NCBI GenBank assembly: GCA_965198065.1
Contig: CBDAON010000004.1
Coordinates: 2,464,001 to 2,528,000, forward strand
DNA length: 64,000 bases
Source: Longimicrobiales bacterium
GTDB lineage: Bacteria > Gemmatimonadota > Gemmatimonadetes > Longimicrobiales > Gaopeijiaceae
Direction: 5' to 3'
The notes below the pieces were generated by a model. That model worked only from the letters and a program-made list of their open reading frames with translations, was not told where the DNA came from and ran no database searches. This document shows positions 1-64,000 of this stretch, piece by piece; positions within the stretch are counted from its first letter, which is position 1, and every line of letters starts with the position of its first letter. Both the position numbers and the translations under genes were made by a program.

Positions 1-83
1 GAAGGGGAGAGACTCCGATCGGTCCGGCGACGCTCGCCGGTCGGGGCCGCACCGCGGAAGCCGCCCGTGCGCTCCCTGCCGCC

Positions 84-1214
84 TCAGTCGCCATCGCTGT
101 CGCTGAAGGTGATCGTGATCCCGAGCTGCGTGGACATCTCGCTCTTCAAGAGGACGACGAGCTCCCTCATCTCGTCGTACGCGGCCTCGGCCGTGGCCGG
201 GTCGTCAAGGACCGCGACCTCGAGCGGTCCGTCGATCGCGCGGAGGGCATCGAGCGCGGTGTCGAACTGACGGGAGATTCTCGCCGAGAGCCGCCCCTCG
301 CCCTCGGCGGGATCGAGGTAGTCCAGGTAGTCGTCCAGCCCGGCCTCGAAGGTTCGCCGGATCCCCTCGACGCTCGCGATCAGGAGCTCGAGCGAGCGCC
401 CACTCAAGGGGACTTCCACGTCTTCCGCCCGCGCGATCCCGTCCGTTGTCCGGCCCGTGGGACGGCCGAGCCAGTCCCTGGTCGCGATCTCGTGAAGCTC
501 GACCACGCGGTTGGCCAGGCGACTGATCGATCCCTGGACGTCCGCGCCGTCCGAATCGTTCTCCCGAAACGTCCGGACGTAGTTGTCGCCGTCCGGGGCC
601 CAGTGCGATCGGAGCTCCCCGGCCGTCCGCACGAGGGCTTCCGCGACCGCGCGCAGATACTCCGCCCGGGCCGGCTCCTCGACGAAGGATTCGACGACGG
701 TGCCGTCGGGGTCCTCGCTCGCCGGCTCGTCTAGGGGCGTGCTCCCGATGAAGATCAGATGCTCGATCGCGCCCAGCCCCTTCGACGTGGACCCGATCTC
801 GGCGATGAAGTCGGCGTCGATCGGCCCGGCCGTACCTGCGGCCCGTGCCGCGATCACCTCCTCGATGAAGTCGGCCCGAGCCGGCCGCCGCTCGATTGAG
901 TTGTGAATGATGAGGAGCCCCTCGAACTGAAAGAGCTGAACGGACCGCCACGCGAGGTCGGTCGCCAGCCAGCGCTCCCGGACGAGGACAAGCGACTCCC
1001 CCGACGGTTCCGCCGCGAACCGCGCGACGGCGCTGTCCAGCCGAGCCGCCTCGCGCACGAGGGCCTCGTGGGCCGGAAGGATCACGTTCATCCCGATCTC
1101 GTCCAGCATGGCACCACGGTCGAATCGCGGGCCGAAGCAGCCTCCAACGGCGACGGCAAGGACCAGAGTGCCGCTGGTCACGAGTCGGGGCGCGAGCTTC
1201 GAGGGCCGGCGCAT
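84..1214 (-). CDS. Imelysin (peptidase M75-like) family lipoprotein, iron-uptake associated
   Basis: Lipobox-like AVGGC, KGLGAIEHLIF (GxxAxE-type imelysin motif), C-terminal TFSDSDGD typical of the family; in an operon with DHOR. Confidence 0.85.
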   Translation of the reverse strand: MRRPSKLAPRLVTSGTLVLAVAVGGCFGPRFDRGAMLDEIGMNVILPAHEALVREAARLDSAVARFAAEPSGESLVLVRERWLATDLAWRSVQLFQFEGLLIIHNSIERRPARADFIEEVIAARAAGTAGPIDADFIAEIGSTSKGLGAIEHLIFIGSTPLDEPASEDPDGTVVESFVEEPARAEYLRAVAEALVRTAGELRSHWAPDGDNYVRTFRENDSDGADVQGSISRLANRVVELHEIATRDWLGRPTGRTTDGIARAEDVEVPLSGRSLELLIASVEGIRRTFEAGLDDYLDYLDPAEGEGRLSARISRQFDTALDALRAIDGPLEVAVLDDPATAEAAYDEMRELVVLLKSEMSTQLGITITFSDSDGD

Positions 1215-1218
1215 GGGC

Positions 1219-2604
1219 TCAGAGAGACTCGAGGAATCGGATCAGGGCGGCCCGCTCCCGGGCCTCGAGCCGAAGGAACCGCTCGCGCGCCCCGTCGGCC
1301 TCTCCCCCGTGCCAGACAATGGCCTCCGAGAGGGTGCGGGCGCGACCGTCGTGCAGATAATAGGCGTGTCCGTTCACCGCCTGGAAGAGCCCGATTCCCC
1401 AGAGAGGCGCCGTTCGCCATTCCTTCCCATCCGCCTCGAAGTCGGGGCGGCCGTCCGCCAGGCCCTCGCCCATGTCATGCAGGAGGAGGTCGGTGTAGAG
1501 ATGGATGGTCTGCCCCGATAGAGCCGGGAGGGAAGGGTGGTCTCCGGTTCGGAGTGTGGGGGTGTGGCACGAAGCGCACCCCGTCTCCAAGAAGGTCGCG
1601 TACCCCCGTGCGGCCGTTGGGTCGTCGGGGCCTCGCATGGCCGGAACGGCCAGGGAGCTGGCGTAGAGGACGACCTTCCGAAAGTCATCCTCCGGGATCT
1701 CCGGCTGGCCCCCACCCGGCGCGCGGCCGCACTCGGGCTGTTGGACCCCGCAGTCGTTCTCGGGAAAGAGGGGCGTCGTGATCCCCATGTCTCCGAGGAA
1801 GGCGCCGGCAGCCTGCTGGGCCACGGTCGGCTGGGACGCCTTCCACCCGAAACGGCCGATCACGGTGCGCCCGAGCTCTTCGTCCCAGACCCGGTTGGGC
1901 CGGCCGGAGATACCGTCGCCGTCCACATCGTCGGGATCCGCCCTCGAAACGATCTCCGACTCCGGGACGGCCTCGAGGAGCCCGAGCCCGATCATCTGGG
2001 GAGCGAGCCTCGCGGAAAGGAGAACGTCCGCGGTCAGGTCGCCGTACGAAAGGTCGGTCAGCGAGATCACCGGACGCCGGAGGGACCAGGGCGTGCCGTC
2101 GGCGTAGCTCCCCTCCACGGTCTCGTAACCGATCGTGACCCTCCCTTCTCGGGGGACTCCGGGGATCACCTGATCCTGGAGCTGACCGCCGTAGGTCGGC
2201 TCCGGGGCGGGGCCGCCCGGCCCCGTCCTCCCGGGCACGCTCAGGCGAACGAGGAGCCCGGTCCCGAGCTCCCCCGGGGCTTCCGGAGGACGGCCGCGCC
2301 CGTCCTTCAGGTGGCAGCCCGCGCAGGATCGGGCGTTGAAGAGGGGCCCCAGGCCGTCCCTCGCCTCGGTGGAGGCCGGCGCTCCGACCCAGTTCTGGTT
2401 GAAGAACGAGTTCCCGACGAAGAAGAGGAGCTCGCGATCGCGATCGAGCCCGGGCGCGGGCTGCGAGAAGGCGTTCGGCGTGGCGTCGAGGACCGTCGCC
2501 TGCCCGCCCAGGAGGAAGGGGGGGGACGGAGGCGGAGCGCTACACGCCGCGAGGATGGAGGCCAGGATCACCCAGGTGCGAGTCACACGACCGTGGGTTG
2601 GCAC
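1219..2604 (-). CDS. Di-haem oxidoreductase (DHOR) family c-type cytochrome lipoprotein
   Basis: Two CxxCH motifs (CAGCH, CASCH), DGLGPLFNARSC, GRFGWKA, YTDLLLHDMG, WRTAPLWG, LHDGRART; lipobox LAAC. Confidence 0.92.
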   Translation of the reverse strand: MPTHGRVTRTWVILASILAACSAPPPSPPFLLGGQATVLDATPNAFSQPAPGLDRDRELLFFVGNSFFNQNWVGAPASTEARDGLGPLFNARSCAGCHLKDGRGRPPEAPGELGTGLLVRLSVPGRTGPGGPAPEPTYGGQLQDQVIPGVPREGRVTIGYETVEGSYADGTPWSLRRPVISLTDLSYGDLTADVLLSARLAPQMIGLGLLEAVPESEIVSRADPDDVDGDGISGRPNRVWDEELGRTVIGRFGWKASQPTVAQQAAGAFLGDMGITTPLFPENDCGVQQPECGRAPGGGQPEIPEDDFRKVVLYASSLAVPAMRGPDDPTAARGYATFLETGCASCHTPTLRTGDHPSLPALSGQTIHLYTDLLLHDMGEGLADGRPDFEADGKEWRTAPLWGIGLFQAVNGHAYYLHDGRARTLSEAIVWHGGEADGARERFLRLEARERAALIRFLESL

Positions 2605-2607
2605 CGG

Positions 2608-3793
2608 TCACCCGGGAAGCGCCGTATTGATCGTGAGCCCCATGACGGTCCCCGCCTCCGCGATACGATCCCCCAGGTCCTGGAGGAGGTAGACGGCCTC
2701 CAGCACGGAGGGACGGGAGGCCGGGTCCACGATCGCGCGATCGAACGGCACGGGAATCCGCTCGATCGCGTCCGCGGCGCCGCTCGCGAGCGTATGCATC
2801 TCGGCCGATAGCTCGGGGTCCGCGCGCTCGATCAGCGCCAGCATCCCCGGACCCTCGATCACTGTTCCTTCGGTCCGCAGGTACCGTCCGTACAGCACGT
2901 TCCGGATCCCGCTCCAGTTCGCGAGGATGTCCCGGTGTGTGTTGTCGGAGAAGCAGGAGTGCTCGTCTTCCTGGTCCTGGTTGTCGTACGCAGTGAACAT
3001 TCGCTCACCCGCGAGTTCCGATTTGGAGAGGACTCCGATCCCCACGAGCATTCTGCGGACAGCCTCGCCCGACTCGAGCGCGGAGAGGGAAGCCCGATAG
3101 TTGTTGGCCTCCCCGGGCGCCCATTCGGCGACCAGCCCCTCCAGCTGCTCCACCAGGAGCGCGCTCACGACCGACAGATACCGGGCCCGCCGCTCCGCGT
3201 TCGGCGCCTCGCCCGCCACGTAGTCCGTGTGACTCCGCTCGCCGGGTCCGCTTGGGCTCAGGTCCTGCCCCCAGAGGAGGAACTCGATCGCGTGAAAGCC
3301 CGTGCTGATGTTCTTCGGCTCCCGCTTCGTTCAGCGAGGTCAGGAGCTCCCGGTCGACGACGGGATACGCTTCCGGCTGGTTTATGATTCCGCTCTCCGG
3401 CGCGCCCCGGACGTAATCCACGTACCCCTCGTCCAGGGGCCACGCGTTCAGGAGCGTCTCAGGGCCACCCACCCGATCGATGGGTTCCCCGTAGAAGCGG
3501 AAGCCTCGGTTTGTCCGTAAGGCTCCCGGGCCGCGAGCCAGGCGGCACGAGCGCTCCGGAGCGTCGCTTCCGTGGGTGAGGCCACCAGGGCCTGAATCGC
3601 GTTGTCCAGGGCCTCCGCGGCCCGAAACGAGTCCTCGTAGCTCGCATGGGCGATGGACGAGTAGGTCTCGATCACGGCCACGCGGAGCGACTCGAGCGCG
3701 GCCGAGTCGTCGTCGCACCCGCCGAGCGGGAACGTCAGGACGCACCCCGATGCCACACCAAACGGAGATTCTGAGACTGAGAATCGTTCTCAC
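2608..3793 (-). pseudogene. Imelysin/IrpA-like iron-regulated lipoprotein, frameshifted in this sequence
   Basis: Family motifs are spread over different frames: AWLAAREPYGQTE | FRFYGEPID..LNAWPLDEGYVDYV | STGFHAIEFLLWGQDL..EDEHSCFSDNTHRD. Single-base losses near 3502 and 3312, and probably a shift near 3750. May be intact in vivo. Confidence 0.8.
3778..3792. promoter_or_regulatory. Putative Fur box (7-1-7 inverted repeat) over the start of the imelysin operon
   Basis: TGAGAAT-C-GTTCTCA, close to TGATAATNATTATCA; AT-rich island in GC-rich DNA at the 5' end of iron-uptake genes. Confidence 0.7.
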
Positions 3794-3811
3794 ATCCGCC
3801 ACGATTGGGTT

Positions 3812-3841
3812 ATCCTAGACGTCCAGGGCCCTCCGGGTCAA
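3812..3841 (-). promoter_or_regulatory. Sigma70-like promoter of the imelysin operon
   Basis: TTGACC-18 nt-TAGGAT on the minus strand, ~20 nt upstream of the Fur-like box. Confidence 0.55.
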
Positions 3842-3860
3842 GGCTTCACGGTACCGGCGG

Positions 3861-5213
3861 TTAGGGTGCCTCGGCGACCAGAAGCTCCCGGAGCTCATCC
3901 GGGTTAGGCCCGAGGCGGACCGTAGCCTCCTCGGCCGCGCGCCAGAGCGGGGAGCCGGCGTCCCAGTCACCGCGTTCGCTCCAGTCGGGCCGTTCGTCGG
4001 GGCTCTGTCCCGTGGCGCGCTGAACCGTGTCCGGAAACTTCGCGGGATCCGCGGTGGATGAGGAGGAGGCCGGGGCCCGGTCCCCCTTCGGTGCGGGCGG
4101 CCTCGAGACCCAGGTATCCCACGGCCGTGTGGGGATCCATCAGATAGCCGCGCTCACGGAGCACGCGGTCCATCGCCGCGAGCACGGCTGCGTCCTCGTG
4201 TCGGGTGGCGAGGATACGAGCGCGAAGGGCGGAGACATCCTGTCCGTAGACGACGAGAAGGCGCTCCAGGTTACTCGGGCGGGCCACGTCCATGGCGCTC
4301 GACACAGTCTGGACGGAGGGCTCGTCGGTGAGCGCTCCGCTCTGGTAGAAGCGCTTCATGGCGGCGTTCACGTTGCTCGCGGCCACGAACGTACCGAACG
4401 GGACGCCCATCTCGGCGGCCAGCACCCCCGCCGTCAGGTTTCCGAGGTTCCCCGACGGAACGCACTGACCGTCACGCCCTCTCGCGCGTCTCTGGGGAGC
4501 GAGCTCCATCCGTAGACGTAGTAGAAAGCCTGGGGAACGAGCCGCCCCACGTTCACCGAGTTCGCTGACGTCAGTGTTGCCTCGATTCCGAGACAGGGGC
4601 GGGCCAGAATGTCCTTTACCATCCGCTGACAGTCGTCGAAGGTCCCGTCGATCTCCACCGGGATCACCCCTGCATCGGGCTCGCCGTCCCAGGTGGCCGG
4701 CTCCTGGATCTGGCGCCGCTGCACTTCGCTCAGGCGGTCGAGGACGACGACCCGAACGCCCGGGAGCCTGTGTACGGCGTGAGCGACGGCCCCTCCCGTG
4801 TCGCCCGACGTGGCAACGAGAATGAGGATCGGACCCTCGCTGGGAGAGCGAAGCTCGGAGAGCAGGCGAGCCAGAAAGCGGGCCCCGAAGTCCTTGAACG
4901 ATCCCGTCGGTCCGTGGAAGAGCTCGAGGATCCACGTGGCCGGATCCAGCTGGACGACAGGGAGGGGGAAGTCGAAGGCGCTCTCCGATATCCTCCGGAT
5001 CACGTCGTCCGACAACGCCGAACCGAACGAACGGAGCGCCAGGTGCTCAGCCAGCCTGGGGAAAGGCCACCCGACGATCTCCTCGAGTTCCCGCGGAGCC
5101 AGCCGGGGCAGGTCCGTAGGCTGGTAGAGGGCACCGTTCGGAGCCGGGTCGTCCAACACCGCGCGCCGGAGCCTGACCTCGGTGAAGGGCGGGCGCGTGG
5201 ACACCAACTTCAC
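3861..5213 (-). pseudogene. thrC: Threonine synthase, two frameshifts in this sequence
   Basis: PLP-lysine motif ELFHGPTGSFKDFG, ATSGDTG, SANSVNVGRL, then VPSGNLGN, DPHTAVG and STADPAKF in other frames (shifts near 4462 and 4059); GTGA overlap with the thrB stop. Confidence 0.88.
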
Positions 5214-6175
5214 GCGGCTTCCTCTCCTCCCGACCCTTCCACTCGTGCTCCCCGAGGAGAGACGGGTGACAGATGGACAGACGCCCGGAGCCCGGTCGTG
5301 GCGGCGAAGGCACTCTCCATCGCGGTCGCGACGGCTTCGGCGCTCTCGGAGCCGCGGCACAGGGAGAGCATGGCGGGCCCCGCCCCCGAGATCCCGCAGG
5401 CGAGAGCTCCCGCCTCGAGCGCCGCCGTCCGGACCGCTTCGAACCCCGGGATTAGGTGTGCGCGGCGGGGCTCCGCCACCCCGTCCACGAGCGACTCGCG
5501 GAGGAGCTCCCAGTCGCCCTCGTGCAGGGCGTGCACGAAGGCGGCAGTCCTTCCCCACTGGCCCACGGCCTCGGCGAGAGAAACGGTGTTCCCGAGCGCC
5601 TTCCGCGCCGCGCGGGTGCTCACCCGGATCTCGGGGTGGAGGAGCGCCACGTGCAGCCCGTCCGGGATCGGGAGTCGAACCACGGGTCGGGAGGACGAGG
5701 GTCCCACAAGCACGAGGCCGCCGTAGAGGGCCGGGGCCACGTTATCCAGGTGGGGGCCGCCGGAGACCGCGGCTTCGCCCTCGGTCGAGCACCGGAGGAG
5801 AAACTCGAGCGACGCCCCGGTCCCAAGGAGCGCGTCCGCCGCGACGACGCCCGCGACTGCGCTGGCCGCGCTCCCGCCCATCCCGCCCGAGAGGGGGAGC
5901 CCCTTCACGATCGAGACCTCAATCCCGTCGCTCTCCCGTCCGGTGGCCTTGAGGAGCGCTCGGATGGCCACCGTGGCGGAGTTCCTCCGAGGGTCCTTCG
6001 GGATGCGCCCTCCGTCCCCGGAGATGCCCGTGATCCGGAGGCCCGGCCGGTCGCTCGACCGGGCCGTGACCCGGTCTCCTGGGGCCTCGAGCGCCAGCCC
6101 GAAGATATCGAAGCCGCAGATCACGTTCCCTACCGTGGCCGGAGCGAACGCCGTCTGGACCGCGTCAGGACTCAT
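5210..6175 (-). CDS. thrB: Homoserine kinase
   Basis: APATVGNVICGFD, GHMP motif KGLPLSGGMGGSAAS, HLDNVAP, ISGAGP. Confidence 0.95.
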   Translation of the reverse strand: MSPDAVQTAFAPATVGNVICGFDIFGLALEAPGDRVTARSSDRPGLRITGISGDGGRIPKDPRRNSATVAIRALLKATGRESDGIEVSIVKGLPLSGGMGGSAASAVAGVVAADALLGTGASLEFLLRCSTEGEAAVSGGPHLDNVAPALYGGLVLVGPSSSRPVVRLPIPDGLHVALLHPEIRVSTRAARKALGNTVSLAEAVGQWGRTAAFVHALHEGDWELLRESLVDGVAEPRRAHLIPGFEAVRTAALEAGALACGISGAGPAMLSLCRGSESAEAVATAMESAFAATTGLRASVHLSPVSPRGARVEGSGGEEAA

Positions 6176-8681
6176 CGAACGGCTTCCGGAGCCCGTGGGT
6201 TACCCGCTCCGCCGCGAACACCACGTCCGTCATGAGACCGGCCGCGGTGACCTTCGCACCGGCGCCCGGCCCCTGGATAAGCATGGGGTGCGTCGTGTAC
6301 CGGAGCGAACGGATCTCGAGCACGTTTTCGGTGCCGCGTATGCGAGCCGCTGGCTGGTCCAGCGGGACCTCGACCATCCTCACCTCGGCCCCGGACTCGT
6401 CCACCCGTGCCACCGTGGCGAGCCGACAGCCCTTCACGGCGGCTTCCTGGCTCTTCTGGGCGAACTCGTCGTCCAGCTCCGGCAGGAGGTCCATGAACGC
6501 CTCCACGGACGGCGCCTCGAAGAGCCGTAGCGGGAGGATCGGGTCCACACGCACGTCACCGGGATCGATCTCGAAGCCGGCCGTGCGGCCGAGGATGACG
6601 ATCTTACGGAGAACGTCCGTCAGCCCCAAGTCGTCCCTCGGATCGGGCTCGGAGATCCCCCGCTCCTTGGCTTCCCGGACGGCCTCACTGAACGGCTTTC
6701 CGCGATTCACCTCGTCGAAGAGGAACGTGAGCGTTCCGGAGAGCACGCCCGACATCTCCGTGATCCTGTCGCCGCTCCGCCTCAGCTCCGCCACCGTCCG
6801 GACGATCGGGAGACCCGCTCCCACGGTGGTCTCGTGGTGGATGCCCCGGCCTCCCTGCGCGGCTCGCAGGAGCTCCTTGTATTCCTGGGACGAACGGGAG
6901 AAAGCGATCTTGTTGGCCGTGACGACCGCGGCGCCGAGCTTGAGGAAATGGGCGTAACGCCCGGCCACCTCTGCGCTCGCGGTACAATCGACGACCACGA
7001 GGGGGTCGCCTGTCACGATGTCGTCCACGAGCGTCGCGGGGCTTTGCTTCCCCCCGTCCAGGAGCTCCCGCCAGCGGGACGGGTCCAGCCCCTCCAGGTC
7101 GGCGATCGCCCGGGAGCTGTTCGCGATGCCCACCAGCACGGGTCGGATCGAATGAGGCGCCAGCGCGTCCGCGGCGTGCTCGCCGATCTGCGCGAGGAGC
7201 GCTCCACCCACGCTCCCGACGCCCAGGACCGCGATCCGCACCGGGTAGAGCTCGCCAGGAGGGGCGAAGAACGCGCGATGGACCGCGCGGAGAGCAGGCC
7301 CTTCCTGCCTGGCGGCCACGACCCAGGAGATGTTCCGCTCGGAGGAGCCCTGGGCCACGCCGTCCACGTTCACCTTCGCGGCACCCAGCGTTGAGAATAG
7401 GCGCCCGGCAATCCCCGGGGTGTCCCGCATGCCCTCTCCGACGATCGCGAGGACGGATCGATCCTCCTCCATCACGGGATCGCGGAGCAGCCCGGCCTCC
7501 CTTTCGCGCCGGAATTCCGCCTCGATGGCGGTGACTGCGCGACCCATCCGGTTCCTGGGCACCGCGAAGGACACGGAGTGCGCGCTCGAGTCCTGCGTGA
7601 AGAGGAGCGAGTCCACGTCCGCTGCTCGGAGGGCGCGAAAGAGCCGCTCGCACGTTTCGGTAGTTCCGAGGGACTCGACCCCCTCCAGGCGGATGAGCAC
7701 GACGTCGCGGATGGCCGACATCCCACGGACCGGGTGATAGGGATCCCGCTCCTGCCGTTCCATGACGAGGGTCCCCGGCAGCGTGGGATCGATCGTGCTA
7801 CGGATCCGCAGGGGAATCCCCGCCTTCCGGGCCGGCTCCACGGCCGGCGCGCAGATGACCTCGGCTCCGAAGTGCGCGAGCTCCAGGAGCTCCTCGTATC
7901 CGATCTCCCGGATCGGCCGCGCGTCGGGCACGGCCCTTGGGTCGGCGGTGAGGACGCCGTCCACGTCAGTCCAGATCTCCACCCGCTCCGCGCGGAGGGC
8001 CGCCCCGACGAGGGTGGCTGTGTAATCTGAGGCCCCCCGCCCGAGCGTCGTGGTCTCTCCCCCAGCCGTCGCTCCGATGAATCCAGTGACCACCGGAACG
8101 CCCGAGCTTCCCGGGAGATCAGCCCGGATCCGCTCGTGCGAGAGCTTCGAGTCCACCCGCGCCGACCCGAAGCGATCGTCTGTGGCCACGAGTCGCCGGG
8201 CGTCCACGTCCCGGGCCGGGGTCCCCTGGGCACGCAGGCATGCGGCGACCAGCATGGAGGAGAGGAGCTCCCCGTAGGCCAACAGGCGGTCCCGGGTGCG
8301 GGGGCTGCACTCGCCCAGGAGCTCGGCCCCGCGTGCTAGCCTCCGGATGTCCTCGAAGGCTTCGGAAAGGCGGGCCTCGAGCGCCGCACGCTCCTCGGGC
8401 GCGGCCACGCCGGCCAACACCTCCCGGTGCCGGTCCTCGAGCTCCCGAACGCGGTCCTCGTAGGCGGGAGAGCCCCCACCGGCCAGGTCCGCGATCGCGA
8501 CGAGCACGTCCGTCGTCCCCCCCAACGCCGACACGACGACCACGGGGTTCGACTCCCGACGTGCGCGCGCGACGAGCCCGGTGATCGACCGGATCCGGTC
8601 GGGGTCGCTGAGGGAGCTACCTCCAAACTTGAGGACCCGCGTTGCGGGCGTGACCGCTTGATTCACGATTGGCTCATCCAT
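6165..8681 (-). CDS. thrA: Bifunctional aspartokinase/homoserine dehydrogenase I
   Basis: VLKFGGSS, TTLGRGASDYTA, IWTDVDG, ACT domains (QGSSERNIS), HSDH motifs GVGSVG, TANK, ETTVGAGLP, GPGAG. ATG at 8681 chosen as start. Confidence 0.95.
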   Translation of the reverse strand: MDEPIVNQAVTPATRVLKFGGSSLSDPDRIRSITGLVARARRESNPVVVVSALGGTTDVLVAIADLAGGGSPAYEDRVRELEDRHREVLAGVAAPEERAALEARLSEAFEDIRRLARGAELLGECSPRTRDRLLAYGELLSSMLVAACLRAQGTPARDVDARRLVATDDRFGSARVDSKLSHERIRADLPGSSGVPVVTGFIGATAGGETTTLGRGASDYTATLVGAALRAERVEIWTDVDGVLTADPRAVPDARPIREIGYEELLELAHFGAEVICAPAVEPARKAGIPLRIRSTIDPTLPGTLVMERQERDPYHPVRGMSAIRDVVLIRLEGVESLGTTETCERLFRALRAADVDSLLFTQDSSAHSVSFAVPRNRMGRAVTAIEAEFRREREAGLLRDPVMEEDRSVLAIVGEGMRDTPGIAGRLFSTLGAAKVNVDGVAQGSSERNISWVVAARQEGPALRAVHRAFFAPPGELYPVRIAVLGVGSVGGALLAQIGEHAADALAPHSIRPVLVGIANSSRAIADLEGLDPSRWRELLDGGKQSPATLVDDIVTGDPLVVVDCTASAEVAGRYAHFLKLGAAVVTANKIAFSRSSQEYKELLRAAQGGRGIHHETTVGAGLPIVRTVAELRRSGDRITEMSGVLSGTLTFLFDEVNRGKPFSEAVREAKERGISEPDPRDDLGLTDVLRKIVILGRTAGFEIDPGDVRVDPILPLRLFEAPSVEAFMDLLPELDDEFAQKSQEAAVKGCRLATVARVDESGAEVRMVEVPLDQPAARIRGTENVLEIRSLRYTTHPMLIQGPGAGAKVTAAGLMTDVVFAAERVTHGLRKPFDES

Positions 8682-8685
8682 GAGC

Positions 8686-8719
8686 AAAAAATCACCCCGA
8701 CCTGTTCAGGTCCGGGGCG
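8686..8719 (-). terminator. Attenuator terminator hairpin upstream of thrA
   Basis: Minus strand CGCCCC(G)GACCTG-AA-CAGGTCGGGGTG followed by ATTTTTT; its 3' arm GGGGTGAT is also the only SD-like sequence for thrA. Confidence 0.8.
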
Positions 8720-8755
8720 GGGCGTCGACCTATGTTCTGAGCAGCGAATCTCAGA

Positions 8756-8857
8756 TCACGGTCGTGCGCCTTCCCGGCCCCCCCCCGTCGTCGCGGAGGT
8801 GGTGAGCCGGCATGTCGTGCCCGTGGCGCCGAAAATCTCGCTGTCCCGGAATTGCAT
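8756..8857 (-). CDS. thrL: thr operon leader peptide (33 aa, 7 Thr)
   Basis: MQFRDSEIFGATGTTCRLTTSATTGGGREGARP immediately upstream of the terminator and thrA; TTGACA at 8890-8895 upstream; alternative ATG at 8866. Confidence 0.75.
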   Translation of the reverse strand: MQFRDSEIFGATGTTCRLTTSATTGGGREGARP

Positions 8858-8971
8858 GACTGACATGTATCGCCCCCCGGCCCCACGGGTGTCAAGGGCA
8901 GGAGGCTGCCCCGGGAGTGGGTCCGAAGCGACGCCCATCCGCCCGGCGGCGAGGCCCACCCTCGTCCCGGC

Positions 8972-9000
8972 TTGAGTCAGCCGCCCGGGATGCGTAAAGT
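8972..9000 (+). promoter_or_regulatory. Sigma70-like promoter
   Basis: TTGAGT-17 nt-TAAAGT, 40 nt before the ATG at 9040. Confidence 0.55.
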
Positions 9001-9039
9001 TGTTCAGATGCAGCGGATCCCCGAGGCACCCCGGAGCCC

Positions 9040-9600
9040 ATGACCGAACCTCCGCGCACCCCCCCCGAGCCTGAGTCGCCGCGGTCTAGCGGCGAGGACG
9101 GCTCTCCTCGCGGCGAGGCGGCCCCCTCGCGGCGTCCCGAGGACGTGGCTTCGCTGGTCCGCACTATCCAGAAGGACGCGGCGGAGCGCGAGCAGGTCCG
9201 ACGTACCCCCTCCCCCCGCGGGCGACAGTCCCGGTGGTGGTACTTTGCGCTCGTGTTCACGTTGGGCGCGAACCTGTACGTATGGATCGGGCAGCCGGAC
9301 TGGGTGGTCGGTGCGCCGACTGGGCCCCAGACCGCGGCCGAGGAAGAGGGCATCCTCCGCTTCCGGATGTACGTGCAGGGCCAACGGATCGAAGCGTACT
9401 GGCGTGAGAACGGGGCGTTCCCCGAGCGGTTGGAGGACACCGGGGAGCCGCTCGAGGGGATGCGGTACCAGCGCACGGGCCCGGACTCTTGGGAGCTCCT
9501 GGGGGAGATGGGCCAAGCCGGCTTGATCCTGCGCTCCTCCATGTCCATGGGCGAGTTCATCGGGAATTATCAGGAACCGTTGGGAGTGGATGGAGCCTGA
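9040..9600 (+). CDS. Hypothetical single-TM membrane protein with pseudopilin-like C-terminal segment
   Basis: Disordered N-terminus, TM WWYFALVFTLGANLYVWIG, then RIEAYWRENGAFPERLEDTG, reminiscent of GspG-type helices; SD GGAG. Confidence 0.65.
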   Translation: MTEPPRTPPEPESPRSSGEDGSPRGEAAPSRRPEDVASLVRTIQKDAAEREQVRRTPSPRGRQSRWWYFALVFTLGANLYVWIGQPDWVVGAPTGPQTAAEEEGILRFRMYVQGQRIEAYWRENGAFPERLEDTGEPLEGMRYQRTGPDSWELLGEMGQAGLILRSSMSMGEFIGNYQEPLGVDGA

Positions 9601-10070
9601 GGCCCCCGGGAGCGCGCCGAACCCGCTCCCTGTTCTCCCGCCGCTCGTCTTTCTCCTCGTCGCGCTGCTTCTTCTGGGGGTCGCGCTCCCCCGCGTCAGG
9701 AGCAATCCAGGCTGGAGACATCGCCTCGGAGGCGTTTCGGGACGTCAGCGCGCTCCGGAGCGCGGCATCGGCCTACCTCCTCGCCCACGGAGACTGGCCG
9801 CCGGGGATCTCTGCCGCGGAAGGGCCCGGCCCCCTCGCGCCCTACCTCCCCTCCGGCTTCTCGTTTCGGAAGGAGCGATACGAAGTGAGCTGGAAGCACT
9901 GGCCCCTTCCCGGAGGGCTCCCACCGGGAGGGGACTCCGTGTCCGTGGTCGGCGTCTCCCTGCGCACTCCGAGTGCGGCCGTATCGAGCGGAGTCGTTCG
10001 AGCCTTGGGCGCCGGGGTCGGTCGGTTTACCGTCGGAGAGACCACGACGATCATCCTCGAAGGGCTGTAG
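9590..10070 (+). CDS. Pilin-like membrane protein, frameshift near 9700
   Basis: Hydrophobic LVFLLVALLLLGVALPRVR in one frame continues as AIQAGDIASEAFRDVSALRSAASAYLLAHGDWP in the next; helix pattern resembles type IV pilins; no GFxxxE motif. Confidence 0.55.
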
Positions 10071-10101
10071 CGCCAGCTCGGCCCGACACGCTTCCCGATC
10101 C

Positions 10102-10878
10102 GTGACGCCCTGGGTTCGCCGGCTCCTCATCGCCAACGTAGCGGTCTTCGTCGTCGCGCCGCCCCCGCTCGGCGTCCTGGGGCTGATCCCCGAAGGGCTG
10201 GCGGAGTTGCTGGTCCTGGTCCCCGCACGAGCTCCCACGCGGCCCTGGACGGTTCTCACGTACCAGTTCGTCCACGTGGGCTTCTTGCACCTCATCTTCA
10301 ATATGATCGGGCTTTTCTTCTTCGGGCCCCGCCTCGAAGAGAGGGTCGGAAGCCGGCACTTCTTCGCCCTCTACCTGGTTAGCGGGGCGTTCGGGGCGCT
10401 CTTCTCGGTCGTCACGCCGAACGTGGCCATCGTTGGGGCGTCCGGCGCCGTCTTCGGGGTTCTCCTGGGGTTCGCAAGGTACTGGCCGCGTGAGCGGATC
10501 CTGATCTATGGAATCTTCCCGGTCCAAGCCCGGATCCTGGTGATCATCCTCGCGGTGGCCTCCATCTGGTTGGGGGTCAGCGGCGGAGGGAACGTCGCCC
10601 ACTTTGCCCACTTAGGAGGCTTCGTCGGCGGGTGGTCGTACCTGAAGCTCCTCGAGTGGAACTCCCCGGCGCGAAAGTTCCGACAGAAGGTCGAGGCCGT
10701 GGTCCCCCCCCGTCCCGGAGCGAGGGATCTGAAGCGGTGGGAGGAAGTCGATCGGGAGCGCCTCCACCCCCTGAACCGGGAAGAGTACGATCGGGTGCTG
10801 GAGAAAGCCCGTGCCCTCGGGCCACCATCGCTGACCTTCCAGGAGCGGGCCTTCCTCGAACGCTTCACCCAGGACTAG
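10102..10878 (+). CDS. Rhomboid family intramembrane serine protease
   Basis: TPWVRRLLIAN, HLIFNM, catalytic GASG and AHFAHLGG, plus a soluble C-terminal tail. Confidence 0.93.
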   Translation: MTPWVRRLLIANVAVFVVAPPPLGVLGLIPEGLAELLVLVPARAPTRPWTVLTYQFVHVGFLHLIFNMIGLFFFGPRLEERVGSRHFFALYLVSGAFGALFSVVTPNVAIVGASGAVFGVLLGFARYWPRERILIYGIFPVQARILVIILAVASIWLGVSGGGNVAHFAHLGGFVGGWSYLKLLEWNSPARKFRQKVEAVVPPRPGARDLKRWEEVDRERLHPLNREEYDRVLEKARALGPPSLTFQERAFLERFTQD

Positions 10879-10945
10879 CCGGTCACAGAGAGAGAGGGAA
10901 GAGCCGCTGGGCGCGACCGACCCCGGGGCGCACCCCGCCGGGTTC

Positions 10946-11320
10946 TTACTCGAGGTTGGGTGGCTTCCGGAGCCTCTTGGTGGCGCTCTGCCGATGTTTC
11001 TCCTCCAGGCGCCTCTGCTTTTCGGAGGCAGAGGGCGTTGTCGGGATTCGCTTTGGGGGCCTGGCCCGACGCTGCGTGAGCCGCCCGCGGAGGCGCTCCA
11101 GGGCGAGGGCGCGGTTCCGGTGCTGGCTTCGCTCATCCCTGGCGATGACCACGATCCCGGTCGGGCCGTGGGTGAGGCGAACACCCGATTCCGTCCTGTT
11201 CTGGTGCTGGCCGCCCTTGCCCCCGGCGCGGAAGGTATCCACCCGGCACTCCGCGAGGAGCTCCTCGTCCGACTCGGGGACGAGCTCCGACTCCGGTCCG
11301 GACGCCGGACGGCGTGTCAC
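10946..11320 (-). CDS. Release-factor-like peptidyl-tRNA hydrolase (ArfB-like)
   Basis: GGKGGQHQN (GGQ motif), VRLTH, ERSQHRN, basic C-terminal tail. Confidence 0.85.
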
Positions 11321-12468
11321 GTGGCGGGTTCGCTCACCGCCTCGCGGATCAGGACGAGGATCGCGTCAGACTCGCCGCCACCACCCGGCACCGAGAAAAG
11401 GGTCGCCTGCCCGGCCCGGGGACCGAGCCCCCGACCCTCGGGCGGCAGACGCACGTCGCTCGAGACGGACCCCTGTGCGTGGCTCGTGACCGCCTCCACG
11501 GCTGCGGCGATCCGGACTCCGTCCTCGGGCTCGAAGAGATCCCACAGGCTCGTACCCTGGGCCTGCCGGGAATCGGTGCCGAGAAACGAGAGGGCAGCTC
11601 GGTTCGCGTCCACCACCCGGCCCCCGACGTCCGCGAACAGGACCCCAAGGGACTGGGAGTCCCGAAGAGCGCGAAAGGCTGCGGCTTCCGCAGCCGTCTC
11701 CCGCGCCGGCCGGTCCGACGACACGTCCTCGACGGTTCCCTCCACGTATTCGATGACGCCCGAGGGCCCCCGATGGGCGCGCGCCGTGTTGCGGATCCGG
11801 ATGGCCCGGCCGCTGGATGTCCGGAGCCCGCTCTCGAATCCGAGGACCACTCCGTGCTCCCGCAGGAGGTCGAGGAAGCGCTCCCGATCCCTGGGCGAGA
11901 CGAAGAAGTTTCGGGCATGCACCTGTCCGAGCATTTCCTTCGGGGGGAACTCGAGCGCTCGGATCAAGGCCGGGTTCGCCTCGATGTACTCGCCCTCTTC
12001 CGTGACCCGGTAGAGGCCCAGGGGGAGGTGGTCGAACATTCCCCGGTGCCGCTCCTCGCTCTGTCGAAGGGCTTCCTGCGCCCGATGGCGCTCCACCGCG
12101 TAGCGAAGCGATCGTTCCAGGGCCTCGGCGTCCCCGGTCCCCTTCACGAGATAGTCCGCCGCCCCCGACTTCATCGCCTGGAGGTCCACGTCCCGGCTTC
12201 CCTTGCCGGTGAGCAGGATGATCGGCGTACGGATGGCCTGGGAGCGAGCCTGCTCGAGAAGGTCCACCCCGGTGCCCCGGTCCAGGAAGTAGTCCAGGAG
12301 ACAGACGTCGTGCCGGCGCTCGGCCAGGAGCTTCAGCCCCTGATCGAACGTGGAGGCCCACTCCACCTCGGGGATCGGCCCGTCGAGCTGACCCAGCAGG
12401 GCCTGGGTCATGAGGAAGTCGGACTCCTCGTCGTCGATCAGCAGGACCCGAAGGGTGGACCGGTTCAT
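11317..12468 (-). CDS. Response regulator with REC and two PAS domains
   Basis: VLLIDD, LLDY phosphoacceptor, LLTG, ADYLVK; PAS signatures IEANPA and VDANRA; no kinase or output domain. Confidence 0.85.
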
Positions 12469-12697
12469 GGCAGGACCGCTGGGGATTCGTGGGCCGAGCG
12501 CGGTTCTCCCGAAGGTAGAGGAAGCCCTCGCGGGGGGAAAGCCTCTTAGGGCACGCTTTTACGGCCGGGGAAACAGTGGCTCGGCCCGTTTGCCCGCGTT
12601 AGCTTCGCCCGGTCGTACGTGGGGGCCGGCGAACGACCGGTCGCCAGCGAGTGCGCAAGGAGACCGGGTGAGGGGCGGCGCGAGGCGCGAGGGGAGG

Positions 12698-13804
12698 ATG
12701 GCGAGGAAGCTCACGGAAAGACTCGCGGCGCAGGGCGATTGGGGGCCTGGTGCCCGATTCCTAATGGTGCTGGCCAGCGCGGTCGTGGTCGTCGCCGGCC
12801 TCCGGGCGGGAGCTCCGATCCTGCTCCCCACGGCCATCGCGATGTTCCTGGCCATCCTCTCGGTTCCCATCATGCTCTGGCTCCAACGGCGGCGCGTGCC
12901 GGCCGCGCTCGCGATCGTCCTGACCCTGCTCGTGGTTGTGACGATCTTCGGGGGAATGGTGCTCCTCGCCAGCCGGTCCGTGGCCGAGTTCCAGAGCGCC
13001 CTGCCGGACTACGTCGCCTTCTTCCAGCTGCGCTTCGACGGGTTTCTGAGCGCGCTCGAGGCCCGCGGCATTCCGGCGCGCGAATACCTATCGGCCGAGG
13101 CGGTGAGCAGCCAGGCGCTCACGAACTTCGTGCAGGGGATGTTCGGCCGCGTGGCCACGTTCTTGTCCACGACGCTGATCGTCTTCTTCCTGCTTCTCTT
13201 CATGCTCGCGGAGGCGTCGGTCTTTCCGCGGAAGTTCCGGGCGGTCCTGGGCGACGAGGCCGGTGACCTGAGCCGCTTCTCCAAGATCACGAACGAGGTC
13301 TTCGAGTATCTCGTCATCAAGACCCTGATCAGCCTCGCCACCGGCATCTGCATCGGGTTCTGGGCCTGGATCATGCGCCTCGAGTTTCCGATTCTCCTCG
13401 GGCTGGTGGGATTCCTAATGAACTACGTGCCGACGATCGGGTCGATGATCGCGGCGATCCCGGCGATCCTGCTGGCCCTCCTCCAGCAGGGGACCCTGGG
13501 GGTCGCGCTGTTCGTAGCGATCGGGTACGTGGTGATCAACGTGGTCTTCGGGAACCTGCTCGAGCCGTACATCCAGGGGCGTCGACTGGGGCTCTCGACC
13601 CTCGTCGTCCTCCTCTCCCTTATCTTCTGGGCGTGGGCCTGGGGACCGATCGGGGCCCTCCTGGCCGTTCCACTCACGATGGTCGTGAAGATCATGATCG
13701 AGAACACCCGCGACCTGAGGTGGGTCGCCATCCTGTTGGACAAAGAGCCGCCGCCGCTAACCGCCACGGGGCCGGCCGCGATTGACCGGGACGAGGGCGT
13801 GTGA
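12698..13804 (+). CDS. AI-2E family transporter
   Basis: Multi-TM; NYVPTIGS, GNLLEP, WAWAWGPIGALLAVPLT; SD GGAGG. Confidence 0.9.
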   Translation: MARKLTERLAAQGDWGPGARFLMVLASAVVVVAGLRAGAPILLPTAIAMFLAILSVPIMLWLQRRRVPAALAIVLTLLVVVTIFGGMVLLASRSVAEFQSALPDYVAFFQLRFDGFLSALEARGIPAREYLSAEAVSSQALTNFVQGMFGRVATFLSTTLIVFFLLLFMLAEASVFPRKFRAVLGDEAGDLSRFSKITNEVFEYLVIKTLISLATGICIGFWAWIMRLEFPILLGLVGFLMNYVPTIGSMIAAIPAILLALLQQGTLGVALFVAIGYVVINVVFGNLLEPYIQGRRLGLSTLVVLLSLIFWAWAWGPIGALLAVPLTMVVKIMIENTRDLRWVAILLDKEPPPLTATGPAAIDRDEGV

Positions 13805-14310
13805 GAGCGGAGATCGCCGGCGAGGCATTCCCCCACCTGCCCGATGCGGCGCGCCTTTGGACGTTCGGGGTCAGCCGCCCGCTCGAGCCCCGAGAGGAGG
13901 ATCGCCTACTCGCGGTCGTGGATGCGTTCCTCGAGGGGTGGAGGGCCCACGGGCATCCGCTTGCCGCGGCCCGGGAGTGGCGTTACGGCCGCTTTCTCCT
14001 CGTCGGCGTGGACGACTCCGTCACGCCCCCCTCCGGCTGCTCCATCGATGCCCTGGTCCGGGCGCTCGGCGAGATCGAGGAGGAGCTGGGGCTCGAGATC
14101 GTCGGAAGCGCCCCGATCTGGTACTGGGATCAGGGCGAGCTCCGCCGAGTCTCACGCGCGGCGTTCCGGGAGGCGGCGGCCCGCGGGACGGTGACTGGGG
14201 ACATGGTTGTGTTCGACCCGTCCGTGACTCGGGTGGGGGAGCTCAGGGCGGGGAAGTGGGAGCTCCCGGCCGATCGGAGCTGGCACCGGCGATACCTCCC
14301 GAACCGGTAA
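13801..14310 (+). CDS. Conserved hypothetical protein (SGCSID-motif family)
   Basis: LPDAARLW, WRAHGHPL, PSGCSIDAL, SWH motifs; coupled to the AI-2E gene by a GTGA overlap. Confidence 0.7.
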   Translation: MRAEIAGEAFPHLPDAARLWTFGVSRPLEPREEDRLLAVVDAFLEGWRAHGHPLAAAREWRYGRFLLVGVDDSVTPPSGCSIDALVRALGEIEEELGLEIVGSAPIWYWDQGELRRVSRAAFREAAARGTVTGDMVVFDPSVTRVGELRAGKWELPADRSWHRRYLPNR

Positions 14311-14383
14311 CCTCGGCCGCGCCGCCCGGGTCCGATGGGCCCCAGTGGCCCTCCCCCTCTTCTTCCGCCCGCTACGGCCCTGC

Positions 14384-15397
14384 TCAGCGGCTGGCCAGCA
14401 CCTCTTCCAGATACCTCGCGGCTTCGCTCTCGGCCCAGAACCACTTCATGCCGGGTTGACCCGAGACGAATCCCACGTGCCCGCCGTGCCGCGGGAGGGC
14501 AGCGACGATCCACGGATTCCGCTCGATCGCTGTCCGAGGGATCGACTCGGGCGGCAGGAACGGGTCGTCCATCGCGTGGAGGACGAGGGTCGGTACCCGA
14601 ACCCTCTCCACGACGGGTCCCGAAGATGCCTCGCGGTAGTACTCGTCCGCTCCGCCGAATCCGTGGAGAGGCGCCGTCGCCACCTCGTCGAACTCCCGGA
14701 GCGTACCGGCGGAGAGGACCCGGTCCAGGTCCAGGATCGGGTCCAGCACCTTGCGCTTCGCCCGGATCTTTCGCTTGAGGGACTCGAGGAAGTACCGCGC
14801 GTATAGCCGCCCCATCGGAGTTCCCTCGAGCATGCCGCTCCCGGCCGCAAGGTCGAACGGTACCGAGATCGCGGCGGCCCCGGCCAGGTGTCCGGGGACC
14901 GCGGCTTCCCTCTCGCCCAGGAATCGGAGCAGCACGTTTCCGCCGAGGGAGAAGCCGATCGCTCCGATCGCCCGGCCCGGGAACCGGGCGTGCAGGTAGT
15001 CCAGGACGAGGGCCAGATCCGCCGTGTCCCCCGAGTGATAGAAGCGCGGCAGGCGGTTCATCTCGCCGGAGCACCCGCGGAAGTTCATACCGACCGGGCG
15101 GAGGCCCCGCCGGGCGACCTCGGACATGGCGAGACGCATGTACGCGCGGCCGGTAGACCCTTCCAGGCCATGGAGCACGAGGACGATCGGAGCGCCGGGG
15201 CGGGGGTCGGCCCCGAGGTCCAGATGGAGGAAGTCGCCGTCGGGCGTGTCGAAGTGGATCCGCTCCAACGGCGCGCGCGGACGGGGCCGAAGATAGCGTC
15301 CCCCCAGCGTCTGGAGGTGCGCTCCCGGAAGCCACCAGGCCGGTCGGAAACGCTTCGGCTGAAACCGCAGATGAGGTGAGTGCGGTGCGAGGGTCAC
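14384..15397 (-). CDS. YheT-family alpha/beta hydrolase
   Basis: HLQT, HGLEGS, FRGCSG, YHSGDT, nucleophile GFSLGG, DDPF, GGHVGF. Confidence 0.9.
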   Translation of the reverse strand: MTLAPHSPHLRFQPKRFRPAWWLPGAHLQTLGGRYLRPRPRAPLERIHFDTPDGDFLHLDLGADPRPGAPIVLVLHGLEGSTGRAYMRLAMSEVARRGLRPVGMNFRGCSGEMNRLPRFYHSGDTADLALVLDYLHARFPGRAIGAIGFSLGGNVLLRFLGEREAAVPGHLAGAAAISVPFDLAAGSGMLEGTPMGRLYARYFLESLKRKIRAKRKVLDPILDLDRVLSAGTLREFDEVATAPLHGFGGADEYYREASSGPVVERVRVPTLVLHAMDDPFLPPESIPRTAIERNPWIVAALPRHGGHVGFVSGQPGMKWFWAESEAARYLEEVLASR

Positions 15398-15547
15398 GCG
15401 GCGGATCGCGCTCGAGTCGACTCTGCAGTTAGGCAGGCGCTCCGGCTCCCCCGGAAAAGGGAGCGTCCCGCTTGTTAGCTTCCAGTGAATCCTCGAAGAT
15501 TAACCGTTTCGCTCCGAGGACGCCGCGAATCCACTTCCCGGAGGCTC

Positions 15548-17629
15548 ATGAGGCGCCCGACCCTCCCGCGCTCGCTGACGCCCGTCGCGCTCCTGCTGAC
15601 GCTCCTAGTCGGTGCGGGGTGCTGGTCCGCTGCCCGGATCCCCGTTCCCAGCCCCCAGCTCCCTCCGAGCGACGGGCTCCTCGGATCGCCGGCCCTTCAG
15701 GAGGTGGTGGACCTCCAGGTCCGCCGAGACGGCGGAGCGCTCGTCGAGCGGCTCTCCAGCCCGGACGCGGCGGTTCGTGCCCGCGCAGCCCTCGCGCTCG
15801 CTTCGGTTCAGGATCCCCTGGCGGAGGGAGCGCTCCAGCTCCTCCTGGACGACCCTGTGGTCACTGTCCGTGGGAACGCCGCTTTCGCCCTGGCCCAGAT
15901 CCCCGCCATGGACGGAGGCGCTGCCCTCTCGCTCGCGCTGGCCTCGGAGGACGATCCTGGAGTGCGAGACCGGCTCGTCTCGGCGATCGGCCGCAGGGGA
16001 GCGCCGGAGGCGGTCGTGTCTCTCGTTGGTGGAGAGCCGGATGCCCCGCACAGAGCGCTATGGACGCTCGCCCTCGCAGAAGGGGGGATCCGCGGTATCC
16101 GGGACGAAGCTCTCGTCGCGGCTCTCACCGATCGCATCCTCGACCCCGATCCCGAGGTTCGCTTCGCCGCGGGATACTACTTCGGCCGCGTCTCGACGGC
16201 GGGGCCGTGGATCGACCGGGCACCACTGGTCCGTGACGCACTGGACGGCTACCGGCCGGACGAGCCGACCGCCATGTACCTCGTGCTGGGGCTGGCCCGC
16301 GTCGGTGACCCCGCCTTGGACCGCGATCGACTTCTCCACTGGCTGGCGAACGGCGAGGACTGGCGGATCCGGGTGGGAGCGGCGGACGCCGTGGGGAATC
16401 CCCGGTGGCTGGAGGACCCGGTGGTCGTGAACGCCCTCTTCCAGGCGTTGGCGGATCCCGTCGAGCACGTCCGAGCCACTGCCGCCTCGGCCATCGGGAT
16501 CCTGATCTTCAGCTCGCCCGACGCTCGGGCGCGAGCCGCGGCGATGATGGACGGGCCGGCCGAGGAGTGGAGGACCCAGGCCTCGTTCGCTCAAGGCCTC
16601 GTGGCCGCGGGGCTCACCGACATGGTCCGCTCCTGGACCGAGCGGATGGCGGGCGTCCATCCCGTGGCCGCCCGCATGGGGATCGAGGCGCTTGCCGCGG
16701 CCGACGGCTCAGACGTGACCTCCAGGCTCTTCGACCTGGCGGGGCACCCCGAGCCCGAGGTTCGGGCCGCCGCTCTCCGGATCCTAGGTCAGCGCTGGCA
16801 GAGGGAGGGAGGCACCTCCGATACGCTCCAGCCCTATTTCGAGCTGTTCCGCGAGCGACTCGCGGACGAAGCCAACCTGCCCGCCGCGCGCGCCGCGGGG
16901 GTGCTGGCGAATCCCGCATTCGAGCGCTTTGGGTCGGCGGCGCTCGTTCAGAACACCTTCCTCCGACAACGGCCGGGAGGGGACCCGAACCGGCTGATTC
17001 CCCTGGTGGAAGCGATGGGCATGCCCTCGGTGCCGTTCCTCCGGGAGCTGCTCGACGACTCGGACTACCGGGTGCGACGGGGTGCCGCGCTCGCGCTCGA
17101 GCGACTCACGGGAGAACCCGTCGTCGCTGCCCTCGTGGCCGCTCCCGACCCGGAGCGCGAGATCGACTGGGATGCGCTCGCCCGACTGGGTGGGGCGCCC
17201 CGCTTGGAGGTGGAGACGGATCGCGGGACGATGGTGATCCGCCTCCTCGCCGAGCAGGCGCCCCTAACGGTCCAGAGCTTCGTGGAGGAGGTGGAAGCCG
17301 GGTTGCACGACGGCGTCTCGCTCCACCGCGTGGTCCCGAACTTCGTCGTCCAGGGCGGCGACTTCGGCATGGGGGACGGAACGGGCGGTCCCGGGTACGC
17401 GCTCAGGACCGAGATCACGTCTCTCTCGTTCCGCCGTGGGGTCCTCGGGATGGCCTCCAACGGCAAGGATACGGAGGGATCCCAATTCTTCGTGACGCAC
17501 TCCGATCAGCCTCACCTTGACGGCAGCTACACGGCCTTCGGTTGGCTCGAGAGCGGGGAGGAGGTGCTGGATCGGATCCAAGAGGGCGACTGGGTGGTCC
17601 GTATGCGAGTCCTTCCTACGGGATCCTGA
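15548..17629 (+). CDS. HEAT-repeat lipoprotein with C-terminal cyclophilin PPIase domain
   Basis: Lipobox-like GAGC, repeated D(P)xVRxxAAxAL units, cyclophilin motifs HRVVPNFVVQGGD, GMA, GSQFFVT, HLDGSYTAFG. Confidence 0.9.
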   Translation: MRRPTLPRSLTPVALLLTLLVGAGCWSAARIPVPSPQLPPSDGLLGSPALQEVVDLQVRRDGGALVERLSSPDAAVRARAALALASVQDPLAEGALQLLLDDPVVTVRGNAAFALAQIPAMDGGAALSLALASEDDPGVRDRLVSAIGRRGAPEAVVSLVGGEPDAPHRALWTLALAEGGIRGIRDEALVAALTDRILDPDPEVRFAAGYYFGRVSTAGPWIDRAPLVRDALDGYRPDEPTAMYLVLGLARVGDPALDRDRLLHWLANGEDWRIRVGAADAVGNPRWLEDPVVVNALFQALADPVEHVRATAASAIGILIFSSPDARARAAAMMDGPAEEWRTQASFAQGLVAAGLTDMVRSWTERMAGVHPVAARMGIEALAAADGSDVTSRLFDLAGHPEPEVRAAALRILGQRWQREGGTSDTLQPYFELFRERLADEANLPAARAAGVLANPAFERFGSAALVQNTFLRQRPGGDPNRLIPLVEAMGMPSVPFLRELLDDSDYRVRRGAALALERLTGEPVVAALVAAPDPEREIDWDALARLGGAPRLEVETDRGTMVIRLLAEQAPLTVQSFVEEVEAGLHDGVSLHRVVPNFVVQGGDFGMGDGTGGPGYALRTEITSLSFRRGVLGMASNGKDTEGSQFFVTHSDQPHLDGSYTAFGWLESGEEVLDRIQEGDWVVRMRVLPTGS

Positions 17630-17752
17630 GTTCTCCACCATCGACTTGGCCCTCGATCGACGGGCCCGGTAGCGGCTCTTCTCGCCAGCGCGTCGTCTCT
17701 CCCCTGGGAGCCTCCGCACGCAAGGGAGAAACGGCCGTGCCCGATTCCGCCA

Positions 17753-17823
17753 TGTAAACACTGTTATAATGTTTTTCCGTTGGAGCACTTGATCTGGTCT
17801 GGAAGCGGTTTACACTGTTCACC
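17753..17823 (+). promoter_or_regulatory. Promoter and putative TetR operators of the efflux operon
   Basis: ACACTGTT repeated at 17758 and 17812 within imperfect palindromes; TATAAT at 17765; TTGATC-16-TACACT ending 7 nt before the ATG. Confidence 0.6.
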
Positions 17824-18477
17824 ATGTCCACGCCCCGGGATCGAATTCTGGTCAGCGCCGTCGACCTCTACATCGAGGACGGGTTCGACGGCTTCTCCAT
17901 GCGGAAGCTCGCCCGCTCGCTCGGCGTGACTGCCCCCTCCCTATATCGGCATTTTCAGGGGAAGGAGGAGCTTCTCCTCGAGGTCGTGAAGGAAGCCTAC
18001 AAGGTCATGGCCCAGTACCTCCACCGGGCCCTGGGGGGCGAAACCCCGGCGGAGCGATTCCGTATGGCCGGGGAGAGATGCCTGAGCTTTGCGCTCGAGC
18101 ACCCCCGGTATTACGAGATCCTGTACTCGTACGTCGAGCTGCTCGGCCTGGACGGGGTCCCCGTGGAGCTCCAGGAAGTTTGCAACGCGATTTACCAGTT
18201 CTGGCACGATCGGGTGCGGGAGTGCGTGGACGAGGGGCTACTCATGCCGGAAGAGGCGGCCGTCATCGGTCAGACCTTCTGGGGCCTCTCCCACGGCCTC
18301 ATCTCACTCTATCACCAGAAGATGCTGAGGCTCACGGAAGGAGAGTTCCGGCAGATGTACGTCCGGTCGATGGGCCATCTGCTAGGTGGCGTAGGCACGG
18401 AGCGGTGGAGGGCGGCCCGGCAACCGGGCGCGAACGGAATGGGTGGAGGTGGGGATGAACAGAGAGGAGAAGCGTAG
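17824..18477 (+). CDS. TetR/AcrR family transcriptional regulator
   Basis: HTH FSMRKLARSLGVTAPSLYRHFQGKEELL; WGLSHG motif. Confidence 0.93.
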   Translation: MSTPRDRILVSAVDLYIEDGFDGFSMRKLARSLGVTAPSLYRHFQGKEELLLEVVKEAYKVMAQYLHRALGGETPAERFRMAGERCLSFALEHPRYYEILYSYVELLGLDGVPVELQEVCNAIYQFWHDRVRECVDEGLLMPEEAAVIGQTFWGLSHGLISLYHQKMLRLTEGEFRQMYVRSMGHLLGGVGTERWRAARQPGANGMGGGGDEQRGEA

Positions 18478-18478
18478 G

Positions 18479-20029
18479 ATGGCGCCTTTGGCGAAGAGAG
18501 AGGGTAGCCGAGTGAACGACACGATCCGAATTCTACCGACCATGGGCGGCTCGCTTCAGAGGTCCCGGGGATCCCGGGCCTCGTGGCTCCCGGTCCTCAT
18601 TGCTCTTGCCGTCCCGGGTGGGCTCTTCGGCCAGGAGGGCCCGGCGGCGGGGACGCCCCCTATCTCGCTCGCGCTCGACGGCGCGATCGACATGGCCCTG
18701 CGGTCGAGTCGAGACCTCGAGATCGCGCGCCTCGGCCTTGAGGTAGCCGAGGAGCAGGTGTCGGAGGCGTGGGGCGAGGTCTATCCCACGATCGATCTCT
18801 CCACGACCTACAGCCGGAACCTCTCGCCGGCCGTGTCGTTCCTCCCCGCCCTCATCTTCGATCCGACGGCCTCGCCGGACGAGCTCATCCCGATCCAGTT
18901 CGGGGCCGACAACGTCTGGGCCAACAGCGTGTCGGTCGAGCAGCCGATCTTCCGGGCCAGCGCCTTTATCGGGGTGGGCGCGGCGGGCACGTTCCGGGCC
19001 TTCCAGGAGGAGGGGGTCCGAAGCGCTCTCCACCAGGTCGTGACCCGGGTCCGGGTGCTCTACTACGAGCTTCTCCTCGCGCAGGAGCAGGCACGCCTCA
19101 TCGATCGGTCGGTGCGGCGGGTCGTCCAGTCCCTCGAGGAAACCCGAGCCCTCAACCGGGCCGGGCTCGCGTCGGACTACGACGTCCTTCGCCTGGAGGT
19201 GGAGCTCGCGAACGTGGAGCCGCAGCTTCGCCTGGCCCAGAACCAGCTAGGTCGGACGGAGCGGCAGCTCGTGACCGAGCTGGACCTTCCAGCCGAAACC
19301 ACCGTCCAGGTGGAGGGATCTCTCGCCGAGATCGATCTCGAGCCGGGGGCGACGAACACCGAGGCCAACGCGCGCATCCTGAGCCTGGTCGGCGTGGAGG
19401 TTCCTGCTACGGTCACGATGGACGATCTGGACCGTCTCTACGAGGAGGCGCGCCTCACGAACGCCGGCGTCCGGCAGGCCGGTCTGAATGTCGAGCTCAG
19501 GAACACGGAGCTCCGGCTCGAGCAGGCCGAGTATCTGCCGCAGATAGCCTTGTTTGGGAGCTACGACATCCAGGCCCAGCAGAACGGGCGCGCAGACTTT
19601 TTCGGAGCGGGACGCGACCGGACGTATGGGCGGTCAGCAGGCCTCCGGGTCACCCTGCCAATCTTTTCCGGGCTCCAGCGAGCGGCCCGTGTGGACCAGA
19701 GACGGGTAGGGCTGCGCTCTGCGGAGGTGAGCCGGTCGCTCGCGGAGGACCATCTCCGGGACGACCTCCGGACGGTGCTCGAGGATGCGGACGAGGCCCG
19801 GCTCCGAGCCCAGAGCCAGCGTCTGGCGGTGGAGCAGGCGCGGCGGGGTTTCGAGATCGCGAGCGCGCAGTACCGGGAGGGATTGGGAAGCCAGCTGGAG
19901 CTGACGGACGCCGAGGTGGCGCTCCGCCAGAGTGAGTTCAACTACGCACAGGGGGTGTTCGATTACCTGTCCGCCCGCGCGCGGCTTGACGAGGCCGTGG
20001 GCGTCGTGCCGATGCCGACGGTGCCGTGA
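18479..20029 (+). CDS. TolC family outer membrane efflux protein
   Basis: Signal peptide, two OEP repeats (YYELLLA, GLASDYDVLR, YREGLGSQLEL); exact start uncertain. Confidence 0.9.
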   Translation: MAPLAKREGSRVNDTIRILPTMGGSLQRSRGSRASWLPVLIALAVPGGLFGQEGPAAGTPPISLALDGAIDMALRSSRDLEIARLGLEVAEEQVSEAWGEVYPTIDLSTTYSRNLSPAVSFLPALIFDPTASPDELIPIQFGADNVWANSVSVEQPIFRASAFIGVGAAGTFRAFQEEGVRSALHQVVTRVRVLYYELLLAQEQARLIDRSVRRVVQSLEETRALNRAGLASDYDVLRLEVELANVEPQLRLAQNQLGRTERQLVTELDLPAETTVQVEGSLAEIDLEPGATNTEANARILSLVGVEVPATVTMDDLDRLYEEARLTNAGVRQAGLNVELRNTELRLEQAEYLPQIALFGSYDIQAQQNGRADFFGAGRDRTYGRSAGLRVTLPIFSGLQRAARVDQRRVGLRSAEVSRSLAEDHLRDDLRTVLEDADEARLRAQSQRLAVEQARRGFEIASAQYREGLGSQLELTDAEVALRQSEFNYAQGVFDYLSARARLDEAVGVVPMPTVP

Positions 20030-20105
20030 TCGTGGGAAGCACGAGACCGTACGCCACGCGGACGGGTGCGATGGGACACCAGAACGCGAACTGGAGCTGA
20101 CTCGA

Positions 20106-21257
20106 ATGGCAACGATGTGGAAGGAGCGGGAAGAGAGGGGGTCGCGGCTGAATTCGCGTAGGGGCGGGGGCGTCCGCCTGGCGCTCCTGCCCGTCCTCGC
20201 GCTGGCCGCCGCCTCCTGCGGCGGCGCCGCCGGAGCGCCGGGAGCCCAGGCGGATGAGGCTGCGTTCCAGCGGGTGATCAACGTGGAGGTCCTCCCGCTC
20301 GCGAGCCGTGGTTTCGAGCAGCGGGTGCGCCTGACGGGCACGGCGCAGGCCAACCTCGACGTAACGCTCTCCGCCGAGGAAGCCGGAGTCGTCCGCGAAG
20401 TGCTCGTGGAGAAGGGTGCCACGGTGAGCGAGGAGCAGGCGCTCTTCCGGATCGACGACCGGATCCTCCGCGCGCAGGTGGCCGAGGCCGAGGCGCGGGA
20501 GGCGCTGGCCCGGGAGACCTGGGAGCGCCGGCGACGCCTCTTCGAGGTGGACGGGGTCGGGTCCGAGCTCGCCTACCTCGAGGCGCGCTACCAGGCGGAG
20601 CAGGCGACGGCCCAGCTCGCCACCTTGAACGAGCGCCTCAACCGGACGGTCGTTCGAGCGCCGATCGGGGGAATCCTCGAGGACCGCCACGTCGAGGTGG
20701 GCTCGCTCGTGGCCCCCGGGGTTCCGGTGGCCCGGGTCGTCCAGGTGGACCCGATCAAGGTGACGGGAGGCGTGCCCGAGCGATACGCGGCCGACGTGAC
20801 CCGGGGCGCGTCGGCAGCCGTGAGCTTCGACGTGCTTCCCGGGCAGACGTTCCAGGTCCCGGTGCGTTATGTGGCGGCCACGGTGAACCCGGAGAATCGC
20901 ACGTTCGCGGTCGAGCTCACGGTTCCGAACCCGGGGCGTGCCATCAAGCCCGAGATGGTGGCGAACATCGAGATCGTCCAGCGGAACCTGGATCAAGCCA
21001 TCGTGATTCCACAGGAGGCGGTGGTCCGGGTCGAGGGCGGGTACGTGGCGTTCGTGGTCGAGGACGAGGGGAGCGCGACCGTCGCGAAGGTGCGACCCCT
21101 CGTGCTGGGGACGAGCCAGCGGAACCAGGTCGTGGTGGAGGGAGGGCTTTCGCCCGGGGACCGGCTGATCGTGGCGGGCCAGGCCCAAGTAGCGGACGGG
21201 GACCAAGTGCGAATCGTCGGTACACGCGACGGCGGGTCCACGGAAGCTGACCGATGA
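20106..21257 (+). CDS. RND efflux periplasmic adaptor (MFP)
   Basis: Lipobox AASC, lipoyl motifs VEKGATV and VRAPIGG, IKPEM, IPQEAV, GLSPGDRLI. Confidence 0.92.
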   Translation: MATMWKEREERGSRLNSRRGGGVRLALLPVLALAAASCGGAAGAPGAQADEAAFQRVINVEVLPLASRGFEQRVRLTGTAQANLDVTLSAEEAGVVREVLVEKGATVSEEQALFRIDDRILRAQVAEAEAREALARETWERRRRLFEVDGVGSELAYLEARYQAEQATAQLATLNERLNRTVVRAPIGGILEDRHVEVGSLVAPGVPVARVVQVDPIKVTGGVPERYAADVTRGASAAVSFDVLPGQTFQVPVRYVAATVNPENRTFAVELTVPNPGRAIKPEMVANIEIVQRNLDQAIVIPQEAVVRVEGGYVAFVVEDEGSATVAKVRPLVLGTSQRNQVVVEGGLSPGDRLIVAGQAQVADGDQVRIVGTRDGGSTEADR

Positions 21258-24200
21258 CGGACCGAGAGAAGGGGCTGACCGAAGAAGTGCGGGAGGACGA
21301 TCCGCAGTTCCTAGCGAGGTTCAAGGAGTTCGGGCTCACGAGCTTCTCCGTGGGCCATCAGACCAGCGTCGTCGTGCTCTTCCTGATCGTGTCGGTGGCG
21401 GGGTTCTTCTCGTATCTGAGGATCCCGAAGGAATCCGCCCCTGAGATCACGATGCCGATGATCGCGATCAACACGATGTATCCGGGCGTCTCACCGGCCG
21501 ACGTGGAGACGCTCGTGACCCGTCCGATCGAGGAGGAGCTGAACACGATCTCCGAGGTGCAGGAGATGATCTCGACCTCGGTCGAGGGCTACTCCTCCAT
21601 CACGGTCGAGTTCTCCGTGGGGACGGACCTGGAGGAAGCGCTCCAGCAGGTTCGGGAGAAGGTGGGTCTCGCGAAGCCCGAGCTCCCCCCAGACGCGGAC
21701 GAGCCGTCGATCGTGGAGTTCAACTTCGCCGAAGTGCCGATCATGCAGGTGAACCTGGCCGGTGATTACGGCCTCGTCCGCCTGAAGGAGATCGGAGAGG
21801 ACCTCCAAGACCGGATCGAGCAGGTCCCCGAGATCCTTAGGGCGGATCTCCGCGGCGGTCTCGAGCGGGAGGTGAAGGTCGACGTGGATTTGCCGCGGCT
21901 CAAGTTCTACGGCCTCGCGTTGGACGACGTGGTCGAGGCAATCCGGAACGAGAACGTGAACATCCCGGGCGGATCGATCGAAGTAGGGCCCGTGAACTAC
22001 CTGGTGCGGGTGGACGGCGAGTTCGTGGATCCGACCGTCATCGAGGAGCTCGTCGTAGGGACGTTCGACGGGCGGCCGGTCTACGTCCGTGACGTGGCCG
22101 ACGTCGAGTTCGGCTTCTCGGATCGGACCAGCTACGCCCGGCTGAACGGGAGCCCGGTCGTCACGCTCGACGTGGTGAAGCGGAGCGGGGAGAACATCAT
22201 CGAGGCGGCCGAGCAGGTGAGCGCGATCGTGGCCGACATGGAGCCCCTCTTCCCCCCGAGCACTCAGGTCTCGATCACTGGGGACCAATCCCGTGACATC
22301 TACATGATGGTGTCGAGCCTCGAGAACAACATCCTCTCCGGGCTGCTCCTGATCCTCGCGGTGCTGCTCTTCTTCCTCGGGCTCAAGACCGCCGCCTTCG
22401 TGGCGGTGGCGATCTCGACGTCCATGTTCCTGTCGTTCATGATCCTGGAGCTCCTCGGGATCACGATGAACATGGTCGTGCTGTTCTCGCTGATCCTGGC
22501 CCTCGGGATGCTCGTCGACAATGCGATCGTGGTGGTCGAGAACATCTACCGGTTCGTCCAGAGCGGCTGGAGCCCCGCCATGGCGGCCAGGAAGGCGCCC
22601 GGCGAGGTCGCGCTACCCGTGATCGCGTCTACAGCCACGACGCTCGCAGCGTTCACGCCGCTCATGTTCTGGCCCGGCCTGGTCGGCGAGTTCATGGGAT
22701 ACCTGCCGCTGACGCTGATCATCACGCTCTCGAGCTCGCTCTTCGTGGCGCTCGTGATCGTGCCCGTGCTCTGCGCCGTCTTCCTGAAGCCCAAGGGGAC
22801 CCCACCGCGGCCGCTGACGCCTACGGCGAAGTGGACGCTCGTCATCGGGACGAGTCTGGCGCTCCTCCTGATTGCCGCCGGGAACCCAGCCACGGCGGGC
22901 CTTCTGGCCGCGACGGGCGTGGGGCTCTACCTGCTGAACCGGACGGTGCTGGAGCGCGCGTCCGCGCGTTTCCAGTCGGACTGGATCCCCGCGTTGATCG
23001 CTCGCTACGAGCGTGTGCTCCGCTGGTCGCTCGACCACCGTGGGGCGGTCGTGGGGCTCGCGGCATTGGTGTTTGTCACGACCTTCGGCGTGTTCGCGGT
23101 CTTCAACAACGGGGTCGAGTTCTTCCCCGAGGACATTCCCCCCAGCCAGATCGTGGTGGACGTCGAGGCTCCCGCAGGGACGCGAGTGGTGTTCAGTGAC
23201 GGCGTGGCGACGACGCTCGAAGACGAGGTCCGGGTGGTCGAGGGGTTCGAGGACGTGGAGTCCATGGTTACGACGTCGGGGAGCGGTGGGGGCGGCGCGG
23301 CCGCCATGATGGGGGGAGGAGGGCCCGGAGGCGAGAACACGGCGCGCATCACGCTGTCGATGGTTCCGTTCCAGGATCGCCGGCGCGACGGGTTCCGGAC
23401 GCTGGCGCTCCTCCAGGAAAACCTGGGGACGGGGATCGCCGGCGCGGAGATCAGCGCGGACATGCCCGACCAGGGGCCGACCGGGGGCGCACCCGTGAGC
23501 ATCGAGATCGTGGGGGAGGACCCCGCGGTCCTCAAGCAGCTCTCGGACCGCATGCTGGACGTGCTCCGGAACGCGCCCGTGGCCGAACGGCTGGTGAGGC
23601 TCGAGAGCGATCTGGACGAGGCGCGCCCCGAGCTCGCCATTCACGTGGACCGGGAGCGCGCGTCCCTGTACGGGCTCTCGACCTTAGACGTGGGCGGCGC
23701 CGTGCGCGGTGCGATCCAGGGGATCGAGGCCGCGAAGTACCGCACGGGGAACGACGAATACGACATCGTCGTCCGCCTGGCCGAGACATGGAGGAACGAG
23801 CTCTCCGCGCTCGAGGACCTCGTAATCGTCGCGGAGGGGGGTGCCCAGGTGCCGCTCGTGTCCGTCGCGACCTGGGACGTCCAGGACGGGCTCGGCTCGA
23901 TCCGCCGGAAGGACATGGACCGGCTGGCCGCGATCACGTCCGACGTGCGCGCGGGCCTGAACCAGAACGCGGTTCTGATGGAGGTGCAGGAGACGCTGGC
24001 CCCGTTTGCCGCGGACGAGATCCCGCTCGGATACCAGCTCCGGTATACGGGGCAGCTCGAGGAGCAGATGGCGGCGCAGGAGTTTCTGACGTCTGCGTTC
24101 ATCATCGCGCTGATGGCGATCGGCGCCATCCTCATCAGTCAGTTCAACTCCGTGGTAAAGCCCGTCATCATCATGACGTCGGTGATCATGAGTACCGTGG

Positions 24201-24772
24201 GCGTGCTGATCGGGCTGATGACGTTCAACATGCCCTTCGTCATCATCATGACCGGCGTGGGAGTAATCTCGCTCGCCGGGATCGTAGTGAACAACGCGAT
24301 CGTGCTGGTCGATTACATCGACGTCTTGCGTGATCGGGACGGCCTGAGCCGGATGGAGGCGCTCGTGCGGGGAGGGATGACCCGCTTCCGGCCGGTGATC
24401 CTAACGGCAGTGACGACCGCTCTCGGTCTGGTGCCCCTGGCGGTCGGGCTCAACTTCGACTTCTTCGGCCTCTATGGCGCGCTGAACCCCGACCTGTATT
24501 GGGGTGGAGAACAGGCGGCGTGGTGGGGTCCCATGGCCGTCGCGGTCATCGTGGGGATCCTGTTCGCGACGGTTCTGACCCTGCTCGTGGTTCCGGTCAT
24601 GTACTCGCTGGTGGACGACCTAGCGAGGTTCTTCCGGACGCGGTACTTCGCGGAAAGGGTCGAGGCCGGGGTCCTGGGCGGAGCGGCGGAGCCGGCGGGA
24701 GGGACCGAATCGGTGGACGGCGACGGACGGCCCCGGCGGCCCTCGGAGGTGCCCGAGCCGGTACGGGTTTGA
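21254..24772 (+). CDS. RND efflux permease (AcrB/AcrD/AcrF family)
   Basis: YPGVSPADVE, GMLVDNAIVVVENI, GIVVNNAIVLVD, RFRPVILT. Confidence 0.95.
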   Translation: MTDREKGLTEEVREDDPQFLARFKEFGLTSFSVGHQTSVVVLFLIVSVAGFFSYLRIPKESAPEITMPMIAINTMYPGVSPADVETLVTRPIEEELNTISEVQEMISTSVEGYSSITVEFSVGTDLEEALQQVREKVGLAKPELPPDADEPSIVEFNFAEVPIMQVNLAGDYGLVRLKEIGEDLQDRIEQVPEILRADLRGGLEREVKVDVDLPRLKFYGLALDDVVEAIRNENVNIPGGSIEVGPVNYLVRVDGEFVDPTVIEELVVGTFDGRPVYVRDVADVEFGFSDRTSYARLNGSPVVTLDVVKRSGENIIEAAEQVSAIVADMEPLFPPSTQVSITGDQSRDIYMMVSSLENNILSGLLLILAVLLFFLGLKTAAFVAVAISTSMFLSFMILELLGITMNMVVLFSLILALGMLVDNAIVVVENIYRFVQSGWSPAMAARKAPGEVALPVIASTATTLAAFTPLMFWPGLVGEFMGYLPLTLIITLSSSLFVALVIVPVLCAVFLKPKGTPPRPLTPTAKWTLVIGTSLALLLIAAGNPATAGLLAATGVGLYLLNRTVLERASARFQSDWIPALIARYERVLRWSLDHRGAVVGLAALVFVTTFGVFAVFNNGVEFFPEDIPPSQIVVDVEAPAGTRVVFSDGVATTLEDEVRVVEGFEDVESMVTTSGSGGGGAAAMMGGGGPGGENTARITLSMVPFQDRRRDGFRTLALLQENLGTGIAGAEISADMPDQGPTGGAPVSIEIVGEDPAVLKQLSDRMLDVLRNAPVAERLVRLESDLDEARPELAIHVDRERASLYGLSTLDVGGAVRGAIQGIEAAKYRTGNDEYDIVVRLAETWRNELSALEDLVIVAEGGAQVPLVSVATWDVQDGLGSIRRKDMDRLAAITSDVRAGLNQNAVLMEVQETLAPFAADEIPLGYQLRYTGQLEEQMAAQEFLTSAFIIALMAIGAILISQFNSVVKPVIIMTSVIMSTVGVLIGLMTFNMPFVIIMTGVGVISLAGIVVNNAIVLVDYIDVLRDRDGLSRMEALVRGGMTRFRPVILTAVTTALGLVPLAVGLNFDFFGLYGALNPDLYWGGEQAAWWGPMAVAVIVGILFATVLTLLVVPVMYSLVDDLARFFRTRYFAERVEAGVLGGAAEPAGGTESVDGDGRPRRPSEVPEPVRV

Positions 24773-24788
24773 CGGTGTGGGGCCCGGA

Positions 24789-24821
24789 GCGGGTTTGGCC
24801 CCGTTTCCGGGGTCGGCCCGC
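24789..24821. terminator. GC-rich hairpin between convergent genes
   Basis: GCGGG..TGGCCCCG-TTTC-CGGGGTCG..CCCGC just after the RND stop; no U-tract. Confidence 0.4.
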
Positions 24822-24898
24822 AGGATCGTGGAAGGATCGGGATCAGCGCTTCCGCGAGCCTTTCTGGGACCCGCGGATCGGGATGGCGGGACCGCCGC

Positions 24899-25933
24899 CT
24901 AGTGGGTCATCGCGTAGACGATGACGTTGAACCCGAGCTGGAAGGCGTAGTTCGACCGATCCCACGGATAGCAGGGTTGCTCCGCCCACTCCCAGGCGTC
25001 CCCAAGGTCGCTGTTCCAGCTGATCAGGACTAGGAGTCGTCCGGTATCGTCGAAGATGCCGCGCAGGTGCGGTTCATAGCCGTCCCGCTCGAAGTAGTAA
25101 TCCGGGTTTCCCCGGCAGCCCTGCCCATTGTTCGGGACCTGGAGAACCTCCTCGATCGGATACACGATCCTGAAGATGAGGTGATCCATCGGCATCTCAA
25201 CGATCGGATACTCCGGGAGAACCGCCGAGATGTTGTAGTAGAAGACGTCCCACTCGTAGGTGCCCCAGAAGTCGTCGATGAAGGCGAACCCGCCCGCGAG
25301 GAGGTAGCCACGGAGCCCTTCGACCTCCCGCGGCGTCAGCCCCATGCCGCCGACCTCGAGCATGTAGACCCAGGGGAACTTCCGCATGTGGGGATCGTCG
25401 AGATAGACGACGTTCTCGCACTCGAACGCGTCCATGTCCAAGATCCGCTCGAGCACGACGAGGAACTGGCGGTCCGCCTTGTTGAAGTCCACTGACCACG
25501 AGTTGCCCCGTCTCCCGAACGGGTCGCTGGAGTAGGCTCCCCGGGAGAAGTAGAACTCGCGGTAAGGGCTAGGCTCCGTCTCGAGCATGAAGTCCGGCGG
25601 GCAAGTCTGGGCCCGCGTGGTCGTGCGCGACCGGTCGAAGCCGATGTCCAAAGCGGGACGCCTCTGCGGCCACGGGACCTCGGCGGACAGGACGGACGCG
25701 AGCGACGCGGACCGCGCGGCGGCGATTCCGGCGGGGGCGTCCGCGGTAGGCCCGGCGGCGCCCGTACGTCCGTGGGCGTCGTCGGCTGCACGCGCGGCAC
25801 CGGTCCCGAGGGAGGCGTCGTCGTCGGGCCCCGTGGCCGGCGCACGGGCGTCGGCCGCCACGAGGGCCCCCACCCCCGCCGCGAGGATCGCGGCGGACGT
25901 GGCCCAGACGACTTTCCGTCGGTTGGGTCTCAT
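24899..25933 (-). CDS. DUF4159-domain exported protein
   Basis: WSVDFNKADRQF, LRGYLLAGGFAFIDDFWG, NSDLGDAWEWA, NVIVYAMTH; RR-containing signal and Ala-rich linker. Confidence 0.82.
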   Translation of the reverse strand: MRPNRRKVVWATSAAILAAGVGALVAADARAPATGPDDDASLGTGAARAADDAHGRTGAAGPTADAPAGIAAARSASLASVLSAEVPWPQRRPALDIGFDRSRTTTRAQTCPPDFMLETEPSPYREFYFSRGAYSSDPFGRRGNSWSVDFNKADRQFLVVLERILDMDAFECENVVYLDDPHMRKFPWVYMLEVGGMGLTPREVEGLRGYLLAGGFAFIDDFWGTYEWDVFYYNISAVLPEYPIVEMPMDHLIFRIVYPIEEVLQVPNNGQGCRGNPDYYFERDGYEPHLRGIFDDTGRLLVLISWNSDLGDAWEWAEQPCYPWDRSNYAFQLGFNVIVYAMTH

Positions 25934-25990
25934 GAGTTTCGCATCACCCGAGCTCATCTCATCCAATGTTAAGGACCTATCGGGCTCTGG

Positions 25991-26830
25991 TCAGCCCGAG
26001 AGCTCTTCGACGATTCGGTCGCCGGCGATCCGATGCCCGACCCAGAAGCTCCCGAACTCGGCGTAGAGCGCGCTCACCTCGTCGTATCGCATCTCCGTCA
26101 CGAGCGCCTTCAGGTCGAGGGGGCTCACCGCAAAGAGAGTGACCCCCCACTCCCAATCGTCCATTCCCACGGACCCCGAAATGATCTGAGAGATCCGGCC
26201 GGCGTAGCGGCGTCCCGTGTTTCCGTGCTCCACCATGAGGGCGGCCCGCTCGGCCATGGGAAGCGAGTACCAGTTCTGTCCCACCTTTCGCCGCTTGTCC
26301 ATCGGATAGAAGCAGACGTACGGCATCTCGTCCGGCTGAGTGGGGTGGAGGCGGGCCTGGACGTACTTCTTCGCCGCCTCTTCGGCCAGCGCCTCGTCCA
26401 CCATGGCCTGCCACGACTCGGACCCCGTATCGACCCCGCGCTCCTGGGCATCCTTAAGGAGCGCGTTCGTGAGCGAGTAGAGGCCCAGCTCGACCACCGA
26501 GACGTAGTCCGCCGTCGGTACGAGCTCCTCGGAGAGCGAGCTCCCTCGGATCTCCCGCTCCACCTGGCCCAGCGCCTCGAGGGAAGAACGGAAGTGGAGG
26601 AGCAGGATGTCGGCCCCGCCGCCCACGATACGGTAGAGCCCGCTCCAACCCTCGCTTCCCAGGTCCTCCCGGCTCCGGAGGAGCTGCGCCAGATCCTCGA
26701 CCCGGGACTGGAAGCCTCCCGCCGCGCCGTCGTCCTCGAACGCGCGGGGCGCGATGGGCTCGACCCGGAAGAACTGGTGGAGGACGTACCAGCCGTCCAG
26801 GACGTAGGGAGCGAGGATCGGATGCGCCAT
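25991..26830 (-). CDS. chdC: Coproheme decarboxylase (HemQ/ChdC; chlorite dismutase superfamily)
   Basis: GWYVLHQF, YVSVVELG, FYPMDKRR, NWYSLP, EHG proximal His, distal Gln (SQII), GMDDWEWGVTL, EMRYDEVSA. Confidence 0.85.
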   Translation of the reverse strand: MAHPILAPYVLDGWYVLHQFFRVEPIAPRAFEDDGAAGGFQSRVEDLAQLLRSREDLGSEGWSGLYRIVGGGADILLLHFRSSLEALGQVEREIRGSSLSEELVPTADYVSVVELGLYSLTNALLKDAQERGVDTGSESWQAMVDEALAEEAAKKYVQARLHPTQPDEMPYVCFYPMDKRRKVGQNWYSLPMAERAALMVEHGNTGRRYAGRISQIISGSVGMDDWEWGVTLFAVSPLDLKALVTEMRYDEVSALYAEFGSFWVGHRIAGDRIVEELSG

Positions 26831-27070
26831 GGATGCGGGTCGGGCCTCGACGGGTCGTGGACGAGTCGCGCGGGGTCGCGACGCGACGCCCGGAAACGCT
26901 GCCGCTCGGAAGGTCTCCCCGCGGCGCGCCCGTGGCAAGAAGGGCCGGATGAGCGGGCGGGCGCCGGCCGAAGGGCCGGGCCGAAACGTCGGGCTGCTGT
27001 CCTGGAGCGGCCGGGCACGAACGCGCCGGGCGCCCTGGCGAGGCGGCGCCCTTCGGGGCACATTGACACG

Positions 27071-27835
27071 ATGTCCCGCCTTCTCGTCAACTGCCTGCTC
27101 TACATCACGTTCCTCGGCGCGTGCGAGCCGTCGACGGGGGCCGGGACGATCGAGATCCTGAGGGTCCTCCCGCACGATACGTCCGCGTATACGCAGGGGC
27201 TGCTCCTCCACGAGGGGCGGCTCTACGAGAGCACCGGTCAATACGGAACGTCCACCCTCCGCGAGGTGGAGATCGAGAGCGGCCGCGCGATCCGGAGCGT
27301 CGAGGTTCCGGACAACTACTTTGCGGAGGGGCTGGCGCTCGTCGGGGACCGGTTGATTCAGCTCACCTGGAAGGAAGGGGTGGCGCTGGCGTACGACCTC
27401 GAGACGTTCCGGCAGGAGGAAGGATTCCGCTACGAGGGGGAGGGGTGGGGACTCTGTTACGACGGTTCGTCACTCTACATGACGACGGGGGGCTCGATCC
27501 TCTACCGGCGGGACCCCGTCACGTTCGAGGTTCTGGACACCAAGCAGATCCTCCGGGACGGCCGCTCCCTTTCTGGCGTGAACGAGCTCGAATGCGTGGG
27601 TGACCACATTCTCGGGAACGTGTACCAGACGACCGACATCGTGCGGATCGACAAGGCGACCGGCCTCGTCGTGGAGGAAATCGACGCATCGAACGCCGTT
27701 CCTCCCGGAGGACGCCCCAGGACGGCCGACGCGGTCCTGAACGGGATCGCGTACGATCCGGCGCGCGGCGTCTACTACATAACCGGGAAGCGCTGGCCGG
27801 CCCTCTTCGAGGTCCGTTTGGTCCCCGGGAGCTGA
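27071..27835 (+). CDS. Glutaminyl-peptide cyclotransferase (type I QC) lipoprotein
   Basis: PHD..YTQGL, ESTGQYG, FAEGL, QLTWK, EGWGL, NELE, VLNGIA, TGKRW; lipobox LGAC. Confidence 0.93.
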   Translation: MSRLLVNCLLYITFLGACEPSTGAGTIEILRVLPHDTSAYTQGLLLHEGRLYESTGQYGTSTLREVEIESGRAIRSVEVPDNYFAEGLALVGDRLIQLTWKEGVALAYDLETFRQEEGFRYEGEGWGLCYDGSSLYMTTGGSILYRRDPVTFEVLDTKQILRDGRSLSGVNELECVGDHILGNVYQTTDIVRIDKATGLVVEEIDASNAVPPGGRPRTADAVLNGIAYDPARGVYYITGKRWPALFEVRLVPGS

Positions 27836-27920
27836 GGGGCCGCGCGAGGGACGTCGGGGAGCCCGGGCGACGAGCCGGGCCTACGGGCATGAGATCACCC
27901 CACCCAACGGAGGCCAGGCG

Positions 27921-28967
27921 TTGAAGACCCGCGGAGAGGCGCTGAGGGACTATGTGCTCCGTCGGCTTCTTCTCATGGTCCCCACCTTCATCGGGATCAC
28001 GTTCGCCGTGTTCCTGCTCACCCAGTTCGTGCCCGGTGGCCAGATCGACCAGCTGCGGATGAGGCTCGCGGGGGCCGGAGGAGGGGGGGAGGTCGCTGCG
28101 GGGGGGAGCGGCCAGCTCCAGCTCGTCATTCCCGAGGAGCAGCTTCAGCAGCTGAACGAGTACTACGGCTTCGACGAGCCGATTCCCGTCGCTTACGCGA
28201 CATGGCTCTGGGACGCGGTCCGCCTGGACCTGGGTCAGTCGTTCCGGTACAGCGAGCCCGTCATCCAGGTCATCGCCGACCGGCTCCCGGTCTCGATCTA
28301 CTACGGCCTGATCACCGCATTCTTCACGTACGGGATCTGCATTCCGCTTGGAATCCTGAAAGCGATCCGACATCGAACGACGCTCGACAACGCGACCTCG
28401 GTTCTCATCTTCGTCGGGTACGCCGTCCCCGGCTTCGCGCTGGGTGCGGTTCTGAGCAACCTCCTGGCCGTACGGCTGCCGATCTTTCCCCTGGGCGGCT
28501 TCCAATCCGCGGGTGCCTCGGACCTTCCGTTCTTACAGCAGGCCCTTGATGTGGTCCAGCACTCCGTGCTCCCGCTCATCGCTTACCTGGCGGGATCGTT
28601 CGCGGTCACGACGATGCTCATGAAGAACAGCCTCATCGAGAACATGAGCTCGGACTACGTGAAGACCGCACTGGCCAAGGGGCTCACGTGGAAGCGCGCG
28701 GTGTTCGTGCACGCCCTCCGGAACTCGCTCATTCCGATGGCGACGACGGTGGGAGGCCTCCTCGGCATCTTCCTCACCGGGAGCTTCCTGATCGAGCGGG
28801 TCTTCAACATCCAGGGGGTGGGCCTCCTCGCCTTCGAGGCCATCCAGGCCCGCGACTTCCCTGTCATCCTCGGCTTCCTTGTGATCTCGAGCGTGCTCCT
28901 CATGGTCGGGAACCTGTTCTCGGATCTCGCCGTGGCCTTCGTCGATCCCCGGGTTCGCTTCGAGTAG
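27921..28967 (+). CDS. Peptide ABC transporter permease (YejB/OppB-like)
   Basis: YVLRRLLLMVPTFIGI, YYGFD, DYVKTALAKGL, HALRNSLIP, VDPRVRF. Confidence 0.92.
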   Translation: MKTRGEALRDYVLRRLLLMVPTFIGITFAVFLLTQFVPGGQIDQLRMRLAGAGGGGEVAAGGSGQLQLVIPEEQLQQLNEYYGFDEPIPVAYATWLWDAVRLDLGQSFRYSEPVIQVIADRLPVSIYYGLITAFFTYGICIPLGILKAIRHRTTLDNATSVLIFVGYAVPGFALGAVLSNLLAVRLPIFPLGGFQSAGASDLPFLQQALDVVQHSVLPLIAYLAGSFAVTTMLMKNSLIENMSSDYVKTALAKGLTWKRAVFVHALRNSLIPMATTVGGLLGIFLTGSFLIERVFNIQGVGLLAFEAIQARDFPVILGFLVISSVLLMVGNLFSDLAVAFVDPRVRFE

Positions 28968-28973
28968 ACCGAG

Positions 28974-30338
28974 ATGGCCTGGATCCGCCTCGACCCGATC
29001 ACGCGAAAGCGCCTTCAGCGGTTTCGCCGCATCAAGCGGGGGTATTACTCCTTCCTGATCCTGGCCGCGGGGATGGTCCTTTCCGTCTTCGCCCCCTATC
29101 TGGCGGAGAGTCGCGCCCTGTTCGTGTGGCACGAGGGCCGGCCGTACTTCCCGACGTTCGAGTTCTACCCGATGAACACGTTCGCCCAGGAGCCGCCGCC
29201 TGCGTGGGGGATGGGCGATCTGGAGACCGAGTACCTCAGGCTCAAGCGCGAGTGGGACCTCGAGCGCTTCCTCTACGAGCGCGAGCTGGGCGAGGTAGGC
29301 GCAGACGCGGGCGCGGCCCAGGCTCTCGACTCGGGGTACCCGAACCGGGGGAGCTACGTCATCATGCCGCCGATCCCCTGGGATCCGTTCCAGAGCGACT
29401 TCTGGCCGAACGAGATCCTGAACGAGATCGACGTCCTCCTGGAGAGGGGCGACCGTATCGGGGCGGAGCACCTCGCTCGGCGGGATGGGCTCGAAGAGCT
29501 TGGGGACGCGATCTATTCGGGTGAGATCGAGGCTCTGCTCTCCAGCCCCGAGCTGTCGTCCACCGGGGACGTCAGGGGGCTCGTGGCGACGGGAGCCATG
29601 ACATCTCTCGCCGGACTGGGGGTCGTTCCGCCGAATCCGCCCGAGTGGGATCGTCGGCACTACCTGGGCACGGACTCCCAGGGCAGAGATGTGGCGTCCC
29701 GGCTGCTCTACGGCTTCCGGATCTCGATCTTCTTCGCCCTCTTCCTGGTGCTCTTCGGTCAGGCCATCGGGACGGTGGTGGGGAGCATCCAGGGCTATGT
29801 GGGGGGCCGGTTCGACATCCTGAGCCAGCGGGCGATCGAGGTGCTCCTTTCGATCCCCATGCTCTACGTCGTGATCATCATGGCAGCGCTCTTCCAGCCG
29901 ACGTTCTGGATGCTGCTCGGGATCCTGGCGCTCACCCAGTGGATCGCGATCACCTTCTTTATGCGTACGGAGATGTACCGGGAGAAGACGCGCGAGTACT
30001 GCCTGGCCGCCCGCTCCTACGGGGCCTCGCACCTCAGGATCATCTTCCGACATCTTCTCCCGAACGCACTCACGCCGCTCGTGACGTTCACGCCCTTCGC
30101 GGTCGTCGCCGCGATCTTCGCGCTGACTGCCCTGGACTACCTCGGGTACGGCCTGCCGCCGCCCACTCCGAGCTGGGGCGAGCTGATCGACCAGGCGCTA
30201 CAGGTCGAGAACCGGGACAGGCTGTGGCTCACGTTCGCTCCGTTCGGCGCGCTCACCTTCACGCTCGTATTGGTGGTGTTCATCGGTGAGTCGGTCCGGG
30301 AGGCGTTCGACCCCAAGCAATACGCGCGCTACGAGTAG
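28974..30338 (+). CDS. Peptide ABC transporter permease (YejE/OppC-like) with large periplasmic loop
   Basis: RFRRIKRGYYS, HYLGTDSQGRDV, AARSYGAS, RHLLPN, GESVREAFDP. Confidence 0.9.
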   Translation: MAWIRLDPITRKRLQRFRRIKRGYYSFLILAAGMVLSVFAPYLAESRALFVWHEGRPYFPTFEFYPMNTFAQEPPPAWGMGDLETEYLRLKREWDLERFLYERELGEVGADAGAAQALDSGYPNRGSYVIMPPIPWDPFQSDFWPNEILNEIDVLLERGDRIGAEHLARRDGLEELGDAIYSGEIEALLSSPELSSTGDVRGLVATGAMTSLAGLGVVPPNPPEWDRRHYLGTDSQGRDVASRLLYGFRISIFFALFLVLFGQAIGTVVGSIQGYVGGRFDILSQRAIEVLLSIPMLYVVIIMAALFQPTFWMLLGILALTQWIAITFFMRTEMYREKTREYCLAARSYGASHLRIIFRHLLPNALTPLVTFTPFAVVAAIFALTALDYLGYGLPPPTPSWGELIDQALQVENRDRLWLTFAPFGALTFTLVLVVFIGESVREAFDPKQYARYE

Positions 30339-30352
30339 GAGGCCATACGAAC

Positions 30353-32281
30353 ATGAAGACGAGGCGTTCGATCCGACCGACTCTCATCGCACTGGCCGCG
30401 CTGGCCGCGACCGCACCGGCGCTGGCGAAGGTTGTCGTCTCTCCCGCTCAGACGGCGGTAGAGGCCGCCCCCCAGGAGGTCGTCACGCTCCCCGACGACA
30501 TCGTCTGGGTGACGAACATGGACGACCCTGTGATCGGCTCGCCCGACGCGATCCGCGGCGGCACGATCAACCTGCCGCTGGGGGCCTACCCGCTCACGTT
30601 CCGGCTCATGGGGCCGAACTCGAACGACGCCTTCGCCGGGTGGAACCGGTCCTTCACGTTCGACTTCGGCCTCGTGAGAAGGCATCCGGTGACCGGTCGG
30701 TACATACCGAAGATGGCCACGCACTGGTCCATCCAGGACGATCAGCGGACGATCTACTTCCGACTGGATCCGGACGCCCGGTGGAGCGACGGAGAGCCGA
30801 TCACCACGGACGACTACGTCTTCACGCTGGAGATGATGCGGTCGCCGCACATCATCGATCCGTTCTACAACCAATACTCGGAGCTTTACTTCGAGTCGAT
30901 CGACAAGATCGACGACTACACGCTCAGGATCGTCGGCGCGCGCCCCAGCTGGCGTCCCCTGTACGACTACGGCGAGCTCTTTCCAACCCCCGAGCACGCC
31001 ACCGTTCTTGACGAGACCTGGGTCGACCGAACCACGAACGAGCCGCAGATCACTGTCGGGCCGTACGTCGTCTCGGAGGTGTCCCGCGGGGAGTCGGTGA
31101 CCTTCGAGCGCATCGACGACTGGTGGGGCGACGACAAGCGGTACTTCCAGGGCCTCTTTAACGTGGACAGAATTCACCTCACGATGGTCCCGCTCGAGCG
31201 GATGCTCGACTTCCTCCGGAGCGGGGACATCGACTTCATCTACGAGAGCACGGCACGGACCTGGAACGAGGAGTACGACTTTCTTGCCATTCGCAACGGC
31301 TGGATTCGTCGGGCGCGGGTGTTCCTGGAGACCCCGGTTGGCATGAGCGGTCTCCACATGAACCTCGAGGCGCCGATCTTTCAGAACAAGGACTTCCGGA
31401 AGGCGATGCAGTACCTCTTCAACTTCGAGCGCCTGAACCGGAACCTCATGTACAACGAGTATTTCCGGCTGAACTCGTTCTTCCAGGGAACTGAGTATGC
31501 CAATCCCGGCGTCCAGCCCTACCCCTTCGACCCCGTGCGAGCGAGGGAGCACCTCGAGCGGGCGGGATACCGCCGTCCGGAGGAGATCCGGAGCGGAAAC
31601 CTCTTCTCGGGGCTGGGGAACGTGGTTCGAGGGCTGCTCTTCACTCGCTCGAGCACGGACGATGTGCTCGTGAACGAGCAGGGCCAGAAAGCGAGCTTCG
31701 AGCTCGTCTACGGAACCGCGAGCTTCACCCGGCACCTGACCGTTATGCAGCAGGAGTACCGACGCGCGGGCGTAGACATCCGCCTTCGGCTCCTCGAGCC
31801 CGGCACCGCGTTCGAGCGCGGGCTCGAGCGCAAGTACGAGATGTCGATGACCGGTCGCACGGCCAATTTCTATCCGGACCCCAGGCAGTACTTCCACACG
31901 GAGTTCCAGCCGACGACCAACAACAACAACATCTGGGGATTCGGCACGGCGGTGGTGGATTCCCTTATCGCGATCTACGAGGACGACCTGGACTTCGAGG
32001 ACCGGAGGGAAGCCATGTACCGGATCGACGAGATCGTGCGGGACGAAGCCTTCTACATTCCCTTCTGGATGGCTCCCTACGGTCGAATCGCGCACTGGGA
32101 TTACGTGCAGTTCCCCGAGTTCTATCTGCCGCCGGGCGGTGACCTGTCGCTCCCCTACATGACGTACTGGATCGAACCGGACGGGCGTGCGGAGCTCGAG
32201 GCCGCGGTAAGCGAGGGACGGGCCCTACCGGTGGACGAGGACACCGACGTCGATTTCTACGGCGTCCGGGACGGGCCTTGA
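30353..32281 (+). CDS. Peptide ABC transporter solute-binding protein, family 5 (YejA-like)
   Basis: Signal peptide, AIRGGTI, ARWSDGEPITTDD, GPYVV, DWWG, FRKAM. Confidence 0.9.
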   Translation: MKTRRSIRPTLIALAALAATAPALAKVVVSPAQTAVEAAPQEVVTLPDDIVWVTNMDDPVIGSPDAIRGGTINLPLGAYPLTFRLMGPNSNDAFAGWNRSFTFDFGLVRRHPVTGRYIPKMATHWSIQDDQRTIYFRLDPDARWSDGEPITTDDYVFTLEMMRSPHIIDPFYNQYSELYFESIDKIDDYTLRIVGARPSWRPLYDYGELFPTPEHATVLDETWVDRTTNEPQITVGPYVVSEVSRGESVTFERIDDWWGDDKRYFQGLFNVDRIHLTMVPLERMLDFLRSGDIDFIYESTARTWNEEYDFLAIRNGWIRRARVFLETPVGMSGLHMNLEAPIFQNKDFRKAMQYLFNFERLNRNLMYNEYFRLNSFFQGTEYANPGVQPYPFDPVRAREHLERAGYRRPEEIRSGNLFSGLGNVVRGLLFTRSSTDDVLVNEQGQKASFELVYGTASFTRHLTVMQQEYRRAGVDIRLRLLEPGTAFERGLERKYEMSMTGRTANFYPDPRQYFHTEFQPTTNNNNIWGFGTAVVDSLIAIYEDDLDFEDRREAMYRIDEIVRDEAFYIPFWMAPYGRIAHWDYVQFPEFYLPPGGDLSLPYMTYWIEPDGRAELEAAVSEGRALPVDEDTDVDFYGVRDGP

Positions 32282-32352
32282 GGCCCAGCGTCCGACCTCG
32301 ATGCGATCGACGGACAGTGTGACAGCCGGGCCACCGGCCCAGGGGAACTGAC

Positions 32353-33360
32353 GTGCCGCTCCTCGAGATCGCGGACCTGAAGGTCGGCTTCGAGACCGAG
32401 GCAGGCTTCCTTCACGCGGTGGACGGCGTCTCGCTGGACATTCCGGAGGGGAAGACCCTCGGGCTCGTGGGCGAATCCGGGTGCGGAAAGAGCGTAACGG
32501 CGTCCGCCATCCTTCGTTTGGTGCCCGACCCACCGGGGAAGATCCTCGGGGGATCGATCCGCTTCGCCGGCCAGGACATCCTGACGATGCCACGATGGGA
32601 CCTTCCGAAGATCCGCGGGAACGACGTAGCGATGATCTTCCAGGACCCGATGACGTCACTGAATCCTGTGCTCACAGTGGAGAAGCAGGTCGGTGAGATC
32701 CTCCGGCTCCGGTTCGGGATGGACAAGAAGGCCGCGCGGCAGCGGGCCGTCGAGATGCTCGAGACCGTCGGCATCCCCGACCCGGAGGATCGGCTGATCT
32801 CGTATCCGCATGAGCTTTCGGGCGGGATGAAGCAGCGCGTCATGATTGCCATGGCCCTCCTTTCCCGACCGAAGCTCCTAATCGCGGACGAGCCGACCAC
32901 CGCGCTGGACGTCACGATCCAGGCCCAGATCCTTCACCTGATTCGCCAGCTCCAGCTGGAGACGGGGGCTTCCGTGCTCTTCATCACGCACGACATGGGC
33001 GTCATCGCGCAGATGTGCGACGACGTCGCCGTTATGTACGCGGGTCGCGTGGTGGAGCAGGGGACTGTCCGCAACATCTTCGAGCGGAGCATGCACCCGT
33101 ACACGAAGGGCCTGCTCCAGAGCGTCCCGAGGCGGGGCGCCGAAAGGAAGGCGGAGCTGCCGACCATCGAGGGTGTGGTGCCCTCGCTCTTCGATCCCCC
33201 CGTCGGCTGCAGGTTCGCCGAGCGCTGCTGGAAGCGGAAGAGCCTGGGCACCGAGGATGAGCGCAGGTGTCGCGAGGTGGATCCCGAGCTCCGGCCCCTG
33301 GGGGCGGGCCGAGTCGCGTGCCACTTCCCGCTGACCGCGGGGAACGGAGCCGAGGCGTGA
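32353..33360 (+). CDS. Oligopeptide ABC ATPase (OppD/DppD-like)
   Basis: [37 protein letters not shown]. Confidence 0.95.
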   Translation: MPLLEIADLKVGFETEAGFLHAVDGVSLDIPEGKTLGLVGESGCGKSVTASAILRLVPDPPGKILGGSIRFAGQDILTMPRWDLPKIRGNDVAMIFQDPMTSLNPVLTVEKQVGEILRLRFGMDKKAARQRAVEMLETVGIPDPEDRLISYPHELSGGMKQRVMIAMALLSRPKLLIADEPTTALDVTIQAQILHLIRQLQLETGASVLFITHDMGVIAQMCDDVAVMYAGRVVEQGTVRNIFERSMHPYTKGLLQSVPRRGAERKAELPTIEGVVPSLFDPPVGCRFAERCWKRKSLGTEDERRCREVDPELRPLGAGRVACHFPLTAGNGAEA

Positions 33361-34412
33361 GCGCCGGGGCGTCGGCCGTGCGGAAGACCGGGCACGGCGG
33401 GGCGGCCTCGATGGACGGCGGCCCGCCCCTTCTCGAGGTCACGGGTCTCGAAAAGCACTATCCGGTGCGGGGCGGCATCTTCGGCGGTAAGATCGGGGCC
33501 ATCCGGGCGGTGAACGGCGTGAGCTTTTCGCTCCGGAAGGGTGATACGCTCGGGCTCGTCGGAGAATCCGGCTGCGGCAAATCCACGCTGGCCCGTACGC
33601 TCATGCGGCTCGAGGACCCCACGGCGGGCCGGGTGCTCTTCGAAGGCGAGGACTTCGCCCAGGCCCGTGGAGCGGATCTCCTCCGCCTCCGCCGGGAGAT
33701 CCAGATGGTCTTTCAGGATCCGTACTCGTCCCTGAACCCCCGCATGACCGTCGGAGAAATCATCCGCGAGCCCCTGGTCGTGCACCGCCTGGGCACGAAG
33801 GAAGAGCAGCTCCGGAAGGTGAGTGAGCTCCTGGAGACCGTGGGGCTCAGTGCCGACATGATGGGCCGCTATCCGCACGAGTTCTCGGGAGGGCAGCGGC
33901 AGCGAATCGGGGTCGCGAGGGCTCTCGCGCTCGACCCGAAGCTCGTCATCGCGGACGAGCCGGTGTCGGCCCTGGACGTCTCGGTTCAGAGCCAGGTCCT
34001 GAACCTCATGGTGAGCCTCCAGCGCGAGCGCGGTCTCACTTACCTGTTCATCACGCACGACCTCTCAGTCGTCGAGCACGTGAGCGACTCGATCGCCATC
34101 ATGTATTTGGGCCGAATCGTGGAGCACGGGCCGGTGGAGAGGGTGTTTCAACGGCCGTCTCATCCGTACACGCGAGCCTTGATCGACGCGATTCCGGTTC
34201 CGGACCCGACCCACCGGAAGGACGAGGTGCCGGTCAAGGGAGAGACGCCGAGCCCGGTGTCACCCCCGCCGGGCTGCCCCTTCCACCCCCGCTGTCCGTA
34301 TGCGATCGACGAGTGCCGCGGGACGGTTCCCGTTCTCGAGCCCGTCGGCGCTACGCCGTCGGGGGCCGCGGCCGACCACGTCGCGGCCTGCATCCGGAAG
34401 CACGAGATCTAG
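33357..34412 (+). CDS. Oligopeptide ABC ATPase (OppF/DppF-like)
   Basis: [36 protein letters not shown]; start 33357 or 33411. Confidence 0.95.
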
Positions 34413-34460
34413 GGGGAGCTCGGCAGGAACACTCCCACGCGCGTCCCGCTTCGCCTGCTC

Positions 34461-35396
34461 TCAGCGCCCCTGGCAGAGAGCCCGGACCGCGGCCTCGTCA
34501 CTCGGGTCGAGACGAGGAGGCCCGCTCCCCGGTGACGGACGCGTGTCGGGAGCCATGACGGCGCCCTCCACGCCCGAGCTTTCGAGGCCCAGCGCGTAGC
34601 CGAGCTGGCGCGCGAGGATTACGACCAGGTCGTCGCGGCTCTCGAACGTGAATAGCCGGATCTCCTGGGTTCGGGAGACCACCAGCGGACCCAGCGTGCG
34701 CCGCGTCTCCCGGTACTCGGCCGGAACCTCGGCCAGCGCGGCGGGCTCGTTCCGGAATTCGTCCCGAGCTCGGTTCAGGTCCGAGATTGTCTGGTTCACG
34801 CGCTCGGTCTCGAGGTTCACCTGGCTCACGAGGTCGTTTAGCGTCCGCGTCCGACCCTCGAGTTGGACCCGTTCCCGGTCGAGCGCCTCCTGAGCTTCCG
34901 CGAGCCGGATGATCTCTGCCGGTGGGGCTCCGCCTCGCTGATTCCACTCCTCGACGGTACCGTTGTGCTCGACCAAACGCGCCTGGAAGTCCTCCTCCAG
35001 GATCCCGATGACCTCGCGGTGCCGGCCGAGCTCATCCACCATTCGATTGAGCTGGGCTTCGGCCTCTGCGACACGGGTTCCCTCGGCTTCCAGCTCGGAC
35101 TCCCGGCGCCGCCGTTCGTTCGACTGCTCCTGACGGTGGTCGTACACGAACCAGATGGGCGTCCCCTCCTCGGACTGGGGGAAGAGGAAGGGATTCCCGG
35201 CGGCGGCCGACCACAGCATGCCCGCCTGGCGGACCGCGTCCGCCGCCTCGAGCGGGGCCAGCCCGAAGCGCTGGTCCAACTCGACGATGCGCCAGGGAAC
35301 CGGAGCCGGGCAACCCGTCTGGGCCGAGAGCGCCGTCCAGCTCCCGACCGATGGGAGCAGGACGAGCGCCAGCCGCACGCCTTGTCGAGGGCTCAT
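34461..35396 (-). CDS. Secreted matrixin-like coiled-coil protein with degenerate zinc motif
   Basis: Signal peptide, C..P..W.I..LD.RFGL, long coiled coil, LARQLGYALGLES in place of HELGHALGLxH, Met-turn-like AVM, terminal LC. Confidence 0.75.
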   Translation of the reverse strand: MSPRQGVRLALVLLPSVGSWTALSAQTGCPAPVPWRIVELDQRFGLAPLEAADAVRQAGMLWSAAAGNPFLFPQSEEGTPIWFVYDHRQEQSNERRRRESELEAEGTRVAEAEAQLNRMVDELGRHREVIGILEEDFQARLVEHNGTVEEWNQRGGAPPAEIIRLAEAQEALDRERVQLEGRTRTLNDLVSQVNLETERVNQTISDLNRARDEFRNEPAALAEVPAEYRETRRTLGPLVVSRTQEIRLFTFESRDDLVVILARQLGYALGLESSGVEGAVMAPDTRPSPGSGPPRLDPSDEAAVRALCQGR

Positions 35397-35449
35397 GGCT
35401 CGAACGTAGGGGGGGGTTCGCCTGACTCGCAAATCCTCCCGGCCGCCGC

Positions 35450-36685
35450 TCACTCGGTCTGCGGGTCCACCTCCTCGGGAGGCTCGACCGGTTCCGGTGG
35501 CTCGGGAGGTGACGGGTGGGGCGGGGCGGTCTCGCGGCTCGCGGATGCAACCGCGGCCGCGGGCAGCCAGTCCTGGAACGCCTCCCCGTAGATGTGCCAG
35601 ACCGTAACGAACAGGGCGGCCACGATAGGGCCGACGATGAAACCCACGGCGCCGAAGAGGGCGATCCCCCCCAGGGTCGAGAGGAAGATCATCAGGTCCC
35701 CCATGCGGGCGTCCCGTCCGATCAACCGAGGCCTGAGCAGGTTGTCCACGGTACCCACCACGAGCGCGCACCAGACGGCCAGGAGCACCGCTGGCAACCA
35801 GCGTCCGACGACAAGCAGATACCCCACCGCCGGAACCCAGACCAGCCCGGCCCCGAGCGCCGGCAGGATGGCGAGGAAGACCATCACCGCGCCCCAGAAT
35901 GCCGCGCCCGGTACTCCGGCGACCCAGAACGCGAGCCCAGCTGCTCCCCCCTGGATCACCCCGATCAAGAACGAGCCCTTGAGCGTCGCTCGAGCGACGG
36001 ACAGGAAGCGCTCGAGGAGGCGGTCCTTGTCCGCGGGCGAAAGCGGCAGGTAGGCAAGGGCCCCCCGGAGCGTAGCGGGTCCGCTCATGAGGAAGAAGAA
36101 GAGGGCGTAGACGAGCACGAAGAGCTGGAGGAGGAAGCTCGCCGTTCCCCTAGCTGCTCCCGAGACCGTTCCCCAGGCGAACGATCCGGCCCGAGCCGCC
36201 AGATCGCGGAGACCCAGGGCGAGCGCTTCGCCTTCGGGGACGACCCGGTCCGTGAAGGGGATGCGTGCCATGAGGGCCTGGAGCTGCTCCACCCGTTCTC
36301 CCGGATCCGTCAGCCATGCCTCGGCCGCCTGCGCCAGCTGCACCGCTTCGTTCACGACGACGGCGATGAACCCGCCGACCGGGACAGCAATCCCCAGGAG
36401 CAGGACGACGATCGTGGCTCCGGAGGCCACGGCCGGGCGGAGCCGAAGTCGGGTCGAAAGCCACGAGTAGAGCGGGTATGCCATCCCGGCGAAGATCGCC
36501 GCGAGGAAGACTGAGAGGATGAGACGCCGGATCATCACGGCGAAGAGGAGCGTGATCCCGACTAGGATGACGATCAGGAACGCCCGACGGAAGCGTAGCG
36601 ACCCCGGCCTGGAGTCGGGTGCGGAGGAGCCGGCGTCGGTCTCGGACACGTCCTGCTCGGACGGCAAGGGCGGGTCCCGGGTCAA
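35450..36685 (-). CDS. AI-2E family transporter
   Basis: AYPLY, ATLKGSFLIGVIQG, GTVDNLLRPRLIG, GFIVGP. Confidence 0.9.
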   Translation of the reverse strand: MTRDPPLPSEQDVSETDAGSSAPDSRPGSLRFRRAFLIVILVGITLLFAVMIRRLILSVFLAAIFAGMAYPLYSWLSTRLRLRPAVASGATIVVLLLGIAVPVGGFIAVVVNEAVQLAQAAEAWLTDPGERVEQLQALMARIPFTDRVVPEGEALALGLRDLAARAGSFAWGTVSGAARGTASFLLQLFVLVYALFFFLMSGPATLRGALAYLPLSPADKDRLLERFLSVARATLKGSFLIGVIQGGAAGLAFWVAGVPGAAFWGAVMVFLAILPALGAGLVWVPAVGYLLVVGRWLPAVLLAVWCALVVGTVDNLLRPRLIGRDARMGDLMIFLSTLGGIALFGAVGFIVGPIVAALFVTVWHIYGEAFQDWLPAAAVASASRETAPPHPSPPEPPEPVEPPEEVDPQTE

Positions 36686-36710
36686 GGCAGAGGCCTTCCG
36701 GTCAACTCTG

Positions 36711-37010
36711 CTAGATCATCCCGGAAGTCGGCGTGGCGTCGCGGTAGCTGCACCCCGCCGCCACCCGGATGCGATCCAGGTCCGTCGGGACCCCGTTCGT
36801 CGGATCGAGGCCGTTCCACCCCTGCCAGGGGAAGTATGCCTCCACCCAGCGTGCGCGTCATGTTCAGCATCGTGTCGGTCAGGTCGTGGCCATTTCGCTG
36901 GACGAAGCCGCGAGTGAATAGCGCGAGTTGCTGGAGCTCCGACTCGGGCAGCTCGCGGGGGATCAGGTAGGGGAGCACCATCTGATGCTGCCAGGGCATC
37001 CACGAGTGAT
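36711..37010 (-). pseudogene. Transglutaminase-like gene remnant with internal deletion
   Basis: WMPWQHQMVLPYLIPRELPESEL... joined out of frame near 36852 to (HA)WVEAYFPWQGWNGLDPTNG..RIRVAAGCSYRDATPTSG; catalytic Cys segment absent. Confidence 0.7.
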
Positions 37011-37062
37011 CCTTCGGGGAACGTAGGTGGCGGCCGATTCGCCGTCCACAGATCGGGGCCCA

Positions 37063-38106
37063 CTACTGCCAGCGGAAGAGTCGAAGCGCGAGGAAGAAGC
37101 TCGCGACCGTCCACACCGCCACGATCGCGATCTCTCCCAAGGCCTCGACGAGTCCCGCGCCCTCGTTGTAGACCGCTCGTAGCGCGTCGTTCAGAGCCGT
37201 GAGCGGAAGGGCCTGAATCATGGGCTGTGCGGCCTCGGGAAACCGCTGCGCGGAGAAGAAGACGCCGGAGAGGACGAGCATCGGCATCATGATCACGTTG
37301 ATGAGCCCTCCGACCCCCTCCGTGGTGCGCGTTCGGGAGGCTGCCAGAAGACCCAGTCCAGTGAAGCAAGTCGCTCCCAGCAGCACGATCGCCGAGAGCG
37401 CCAGAGCGCTCCCCTCCACCGTAACGCCGAACACGAGCCACGCGGCGAGGACGATCAGGGGAATCTCCGCGACGAGGAAGAGGAAGCGCGCCAGGACCTG
37501 AGCCAGCAGGAACTCGCTCCTGCGCATCGGCGTCGCGACCAGCCGCCGGAGCTCGCGGTTCTCCCTCACCTGAGTGATGTAGAAGCCCACGCTCCACAGC
37601 CCCGTGCCCATCAGGTTGAACCCGATGAGCCCCGGGATCAGCCAGTCGATGTAGCGGCGTCCCCGCTCCTCGATCCTCTCCTCCACTATCGCCACGGGTC
37701 GCGTGGCCCCGGCCGCCTCCTGGAACACTGCCTCGACGATCACCCTCGCGGTCTGGGCATCGGGCCACGTGGGATCGAAGCGGAGGGTCACGCCGTCACG
37801 CCCATCCGAGGCACCGGCGACAATGGCGACCTCGCCGCGCCGGAGCGCGTCGCGCGCCGAATCCGGCTCCATGGGCACGGCCTCGAGCTGCGGGCTCTCG
37901 TTGATGGCCTCTACGTAGACCTCCGCGGCCGAGCCCCGCTCGACCGCGACCCGGAGTACGTCCGGCGATCCCTGCCCGAACGCGATCCCGATCCCCACGG
38001 CGAGGAGCACGGGGAAGAGGAAGATCCAGAACAGCACTTCCGGCTCGCGGAGCATCACGAGCACCCGGTTCAGCGTCAGCTGCCGGAGGGCGGCGAGATC
38101 GCTCAT
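37063..38106 (-). CDS. ABC-2 type exporter permease
   Basis: REPEVLFW, YIDWLIPGLIG, LRRLVATP, LSGVFF, LPLTALNDALR. Confidence 0.92.
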   Translation of the reverse strand: MSDLAALRQLTLNRVLVMLREPEVLFWIFLFPVLLAVGIGIAFGQGSPDVLRVAVERGSAAEVYVEAINESPQLEAVPMEPDSARDALRRGEVAIVAGASDGRDGVTLRFDPTWPDAQTARVIVEAVFQEAAGATRPVAIVEERIEERGRRYIDWLIPGLIGFNLMGTGLWSVGFYITQVRENRELRRLVATPMRRSEFLLAQVLARFLFLVAEIPLIVLAAWLVFGVTVEGSALALSAIVLLGATCFTGLGLLAASRTRTTEGVGGLINVIMMPMLVLSGVFFSAQRFPEAAQPMIQALPLTALNDALRAVYNEGAGLVEALGEIAIVAVWTVASFFLALRLFRWQ

Positions 38107-38205
38107 CCGGGGTCGTTCATCGAGGGGCCGACCCCGGCCCCAGCCGAAGATCGGCGAGCCTCGACCGAATCGGGCGCGAGCGTCCCGGGGACCGGGTGTC
38201 TGGAC

Positions 38206-39195
38206 TCACTCATCGCGGAGCTGGCGTCCGGTCAGCGTCAGGAAGACATCGTCCAGGGTCGCCCGGTGCGTGTTCAACGACGCGAGCGAGGCGCCCCGGT
38301 TCGCGAGAAGGTGCATGAGCGCGGGGACGGCCCGGTGTGATTCGTTCACGGTCAGGATCAGACGGGTCCCTCGTGCCTGGACTCTCCGAACGGAGGGGAG
38401 CGTCTCCAGCTCCTCCGATGCGAGCTCGAGGGTCGCCTCGAATTCGATCGTGTGCTCTCCCGCCCACTCGTTGATGAGCTGCGCAGGCGGTCCCTGCACG
38501 AGGATTCGTCCGTGGTCCATGATTGCCACGCGGTCTGCGAGTCGCTCGGCCTCGTCCATGAAGTGCGTGGTGAGCAGGATCGTGCCTCCCTCGGCCCGGA
38601 ATCTCTCGCAGACGTCCCAGAGCGCTCGGCGCGACTGGGGATCGAGGCCCGTCGTGGGCTCGTCGAGGAAGAGGAGTTCGGGGTTCCCGGCCAGAGCACA
38701 CGCGACGGAGAGCCGCTGCTTTTGACCCCCGGAGAGATCGCGAACGTACGAGCGGCGCTTCTCGGTGAGCTGCACGCGGTCGAGGAGCTCGTCCAGCTCG
38801 GGACCAGCCGGATAAAACGACCGGAACAGCTTGAGCACCTCGCCTACCCGCTGCTTGCCCGTGAGTTTCGCCTCCTGGAGCTGGATGCCGAGCCTCGCTC
38901 GAATCCGACGGGGCTCCACGTACCATGACTCTCCGAGCACGCGCACGCGCCCGGTGTCGGGAACGGTCAGTCCCTCCAGGATCTCGATCGTGGTGGTCTT
39001 GCCGGCGCCGTTCGGTCCCAGGAGCCCGAAGCACTCCCCCCGCTGGATCGTGAGATCGAGCCCGCGGAGCGCGACGGTCTCCCCGTATCGCTTCCAGAGG
39101 TTTCGAGCGTAGACGGCGACCCCGTTCGCCTCCGGGTCGTGGCCGGGGTCTCGGGGGTCCGGGTTCGCCGCCGATGGCTCGTGGTCAGGCGTCAT
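38206..39195 (-). CDS. ABC exporter ATP-binding protein
   Basis: GPNGAGKTT, LSGGQKQR, LDEPTTGLDP, TTHFMDEA, TLDDVFL. Confidence 0.95.
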   Translation of the reverse strand: MTPDHEPSAANPDPRDPGHDPEANGVAVYARNLWKRYGETVALRGLDLTIQRGECFGLLGPNGAGKTTTIEILEGLTVPDTGRVRVLGESWYVEPRRIRARLGIQLQEAKLTGKQRVGEVLKLFRSFYPAGPELDELLDRVQLTEKRRSYVRDLSGGQKQRLSVACALAGNPELLFLDEPTTGLDPQSRRALWDVCERFRAEGGTILLTTHFMDEAERLADRVAIMDHGRILVQGPPAQLINEWAGEHTIEFEATLELASEELETLPSVRRVQARGTRLILTVNESHRAVPALMHLLANRGASLASLNTHRATLDDVFLTLTGRQLRDE

Positions 39196-39404
39196 GAGTC
39201 GCATTGGGGAGGAAGGGCCCGTGGGCGCGGGCCGCACCAGAGTATCCCGCGTCGGACGAGCACGTCAAACGATGCAGTCGGACAGGCTCGGGTCCACCCG
39301 GACCGCCGACCGGCAGCCGGCCAGCGAGGCTGGCCCGAGCACGCCGCCCACCGTCCTCATGGCGCCTTGGAGCCGATTTGTGTTGCAGGGGTTACGATGT
39401 CCCG

Positions 39405-39788
39405 GTGGCGGCTCACCTCTTCGTCTACGGGACGCTCCTGAGCGGAGCGGGCCACCCGATGCACCGCGTTCTCGTGGACGGCGGCACGCTTGTCGGAACG
39501 GGGCGGACCCGGGGCCGGCTGTACGACTTCGGCGCGTTTCCCGCCCTGGCTGGCTCGACGGCGGTCGATGGATGGGTGCCCGGGGAGATCTATCGGCTGG
39601 GTCGACCCGGAGTGACCTTTCGCGTTCTCGACGCTTACGAGGGCTGCGACCCGGGTTCCGGATTCCGCCGGGTGCGGCGCTCGGTGATGCTGGATGGGGA
39701 GCGCGCGATCACTGCGTGGGTGTACGTGTTCGAGGGCGATCTTCGGGAGGCGCGCGCCCTCCCGTCGGTGAGAGGCTGGCGGCCGTAG
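39405..39788 (+). CDS. Gamma-glutamylcyclotransferase (AIG2-like) family protein
   Basis: LFVYGTL, GRLYD.G.FP, GEIY, LDAYEG, AWVY. Confidence 0.88.
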   Translation: MAAHLFVYGTLLSGAGHPMHRVLVDGGTLVGTGRTRGRLYDFGAFPALAGSTAVDGWVPGEIYRLGRPGVTFRVLDAYEGCDPGSGFRRVRRSVMLDGERAITAWVYVFEGDLREARALPSVRGWRP

Positions 39789-39794
39789 GGGACG

Positions 39795-40451
39795 TCAGTG
39801 TCCCTCGACGGATCCCCCCGTGCTCCCCTCCATGAGACGGCGGTAGTCGTCCGGGGTGTCCACCTCTACCGGGGGCGGGCCGGCGAGGGGCACGGCGGTG
39901 ATCCACTCGGGATGAGCGAGAAAGGCCGCCCTCGCCCCCTCGTCCCCCCGAAGCGAGGCGAGCGCCTCCCAAACCGCGCGTCCCAGGACAACGGGATGTC
40001 CCGGGGATCCCCTGTATTCGGCCCGCGCGGCGGGCGTTCCGGCTCGCTCCCACGCGGTGAGGACGGCACGCATCCGGTCCGGGCCAACGCCCAGCTCGTC
40101 TCCCAGGAGCACCAGGGCCACCCGACTCTCGTCCCCGGCTGCGAGGAGCCCGGCGCGGAGCGAGGAGGCCTGGCCCGAGGCATGGTCCGGGTTCAGGACC
40201 GTCCGGGCGCCCGGGGGGAGGGAGACGGCGGCACGGATCTCCTCGGCCTGGTGTCCCAGCACCACGATGATCTCGTCCAGCCCGGCGTCCGCCGCCGCGT
40301 CCAGGACGTGCTGGAGGATCGGTTTCCTGCGGAAGGCGAGGAGCTGCTTCGGCTGACCCATCCTTGCGGAGGATCCGGCGGCCAGGATGACAGCCGACAC
40401 GAAGGGAGCGCCGGCCGCGGTCTCCCGTGCTCTGGCCCGGATGGACGACAC
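39795..40451 (-). CDS. mocA: Molybdenum cofactor cytidylyltransferase
   Basis: ILAAGSSARMGQPKQLL, GQASSL, LGD, GHPV, GDEGAR, VDTPDDY; located in a xanthine-oxidase-family cluster. Confidence 0.85.
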   Translation of the reverse strand: MSSIRARARETAAGAPFVSAVILAAGSSARMGQPKQLLAFRRKPILQHVLDAAADAGLDEIIVVLGHQAEEIRAAVSLPPGARTVLNPDHASGQASSLRAGLLAAGDESRVALVLLGDELGVGPDRMRAVLTAWERAGTPAARAEYRGSPGHPVVLGRAVWEALASLRGDEGARAAFLAHPEWITAVPLAGPPPVEVDTPDDYRRLMEGSTGGSVEGH

Positions 40452-40464
40452 GGCCGGGCGGCGC

Positions 40465-41451
40465 CTACCGAGCGCCGGGGCCGAAGAGGAGCCCCCCGTG
40501 ACCCAGCGCCTGGAGGTCGCTCCCGGCGAGCCGCTCCCCCGCGAGGAGCCTCGGAACGATCGCGTCGAACCCGTCCGGCGCGGTGCCACGCACGCAGCCG
40601 GGGGCTCCGATCACGGGAACCTCCCGAAGATAGGCCAGGAGGAGGAGGTGTCCGGGGTCCATAGCGAGACCCAGGTGCTCCACCCGACCCCCCGCAGCCC
40701 GGATGCCTCTCGGGATCACGTCGTGCAGATCCATGATCGCGGTCTCGCCGGCCAGGACCACGAGGCCGGCGCCGCCATTGATCTGCTTCTGGAGCTCCTC
40801 GGCCAGGCCGAGCTCGTCCGGGGGCGAGAAAGTGGGCACTCCGACCGTACAGCCGAGCCTCTCCATCCGTGCTCGAATCGCTCGCCCGAGACCGTCGGCC
40901 AGCCCGGCCCACGCGCCCCTCGTCCCAACGAGGACGATGCCGACCCGGAGCGGCTCCAGGGCTCGGACGCTCACGATCTGGCGCTCGCTCGCGAGCGCCT
41001 CCGCCCGCTCCACCGCCTCCCATGGCAGCGCGTAGGGAATGACCTTTACCGTTGCGACGCGGTCGCCCGCGCGGGCCAGGGCGTGGGTCCGCAAGGTCGC
41101 CACGGTGAGTCCCTCGATCCGGTTCAGCCGGTCGAGCGTGTCGGCCTCGACCCGAACGACACCGGTCCGGCTAGCCGTTAGGTTGACACGCCCGGCGTGA
41201 GATCTCCCTGCCTCCACGCCGGGCCCCGCGAGGAGTCGCCCGACGCGGGCGGCGGCCTCGTCCTCGGCCACGTCATCCGGATCCGGCTCGGCGACGTACA
41301 CCTCCGCGAACCCGAGCTCCTCGAGTGTCCGGATCGCGGCCTCGTCCACCCGGTGCCCCTTTCTCAGGGCCCGCTGGCCGTCGGGGCCCGTGATGTTGTG
41401 CGCGAGGATCCTTCCCTTCGCCTCGTCCACCGGCACCGGACCGAACCTCAA
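40465..41451 (-). CDS. Molybdopterin-binding protein (MoeA/MocA-associated domain)
   Basis: MRFGPVP..A.G.ILAH, EDEAA, GRVNL, ATVKVIPY, DPGHLLLL, GAPGC, GHGGLL. Confidence 0.85.
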   Translation of the reverse strand: MRFGPVPVDEAKGRILAHNITGPDGQRALRKGHRVDEAAIRTLEELGFAEVYVAEPDPDDVAEDEAAARVGRLLAGPGVEAGRSHAGRVNLTASRTGVVRVEADTLDRLNRIEGLTVATLRTHALARAGDRVATVKVIPYALPWEAVERAEALASERQIVSVRALEPLRVGIVLVGTRGAWAGLADGLGRAIRARMERLGCTVGVPTFSPPDELGLAEELQKQINGGAGLVVLAGETAIMDLHDVIPRGIRAAGGRVEHLGLAMDPGHLLLLAYLREVPVIGAPGCVRGTAPDGFDAIVPRLLAGERLAGSDLQALGHGGLLFGPGAR

Positions 41452-41487
41452 GAGATCCCGCCGGTCATGCCCGATGGTCCCCGGACG

Positions 41488-42219
41488 TCACCGGGCGGAG
41501 TCCCCGCGGCCGTTCCTCACGGCGATGATCTGGGTCATGGTCGCGAGCGCGATCTCCTCCGCCCTCCGGGCCCCGACATCGAGCCCGATCGGGGCGTGGA
41601 TGCGCGCGATCTCCTCGTCGGTGGCCCCGGCCTCCTTCAGGGCCTTCACACGCCGCGCGTGCGTTCGAGCCGACCCGAGGGCGCCGATGTAGGGGGCCGG
41701 GCTCCTGATCGCCGCAAGGAGCGCCGGATTGTCGAGCTTCGCGTCGTGGGTGATCACGACTATGTAGCTGAACTCGTCCAGCCCCAGCCGGGGGAGGATC
41801 TCGTTCGGCCATCCCAGGAGAAGCTCGTCCACGTCGGGAAAGCGCTCGGGAGTCGCGAACCTCCCGCGCGCGTCGCTCACGACCACGCGGAAGCCCAGCT
41901 CCCTCGCGAAGCGTCCCAGAGCGGTCGCGATGTGAACGGCGCCCACGATGATCAGTCGCGGCGGAGGGAGATGGGCCTCGATGAAGATCCTCCTCCCCCC
42001 GATCTCCACCGTCTCGGAGCGTCCCGATGCGAGCAGGGACCGGGCCAGCTCCTCGACCTTCGCGTCCAGGTGCGGCGAGCCGAGGCTCCCCAGGGCGAGG
42101 CTGGAGCGATCGACGAGGAGCTTGGAGCCGACTCCTTCGGGCCCGTCCAGCACCGTTGCTACCGCGACCGGCTCGTGGCCCTTCACGCGGTCCACGAACC
42201 ACTGAAAAGGCGACGTCAC
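41488..42219 (-). CDS. xdhC: XdhC/CoxI family Moco chaperone, C-terminal part
   Basis: RLIIVGAVHIA, FATPERFP, THDAKLD, YIGALGS, IHAPIGLD, EEIALA. Confidence 0.9.
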   Translation of the reverse strand: MTSPFQWFVDRVKGHEPVAVATVLDGPEGVGSKLLVDRSSLALGSLGSPHLDAKVEELARSLLASGRSETVEIGGRRIFIEAHLPPPRLIIVGAVHIATALGRFARELGFRVVVSDARGRFATPERFPDVDELLLGWPNEILPRLGLDEFSYIVVITHDAKLDNPALLAAIRSPAPYIGALGSARTHARRVKALKEAGATDEEIARIHAPIGLDVGARRAEEIALATMTQIIAVRNGRGDSAR

Positions 42220-42530
42220 CAGTCGAGGGGCTCCACGAAGACCTCGATGGTGCCTCCGCACGAGAGCCCGACGGCCCACGCCTCCTCGTCGGCGACGCCG
42301 AACGTGAGGAGGCGAGGCTCTCGAGTCTCGAGCACCTCGAGCGCCGCCTCGGAGACGGCGCCCTCGACGCACCCTCCGCTCACGGAGCCGACCATCTTTT
42401 CGGAGGCAGTGATCGCCATCTTGGAGCCCACGGCGCGCGGCGAGGATCCCACGGTCCGCACGACTGTGGCGAGGGCGATGTCCTCGCCGGCGGCCTTCCA
42501 GGCTTCCAGGGTGGAAAGGATGTCGTGCAT
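42216..42530 (-). CDS. xdhC: XdhC/CoxI family, N-terminal part
   Basis: ALATVV..GSSPR.VG, GSVSGGCVE, GLSCGGTIEVFVE. Confidence 0.9.
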   Translation of the reverse strand: MHDILSTLEAWKAAGEDIALATVVRTVGSSPRAVGSKMAITASEKMVGSVSGGCVEGAVSEAALEVLETREPRLLTFGVADEEAWAVGLSCGGTIEVFVEPLDW

Positions 42531-42557
42531 GGTGGAGCGCCCCTCGGAAATGCCGAG

Positions 42558-43619
42558 TCAGCCGCCGATCCTGGACATCTCGACCCTCGGGAGCTCGACG
42601 GTGGCCTCGCTCCGGAGCTCCGAGTACCGGTCGCGCCGGCCCGTCCACACCCCGAGGATGTGGTCGGCGATCTCCCGATCGGATCGACCGTCCCGGAGGA
42701 GTGGCCGGAGCGGGTGCCCGCGGCTGGCGAAGAGGCAGGTGAAGACCTCGCCGTCGGCGGTGAGGCGGGCCCGGTTGCAATCCCCGCAGAAGGGAAGGGT
42801 CACCGACCCGATGATGCCGATTTCGCCGGCCCCGTCGGCGTAGCGATACCGGCTCGCGACCTCGCCCCGATACTTCGGCTCGACGGGCTCGAGCGGCCAG
42901 CGCGCATCCACCCGGTCTCGGATCTCCCGTGCGGAAACCACGTCGTCCATCCGCCATCCGTTCGAGTTGCCGACGTCCATGAACTCGATGAAGCGGAGGA
43001 CGTGGCCGGTGCCGCGGAAGTGCTCGGCCAGCTTCAGGATCTGGTCCTCGTTCACGCCCCGCTTCACAACCATGTTGACCTTGACTGGAGCGAGGCCGGC
43101 ATCCTCCGCGTCCTGGATTCCGTCCAGCACCGTGCGCACGGGCACGTCCATGTCGCTCATCGCCCGGAACACGGCGTCGTCCAGCGCGTCGAGGCTCACC
43201 GTGACGCGCCGGAGACCGGCCTCCCTCAGGGCGCCAGCCCGCCCGGGTAGGAGCGACGCGTTCGTGGTCATCGTCAGATCGCCGATCCCCTCGACCTTCC
43301 AGAGCATCCGGACCAGGGTTTCCAGGTCCCGGCGCAGGAGCGGCTCTCCGCCCGTGATCCGGACCTTCTCCACGCCCAGGCCAACGAAGATCCGAGCGAG
43401 CCGGCAGATCTCCTCGAAGCTCAGGATCTCATCCTTGGGCAGGAACCGGAATCCAGCCCCGAACACCTCCTTCGGCATGCAGTAGACGCAGCGGAAGTTG
43501 CAGCGGTCCGTAACCGAGATGCGGAGGTCGTGGAGGCGCCGTCCCAGCAGATCGGCCGGGTGAGGTGTCTCCGTGACGGGAAGCGGCTGGCCCCGGGAGA
43601 GGGGCGAAGGCGTGACCAT
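42558..43619 (-). CDS. moaA: GTP 3',8-cyclase (radical SAM)
   Basis: LRISVTDRCNFRCVYCMP, TGGEP, FCGDCNRARL..TCLF, C-terminal MSRIGG. Confidence 0.96.
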   Translation of the reverse strand: MVTPSPLSRGQPLPVTETPHPADLLGRRLHDLRISVTDRCNFRCVYCMPKEVFGAGFRFLPKDEILSFEEICRLARIFVGLGVEKVRITGGEPLLRRDLETLVRMLWKVEGIGDLTMTTNASLLPGRAGALREAGLRRVTVSLDALDDAVFRAMSDMDVPVRTVLDGIQDAEDAGLAPVKVNMVVKRGVNEDQILKLAEHFRGTGHVLRFIEFMDVGNSNGWRMDDVVSAREIRDRVDARWPLEPVEPKYRGEVASRYRYADGAGEIGIIGSVTLPFCGDCNRARLTADGEVFTCLFASRGHPLRPLLRDGRSDREIADHILGVWTGRRDRYSELRSEATVELPRVEMSRIGG

Positions 43620-43621
43620 GG

Positions 43622-46084
43622 GTGGGAAAGTACCTTCCGTACCGTCGGACGTACACCTGCCAACTCGAACCTGGAGCTTCCTTGCCTTTCTGCTACCGCC
43701 CTGGGCCTCGGCTCTCGCCAACGACCGAACGCTCGTCTGCGCGCTCGTCTACTTCCCATCACCGCCCGACTCCGACGGCCGGCCCGGGCTGGGTCCCGCT
43801 CGGCGTCCTGCTGCTCGCCGGGGCCGGCCCGCTCGAGGCCCAGGACCCCAGGCCAATCGAGGCGATCGGGGGAGGAGACCCGGCCGCGGCGGCCCCGAGC
43901 CCGGCCCTTCCCGACCGTCGCTCGATGACGGCTGAGCGGCTCCAGGAGGGTGAGCAGATCGAGCTGGACGGCATCCTGGACGAGCCGGCGTGGCAGCGCG
44001 CGGCGCCGGCCACCGACTTCATCCAGCAGGATCCGGTGTTCGGGGGCACGCCGACCGAGCGGACCGAGGTCCGGATCGTCTTCAACCGCGAGAGCCTCTA
44101 CATGAGCTTTCTCGCGTACGACTCAGAGCCCGATCGCCTGCTCGGCAACACGATGAAGCGGGACGAGTTCCTGTCCGCCGACGACCGCTTCATGTGGACC
44201 ATGGACCCGTTCTTCGACCAGCAGACCGGATACTTCTTCGAGATGAACCCGTCGGGGCTGATGGCGGATGCGCTGCTCGTGGCGGGCGGCGGGAACGAAC
44301 GGTCGTGGGACGGGATCTGGGACGCTTACGTGCGGCGGCACGAGGAAGGCTACACGATCGAGATCGAAATCCCGTTTCGAACGCTCAACTTCGACCCGAA
44401 CGCGCCGGCGTGGGGGATCAACTTCCAGCGCACGATCCGTCGGAAGAGCGAGGAGAACCTGTGGACCGGGCACGAGCGAAACCAGGGCCTCCGCCGGATG
44501 TCGAACGCAGGGCTCCTCCTCGGGATCTCGGATGTGACCCAGGGGCGCGGGCTGGACGTAAAGCCGTACGTGACGGCGACGACCTTCGACGCGCCGGGAG
44601 ATCCGGACGCGGGCCCGAGGGACACGGACGCCGACGTCGGCGTGGACCTCTTCTACAACCTCACGCCCGATCTGCGTGCGAACCTGACCGTGAACACGGA
44701 CTTTGCGCAGACCGAGGTAGATCAGCGCCTCGTGAACCTCACGCGCTTCCCCCTCCGCTACCCTGAGCAGCGCGACTTCTTCCTGGACGGCTCGCCCTTC
44801 TTCGCCTTCGCGTCGAGCGGCGGTGGGCGGGGCGGGGGCGGCGGCGGGCGGGGCGGGGGCGGCGGGGGCGGCGGCGTCGAGCCGTTCTTCAGTCGCCGGA
44901 TCGGTCTCGACCAAAGCGGGATTCCGCAGGAAGTGGAGTTGGGTGGAAAGCTCACCGGCCGGGCCGGGGCGCAGGACATCGGCCTGCTCCAGGTGCGGAC
45001 AGGAGAGGAGCGGCGGGACGGGGAGACGATCGCGGGCGAGGACTTCAGCGTCCTTCGGGTCAAGCGACGGATCTTCACGCAGTCCTACGTGGGGAGCATC
45101 TACACGCTGCGCCATACGCGGGACGGTGGGACTTCCGAGGACCGGCACACGGCGGGCACGGACTTCCGGCTTGCCACGTCCGCCTTCCGCGGAGCCGACA
45201 ACCTGTTCCTCTCCGGGTTCTTGCTCTGGACTACGAACCTCGCCGACGCGGGCGAAAACCTCGCCTATGGGCTGAACCTGGACTATCCGAACGATCCCTG
45301 GTCGGGGAGGATGTCGTTCACCGAGGTGCAGCCGAACCACAGCCCCGCGGTCGGTTTCGTGTCCCGCCGCGGGTATCGGGGCTACAGCCCGTCCATCGGG
45401 TTCTCCCCGCGGCCGGTGGCCCACCCGTGGATCCGCCAGTTCAACTTCAACGCGAACGCTGACGTCCGCACGAACATGGACAACGCCGTCGTCACGCGGG
45501 TGCTCGGGCTCCAGCCGTTCGGAATCAACACCCACGCGGGCGAGAGCCTGAACGTCTCGGTCAGTCGCAACTACGAGCGGCTCGAGCGGGACTTCGAGAT
45601 CCAGGACGGCGTGATCCTTCCCGAAGGAAGCGACTATACGTTCACGCGGTATCGGGTCCAGATCGGCACGGCCAACCGCCGGGTGCTCTCCACTTCGTCC
45701 GGCTTCGAGTTCGGGGAATTCTTCTCCGGCGAGCGCGAGGAAGTGTCGGTGAACCTCGGGATCCGGCCGATGGTGGGTGTCGTGGCGAACCTGTCGACCG
45801 AGTGGAATCGAGTGCGGCTTCCCGAAGGCGACTTCCAGACCCGCTTGTACCGGGGAACCCTGGACACCCAGTTCAACCCGTGGATTTACGTGGTGAACAC
45901 CCTCCAGTACGACTCCGTGACGGGTGGGCTGGGGTGGCAGATCCGCTTCCGGTGGACGGTCGATCCGGGAAACGACCTCTACGTCGTCTATACGCACAAC
46001 TGGCTCGAGGACCCGCTCGGCGACCGCTTCCTTAGCCAGGATCGTCGCGGGGCCGCGAAGTTCGTGTACACGTACCGCTGGTAG
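43622..46084 (+). CDS. CBM9-like plus DUF5916 outer-membrane protein
   Basis: IELDGILDEPAW, EIEIPFRTL, WGINFQR, NTDFAQTEVD, NLTRF.L..PEQRDFF, FFSRRIG, aromatic C-terminus YTYRW; true start uncertain (signal-like segment near 43790-43840). Confidence 0.8.
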   Translation: MGKYLPYRRTYTCQLEPGASLPFCYRPGPRLSPTTERSSARSSTSHHRPTPTAGPGWVPLGVLLLAGAGPLEAQDPRPIEAIGGGDPAAAAPSPALPDRRSMTAERLQEGEQIELDGILDEPAWQRAAPATDFIQQDPVFGGTPTERTEVRIVFNRESLYMSFLAYDSEPDRLLGNTMKRDEFLSADDRFMWTMDPFFDQQTGYFFEMNPSGLMADALLVAGGGNERSWDGIWDAYVRRHEEGYTIEIEIPFRTLNFDPNAPAWGINFQRTIRRKSEENLWTGHERNQGLRRMSNAGLLLGISDVTQGRGLDVKPYVTATTFDAPGDPDAGPRDTDADVGVDLFYNLTPDLRANLTVNTDFAQTEVDQRLVNLTRFPLRYPEQRDFFLDGSPFFAFASSGGGRGGGGGGRGGGGGGGGVEPFFSRRIGLDQSGIPQEVELGGKLTGRAGAQDIGLLQVRTGEERRDGETIAGEDFSVLRVKRRIFTQSYVGSIYTLRHTRDGGTSEDRHTAGTDFRLATSAFRGADNLFLSGFLLWTTNLADAGENLAYGLNLDYPNDPWSGRMSFTEVQPNHSPAVGFVSRRGYRGYSPSIGFSPRPVAHPWIRQFNFNANADVRTNMDNAVVTRVLGLQPFGINTHAGESLNVSVSRNYERLERDFEIQDGVILPEGSDYTFTRYRVQIGTANRRVLSTSSGFEFGEFFSGEREEVSVNLGIRPMVGVVANLSTEWNRVRLPEGDFQTRLYRGTLDTQFNPWIYVVNTLQYDSVTGGLGWQIRFRWTVDPGNDLYVVYTHNWLEDPLGDRFLSQDRRGAAKFVYTYRW
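44818..44876 (+). repeat. G-rich tandem repeat encoding GGGRGGGGGGRGGGGGGGG
   Basis: Two near-identical ~21-nt units followed by GGC/GGG triplets, in frame within the DUF5916 gene. Confidence 0.75.
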
Positions 46085-46179
46085 GGGAACGTCTCGCCCA
46101 CGGTGGGTCGGACTGCGCGGCGCGCTCCCAGGCCTTTCGCCTTGTCCTCATGCGCAGGTTGCCGTAACTCTCCATCATC

Positions 46180-46965
46180 ATGGACGTCCGGGTCTCCTTT
46201 TATGGAAACCTCATGCGCCTGGCCGGCGGCCGGACGCGGACGGTCCGGGTCGGCGGCAGCCCGCCCACCGTCGGAGATTTGAGGGCTGCCGTCGCTCGGG
46301 ACCTTCCAGAGTTGGCGCCCCACCTCGCGCATGTCGCCGTGGGGATGGGCGCAGAGGTCTTCCCCGACGAAGCGGTCCTTCGAACCGATTCGGAAGTCTC
46401 CCTCCTCCCTCCGGTGAGCGGCGGCGCTCCGGCGTCTAGCGGGGGCGGATCGCCCCCGCGCAATTCTTCGCTGGGCGAGGGCGCGCCCCGCATCCAGGAC
46501 GGCCCGCTCTCCCTCGACGCGCTACTCCTCGAAACCACCGGCGTCGACGCGGGCGCCCTCGTGGTCTTCGCGGGAACGGTGCGGGCGAACGACGGAGGGG
46601 AGGAGATTGCCGCGCTCGAGTACGACGTGCAGCGCGAGATGGCCGAGAAGTCGATCCAGGAGATCGAGGCCGATCTCGAGGGGCGCCCCGGCGTGCTCGC
46701 CTGCCGGATCGCGCACCGGGTAGGGGCGGTCCCGGCCGGTGAGCCCAGCGTGTACGTGGTGGTTCGGGCCCGGCACCGCGGAGAGGCCTTCGACGCCGCC
46801 CGGGCCGGGATTGATCGGGTGAAGGCCGAGGCGCCCATCTGGAAGGAGGACGTCCGTCCCGACGGGAGCCGCAGGGCTCACGCCGGTTCCGATGCCACTC
46901 CCCTCGTCGAGCGAGCCCCACGGCCCCTTTCGACCGGCGTTTTCGGCGCCGAGGACGATGGTTGA
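46180..46965 (+). CDS. MoaD-MoaE fused molybdopterin synthase
   Basis: Ubiquitin-like N-terminus ending LLPPVSGG, linker, then MoaE motifs GALVVFAGTVR, LEY, HRVG, KAEAPIWKE. Confidence 0.9.
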   Translation: MDVRVSFYGNLMRLAGGRTRTVRVGGSPPTVGDLRAAVARDLPELAPHLAHVAVGMGAEVFPDEAVLRTDSEVSLLPPVSGGAPASSGGGSPPRNSSLGEGAPRIQDGPLSLDALLLETTGVDAGALVVFAGTVRANDGGEEIAALEYDVQREMAEKSIQEIEADLEGRPGVLACRIAHRVGAVPAGEPSVYVVVRARHRGEAFDAARAGIDRVKAEAPIWKEDVRPDGSRRAHAGSDATPLVERAPRPLSTGVFGAEDDG

Positions 46966-46991
46966 CACCCACGAAGGACGGAAGCTAAGAT
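46962..46991 (+). promoter_or_regulatory. Sigma70-like promoter of the molybdoenzyme operon
   Basis: TTGACA-18 nt-TAAGAT; strong SD GGAGGAGG before the ATG at 47106. Confidence 0.6.
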
Positions 46992-47105
46992 TGCGCCAGT
47001 AAAGAAGGAGGAAATCCCCAGCGGCTCTCGGTTCCCCTGACGAGTCGCAACCGGGCCGTCGGCGCCGGTAGGCCCGGAGGCACCACATCGGAGGAGGACC
47101 ACTCG

Positions 47106-47735
47106 ATGGAAATCCAGGAGATCCTCGTTGCGGATCGGGGGGTATCCCGCCGGTCCTTCATCAAGGGTGTGATCGCGGCCGGAGCCACAGCGTCTTCGGC
47201 CTCGTACCTTTTCAGGGGGACGACTCTAGTCCAGGCGCAGACGGCTCCCGGAGCCGTGGAGCGGCTGATCACGCTGAACGTGAACGGCCAGTCCCGCCCG
47301 GTGGACGTGTCGCCTCAAGAGACCCTGGGCCATACGCTCCGGTACAAGCTGGGGCTGACCGGCCCCAAGTATGGGTGTGACCGCGCGGAGTGCGGCGCCT
47401 GCACGGTCCTCGTCGACGGGCTCGCGAGGTACTCGTGCTCGCTGCTCACGCACCAGGTCCGGGGCCGTCAGGTCACGACGATCGAGGGCCTCGAGTCGCC
47501 CACTGGCGAGCTCAGCCCGGTTCAGCAGGCCGTTTACGATGAGGCCGGGTTCCAGTGCGCGTTTTGCGCGTCCGGGTTCATCATGGCCATGACGAGCATG
47601 CTGAATCAGAACCCGAATCCGACACCCGAAGAGACTCGGCGGATGATTGGCGGCAACCTGTGCCGTTGCGGGGACTACGACAAGATTCTCCGGAGTGCCA
47701 TGAGGGCCGTGGAGTACAACCGCGCCACCGCCTGA
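47106..47735 (+). CDS. 2x[2Fe-2S] subunit with Tat signal (PaoA/CoxS-like)
   Basis: SRRSFIK twin-arginine signal with VQA cleavage site; GCDRAECGACTV, QCAFC, NLCRCG. Confidence 0.93.
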   Translation: MEIQEILVADRGVSRRSFIKGVIAAGATASSASYLFRGTTLVQAQTAPGAVERLITLNVNGQSRPVDVSPQETLGHTLRYKLGLTGPKYGCDRAECGACTVLVDGLARYSCSLLTHQVRGRQVTTIEGLESPTGELSPVQQAVYDEAGFQCAFCASGFIMAMTSMLNQNPNPTPEETRRMIGGNLCRCGDYDKILRSAMRAVEYNRATA

Positions 47736-47799
47736 GCATTCAGGGATGATCTGCTGACGTACTTCATGCCGGGGGGAACCCCGAGGGAGGCATAGGAAG

Positions 47800-50250
47800 A
47801 TGTCCCAGTACAGGTTGGTGGGAACGAGCCAGGCTCCCAAGGATCTGCGGGCCAAGGTCACGGGGCGATCCAAATATGCGGAGGATTTCCGCGCGGACGG
47901 GATGATCTTCACGAAGCTCCTCCTGAGCCCGGTCCCCCGAGGGATCGTGCGCTCGATCGACCCGAGCCGGGCGCTGGCCATGCCCGGGGTGCACATTGTG
48001 CTCACCGGGGCCGACTTCCCCCCGGTCGAGGGGAACCAGGAGCCGCTGCTCGCCACCGAGATCCGCTATCAGGGCCAGCCGATCGGGGTGGTCGCCGCGG
48101 ATACCGAGACGCTCGCCGCCGAGGCGGTCGCGGCCCTGCAGGCGGACATCGAGCGACTGCCCTTCGCGCTCGATCCCATGGAGAGCCTGATCGAGGGCGG
48201 TCCGAACGCGAGGGACGGAGGCAACGTCCCCGGCGGTGGTGATGGGACGATGGGGGAGGTGAAGTGGACCCGCGAGCAGATGGCGCGCTTCCAGGGGACG
48301 AGCTTCCCGGCCGAGGATCTACCGGGACTCACCCAGGAGAACGCGAGCCTGTTCGTCCGCGGCATCGAAGAGCCGACACTCGACGACTTCAATGCCGTGA
48401 TGGCTAGGAGCGCTGTGATCGTCGAGGAGCCCGTCTACCACCAGACTCAGAACCACCATCCCATGGAGCCGCGGAGCTCGATGGCCTACTGGCAGGGGGG
48501 GCAGTGCTACCTCCACTGTTCCACCCAGAGCGCGGCCCGGACCCACGCGGGCATGGCGAATCGCATCGGCATCGAGCGGGATCAGCTGACCCTGATTGCC
48601 GAGTACTGCGGCGGGGGCTTCGGATCCAAGATCGGCGGAAACCTCCTCGACCCACTCCCGGCCGAGATCTCGCGCCGGCTGAACGGGCGGCCCGTGATGA
48701 TGCGGATCACGCGGGACGAGGAGACGTTCATCGGGCGGGCCCGCTCCGGGATGGCGGGGTGGGTCAAGGTGGGCTTCCGGGCCGACGGCAAGGTCCTGGC
48801 GATGGACTGGGTCATGGTGGGAGACTCCGGGCCCCACGGTGCCCGGGGTGACTGGAACGGCGCCGTGAGCACGGTGGATCTCGCCCTCCAGCCGGAGGCG
48901 CGGCGCGCGCGCACGTTGGCGATCTCGACAAACACGCCTCCCCGTTCCGCGCAGCGCGGCCCCGGAGGCGCCCAGGGCGTCACGATTATCACGTCTGCGC
49001 TCGAGCGGGGTGCCCGAGAGCTCGGCGTGGACCGCGCGGACATGATGTACGTGAACGCCCCGTCAGGGCGCGCGGTCTATGGAGACAACGCGACCGAGGT
49101 CACGAGCTCGTTCGCCAAGGAAGCCGTGCTCCTCACGCGGGAGCGGTTCAACTGGGACGAGAAGAGACTTCTGTCCGGGCAGAGGAACGGGAGCAAGGTG
49201 ACGGGCGTCGGACTCGCCCTTAGCCCCTTCTCCGCGGGAAGCCGCGGGATGGACGCCCTCCTCATCATCCGTCCGGACGGAAGTCTGACGATCCATTCCG
49301 GCGTGGGGAACCTCGGGACGCACTCGGTCTTCGACACCGCCATGTCGGCGGCCGAAGCACTGAATCATCCTTGGGACGAGGTGGAGGTGGTTTGGGGGAA
49401 TACGAGCCGCGGCCTCCCCTGGGCTTCCTCGCAGTCCGGGAGCCAGACAACCCACGCGCACACCCGCTCGAACTGGGCGGCTGGGCAGGCGGCCAAGACG
49501 AGGCTTCAGGAGATTGCCGCTCGGGACCTGGGCGGTAGCCCCGACGACTACGACGTGGGGAACGGGCGGGTCTTCCGGGTCGGGAGCCCCGGGACCGCCA
49601 TGACGTTCGCCCGGGCGGCCGAGCGGGCGATCCAGCTCGGAGGCGCCTACGACGGCCATGAGCTCCCAGAGAGCCTGAACGAGATGACGGTGGCGACCGT
49701 CCAGAACCATCTGGTGGGCCAGGGTCTCGTTGTCGCGGCGACGGACGAGTACGGGGGCAACGGGTCGCTCCGGTCCTCGGTGGTGGCGATGGCCGTGATC
49801 GAGCTCGACGTGGAGACCGGGATGATCGAGGTGAAGGATCTCGTCGCGGTGGCCGACTGCGGCACGGTGCTGAACCCTCGCAGCCTCTACGCCCAGATGT
49901 CTGGAGGCGTTCTTCAGGGCATGAGCCAGGCCCGCTTCGAGAAGTGGGGATACGACCGCACGTGGGGCGTGAACGCGAACAAGCGCTTCCACACCGTCAA
50001 ACCGATCTCCCTCCTCGACACGCCGGATGTCATGGCGTGGGACGCGGTGAACATCGCGGATCCGGAGACGCCGGTCGGATCGCGCGGCATCGGCGAGCCT
50101 CCGGTCGGCGCCGGTGGCGGCGTTATCGTATCGGCCGTATACGACGCGCTCGGGAAGGCGATCAACCGCACGCCGCTCACGCCCGACGTAATCCTGAACG
50201 CGCTCGAGGAGCGGGCTCCCGGCTACACCCTCCTTCAGACCCACGTCTGA
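47800..50250 (+). CDS. Xanthine-oxidase-family molybdopterin-binding subunit
   Basis: AKVTG..YAED, MEPR, STQ, GGGFGSK, QRGPG, DCGTVLNP, catalytic GIGEPP. Confidence 0.95.
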   Translation: MSQYRLVGTSQAPKDLRAKVTGRSKYAEDFRADGMIFTKLLLSPVPRGIVRSIDPSRALAMPGVHIVLTGADFPPVEGNQEPLLATEIRYQGQPIGVVAADTETLAAEAVAALQADIERLPFALDPMESLIEGGPNARDGGNVPGGGDGTMGEVKWTREQMARFQGTSFPAEDLPGLTQENASLFVRGIEEPTLDDFNAVMARSAVIVEEPVYHQTQNHHPMEPRSSMAYWQGGQCYLHCSTQSAARTHAGMANRIGIERDQLTLIAEYCGGGFGSKIGGNLLDPLPAEISRRLNGRPVMMRITRDEETFIGRARSGMAGWVKVGFRADGKVLAMDWVMVGDSGPHGARGDWNGAVSTVDLALQPEARRARTLAISTNTPPRSAQRGPGGAQGVTIITSALERGARELGVDRADMMYVNAPSGRAVYGDNATEVTSSFAKEAVLLTRERFNWDEKRLLSGQRNGSKVTGVGLALSPFSAGSRGMDALLIIRPDGSLTIHSGVGNLGTHSVFDTAMSAAEALNHPWDEVEVVWGNTSRGLPWASSQSGSQTTHAHTRSNWAAGQAAKTRLQEIAARDLGGSPDDYDVGNGRVFRVGSPGTAMTFARAAERAIQLGGAYDGHELPESLNEMTVATVQNHLVGQGLVVAATDEYGGNGSLRSSVVAMAVIELDVETGMIEVKDLVAVADCGTVLNPRSLYAQMSGGVLQGMSQARFEKWGYDRTWGVNANKRFHTVKPISLLDTPDVMAWDAVNIADPETPVGSRGIGEPPVGAGGGVIVSAVYDALGKAINRTPLTPDVILNALEERAPGYTLLQTHV

Positions 50251-50274
50251 TCAGCGAGATAGAGGAGAGCGACC

Positions 50275-51276
50275 ATGGCTGAGATTCGTGACATGATGAG
50301 CACGTTCGAGCTCTTCCAGCCCATGGAGCTGGGAGGGGCACTCGATCTCCTGAGGCAGCACGGATCCGACGCGTGGATCCTGTCCGGAGGGCTGGATACG
50401 TTCGACTGGCTCAAGGACCGGGCCAAGTCCCCGAGCGTGGTCGTGGACATCGCGGGCATCGGCGAGCTAGACGGAGTCGAGGTCACCGGCGACGGCATCC
50501 GCATCGGTGCCATGACGTCGCTTACGGACGTCTCGACGCACTCCGAGGTCCAGACGCGCTTTCCGCTCCTGGCGCAGGCTGCCGGCCGGGTGGCGACCCC
50601 GCAGATCCGAAACCAGGGGACGATCGGCGGAAACATCTCCCAGGACACGCGGTGCTGGTATTACCGGAGCGGGTGGCCGTGCTACCGGGCGGGTGGGAAC
50701 ACCTGCTACGCGAACGCGCCGCAGGCCCTGAACCGTGAGCACGCGCTCTTCGAGTCGTCCCGGTGCGTGGCGGTGACGCCGTCCGACACGGCTCCCGCCT
50801 TCGTGGTGCTGGAGGCGCAGATGGAGATCCAGAACTCCCGCGGAAGCCGCATGGTGAGCGCGGAGGACTTCTTCATCGGACCCGCCGAGGACATCACTCG
50901 GATGAACGTGATGGAGCCGGAGGATCTGCTCACGGCGATTTACCTCCCGAACAAGTGGGCCGGGAAGGCCTTCTACTTCGAGAAGGTGGCGGACCGGCTG
51001 TCGTGGGACTTCCCGCTCGCGAACGTGTCAGCGGTGCTGGACGTGCAGGGCGGCGTGATCTTCGAGGCGAACATCGCGGTCGGCGGCGTGGCTGCTCGCC
51101 CCTATCGGGTGCGCCGGGTGGAGAACGCCATCGCCGGCCGTCCGATCAACGAGCAGACGCTGGACGAGGCGGCGAGGCTCGCGGTCCAGGGAGCCCGTCC
51201 GCTCCAGTACAACGGGTACAAGCTGGCGCTCACCCGGAACCTGGTGAAGCGGGCGATCCGGGACGCCAGCGCGTAG
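50275..51276 (+). CDS. FAD-binding subunit with Cys-rich [4Fe-4S] insert (PaoB/HcrB-like)
   Basis: GGLDT, ATPQIRNQGTIGGN, RCWYYR..CYRAGGNTCYA..CVA, PSD, NGYK. Confidence 0.92.
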   Translation: MAEIRDMMSTFELFQPMELGGALDLLRQHGSDAWILSGGLDTFDWLKDRAKSPSVVVDIAGIGELDGVEVTGDGIRIGAMTSLTDVSTHSEVQTRFPLLAQAAGRVATPQIRNQGTIGGNISQDTRCWYYRSGWPCYRAGGNTCYANAPQALNREHALFESSRCVAVTPSDTAPAFVVLEAQMEIQNSRGSRMVSAEDFFIGPAEDITRMNVMEPEDLLTAIYLPNKWAGKAFYFEKVADRLSWDFPLANVSAVLDVQGGVIFEANIAVGGVAARPYRVRRVENAIAGRPINEQTLDEAARLAVQGARPLQYNGYKLALTRNLVKRAIRDASA

Positions 51277-51277
51277 C

Positions 51278-52180
51278 ATGGAATTCGTTCGTATAGCAGA
51301 GAACCCGTGGGGCGAGCAGATCCTCATTGGGTTGGGCTGGGGCGTCGCCTGGCTGGTCGTGGTGCTCGGGGCGATTTTCATCGTCGGGCACGCGGCCTTC
51401 GCGAAGAAAAAGGATGAAGGCCGGGAAGAGCCGAAGTACGACCCGACCATCGTCGCGGCGGTGCCCGACCATGTTACGCGGCACGGAAAGAGCGCCCGGT
51501 ACTCGCACTGGACGCTAGCGGTCGCCACCTTCGCGCTTCTCATCACGGCCTTCGTGCCGATGCTCGGGCTCCAGTTCCCTTGGGTGACGATCCACTGGCT
51601 CTCCGGCATCGTGCTCACCGCATACGTCGTCTACCACACGGTGGACACGCTTGCCCGGACGAGCTGGCGCGAGATGTGGATCTCCATACCGGACGTCCGC
51701 GAGGCGGTCGCGCGCGTGGGGAACTTCTTCGCCCGCACCGAAGACCCGTCGAAGCGGCCCGGCAAGTGGGGGATGGAGAACAAGCTCTTCCATCACCTTA
51801 TCGCCCTCGCGGGGTTGGGGGTCGCGGCCACGGGCGTCCTCATGATGGGCCGCGTGGATACGTGGTTCTGGGCCTCCGACCCCTACCGCTGGAACATCAG
51901 CGACGCTACGTGGGGTGTCATCTTCGTGATCCACGGGATCACGTCCGTGGGGTTCATCGGGCTCATCATGGCCCACCTCTACTTCGCCGTGCGGCCGGAC
52001 AAGTTCTGGATCACCCTCTCGATTTTCCGCGGCTGGATCACGAAGGAGGAGTACCTCGGACATCACAACCCCGAGCGCTGGCCGGTCGCGCCCGGAGCGG
52101 AGGGACACGGCCGGGTGACCGAGGGCCAGGCGGTCGGGGCCGGAGCCGGGTCCTCTCCCATGGATCGCCCCAGGGAGTAG
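51278..52180 (+). CDS. Di-haem cytochrome b membrane subunit (FdnI-like)
   Basis: Multiple TM helices with His ligands RYSHW, TIHW, VIHG, MAHLY; C-terminal SIFRGWI..HH typical of FdnI-like proteins. Confidence 0.85.
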   Translation: MEFVRIAENPWGEQILIGLGWGVAWLVVVLGAIFIVGHAAFAKKKDEGREEPKYDPTIVAAVPDHVTRHGKSARYSHWTLAVATFALLITAFVPMLGLQFPWVTIHWLSGIVLTAYVVYHTVDTLARTSWREMWISIPDVREAVARVGNFFARTEDPSKRPGKWGMENKLFHHLIALAGLGVAATGVLMMGRVDTWFWASDPYRWNISDATWGVIFVIHGITSVGFIGLIMAHLYFAVRPDKFWITLSIFRGWITKEEYLGHHNPERWPVAPGAEGHGRVTEGQAVGAGAGSSPMDRPRE

Positions 52181-52190
52181 CGCCGCGTTC

Positions 52191-52640
52191 ATGGCGGGAT
52201 CCGGTCGGAAACAACTCCAGGAAGCCATCGACAAGATCGAGGGGGCGTACGAGTTCTTCCTCGCGTACGCGGCCCAGGGACTCACTCGGGAGAGCGACGC
52301 CTCGCGTGTCGTAAGGCAATTCAGCGAGCACCTGAACGCCATGGTAGACGGAGTGTCCGTGCTGGGGGCGGCCCTCGGCCGCTTGGTGGAGGAGGAGAGG
52401 CCCGAGGCCGGAGATCAGCTGGGCGCGTTCAAGGAACTCCTGGAGACGGACGCGGCTCGGGCCCGGGTGGCGATGCAGGTCGTCAAGGCGCAGGTTTTCC
52501 CCACCTCGCAGCTCGTGGACAACCTGAACGCCTCCGTCCACGTGCGGGCCCTGCTCACGGACCTCTTCCTCCTGGACGAGGCGCTCCGTCTGGGGGTGGA
52601 CGGCGCGACGAAGCCCGGGCCCTCGAAGTCGCTCTCGTAA
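52191..52640 (+). CDS. Conserved hypothetical helical protein in the molybdoenzyme operon
   Basis: IEGAYEFFLAYAAQG and SQLVDNLNASVHVRALLTDLFLLDE; starts 10 nt after cytochrome b. Confidence 0.75.
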   Translation: MAGSGRKQLQEAIDKIEGAYEFFLAYAAQGLTRESDASRVVRQFSEHLNAMVDGVSVLGAALGRLVEEERPEAGDQLGAFKELLETDAARARVAMQVVKAQVFPTSQLVDNLNASVHVRALLTDLFLLDEALRLGVDGATKPGPSKSLS

Positions 52641-52644
52641 CACG

Positions 52645-53529
52645 CTGAACTGGGCCGTCCTCGCCGGAGGGTGCGCGATTTTCTACGCGCTCCACGGGGC
52701 ATGGTCGGCGCGTGTGTCTCGCCGATCCGGCGTCGCGTTCGCGGGATGGACGCTCTTCACCTTCGCCCTCCCTCTCTTCCTAGCGTATCTGGCCGCGACC
52801 GGCCTGCCTCCGGTTGACTCACGGTTTTGGCCCGTCTGGGGGTTCAACTGCGTCCTGAACCTGGGGGCGCTCTACTTGTTTCTGTCGGTACTCAGGGACG
52901 GTGAGCTGGGATTCACGTATCCGCTCCTCGCTATCACGCCCCTGTTCGTTGTGCCCGTGGAATGGGTCGCGCTCGGAGTCCTCCCGGGGCGCTTCGCGTT
53001 GGTGGGTATCTTCCTGATCGTCCTCGGCGTCTACCTCCTGAACTTCCAGGGCCTCGGACCGAGGCTCACGGACCCCTTCCGCTCCCTGGCCCGGGATCCT
53101 GGCGCCGTCCGCATGCTCGCGGTGGCCGTGCTTTGGTCGGTCGGAGGCACGCTGGACCGGGTGGCCGTGCTGGCTTCGTCCCCCGCCTTCTACTCCGTCA
53201 TGTTCGCGGGCGGTCTGTCTGCTCTCTTCCTGCTCGTGCTGGTCGTGGGTAGGAAGCGAGACAGCATCGCGCCGCTTCCGGGCCTCCCACGCGTCCGGCT
53301 CTGGGAGCTCGTGGTTCACGGCCTCTTCTTCTCGTGCATGATGATCCTTCAGATGGAGGCCCTGACGAGGGCCCAGGCGTCGTACGTGCTCAGCATCAAG
53401 CGAACGGGGTCCGTTCTCGCGGTGCTCCTCGGCTATCTTGCGTTTCGCGAGCGCTCCTTGGTTCCCAGGCTCGTGGGGGCACTGATCACGGTCGCGGGAG
53501 CCTTCGTCCTCGTCCTGTCCGCTTCGTGA
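52645..53529 (+). CDS. EamA/DMT family transporter
   Basis: About 10 TM helices, YPLLAITPLF, SYVLSIKR, FRERS; the frame stays open upstream of GTG 52714 with a TM-like LNWAVLAGGCAIFYALHG, so a CTG start at 52645 is proposed. Confidence 0.85.
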   Translation: MNWAVLAGGCAIFYALHGAWSARVSRRSGVAFAGWTLFTFALPLFLAYLAATGLPPVDSRFWPVWGFNCVLNLGALYLFLSVLRDGELGFTYPLLAITPLFVVPVEWVALGVLPGRFALVGIFLIVLGVYLLNFQGLGPRLTDPFRSLARDPGAVRMLAVAVLWSVGGTLDRVAVLASSPAFYSVMFAGGLSALFLLVLVVGRKRDSIAPLPGLPRVRLWELVVHGLFFSCMMILQMEALTRAQASYVLSIKRTGSVLAVLLGYLAFRERSLVPRLVGALITVAGAFVLVLSAS

Positions 53530-53572
53530 AGGCTGGGTCCGAGGTCGTTCCGGGGTACAAGCGCGAGCGCGG

Positions 53573-53601
53573 TTGACCCCTCGAACCACCCGGGTTAGAG
53601 T
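53573..53601 (+). promoter_or_regulatory. Sigma70-like promoter of thrS
   Basis: TTGACC-17 nt-TAGAGT. Confidence 0.65.
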
Positions 53602-53666
53602 CGGACGCTCGGCGCGCGGGGACGTAGCCCCGCGCCCGTAGAGCCCCACCTCCGAACCCGATTCCG

Positions 53667-55667
53667 ATGTCCTCCCAGGTGCCCCCCGACGCGATACGGA
53701 TCACTCTCCCCGACGGGAAGGTGCTGGAGCTCCCGATGGGAGCCACGGCGGCCGACGCGGCGGCCGCTATCGGACCGGGGCTCGCGAAAGCGGCCGTAGG
53801 GGCTGAGGTGGATGGCCAGGTCGTGGACCTGAGCCTCCCCCTCGAGACCGACGCTGGCCTTCGCCTCCTCACGGACCGGGATCCGGAGGCGCTCGCCGTC
53901 CTCCGCCATTCGGCGGCCCACGTGCTGGCCACGGCTGTCCGCGAGCTTCGCCCTGGCGCCCAGATCGGGTTCGGGCCCGCGATCGAGGACGGGTTCTACT
54001 ACGACTTCGGGGTCGAGGCCCCCTTCACCCCAGACGATCTGGAGGCGTTCGAGAAGGAGATGGCCAAGGTGGTCCAGGCGGATCACCCCTTCGAGCGTCG
54101 CCAGGTCAGCAAAGAAGAGGCGCGCTCCCTGTTCCAGGACGACCCCTTGAAGCTTGAGCGGCTCGAGGAGCTCGGGGACGACGAGGTCATCACGGTCTAC
54201 CGGGACGGGCCCTTCCTCGATCTGTGCCGCGGACCCCACGTCCCTTCCACCGTAAGGCTCCAGCACTTCAAGCTCCTCTCCGCGGCGGGGGCGTATTGGA
54301 GGGGAGATGAGCGCCGTCAGATGCTCCAGCGCATCTACGGGACCGCGTTCTTCAAGCGGGAGGACCTCGAGCGGTACCTCGAGCGGCTCGAGGAGGCCCG
54401 GAAGCGGGATCACCGCCTCCTGGGCAAGGAGCTGGGTCTCTTCTCGATCCAGGAGGACGTGGGGCCGGGGCTCGTCTTCTGGCATCCGCCGGGCGCGATC
54501 ATTCAGTTCGAGTTGAGGCGGTTCATCGAGGACGAGATCCTCAAGCGAGACTACCAACTCGTCTACACGCCACACATCTCGCGTGAGGCCCTCTTCGAGC
54601 GGTCGGGTCACCTGCCCCTCTACGCCGCCAACCAGTTTCCCGAGATGGCGGGGGGCGAGGGCGAGGCCCGCGAGGTGCGGTATCGGGTGAAGCCAATGAA
54701 CTGCCCGATGCACATCCTCCTCTACGCGGCCCAACCGCGCTCCTACCGCGACCTTCCAGTGCGCCTTGCCGAGGTGGCTTCGGTCTATCGGAACGAGCGA
54801 TCCGGCACGCTCCACGGAATGCTTCGAGTGCGCGGCCTCACGATGGACGACGCCCACATCTTCTGCGCGATGGATCAGGTAGAGGAGGAAGTCTTCCAGG
54901 TTCTCGATCTGGTGCACTTCGTTCTCGGCGAGACGTTCGGTCTCTCGTACCGACTCGACCTGGCGACCCGCCCGGTGGACAAGCTGGGTGCGGAAGAGGA
55001 GTGGGACCGGGCCGAGGCCGCTCTCAGGGGCGCGCTCGACCGGCGGGGTGTCGCGTACCGGGTGGACGCCCGAGGGGGCGCGTTCTACGGCCCCAAGATC
55101 GACGTCAAGTTCGACGACGCGATCGGGCGCGAGTGGCAGGGCGCCACGATCCAACTCGACTTTCAGCTCCCAGAGCGTTTTGGTCTTGAGTACGTCGGTG
55201 CCGACAACCACCCTCATCGCCCCGTCATGATCCACCGTGCGATCTTTGGGACGCTGGAGCGCTTCGTGGGCTTTCTCATCGAGCACTTCGCGGGCGCGTT
55301 TCCCGTCTGGCTGGCGCCCGAGCAGGTACGGATCCTTCCGGTCTCGGAGGAGTGGGCCGGGGAAGCGGAGGCCTACGTGAAGGAGCTGCGCGGGCACGGG
55401 ATCCGAGCATCTCTCGCCGAGCGGGAGAGCCTCTCCTACCGCATCCGTGACGCCGAGCTCCGGAAGGTCTCGTACATGGGCGTGATCGGGGAGCGCGAGG
55501 CGGCCGACGGAACCGTGGCCGTCCGGACCCGCGGTGCCGGGAAGAAACAGGAAGTCATGGAGCGGGGGGCGTTCCTCGAGCGGGTGCTCGGCGGGATCCG
55601 GGCGCGGAGTCTGGAGCTTGCATACGCCCCGTCCGGGACGGGGAGATCGCGAGGAGGCGCTGCTTGA
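53667..55667 (+). CDS. thrS: Threonine--tRNA ligase
   Basis: TGS domain ITLPDG, RHSAAH, DLCRGPH, RDHR, KPMNCP, YRNERSG, FYGPKID, HRAIFG. Confidence 0.98.
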   Translation: MSSQVPPDAIRITLPDGKVLELPMGATAADAAAAIGPGLAKAAVGAEVDGQVVDLSLPLETDAGLRLLTDRDPEALAVLRHSAAHVLATAVRELRPGAQIGFGPAIEDGFYYDFGVEAPFTPDDLEAFEKEMAKVVQADHPFERRQVSKEEARSLFQDDPLKLERLEELGDDEVITVYRDGPFLDLCRGPHVPSTVRLQHFKLLSAAGAYWRGDERRQMLQRIYGTAFFKREDLERYLERLEEARKRDHRLLGKELGLFSIQEDVGPGLVFWHPPGAIIQFELRRFIEDEILKRDYQLVYTPHISREALFERSGHLPLYAANQFPEMAGGEGEAREVRYRVKPMNCPMHILLYAAQPRSYRDLPVRLAEVASVYRNERSGTLHGMLRVRGLTMDDAHIFCAMDQVEEEVFQVLDLVHFVLGETFGLSYRLDLATRPVDKLGAEEEWDRAEAALRGALDRRGVAYRVDARGGAFYGPKIDVKFDDAIGREWQGATIQLDFQLPERFGLEYVGADNHPHRPVMIHRAIFGTLERFVGFLIEHFAGAFPVWLAPEQVRILPVSEEWAGEAEAYVKELRGHGIRASLAERESLSYRIRDAELRKVSYMGVIGEREAADGTVAVRTRGAGKKQEVMERGAFLERVLGGIRARSLELAYAPSGTGRSRGGAA

Positions 55668-55691
55668 CGGTCTGCCCCCCGGGGGTATCTT
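55664..55691 (+). promoter_or_regulatory. Sigma70-like promoter of infC-rpmI-rplT
   Basis: TTGACG-16 nt-TATCTT overlapping the thrS stop. Confidence 0.6.
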
Positions 55692-55702
55692 TGGAGGTCG
55701 TG

Positions 55703-55860
55703 ACAATCAGGAAGTGAAGGGGAGTCCCTTCCACCTTTCGGCCCGCCTCTCTCCGTCGGAGGCCTCGGGGCCGCCGGGTCAGGATGTCGGGGCCGCGAAG
55801 GCGTCTCTTCTCCCCCCGGCCCTCTCGGCCCGGACTGTCGCCCGGGCCGCTCTCTTTTGC
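55703..55860 (+). ncRNA. Putative ribosomal protein L20 leader (cis-regulatory RNA)
   Basis: GAAGGG-GAGT-CCCTTC hairpin followed by CACCT...CAGGATG, then CGGCCCGG/CCGGGCCG hairpin plus CTCTCTTTT; position and layout recall the infC L20 leader. Confidence 0.55.
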
Positions 55861-55898
55861 AGGCGCTCGGGTGCCGAGACGGAACGGAGGGAACTGCC

Positions 55899-56417
55899 AT
55901 AAGGGAGCAGAGGGTCCGAGTCAACGATCAGATCCGGATCAGCCCGATCCGGCTCATCGATGCCGATGGAGAGCAGCTGGGGATCGTCTCGCTGGACGAG
56001 GCGAGGAATCGGGCGACCGAGGCGGGATTGGACCTGGTGGAAGTGGCGCCCGACGCGCGCCCTCCGGTGTGCCGCCTGATGGATTACGGGAAGTTCAAGT
56101 ACGAGGAGGCGAGGCGGGCCCGCGAAGCGAAGAAGAAGCAGCACACGATGCAGGTGAAGGAGGTGAAGTATCGCCCCGGCATCGAGGAGCACGACTACGA
56201 GTTCAAGACGAGGCACGTGCGCCGCTTCCTCGAGGACGGGGACAAGGTAAAGGTCACGATGATGTTCCGGGGACGGCAACTCTCCCACCCGGAGCTGGGG
56301 CTTGAGGTGCTGGAGCGGGTTCTGGGAGACGTGGAAGACATTGGAAAAATCGAGAGCCAGCCGACCCGCGAGGGACGCACGATGATGATGGTCCTGGCCC
56401 CCCTCAACACGAAATAG
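55899..56417 (+). CDS. infC: Translation initiation factor IF-3 (ATA start)
   Basis: [41 protein letters not shown] at 55886-55890, 8 nt before an in-frame ATA. Confidence 0.95.
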
Positions 56418-56424
56418 ACTCGAT

Positions 56425-56622
56425 ATGCCCAAGATGAAGTCAAACCGGGCTGCGTCGAAGCGGTTCAAGAAGACGGGGACAGGAAAGGTCAAGCGCCGCA
56501 AGGCGTACAAGAGCCACATCCTCACGAAGAAGTCCACGAAGAGGAAGCGCCACCTCCGTAAGAGCACCCTCGTCTCCAGGGCGGACAAAGGGCGTATCCG
56601 TCGGCTGATCCCCGGGTCGTAA
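56425..56622 (+). CDS. rpmI: 50S ribosomal protein L35
   Basis: [31 protein letters not shown]. Confidence 0.98.
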
Positions 56623-56635
56623 GGGAGCTTTCCTC

Positions 56636-56998
56636 ATGCCACGCAGCACCGGCGCCCCGGCGCGGAAGGACCGGAGGAAGAAGATCCTGAAGGCGGCGAA
56701 GGGCTACTTCGGGGGACGAAAAAACCTCTACCGGACCGCGAAGGACGCGGTCGAAAAGGGGTGGGAGCATGCCTATCGGGACCGGAAGAAGAAGAAGAGG
56801 AACTTCCGGAGGCTATGGATCGCTCGGATCAACGCGGCCGCAAGGCAGCACGAGCTCTCGTACTCCCGCTTCATGAACGGGCTCAAGGAATCTGGAGTCG
56901 AGCTTGACCGGCGCGCGCTTGCCGACCTGGCCGTGAAGGATCCGGTGGCCTTCGGAGCCCTGGCTTCCCAGGCGAAGGAGAAGCTGGCGGGTCGCTGA
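56636..56998 (+). CDS. rplT: 50S ribosomal protein L20
   Basis: [31 protein letters not shown]. Confidence 0.98.
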
Positions 56999-57157
56999 GG
57001 CGGGCCTTTCGCCAACGGCGAGCCCTCTCACCCGGGTACGGCCCGACGGCCCGGGGACGTTCGTGAGGCTCTGGGGGAGAGACGGCCTCCGGAGCCTCCT
57101 CCGTAACCGCGGGCGACCGTGACGATCGTGCGCCACGCGAGCGCTTACGAGCTGTCT

Positions 57158-58189
57158 ATGTCTGGCGACGGAACGTTGATCGAGCGGCTGAGGCGCCTCG
57201 AGACCGAGGCCCTCCAGGCCGTCGAGTCAGCCGATGGTCCGGCCTCCGTCGAGCGGGTTCGGGTCGAGTACCTGGGGCGAAAGGACGGCCGGATCTCGGC
57301 GATCCTGAAGGAACTCGGAAGGCTTCCCGCAGAGGAGCGACCGGCAGTCGGGGCCGAGGCGAACCGGGTGAAGGAGCGCCTCGAGGAAGCCCTTGAGGCG
57401 CGCGAGAGGGACGTGTCGATCGGTGCGGCCCCGGCCACCGTCGAAGAGGATCTGACGCTCCCGGGCCGCGAGCGATGGATCGGAGCCCGCCATCCGGTCA
57501 CTCAGGTGATCGACGACATCGTCGCGATCTTCCGGGGGCTTGGCTTCACGCTTGCCCGCGGGCCGGAGGCCGAGACGGAGTGGTACAACTTCGAGGCGCT
57601 GAACACTCCCCTCGATCACCCCGCCGCCGACGAGCAGGACACGCTCTACCTCACGGGCGGGCATCTCCTCCGCAGCCACACGTCTCCGGTCCAGGTACGG
57701 GTCATGGAGCGGTATCGCCCGCCCATCCGCATCCTTGCCCCCGGATGGGTCTACCGGCGGGACGCGTACGACGCGACCCACACGCCCGCGTTCGCACAGC
57801 TCGAGGGACTCGTGGTGGACGAGGGGATCAGCTTCGTCGATCTCACGGCGACCCTCGGAGAGTTCGCGCGCCGGTCGTGGGGGCCGGGGACACGGGTGCG
57901 CTTCCGTCCCTCGTTCTTCCCGTTCACGGAGCCGTCCGCCGAGGTGGACGTGAAGCGGACCTTCGTGGACGCGGACGGCCAGGAACGCGAGACGGACTGG
58001 ATCGAGATCATGGGCGCGGGAATGGTGGATCCGGCCGTCTTCGAGGCGTGCGGGATCGACCCGGAGCGCTATACGGGGTTCGCGTTCGGGATGGGCCCCG
58101 GCCGGATCGCGCTCCTCAAGCACGGGATCCCCGACCTCCGCCTTTTCTTCGAAAACGACGTGCGCTTCCTCGGCCAGTTCGCCCGATGA
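57158..58189 (+). CDS. pheS: Phenylalanine--tRNA ligase alpha subunit
   Basis: NFEALN..HPA, LRSHTSPVQ, FRPSFFPFTEPS, GFAFGMG. Confidence 0.97.
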   Translation: MSGDGTLIERLRRLETEALQAVESADGPASVERVRVEYLGRKDGRISAILKELGRLPAEERPAVGAEANRVKERLEEALEARERDVSIGAAPATVEEDLTLPGRERWIGARHPVTQVIDDIVAIFRGLGFTLARGPEAETEWYNFEALNTPLDHPAADEQDTLYLTGGHLLRSHTSPVQVRVMERYRPPIRILAPGWVYRRDAYDATHTPAFAQLEGLVVDEGISFVDLTATLGEFARRSWGPGTRVRFRPSFFPFTEPSAEVDVKRTFVDADGQERETDWIEIMGAGMVDPAVFEACGIDPERYTGFAFGMGPGRIALLKHGIPDLRLFFENDVRFLGQFAR

Positions 58190-60630
58190 AAGTCTCCTAT
58201 AGCTGGCTCCAGGAAGTGGCGCCCGATCTCCAGGCGCCGCTGGAGGAGCTCGTCGAGCGGGCCGCGATGCTGGGCTTTCCGGTTGAGGAGCTCCGCTCGC
58301 TCTCCGAGGGGCTGCAGGACGTTGTTGTCGCGAACGTGCTCTCGGTTCGTCCGCACCCGAGTGCCGACCGGCTCCGGTTGTGCCGGGTGGACGGTGGGGC
58401 GGGGGAGGTCCAGGTGGTCTGCGGCGCCCCGAACGTGGACGCGGGCGGATGGTACCCGTTCGCGCCCGTGGGTGCCTCGCTCCCGGGAGGCACCCGGATC
58501 GGGAAGGCGAAGCTCAGGGGCGAGGTGTCCGAGGGCATGCTGTGCTCCGAGCGGGAGCTGGGCCTCGGGCCCGGGAAGGACGGACTCATGGTGCTCCCGG
58601 GGCCTCTCCGCCCGGGTGCATCCCTGGTGGAGTCGATCGGGCTGGACGACTTCCGCCTGGACGTCGAGGTCACGGCGAATCGCGGGGACCTCTTATCCCA
58701 CGAGGGAATCGCCCGGGAGCTTGGGCCGGGCGGACACGTGAGCCTCCGGCTCCCGCCCGTCCCGGGCGAGGACGGGGCAGCGCTGGGTGTGCTCGAGGCC
58801 CTCCGGCTGGCGACGGATCCGCAGGAGGCAGCCGGCGGTGGAGTCGCGGTCCGGATCGACGCGCCGGCGCTCTGCGCCCGTTATCTGGGCCTGGTCGTGC
58901 GCGGAATTCGGGTCGGTCCGTCTCCCCCCTGGCTCCAATCCCGGATCCGGGCCGTGGGCGCGAAACCCATCAACAACGTCGTGGACGCGACGAACTACGC
59001 GCTCCTCGAGCTGGGGCAGCCCCTCCACGCGTTCGACCTGGCCAAGGTGGGAGGGGGGCGCATCGTTGTCCGGACCGCCCGGGCCGGCGAGACGATCCGC
59101 ACGCTGGACGGGGTGGAGCGTGCCCTCGCTCCCGACATGCTCGCGATCTGCGACGTGGAGCGACCCGTTGCGGTCGCCGGGGTAATGGGCGGGGCCGACT
59201 CCGAGGTGACCGAGGACACCGTGGACGTGCTCCTCGAGTGCGCGCTCTTCCAGCCGACCTCGATCCGCTCGACCAGAAAGGCGCTCGGGCTCTCGACGGA
59301 CGCGTCGTATCGCTTCGAGCGCGGGGTGGACCCGGAGGGGATGGTACGGGCCCTCCTGCGTGCCGCGAGGGTCATCTTGGCGACCGCGGGAGGGAGCGTG
59401 GAGGGCCCGATCGCCGACTGCGCCCCGCGGTCGTTCGCGAGATCGAGGGTGACGCTTCGCGCCGAGCGGGTCGAGCGGGTCCTGGGTATGCGTTTCGAGC
59501 CCGAGACACTCACCAGCCTCCTCACCCACTTGGGGTTCGCGGTGACGAATAGCGGCGATGCGGGAGGCTCGGCCCTCGAGGTCGGCATACCCGGGTTCCG
59601 GAGCTATGATGTGACCCGGGAGGTGGACCTGATCGAGGAGGTGGCGCGCCTCCACGGGTACGATCGGTTCCCCGACGAGCCCCGGCCCTTCCGGACGGGA
59701 ACGGTGCCCGACCATCCGCTCTTTTGCCTGGAGGATGAGCTTCGGGACGAGCTCACGGGGTGGGGGTTCTTCGAGGCGCAGACGCCCGCGTTCGCGCCGG
59801 AGGGGGAGGTGGAGATCCTGAACCCCGTCTCGGCCGACGAGCGCTTCCTGCGCGCCACGCTCCTTCCGGGGCTCGCGCGCGGGATCGAGCACAACGCGGC
59901 CCGGGGGAACCGGGACGTCCGGCTCTTCGAGCTGGGAACCGCCTTCCGGCGAGGAGAGCCCGGAGCGCCCCCGTCCGAGTCCACCCATCTGGCCTTGCTC
60001 ATGCACGGGCGGCGAGCGGCGCAGCACTGGAGCGGTGAGGCCACGCCCCTGGACCTCTGGGACCTGAAGGGGATCCTCGGCCGAGTGGTGGGGCGGCTGT
60101 CCGGGGACGGTTGGGTCCTGTCGGCGGATCGGCCCACCGGAGAGACGGGTGGGGGGCTTCCCGACTGCGCGACCTACTTCGTCTACGACGGATCCGGCGC
60201 GCTGGTGGGCGCCGGGGGACAGATGGCTTCCGATCGGCTCGACCTGCCCCCCTGGGCGGGGGAGGTCTGGGCGGCCGAGGTAACGCTTCCCGCGGAGCCC
60301 AAGGCGAGGCCCGTCGTGGCCCACCAGCCCGTCCCTGCGTACCCGGGAGTGGAGCGGGACCTGGCCGTCCTGGTCCCCACCGGCGTCAGGGTCGATGCAG
60401 TCCTGGGTGTGGCCAGGGCGCGCGGAGGGGAGCACCTGGCCGAGCTCGCCGTGTTCGACGTGTACCGCAACGAGAGCATGCCGCCGGGGGACCGCTCGGT
60501 GGCCGTCCGGCTCCGGTTCCGGGCCGCCGATCGGACGCTGAGGGACGATGAGGTGGACGAGGCCGTGCGATCCGTGGTCCGGGCGCTTGAGGAGGATCTA
60601 CGTGTCAGAGTCCGAGGCCAGACCGGCTGA
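58186..60630 (+). CDS. pheT: Phenylalanine--tRNA ligase beta subunit
   Basis: MKVSYSWL, VCGAPN, SEGMLCS, TANRGD, RFERGVD, DLIEEVAR, RDLAV. Confidence 0.97.
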   Translation: MKVSYSWLQEVAPDLQAPLEELVERAAMLGFPVEELRSLSEGLQDVVVANVLSVRPHPSADRLRLCRVDGGAGEVQVVCGAPNVDAGGWYPFAPVGASLPGGTRIGKAKLRGEVSEGMLCSERELGLGPGKDGLMVLPGPLRPGASLVESIGLDDFRLDVEVTANRGDLLSHEGIARELGPGGHVSLRLPPVPGEDGAALGVLEALRLATDPQEAAGGGVAVRIDAPALCARYLGLVVRGIRVGPSPPWLQSRIRAVGAKPINNVVDATNYALLELGQPLHAFDLAKVGGGRIVVRTARAGETIRTLDGVERALAPDMLAICDVERPVAVAGVMGGADSEVTEDTVDVLLECALFQPTSIRSTRKALGLSTDASYRFERGVDPEGMVRALLRAARVILATAGGSVEGPIADCAPRSFARSRVTLRAERVERVLGMRFEPETLTSLLTHLGFAVTNSGDAGGSALEVGIPGFRSYDVTREVDLIEEVARLHGYDRFPDEPRPFRTGTVPDHPLFCLEDELRDELTGWGFFEAQTPAFAPEGEVEILNPVSADERFLRATLLPGLARGIEHNAARGNRDVRLFELGTAFRRGEPGAPPSESTHLALLMHGRRAAQHWSGEATPLDLWDLKGILGRVVGRLSGDGWVLSADRPTGETGGGLPDCATYFVYDGSGALVGAGGQMASDRLDLPPWAGEVWAAEVTLPAEPKARPVVAHQPVPAYPGVERDLAVLVPTGVRVDAVLGVARARGGEHLAELAVFDVYRNESMPPGDRSVAVRLRFRAADRTLRDDEVDEAVRSVVRALEEDLRVRVRGQTG

Positions 60631-60919
60631 AGTGACCGAGCGCGAGTCGCTCACCCGCCTCGAGGCCGCCGTGGGCCGGTTGGTCGACCGCTGTCACGAG
60701 GCCGGCGCCCGCGCCCTCAAGGCCGAAGCGCGGGTCCGGGACCTCGAGGTCCTGCTTAAGCGTTTCACGAAAGGAGAAGTCGATCCGGCCGCCCTCCAGG
60801 CGCGCATCTCGAGCCTCGAGGAGGATGAAGCGGAGCTCCGGAGGCGGCTGATGGAGGGCCGCACCGGGGTCGAGCGCCTCCTGTCCCAGATTCGGTTTCT
60901 GGACGAGAGGGCCCCATGA
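60602..60919 (+). CDS. Coiled-coil protein, ZapB-like
   Basis: LTRLEAAVGRLV...ISSLEEDEAELRRRL..VERLLSQI; lies between pheT and zapA. Confidence 0.65.
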   Translation: MSESEARPAEVTERESLTRLEAAVGRLVDRCHEAGARALKAEARVRDLEVLLKRFTKGEVDPAALQARISSLEEDEAELRRRLMEGRTGVERLLSQIRFLDERAP

Positions 60920-61221
60920 GCGAGCGTCCCAATAAGAGTGTCACGGTCCGGATCGCGGGCGAGGAGCACGTTCTCCGGTCCTCGGCGGAGCCGGAGTACA
61001 CCGCGCGGTGCGCGGGCTTCCTTGACGAGCGTATTCGGGAGGTTCGAGCGCACGGGGGCCCCGCCGACGCGCACCGGGCCGTCATCCTGGCCGCCCTCTC
61101 CATCACCGATCGCTACCTCCAGGCGCAGGAGGAGCTGGACCGCCTCCGGGCGGAGGTGCAGTCCCGCTCCCAGAGGCTCGTGGCGCGCATCGAGGCCGAG
61201 CTCGGGAAGCCAGCGCGCTGA
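60916..61221 (+). CDS. zapA: Cell division protein ZapA
   Basis: SVTVRIAGEE..LRS, AVILAALSITD, C-terminal coiled coil. Confidence 0.9.
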   Translation: MSERPNKSVTVRIAGEEHVLRSSAEPEYTARCAGFLDERIREVRAHGGPADAHRAVILAALSITDRYLQAQEELDRLRAEVQSRSQRLVARIEAELGKPAR

Positions 61222-61365
61222 GGGGCCCCAAGGCCCGCTCTTGCGGCCTTTTGTGGGCGGTTCCTATTGTAACCGGCGATTGAACGCGGGACGGCCCCAG
61301 ACGCTCCGGGGTCGGCTCCTTGGCCTTCCTCCGGGCGCTTTCGTGCCCGATCTCGGAGTGAATAC

Positions 61366-62943
61366 ATGGATTCCCCGCAGGCCATCGGGCTGGCTGCGGC
61401 CCTGCTCGTCGTCGTCGGTGTGTTCGCGGGCTTCCTTTTCGGGAGAAGTCGTGAGCGTGCCCGACAAAGGGTCGAGCGGGAGCATGCGCGCGACGAGGCG
61501 TCTCGCCTGCTCGAGCGGGCACGCGAGGAATCGGGGACGCTGAGAAAGGAGGCCGAGCTCAGGGGCCGGGAGGAGGCCTTGGGGCTCCGGGAAGAGTGGG
61601 AGCGAGAGGAGGCCCGGCGAAGGGGAGAGCTGGAGCGAACGGAGCTGAAGGTGGGCGAGCGCTCCGAGACCCTCGACAAGAAGTTCGACGTGCTGGACCA
61701 ACGCGACGCCCAGCAGGAGTCGACGGCCGCGGAGCTACGGGCGCTGGGTGAGAGGCTCGAGATCCGGGATCGGGAAACCCGGGAGACGTTCGAGCAGGCG
61801 AGGCGCAAGCTCGAGGGCCTGGCAGGGCTGTCGGTTCAGGAGGCGAGGGACCAGCTGGTGGCGGAGCTCCAGGACGAGGCTCGAGCCGAGGCGGCCCAGC
61901 TGGTGCGGGAGGTGCGGGAGGAGGCGCAGAGGACCGCTCAGCGGGAGGCGAAACAGGTCATCGTGCTGGCCATCCAGCGGATGGCGGCGGAAGAGACGGC
62001 CCAGGCCACCGTGTCCGTGGTCCAGCTCCCCTCCGACGACATGAAGGGCCGGATCATCGGGCGCGAAGGGCGAAACATCCGGGCCTTCGAGCAGGCGACC
62101 GGAATCGACGTCATCATCGACGACACGCCCGAGGCGGTGGTCCTTTCGGGATTCGACCCGGTCCGGCGCGAAGTGGCCCGCATCGCCCTCGAGAAGCTCA
62201 TCGAGGACGGCCGCATCCATCCCGGCCGGATCGAGGAGGTCGTGGACAAGAGCCGAACCGAGGTCGAGGCCGGGATGATCGAGGCGGCCGAGCAGGCGCT
62301 CTACGACCTGGGCATCCGTCAGCTTCCTCCCGAGATCGTTAAGGTCCTGGGGCGCCTCAAGTTCCGAACGTCATACGGTCAGAATCAACTCCGTCACTCG
62401 AAGGAAGTGGCGCAGCTGGCTGGATCCATGGCCGCCGAGTTCGGCCTCGACGCCCAGGTGGCGAAGCGGGCCGGTCTCCTGCACGACATCGGGAAGGGGC
62501 TGACCCACGACCAAGAGGGGACGCACGTGGAGTTGGGGTACGAGCTCTGCAAGCGGCACACCGAGCCCCCCATCGTTCTGAATGCCATCCGCGCCCACCA
62601 CGACGAGGAGCCGCACGCGTCGCCGGAGGCGTTCCTCGTCACGGCGGCGGACGCGATCTCGGGGTCTCGCCCGGGAGCCCGGCGGGAAATGTTCGAGACG
62701 TACGTGAAGCGGCTGGAGAAGCTCGAGAAGATCGCGATGGACTTCCCCGGGGTCGAGCGATGCTTCGCGATCCAGGCCGGGCGCGAGGTAAGAGTGATGG
62801 TCGAGCCCGAGAAGGTTTCGGACGACGAGATGGCGCAGATCTCCGAGAAGGTCGCCAAGCGCTTCGAGGACGAGCTCCAGTACCCGGGACAGATCAAGGT
62901 CGTGGTGATCCGCGAGACCCGCGCCGTGGACTTTGCCCGGTGA
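61366..62943 (+). CDS. rny: Ribonuclease Y
   Basis: N-terminal TM, coiled coil, KH motif KGRIIGREGRNI, HD motif LLHDIGK, DAISGSRPGAR. Confidence 0.97.
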   Translation: MDSPQAIGLAAALLVVVGVFAGFLFGRSRERARQRVEREHARDEASRLLERAREESGTLRKEAELRGREEALGLREEWEREEARRRGELERTELKVGERSETLDKKFDVLDQRDAQQESTAAELRALGERLEIRDRETRETFEQARRKLEGLAGLSVQEARDQLVAELQDEARAEAAQLVREVREEAQRTAQREAKQVIVLAIQRMAAEETAQATVSVVQLPSDDMKGRIIGREGRNIRAFEQATGIDVIIDDTPEAVVLSGFDPVRREVARIALEKLIEDGRIHPGRIEEVVDKSRTEVEAGMIEAAEQALYDLGIRQLPPEIVKVLGRLKFRTSYGQNQLRHSKEVAQLAGSMAAEFGLDAQVAKRAGLLHDIGKGLTHDQEGTHVELGYELCKRHTEPPIVLNAIRAHHDEEPHASPEAFLVTAADAISGSRPGARREMFETYVKRLEKLEKIAMDFPGVERCFAIQAGREVRVMVEPEKVSDDEMAQISEKVAKRFEDELQYPGQIKVVVIRETRAVDFAR

Positions 62944-62998
62944 GCCCGGTGGCGCCCCCGAGGCGGCGCTTCCCCACGGTCGCACCGAAGGGGTAGGC

Positions 62999-63892
62999 AT
63001 GGCGGCAGAGCTCATCTCCGGAACCGACGTGGCCCGCGCGATCCGGGAGGAGGTAGCCGGGCGCGTGGCGGGCTTGGCGGCCGAGGGGCAGGTTCCGGGG
63101 CTCGCGACGATTCTCGTGGGGGACGACCCGGCCGGCCAGTCCTATGTGCGGGCGAAGAACCGGGCGGCGAAGGAGGTGGGCATCCGCTCCCGGCATATCG
63201 ACCTCCCGGCTTCCACGCCACACGAAGAGCTCCTGGGCTGGGTCGAGGGGCTGAACGCGGACCCGGACATCCACGGGATCCTCGTTCAACTGCCTCTTTC
63301 CGCGCAGATCCGAACCTGGGAGATCCTCGAGGCCATTCATCCGTCCAAGGACGTGGACGGCTTCCATCCCGTGAACGTAGGTCGTTTGAGCGCGGGCGAT
63401 TCCCGGGTGCTCGCGCCGTGCACCCCGCTCGGGATCCTCGAGCTCCTCTTTCGGAGCGGGAACGATCCAGCAGGAAAGCACGTCGTGGTCGTCGGGCGCT
63501 CGAGCCTGGTCGGAAAACCCACGGCCGCCCTCCTGCTCCGGCGGGGCCCGGGCGGCGACGCCACAGTGACGGTGGCCCACTCGCGAACGCCGGATCTGGC
63601 GGCGGTGACGCGCCTGGGGGAGATCCTCATCGTGGCCGCGGGGAGGGCGGGGGTCGTCACCCGCGACATGGTTCGCCCCGGGGCCGTCGTGATCGATGTG
63701 GGGGTGAACCGGGTGGAGGATCCGACGGTGGAGAAGGGATACCGTCTCGTCGGGGACGTGGACTTCGAGGCCGTACGGGAGGTGGCCTCGGCCATCACCC
63801 CGGTCCCGGGAGGAGTGGGACCCATGACGATCGCGATGCTCCTCTCGAATACGGTCGAGGCCGCGGCCCGCTCGCGGGCGGACGTGGCGTGA
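62999..63892 (+). CDS. folD: Methylenetetrahydrofolate dehydrogenase/cyclohydrolase
   Basis: GILVQLPL, KDVDGFHP, PCTP, GRSSLVGKP, TPVPGGVGPMT. Confidence 0.97.
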   Translation: MAAELISGTDVARAIREEVAGRVAGLAAEGQVPGLATILVGDDPAGQSYVRAKNRAAKEVGIRSRHIDLPASTPHEELLGWVEGLNADPDIHGILVQLPLSAQIRTWEILEAIHPSKDVDGFHPVNVGRLSAGDSRVLAPCTPLGILELLFRSGNDPAGKHVVVVGRSSLVGKPTAALLLRRGPGGDATVTVAHSRTPDLAAVTRLGEILIVAAGRAGVVTRDMVRPGAVVIDVGVNRVEDPTVEKGYRLVGDVDFEAVREVASAITPVPGGVGPMTIAMLLSNTVEAAARSRADVA

Positions 63893-64000
63893 CGATGCCT
63901 GGCGGAGCCGACTGGTCCGGCGTGAGGGGAGAGGCGGACGTGAGTGCCTCCGGGTCCCGGGTCTTGAGCGTCTCCCAGGTGAACCGGGCGGTCCGTCGGC
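63889..64000 (+). CDS. xseA: Probable exodeoxyribonuclease VII large subunit, 5' fragment
   Basis: Open frame ending RVLSVSQVNRAVRR at the window edge, resembling the XseA N-terminus; start 63889 or 63940. Confidence 0.55.
   Translation, partial: MTMPGGADWSGVRGEADVSASGSRVLSVSQVNRAVRR

Follow-up and report, generated by a model that had tools for sequence, protein, structure and literature searches.

Background

The closest described counterparts of the region analysed here are the thrL leaders of Enterobacteria and Vibrio, with which it shares a short threonine-rich ORF, alternative pairing (predicted here), and a U-tailed terminator before thrA-thrB-thrC. In the available text of PMC12925634, thrL of Escherichia coli has eight threonine and four isoleucine codons, and that of Vibrio natriegens has five of each. 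The trpL, hisL, leuL, and ilvL leaders are likewise built with regulatory codons in region 1, a 1:2 hairpin, and mutually exclusive 2:3 and 3:4 pairings, an arrangement that is predicted here as well. This four-region scheme is set out in PMC1183508, and ribosome-mediated attenuator motifs have been placed in the gamma-proteobacteria with few transfers (PMC3766115); the host group studied here is not among the groups named in the available text of either source. A further set of leader peptides is known from Actinobacteria, where thrL (before thrS), leuL, ilvL, and trpL of Streptomyces lividans and the polycysteine ORFs of mycobacteria are described as leaderless (PMC8079986 and 10.1101/834739, respectively, in the available text of each). 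The absence of a 5' UTR before the ORF, which is inferred for our locus, is thus a shared trait, and one of the S. lividans leaders is threonine dependent (PMC8079986). According to the available text, however, the Streptomyces threonine leader has two threonine codons, precedes thrS, and lacks a U-tract, whereas the present one has seven, precedes a biosynthetic operon, and has a full terminator.

Literature searches that combined Gemmatimonad names with attenuation, read at the level of main texts, showed no description among the papers listed, and Gemmatimonadota are unmentioned in the main text of PMC2965389 and PMC4833913.

The window, that is the whole stretch of DNA analysed, comprises 64,000 nucleotides of a Longimicrobiales bacterium (Gemmatimonadota, Gaopeijiaceae; assembly GCA_965198065.1, contig CBDAON010000004.1, positions 2,464,001 to 2,528,000), and all window coordinates below are positions within it. 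A first-pass annotation had proposed a threonine leader-peptide attenuator outside the Gammaproteobacteria, and conservation in all 14 closest loci, an in-frame bias of threonine codons, and a predicted switch support that proposal. The region is likely a classical threonine-sensing, ribosome-mediated transcription attenuator for thrABC, and its leader is probably translated leaderless. It differs from thrL in having 33 codons with interspersed threonines and one isoleucine outside the threonine stretch, in its likely leaderless translation, and in a long central hairpin between the stop codon and the terminator.

Methods

The family was searched in 314 genomes, and the DNA before the aspartokinase matches was read. 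The closest group was defined as 14 loci with thrA at least 65% identical, from genera g1, g91, g62, and g82 and with the window's own genome included. The switch was modelled by RNA folding in which the ribosome acted as a mask and the 3' arm of the terminator was not yet made.

The leader ORF and its conservation

The leader ORF, of 33 amino acids plus stop, lies at 8756..8857 on the minus strand (AUG at 8857, stop at 8758-8756). Its regulatory stretch, codons 12-24 (8786..8824, minus), has threonine at codons 12, 14, 15, 19, 20, 23, and 24, which bears out on the minus-strand sequence the earlier description of a 33-residue ORF with seven threonines in 13 codons. The accompanying statement that the control region has no isoleucine holds for codons 12-24, the sole isoleucine codon of the leader being codon 8; the leader also holds two serine codons. 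Seven threonines in 13 codons occurred in 6 of 11,374 short AUG ORFs of 15-45 aa genome-wide, the leader included. Compared with NCBIfam, the leader ORF had no match.

Each of the 14 closest loci has the −35 hexamer, the leader AUG, an ORF of 30-33 codons, and the same terminator, so that the upstream ORF, which the first-pass annotation had suggested looking for before thrA in relatives, is kept in all of them. Across codons 2-25 of these leaders, threonine codons make up 75 of 336 (22%) in frame vs 16 and 7 off frame, the genome trinucleotide rate for threonine codons being 5.2%, and threonine is the only residue strongly enriched in the leaders of this clade. Only three or four threonines are left in 6 of the 14. 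Among strains, synonymous changes were seen at codons 19 (Thr) and 2 (Gln); in one other strain, Thr12 is replaced by methionine, and one low-depth contig of another strain has an additional G within the leader's G-run.

The automatic screen missed 4 of the 14 leaders, which were recovered by eye, so weak leaders elsewhere are possibly undercounted. By hand, a Thr-rich ORF with a terminator was counted at 26 of the roughly 71 bifunctional thrA-type loci of the family, and one further such leader was found in a sister family (G040); no threonine leader was found at the 18 thrA loci read in two further families of this class. A covariance model built from the 14 loci and run on 100 loci gave matches before thrA in G003 (53.6 bits), G024 (36.7 bits), and G007 (21.3 bits) and weak matches in G146, G121, G079, and G018; against the window's own genome it gave one strong match only. 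In G003, model R1 has a second match (21 bits; L006:922-1071, minus), located upstream of the thr leader but on the other strand.

At 13 thrA loci (12 in genus g6 and one in g66) the leader is absent, and in g6 the terminator is gone too. These genes begin about 35 nt after a −35-like hexamer (the g6 loci among L141-L153, L298, and L299). In a quick tree the sampled g6 and g66 thrA nest within the leader-bearing clade, with g6 inside g82, and the g6 gene was possibly acquired by transfer.

Other short ORFs were seen in wider surroundings. Genus g10 (L007, L171, L172, and L180) has a short conserved ORF with about four threonines, whose end is separated from the aspartokinase motif downstream by 85-112 nt. 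A terminator was not found near this ORF, which is possibly a remnant or a different switch. In G556 (L422), a terminator of the type found in G132 and G561 precedes thrA, and the threonine-coding part is apparently absent. Thr-rich short ORFs also precede aspartokinases in six Acidobacteriota records, with terminators, and in Ignavibacteria and Bacteroidota (all records: L054, L055, L117, L120, L127, L130, L065, and L098). A metagenome scan with the terminator pattern returned 119 stretches; 80 loci were examined, none with a thrA, thrB, or thrC match. The pattern is that of a generic terminator.

Comparison with Rfam, suggested in the first-pass annotation, yielded no match to Thr_leader (RF00506) in 8400-9400 at E up to 10. 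The RF00506 covariance model had no match in the own genome (E up to 1) and none over the cut-off of 55 bits in 151 family genomes, and the leader region matches no Rfam family, riboswitch, or T-box. On sequence, the leader is thus no member of RF00506, yet it is predicted to work like thrL.

Putative promoter and translation start of the leader

A −35 hexamer with a perfect sigma-70 consensus (8890..8895, minus), present in all 14 closest loci, marks the putative leader promoter; its invariance in alignment A1 is by construction, because the hexamer anchored that alignment. From its first base to the leader AUG the distance is 37-38 nt in all 14. A −10-like element of uncertain register (8865..8871, minus) is conserved in A1. 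The consensus promoter scan did not call a promoter at the leader. Pairs of −35 and −10 elements in this genome are spaced mostly by 17-18 nt (40 and 38 sites vs 1-10 at other spacings), and the departure of the leader's −10 from this pattern counts against the attenuator reading. The genomic sites show a weak excess of AUG at offsets 36-39.

The AUG at 8857 is invariant in the 14 loci, the alignment of the leaders starting at AUG. An in-frame AUG at 8866 would lengthen the leader to 36 aa, but it is disfavoured as a start; it is absent in 2 of the 14 loci and is probably not transcribed, because the −10-like element overlaps it. Three observations suggest that the ORF is likely translated from a leaderless or near-leaderless transcript: the −35 hexamer stands at a constant distance from the AUG, no purine-rich site precedes this AUG, and two loci have lost the upstream one.

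Terminator and predicted switch

Folding and terminator search placed an intrinsic terminator at 8686..8719 (minus), formed by a hairpin at 8719-8693 and six U at 8691-8686. It stands between the leader stop and thrA, as in classical attenuators, and its consensus stem of nine pairs has 99% of cells paired across the 14 loci. Within the ORF, folding predicts a protector (region 1:2) hairpin (8774..8810, minus), whose outer helix has 89% of cells paired in the 14 loci; two of its pairs changed on both sides, which is not above shuffles. Region 2, the end of the G-run (8767..8779, minus), is the predicted 5' strand of the antiterminator and pairs with 8716-8709 and 8724-8721; this pairing has 86.6% of cells paired in the alignment, with zero compensatory changes. 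A central hairpin spanning the stop codon (8721..8770, minus) is compatible in folding with both terminator and antiterminator, and its inner part differs between relatives.

The alternative pairing proposed in the first-pass annotation can form, but the helix given there, 8770-8757 with 8734-8721, is predicted alongside the terminator in the structure of lowest energy. Only the extension of this helix by the end of the G-run (8779-8773 with 8716-8709) would exclude the terminator. Alternatively, this G-rich strand can pair backwards with 8810-8795.

In the switch model, all 14 loci have the terminator's four C paired upstream with a probability of 0.67-1.00 when the ribosome is stalled at codon 20 vs 0.02-0.45 when it has reached the stop codon, and the drop in predicted sequestration falls just past the last threonine codons, at about codon 23-25 here. 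Observed sequestration exceeded the shuffled mean in all 14 loci; it was matched by at most 3 of 60 shuffles in only 5 of them, and by 17 of 60 in this genome. With the 3' arm made, folding favours the terminator at most ribosome positions in this genome, at −55.4 kcal/mol vs −48.8 kcal/mol for the antiterminator state as computed on a shorter RNA. Since the terminator is more stable at equilibrium, it is the sequence of folding events that would have to permit read-through. The covariation tests added no real evidence to plain conservation. One found two pairs with double changes, and 407 of 500 shuffles scored equally high, a weak signal because the terminator is nearly invariant; consensus folding of alignment A1 yielded the terminator only. 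Among strains, one base change abolishes the bulge of the antiterminator. In an RNA library, a contig at 8598-8833 with a depth of 2.3 spans the terminator, which speaks weakly for read-through, DNA not being excluded as its source; RNA run X2, covering only part of thrA at a depth of 2, was uninformative.

Taken as a mechanism, transcription would begin with the AUG at 8857 or slightly upstream of it, and the leader would be translated leaderless. When charged tRNA-Thr is scarce, a ribosome slowed on codons 12-24 would leave 8779-8767 to pair with 8724-8709, the terminator would fail to nucleate, and the polymerase is predicted to read into thrA. When threonine is plentiful, the ribosome would cover 8779-8767, the hairpin at 8719-8693 would form, and transcription would end in the U-tract before thrA.

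The start of thrA

The first-pass annotation had also proposed that the terminator's 3' arm, as the only SD-like element for thrA, may control its translation. An SD-like stretch is indeed present in that arm (8691..8698, minus), and thrA has two in-frame candidate starts read from the sequence, AUG at 8681 and GUG at 8666 (8664..8681, minus). The element is not the only one, a purine-rich element at 8679-8673 lying 6 nt before the GUG (by eye). Nor was the control itself borne out across relatives, most of which have long spacers, and only 2 of 14 loci retain the arm's SD-like ending; translational control is not supported, on sequence comparison, as a feature of the family.

A local version of the idea is unlikely, namely that one hairpin both terminates transcription and, in RNA that has been read through, masks the ribosome site of thrA. 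Such a role would have arisen recently as a side effect of the short spacer here, and it would add to the attenuator, not replace it. The distance from the terminator to the first aspartokinase motif is 64 nt here and 62 nt in G003, vs 134-189 nt in 16 of 17 relatives, a spacer shorter by about 75-120 nt that brings the G-rich arm within 13 nt of AUG 8681, counted from its four G. Such a distance is long for SD-to-start spacing, however, and the GUG at 8666 has its own upstream element, as described above. The relatives' thrA genes start about 70-90 nt beyond the arm at in-frame GUG codons with purine-rich elements of their own (four by eye), and G003, the other short-spacer genome, also has a purine-rich element outside the hairpin.

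The thrABC operon

Downstream lie thrA, a bifunctional aspartate kinase/homoserine dehydrogenase I (6165..8681, minus; NF006959, 791 bits, cut-off 726), beside which no second homoserine dehydrogenase turned up in the own genome; thrB, a homoserine kinase (5210..6175, minus; NF002288 and TIGR00191 above cut-off); and thrC, a threonine synthase (4180..5213, minus, matched part only), which is split between two frames by a break near 4463. The thrC frameshift positions in the window are 4463 and 4059, and the long-form ilvA is frameshifted near G000:C4 1569506 (L433). The thrC break is common to the assembly and run X5 and absent from run X8 of another strain; the ilvA break is shared by runs X5 and X3, and runs X8 and X6 are without it. 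Threonine and IlvA function may thus be gone from this strain, or else the runs may come from the same source as the assembly. With thrC and ilvA broken in both the assembly and the matching run, it is possible that the strain no longer makes use of the switch.

Another gene nearby looks broken as well: at 2608-3802 (minus) two overlapping ORFs in different frames look like one frameshift-broken gene, presumably imelysin-like, which adjoins a di-haem oxidoreductase-like ORF at 1219-2604.

Which amino acids may be sensed

The first-pass annotation had suggested sensing of threonine only. This fits the present genome and the clade with citramalate synthase, but sister and outgroup leaders carry two to five isoleucine codons. 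Matches to citramalate synthase (TIGR00977) exceeded the cut-off in 12 of 30 genomes (the own genome, G095, all nine of g82, and G003), and in none of five genomes of a further search; the gene is distinct from leuA, which is also present in the six citramalate-bearing relatives tested. For the long-form ilvA (TIGR01124), 8 of 33 genomes passed the cut-off; G007 and the own genome have the gene split into halves, and it was not found in G095, g82, or G001. The own genome has both citramalate synthase and the frameshifted ilvA.

Read by eye, leaders with two to five isoleucines were present in 8 of 9 relatives with long ilvA and without citramalate synthase; among ten relatives with citramalate synthase and without long ilvA, one had two and the rest had none or one. 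Within the closest group, isoleucine makes up 10 of 264 codons (3.8%) across the 11 genomes with citramalate synthase, the trinucleotide background being 2.2%, vs 13 of 72 in the three others. A quick tree grouped the ten citramalate relatives as one clade, with g62 (five isoleucines each) as sister and G024 and G007 (two each) outside, so the association amounts to about one evolutionary event. Exceptions were G040 and G055 (no isoleucine; ilvC not found in G055) and G090, G121, and G166 (one each), all isoleucine-poor without citramalate synthase, as well as G003, which has citramalate synthase and two isoleucines, and G001, which has three isoleucines and neither enzyme found; the genomes being incomplete, not found does not equal absent. 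A weaker element of our reading is that isoleucine codons would have been nearly lost because the clade can make isoleucine via citramalate synthase and not from threonine.

Three other ideas were rejected. In the clade, isoleucine codons are not lacking for want of isoleucine synthesis, as ilvC is over cut-off in 26 of 30 genomes and ilvD in 29 of 30 (neither ilvC nor leuA turned up in the own genome, whose completeness is 87.6%). Nor is the own genome without ilvA, its long form being present in two frames. An isoleucine leader peptide before citramalate synthase was not seen in the upstream regions read at 11 of 12 loci.

A partial T-box match does precede citramalate synthase (G000:C4:2359415-2359478, minus; 23.5 bits, cut-off 93); it covers the antiterminator part only and has a U-tailed terminator (L287, L297, and L434). 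It is the only such match in the own genome, and none was found in five relatives. A short stem with a possible isoleucine specifier nearby is a guess by eye.

Sensing might also be broader, with threonine joined by isoleucine, serine, methionine, or overall ribosome speed, so that "threonine only" would be an overstatement. The fold model antiterminates for a ribosome slowed at any codon up to about 23, the leader has its isoleucine at codon 8 and its two serines, the serine count equals that of threonine in the leaders of some relatives, and outgroup leaders contain isoleucine and methionine. We nevertheless regard this account as quite improbable for the present leader, given that threonine alone is strongly enriched clade-wide and that isoleucine in the citramalate leaders is near background.

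Codon content and the downstream operon

Leaders of other operons in the relatives carry other codons. In G138, G202, G257, and G018 (L425, L426, L196, and L424, respectively), a leader with three or four lysine codons and a terminator stands before a gene in which aspartokinase and an ArgE/DapE-type deacylase are fused. Downstream of it, G138 and G202 both have dapB and dapA, and G202 also has asd. By eye, the Thr/Ile/Met leaders of G132 and G561 have the same 3' end as the lysine leaders of G138, G202, and G257. These are candidate lysine leader-peptide attenuators. The aspartokinase-deacylase fusion is itself unusual. Upstream of leuA in nine relatives (L435-L444), several of the regions read have Leu-rich ORFs and a conserved U-tailed terminator before leuA-ilvC, and these form a candidate leucine attenuator family; a search of the own genome did not reveal the leuA-ilvC operon. 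That codon content appears to follow the operon supports codon sensing generally, independent of the folding model.

An account without amino-acid sensing, in which a fixed leaky terminator or a protein- or ligand-bound RNA bears the threonine codons as a side effect of structure, draws on the several threonine codons within the conserved protector hairpin and on the weak covariation and shuffle tests, but it is very unlikely in view of the frame bias (75 vs 16 and 7), the conservation of the AUG and frame through the threonine stretch, the change of codon identity with the downstream operon, and the absence of an Rfam riboswitch or T-box at the leader region.

Discussion

The threonine-sensing attenuator proposed for the window may belong to a longer series. 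Tentatively, and with somewhat less than even confidence, we suggest that one kind of leader switch in the family has been retuned as the aspartate pathway was rewired, with threonine plus isoleucine (and methionine) codons alongside the IlvA route, threonine alone alongside citramalate synthase, and lysine before the diaminopimelate operon; the window's leader would be the threonine-only state, translated leaderless.

There is a precedent for leader codons tracking the role of the downstream aspartokinase. Vitreschak et al. (2004) reportedly described a thrA attenuator of Pasteurellales with added methionine codons, and the two main attenuator surveys are those of Lopatovskaya (2010) and Vitreschak (2004). 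The Pasteurellales case adds a sensed amino acid, whereas here isoleucine was apparently lost with citramalate synthase, and a lysine version exists.

The mechanism itself is textbook, and the extension to a phylum would alone be modest. If the reading is true, leader-peptide attenuation would be extended to the Gemmatimonadota through a sequence family that Rfam misses. The family would also offer a natural series in which the sensed codons shift with the wiring of the pathway (IlvA or citramalate, threonine or lysine operon), and the speed at which sensors track metabolism would become testable. Leader codons would then give a hint of the biosynthetic route used by an uncultured organism.

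Follow-up and report, generated by a model that had tools for sequence, protein, structure and literature searches.

Within the 64,000-nucleotide stretch of DNA analysed here (the window), a compact operon joins a molybdoenzyme of the xanthine oxidase family to a membrane cytochrome of the formate dehydrogenase type. The conserved unit comprises a [2Fe-2S] subunit with a twin-arginine (Tat) signal, a molybdenum (Mo) subunit, an FAD/[4Fe-4S] subunit, an FdnI-fold cytochrome b and a helical bundle of 149 amino acids. The pairing of cytochrome and enzyme is held in two gene orders, and a distant type-II cassette, newly found here, retains it. The products probably form a periplasmic substrate:menaquinone oxidoreductase, exported by the Tat pathway, docked on its own cytochrome b and moving charge as formate dehydrogenase-N does.

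An earlier sequence-only reading had named a series of genes between 39795 and 53529, all of which were found in place. The core operon lies on the plus strand and begins with the 2x[2Fe-2S] subunit (47106..47735; Pfam Fer2 and Fer2_2), followed by a Mo subunit of an uncharacterised xanthine-oxidase subfamily (47800..50250; Ald_Xan_dh_C, MoCoBD_1 and MoCoBD_2), an FAD subunit with a PaoB/HcrB-type [4Fe-4S] insertion (50275..51276), the di-haem cytochrome b (51278..52180; PF01292) and the 149-aa bundle (52191..52640). The reported gap of 1 nt between the stop of the FAD subunit and the start of the cytochrome was confirmed and suggests coupled translation. A candidate sigma-70-like promoter, TTGACA-18-TAAGAT, stands 5′ of the operon (46962..46991, plus strand); it is a consensus match only, agreeing at 10/12 positions, with 3 such sites found against 0.7 in shuffles. 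In G045, TTGACA boxes of a similar kind precede each of three cassette copies.

The enzyme subunits carry the hallmarks of the xanthine oxidase family, namely two [2Fe-2S] clusters and an FAD subunit. Eight cysteines of the small subunit (91/96/99/111 and 151/154/186/188) accompany a twin-arginine motif, SRRSFIK, at residues 14-20, with a possible cleavage site after VQA44 (motif search). The Tat signal proposed earlier held up among relatives, as a motif search found RRxF in all 83 distinct homologues of this, the type-I, cassette. The Mo subunit contains a hammerhead and two Moco-binding domains, all three Pfam matches being above cut-off and every NCBIfam model far below it. Its catalytic Glu766, in a C-terminal GE motif, aligns with PDB members and, like Pro388, is present in 89/89 homologues. 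Given the mocA-like and xdhC genes nearby, the enzyme likely holds a sulfurated Mo-MCD cofactor. In the FAD subunit, Cys127, Cys136, Cys144 and Cys164 are invariant (54/54 rows), and a subfamily cluster loop reads C-x-Y-Y-R-x-x-W-x-C-Y-R-x-G-G.

Cytochrome b matches PF01292 at 57.4 bits (cut-off 30.1). Its predicted structure (pLDDT 82.9) has the FdnI fold plus an N-terminal hairpin and helix, giving the five helices also seen in E. coli YdhU; HyaC and PhsC are further related anchors of this fold. The single Foldseek match below E 0.001 was FdnI itself (PDB 1kqf_C), with a TM-score of 0.67 by target and 18% identity. Haem ligands H77, H106, H219 and H233 align with FdnI H18, H57, H155 and H169 and are invariant in 54/54 rows, and Lys plus Arg counts are consistent with an N-terminus-out topology. 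On the predicted cytoplasmic side, three further histidines (38, 120 and 172) are unchanged in all 54 type-I and all 41 type-II rows; H120 and H172 are missing from FdnI and YdhU. FdnI Asn110, which we take to be a quinone-site residue, is replaced by Gly here, by Pro in 44/54 type-I rows and by Asp in 40/41 type-II rows, while His233 is kept; as Asn110 is not kept, the quinone site cannot be called FdnI-like. A search of plasmids with the cytochrome gave no match, and the sources of the members found include metagenome-assembled genomes.

That the cytochrome is tied to the trimer, as the sequence-only reading implied, is borne out by the order of the genes and by their joint occurrence or loss across genomes. 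Where GTDB loci extend at least 4.5 kb upstream, the order FeS-Mo-FAD-cytochrome occurs in 67/68 loci of relatives. Among 41 relatives each gene is present in 14, with 13 in common, and both mismatches are contig ends inside the FAD gene. Among 251 Gemmatimonadota genomes, cytochrome and FAD subunit (threshold 500 bits; next best score 331) are found in an identical set of 44. The Mo subfamily is in 26 of 251 Acidobacteriota genomes, every one of which also gives a strong cytochrome match; a 27th genome gives such a match and has its locus broken at a contig end. The genomes are related, and these counts are not independent events. G155 keeps both enzyme and cytochrome though they lie at least 0.5 Mb apart. 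Extra copies of the Mo subunit often share one cytochrome gene, as in G045, which has a single cytochrome gene for as many as three cassettes and four Mo genes. Mo genes on their own and cassettes that lack a cytochrome are common, and a related [4Fe-4S] loop is found in many trimers that bear a Tat signal but lack this cytochrome (L267-L272), so such enzymes can manage without it.

The type-II cassette is a distant sister with reversed gene order (cytochrome first) and fused subunits; its cytochrome and Mo subunit are 26% and 27% identical to those of type I. In 43 of 46 loci that extend 900 bp or more downstream, the enzyme genes come after the cytochrome gene. The haem histidines and FAD-subunit cluster loop are the same as in type I, with the Tat motif in 49/50 and the four cysteines in 25/25. 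This loop occurs in 102/104 type-I and 20/20 type-II rows and is not found in PaoB. In the tree, the FAD subunits of both cassettes fall on one side of a branch with support 95/93 (89/51 under a simpler model); the two Mo subunits may or may not be sisters (support 74; AU p 0.48).

The 149-aa protein is modelled as a soluble four-helix bundle (pLDDT 90.6) with invariant Glu, Asp, His and Tyr residues. It has no Pfam or NCBIfam match, and its structural matches are generic bundles only. Its gene adjoins the cytochrome gene in 69/70 loci, was not found in 4 of the 27 Acidobacteriota genomes with a type-I cytochrome, and was not found in any of 77 type-II loci. Judged by this distribution it is a conserved but dispensable accessory of type-I operons. 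It is probably an optional assembly factor.

Upstream, on the minus strand, lie a MocA-like nucleotidyltransferase (open frame 39795..40589, real start probably near 40450; PF12804, 119 bits), whose best NCBIfam match, TIGR03310 MocA, stays below cut-off (139 vs 186 bits), and a molybdopterin-binding-domain (MoCF) protein (40465..41451; weak PF00994). The latter had been called moeA-like; it retains a weak MoCF_biosynth match (21.9 bits, below the cut-off of 26.6) and no MoeA_N match, and the genome's own MoeA, with MoeA_N, is at G000:C4:1028914. The split of xdhC was confirmed: the first part (42216..42530, minus strand) has the XdhC_CoxI domain only and the second (41488..42219, minus strand, GTG start) has XdhC_CoxI and XdhC_C, the second-part start sitting on the first-part stop in a GTGA overlap. 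L073 and G045 have the same split. Together with moaA (42558..43619, open frame to 43721, minus strand; TIGR02666, 378 bits, above the cut-off of 284), a moaD-moaE fusion (46180..46965, plus strand; ThiS and MoaE) is part of a local Moco block. Between the two is a DUF5916 gene (43622..46084, plus strand, true start probably further downstream), absent from the earlier reading and not so placed in L073 or G045; the genome carries about 14 copies of it. An EamA transporter (52714..53529, plus strand; PF00892) follows the bundle.

The picture of a self-contained Mo-MCD island is not supported. MoaC and MoeA are encoded about 1.5 Mb from the operon, and Moco genes flank it in close kin only: among 46 full-flank loci, mocA, xdhC and moaDE occur in none and moaA in 1. 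EamA, previously counted in the operon, is likewise found in 1 of the 46; it is a neighbour in close kin and lies outside the conserved unit. G+C across the window is 0.64-0.72 in 2-kb bins, and this evenness gives no compositional sign of an island.

In the preferred reading, the three enzyme subunits would fold in the cytoplasm, receive Mo-MCD through MocA and XdhC, and be exported together on the small subunit, whose Tat motif is observed, as PaoABC is. The Mo centre and Glu766 would hydroxylate an aldehyde or a non-purine heterocycle, by analogy with the family. Electrons are expected to pass from Mo through FeS I, FeS II and FAD to [4Fe-4S], a path whose ligands are observed and whose order follows PaoABC and 4-hydroxybenzoyl-CoA reductase. 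From the [4Fe-4S] loop they would reach the periplasm-side haem (H106/H219), the cytoplasm-side haem (H77/H233) and menaquinone. If menaquinone is protonated from the cytoplasm, each turnover would move two charges across the membrane, as formate dehydrogenase-N does. Extra Mo subunits and cytochrome-less cassettes may share one cytochrome in trans, which would widen the substrate range. The host genome (87.6% complete) encodes TatC, MenB, a haem-copper oxidase and an NrfD/alternative-complex-III-like locus.

Database labels for the cytochrome read 'formate dehydrogenase subunit gamma' or 'Ni/Fe-hydrogenase cytochrome b', which would make it a mere neighbour that belongs to another enzyme. This reading is largely refuted and scarcely credible: the score against the FdnI model, TIGR01583, is 29 bits (cut-off 116), the neighbours are of the xanthine oxidase family and not fdnGH, co-occurrence is exact and the pairing persists in two gene orders. 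Neither a NiFe hydrogenase match nor an exported formate dehydrogenase was found in the 87.6% complete genome. Its three PF00384 matches resemble NuoG, ActB and a cytoplasmic FdhF-like protein and it has a single PF01292 gene; thus no other partner was found. The cytochrome might instead be a dedicated acceptor reached by transient contact or through a shuttle (a soluble quinone, a flavin or the co-exported 149-aa protein), with no stable four-subunit complex. The sharing in G045, the common cytochrome-less cassettes, the separate genes of G155 and a trimer without membrane anchor fit this arrangement, which is nevertheless unlikely given the suggested coupled translation and a cluster loop and cytochrome N-terminal hairpin conserved as expected of a docking pair; type II, moreover, lacks the 149-aa gene, as does part of type I. 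Also counting against a complex is that no FdnH-type ferredoxin subunit or anchor bridges enzyme and haem.

Two other readings concern the use of the haems. The same complex could run in reverse as a terminal reductase in the periplasm, menaquinol and proton-motive force feeding [4Fe-4S] and the Mo centre reducing an N-oxide, sulfoxide or similar. PhsC runs in this direction, driven by proton-motive force, and its thiosulfate reductase model matches 5/54 cytochrome rows; E. coli YdhU aligns with the five-helix form, in which a His ends the additional helix. Against this, the formate dehydrogenase gamma model matches 54/54 rows, the host has aerobic respiratory genes, and the Glu plus Pro pattern is that of xanthine-oxidase-family members that are mostly oxidising. 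In favour of reversal, 4-hydroxybenzoyl-CoA reductase, which the FAD subunit matches best among NCBIfam models (below cut-off), has the same extra cluster and inverted electron flow according to a title in the reference list of PMC3958847. Overall we regard reversal as improbable. Less probable still, the cytochrome could conduct electrons across the membrane to an acceptor or metal site in the cytoplasm, or reduce quinone without net charge transfer. The invariant His 38, 120 and 172, the loss of Asn110 and the invariant residues of the soluble bundle speak for it, but both the fold and the haem ligands belong to a family that reduces quinone, and the bundle is dispensable.

The operon offers a candidate acceptor for periplasmic PaoABC-type enzymes and a candidate role for their extra [4Fe-4S] cluster. 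Tentatively, and with more doubt than confidence, it may represent a class of respiratory enzyme that is old and has yet to be described: a dehydrogenase of the xanthine oxidase family whose electrons run through a di-haem cytochrome b in a charge-separating redox loop, with the PaoB-type [4Fe-4S] as exit and a fixed FAD/[4Fe-4S]-cytochrome output module for interchangeable Mo subunits with different active sites. If true, Gemmatimonadota and Acidobacteriota, with the genes in 44/251 and 28/251 sampled genomes, could respire many dilute aldehydes or heterocycles without import. Metabolic reconstructions can be misled by the formate dehydrogenase and hydrogenase labels.

The claim that no characterised example is known stands, as no characterised orthologue appeared in the literature searched or in the PDB; nor did that literature yield a paper on a xanthine-oxidase-family enzyme coupled to a formate-dehydrogenase-type cytochrome b. 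E. coli PaoABC (PDB 5G5G/5G5H) and aldehyde oxidase 5Y6Q share with the present enzyme three subunits, a Tat-motif small subunit, an extra four-Cys cluster in the FAD subunit (the best PDB matches), Pro after a conserved Arg in the active-site loop and lack of the xanthine-dehydrogenase Glu. However, the Mo and FAD subunits are only 26.6% and 32.5% identical to those of PaoABC, the cluster loop differs, and the order is FeS-Mo-FAD rather than FeS-FAD-Mo. PaoA and PaoC equivalog scores (130 vs 322 and 194 vs 1180 bits) and positions outside the PaoB and PaoC branches exclude orthology. The pao region has no cytochrome b, unlike this operon, in agreement with the earlier description of PaoABC as lacking a membrane subunit. 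In PMC3958847 the Tat signal of PaoABC is placed on the [2Fe-2S] subunit, NAD+ is not used, the reaction with O2 is slow and the acceptor was stated in 2014 as not known.

Other family members were rejected on similar grounds. The 4-hydroxybenzoyl-CoA reductase models TIGR03193-5 score 151 vs 258, 261 vs 995 and 182 vs 405 bits; HcrCAB (PDB 1RM6) is among the top PDB and NCBIfam matches and shares the extra [4Fe-4S] in the FAD subunit, but has a different cluster loop. It is cytoplasmic and ferredoxin-fed. Bovine Glu802 and Arg880, the purine-orienting residues of xanthine dehydrogenase, correspond to Ile278 (no Glu in 89 rows) and Ala355/Val356 (no Arg), and Pro388 replaces the Phe of the active-site loop. 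In place of AYxCSFR, which we take to be the CoxL copper loop of Mo-Cu CO dehydrogenase, the loop reads AQRGPG, and the CoxL model scores 182 bits (cut-off 950). The preprint bioRxiv 10.1101/2024.01.09.574806 describes coupling of that trimer to menaquinone via CoxG, also found with other members of the family. CoxG is not a haem protein but a membrane-anchored shuttle that binds quinone, and here the copper motif is absent and a Tat motif present.

FdnI-fold redox-loop anchors are known for DMSO-reductase-family enzymes and hydrogenases. FdnGHI shares the cytochrome fold, the four haem His and a Tat-exported catalytic part (predicted here), but the latter is of the xanthine oxidase family, no FdnH-type ferredoxin is present, and the cytochrome has a YdhU-like N-terminal extension and three extra invariant His. 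The membrane aldehyde dehydrogenase of acetic acid bacteria (large subunit 8GY3), a PDB match and also a xanthine-oxidase-family Mo enzyme, faces the periplasm and reduces quinone through a c-type cytochrome subunit without an FAD subunit. The present operon has no cytochrome c family and does have an FAD subunit, and is thus not of that type. Quinone-linked periplasmic family members therefore already exist, although to our knowledge the acetic acid bacterial enzyme does not move electrons across the membrane. With quinone coupling of the family known via c-type cytochromes and CoxG, carrying electrons across the membrane by b haems would add a new wiring, not a new principle.

The region at 39795-53529 carries genes on both strands. 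Those on the minus strand encode a MocA-like nucleotidyltransferase, a protein with a molybdopterin-binding domain, an XdhC split into two parts, and MoaA; on the plus strand the DUF5916 gene is followed by the moaD-moaE fusion, by the genes for the [2Fe-2S], Mo and FAD subunits and the cytochrome b, and by those for the 149-aa protein and EamA. From the [2Fe-2S] gene to the EamA gene the successive gaps measure 64, 24, 1, 10 and 73 nt, and a sigma-70-like promoter (46962-46991) lies between moaDE and the [2Fe-2S] gene, upstream of the latter. The surroundings are ordinary: 37063-39788 contains an ABC-2 exporter pair and a short frame (39204-39788) that appears similar to gamma-glutamylcyclotransferases, and thrS with translation genes lies from 53667 onward. 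No tRNA genes were found in the window. The 3-Mb genome (G000) shows a strong expansion of DUF5916 proteins, with genes at 43622-46084 of the window and in about 13 other places.

The [2Fe-2S] subunit begins with SRRSFIK followed by a moderately hydrophobic stretch, and its eight Cys are ligands for two clusters. In a motif test, RRxF was present in all 83 distinct homologs above 55% identity, and the genome encodes TatC. The FAD subunit has a four-Cys insertion as in PaoB, 5Y6Q and HcrB, which is invariant in 54/54 rows. All three xanthine-oxidase-family domains occur in the Mo subunit, which falls below the cut-off of every NCBIfam model; all 89 homologs compared retain the catalytic Glu766 as well as Pro388, and 88 of them Arg386. 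At the positions matching the Glu and Arg that we take to orient the purine in xanthine dehydrogenase, the homologs compared have neither residue, and the motif sought as the presumed copper loop of CoxL is also missing, so that xanthine dehydrogenase and CO dehydrogenase are both ruled out. The substrate-channel loops differ from homolog to homolog, a variability that would fit several substrates.

The cytochrome (51278-52180) was modeled from 39 rows (pLDDT 82.9) with five long helices, a hairpin at the N-terminus and a further helix that is probably amphipathic. FdnI, the cytochrome b of formate dehydrogenase-N (FdnGHI), is the sole Foldseek match of the model under E 0.001 and the sole PDB match of the profile; a PDB search with the single sequence returned no match. 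His77, His106, His219 and His233 align with FdnI His18, His57, His155 and His169, which we take to be the heme ligands. Three further His, at 38, 120 and 172, are invariant in both cassette types described below and are predicted on the cytoplasmic side, where a metal site, a third heme or a proton path is possible; His38 sits where the extra helix ends and is aligned with His47 of Escherichia coli YdhU. The Asn110 of FdnI is not conserved. The loops predicted inside hold 6, 9 and 8 Lys and Arg residues and those outside 1, 0 and 2, a distribution by which the N-terminal hairpin would be periplasmic. A profile search among 1.84 billion representatives gave 158 matches at E up to 1e-30, and no fusions were seen among the best 150 of these, all of which are 334 aa or shorter.

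The sequence-only reading had wired the enzyme to the cytochrome, and the cytochrome proves to be conserved with the trimer genes. A scan of GTDB species genomes yielded at least 549 relatives among at least 566 pattern matches, and the best 80 of the at least 549 were analyzed. Within these 80, the FeS-Mo-FAD order is kept in 67 of the 68 loci with at least 4.5 kb upstream, and the 149-aa gene comes next in 69 of the 70 whose downstream flank is 800 bp or longer; among the matches listed, the nearest named relatives are Gemmatimonadota, with numerous Longimicrobiales. Since these loci were selected through the cytochrome, the reverse count was also made, starting from the enzyme. In a set of 41 near genomes the cytochrome is present in 14, the Mo subfamily (at least 645 bits; next score 142) in 14 and both in 13; the two mismatches are contigs ending inside the FAD gene. 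The cytochrome occurs in 44 of 251 Gemmatimonadota genomes (including the unpublished G595, counted only as a negative), and the same 44 encode an FAD subunit above 500 bits, the next best scoring 331. Across 251 genomes from the same phylum as G041, taken as Acidobacteriota from locus L113, all 26 carriers of the Mo subfamily fall within the 28 carriers of the cytochrome; the remaining two are G151, with a contig end, and G095, with a second cytochrome type. One genome, G155, keeps both the cytochrome and the enzyme genes, unlinked. The genomes compared are kin, and these counts do not represent independent events.

The weak match in G095 (26% identity) led to a sister cassette, type-II, in which the cytochrome shares the extra helix and all seven invariant His, and its gene lies upstream of those for a fused [2Fe-2S]-Mo protein with a Tat motif and an FAD subunit. 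A metagenome scan returned 79 loci, 77 of them type-II; examples are L159:8289-14652 and L177-L253, with the cytochrome, a fusion of about 1040 aa and the FAD gene in that order. An enzyme gene adjoins the cytochrome in 43 of the 46 loci with at least 900 bp downstream, the misses being L217, L243 and L252, of which L217 and L252 have short flanks. The Tat motif is found in 49/50, the four Cys in 25/25 and the fusion in 26/34 closed frames; the 149-aa gene is absent from all 77 loci. In the active site a Cys follows the GGGFGGK loop. Members with names are Acidobacteriota (Blastocatellia). Identity to the window's subunits is 27-29% for Mo and 40-43% for FAD, and the FAD subunits have a cluster loop in common (102/104 type-I rows, 20/20 type-II rows) that PaoB lacks. 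Under LG+C20 an FAD tree of 46 rows, one gappy row excluded, placed both types on one side of a branch with support 95/93; a tree under LG+G gave only 89/51. A swap of Mo subunits between the types was considered and dropped, sisterhood of the two Mo branches being neither supported nor excluded by the Mo tree. Many Gemmatimonadota that lack the cytochrome (L266-L272) encode xanthine-oxidase-family trimers with a Tat motif, and in most of these the [4Fe-4S] loop is related.

Mo subunits can outnumber cytochromes. A second Mo gene, 62-64% identical to the first, stands alone at G000:C3:15689-18118 (L033:7690-10122); it has no Tat motif of its own, the nearest 8 kb or so contain no gene for a small or FAD subunit, and elsewhere the assembly yielded no such gene from this subfamily. 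Similar lone copies occur in G029 and G155. The genome G045 (C8:236000-257000; L125, L126) has three tandem FeS-Mo-FAD sets, each with a separate TTGACA promoter-like box, and four Mo genes, 80-92% alike with differing channel loops, upstream of one cytochrome gene. A second Tat-bearing cassette (L037-L042), its Mo subunit 44-46% identical, has no cytochrome gene and is found in genomes that also hold the main operon. This excess of enzyme sets and Mo genes suggests that a single output module may serve several catalytic subunits. Elsewhere in G000 are a two-subunit xanthine-oxidase-family enzyme with a twin-arginine motif on its Mo subunit (C4:1200778-1203670; L044:4778-7670), in a layout we take to be isoquinoline-oxidoreductase-like, and a separate bis-MGD enzyme locus without a Tat motif (C4:198600-202650; L279), where MobA-like, FdhF/YdeP-like and FdhD-like frames, named by eye, are consecutive.

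Beyond the five core genes conservation fades. In 46 full-flank loci mocA, xdhC and moaDE never occur, and moaA and EamA once each; the molybdenum cofactor block is found beside the operon in close kin alone (L073 and G045, the latter lacking DUF5916), and so is EamA (L029, L045, L047-L050). MoaC and MoeA are encoded about 1.5 Mb away and G+C is even across the window, so the description of the region as a self-contained island was too strong. The 149-aa protein is modeled as a soluble four-helix bundle with numerous relatives (7939 of 8000 candidates), and its gene is present in 23 of 27 type-I Acidobacteriota genomes, with one fragment elsewhere. Neither Pfam nor NCBIfam has a match for it, Foldseek returned nothing under E 0.001, the highest Z (11.1) was among generic bundles, and its Atlas matches are unnamed clusters only. 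A plasmid search for cultured carriers gave no match to the cytochrome or the 149-aa protein; matches to the FAD and Mo subunits were below 39% and PaoABC-like or other. In four marine RNA runs, selected with the window's own stretch and matched in small shares, the five core genes are matched by contig pieces (151-417 nt, about 95-99% alike) and EamA by none; the upstream 18.5 kb, for which a stricter threshold was used, yielded few long pieces. From contigs of runs so selected, this is only a weak hint of expression.

Genes, motifs, ligands, fold and co-occurrence form the directly established part of the model. On the proposed route the trimer would be exported through Tat and the substrate hydroxylated at Mo, and electrons would pass from Mo over two FeS clusters, FAD and the [4Fe-4S] cluster to two hemes and menaquinone. 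FdnGHI separates charge across the membrane, and by analogy the same pattern may apply here. The host encodes MenB, a heme-copper oxidase and an NrfD-family gene adjoining an ActB-like frame, so O2 could re-oxidize menaquinol; futalosine MqnC was not found in the 87.6% complete genome.

An oxidizing, quinone-coupled complex is the probable reading of these sequences. The best evidence here for a functional link between enzyme and cytochrome is the pairing itself, retained over the distance between type-I and type-II and in two gene orders. Counter to this link, trimers with a Tat motif and a related loop occur in several Gemmatimonadota that lack such a cytochrome. Covariation across 81 FAD/cytochrome pairs (about 40 effective) gave no signal either way (top z 6.97 vs 6.3-7.45 in three shuffles). 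A loose coupling of enzyme and cytochrome is unlikely. Electron flow in the reverse direction, from the cytochrome to the enzyme, is likewise judged unlikely. A non-quinone or non-electrogenic role of the cytochrome is improbable. That the cytochrome is merely a neighbor by coincidence is scarcely credible; G000, at 87.6% completeness, has one PF01292 gene only, and a search there for an alternative partner turned up neither a hydrogenase nor an exported formate dehydrogenase, its three PF00384 frames having been assigned by eye.

The aldehyde dehydrogenase of acetic acid bacteria is linked to cytochrome c, and its structure, PDB 8GY3, was among the PDB matches. In the parts of the sources consulted, PaoABC is described as a trimer of the periplasm whose acceptor is unknown (PMC3958847), CoxG couples CO dehydrogenase to quinone (bioRxiv 10.1101/2024.01.09.574806), and three further papers (PMC13673990, PMC10609526, PMC11316326) make no mention of such a system. 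No published description of this architecture was found in the full-text literature searched, which covered few subscription papers and no supplements; supplements of genome papers may include these genes. The architecture is real and conserved, and apparently undescribed so far. It is assembled from known modules: the system resembles FdnGHI in its proposed working and PaoABC in its enzyme head, yet it is orthologous to neither.
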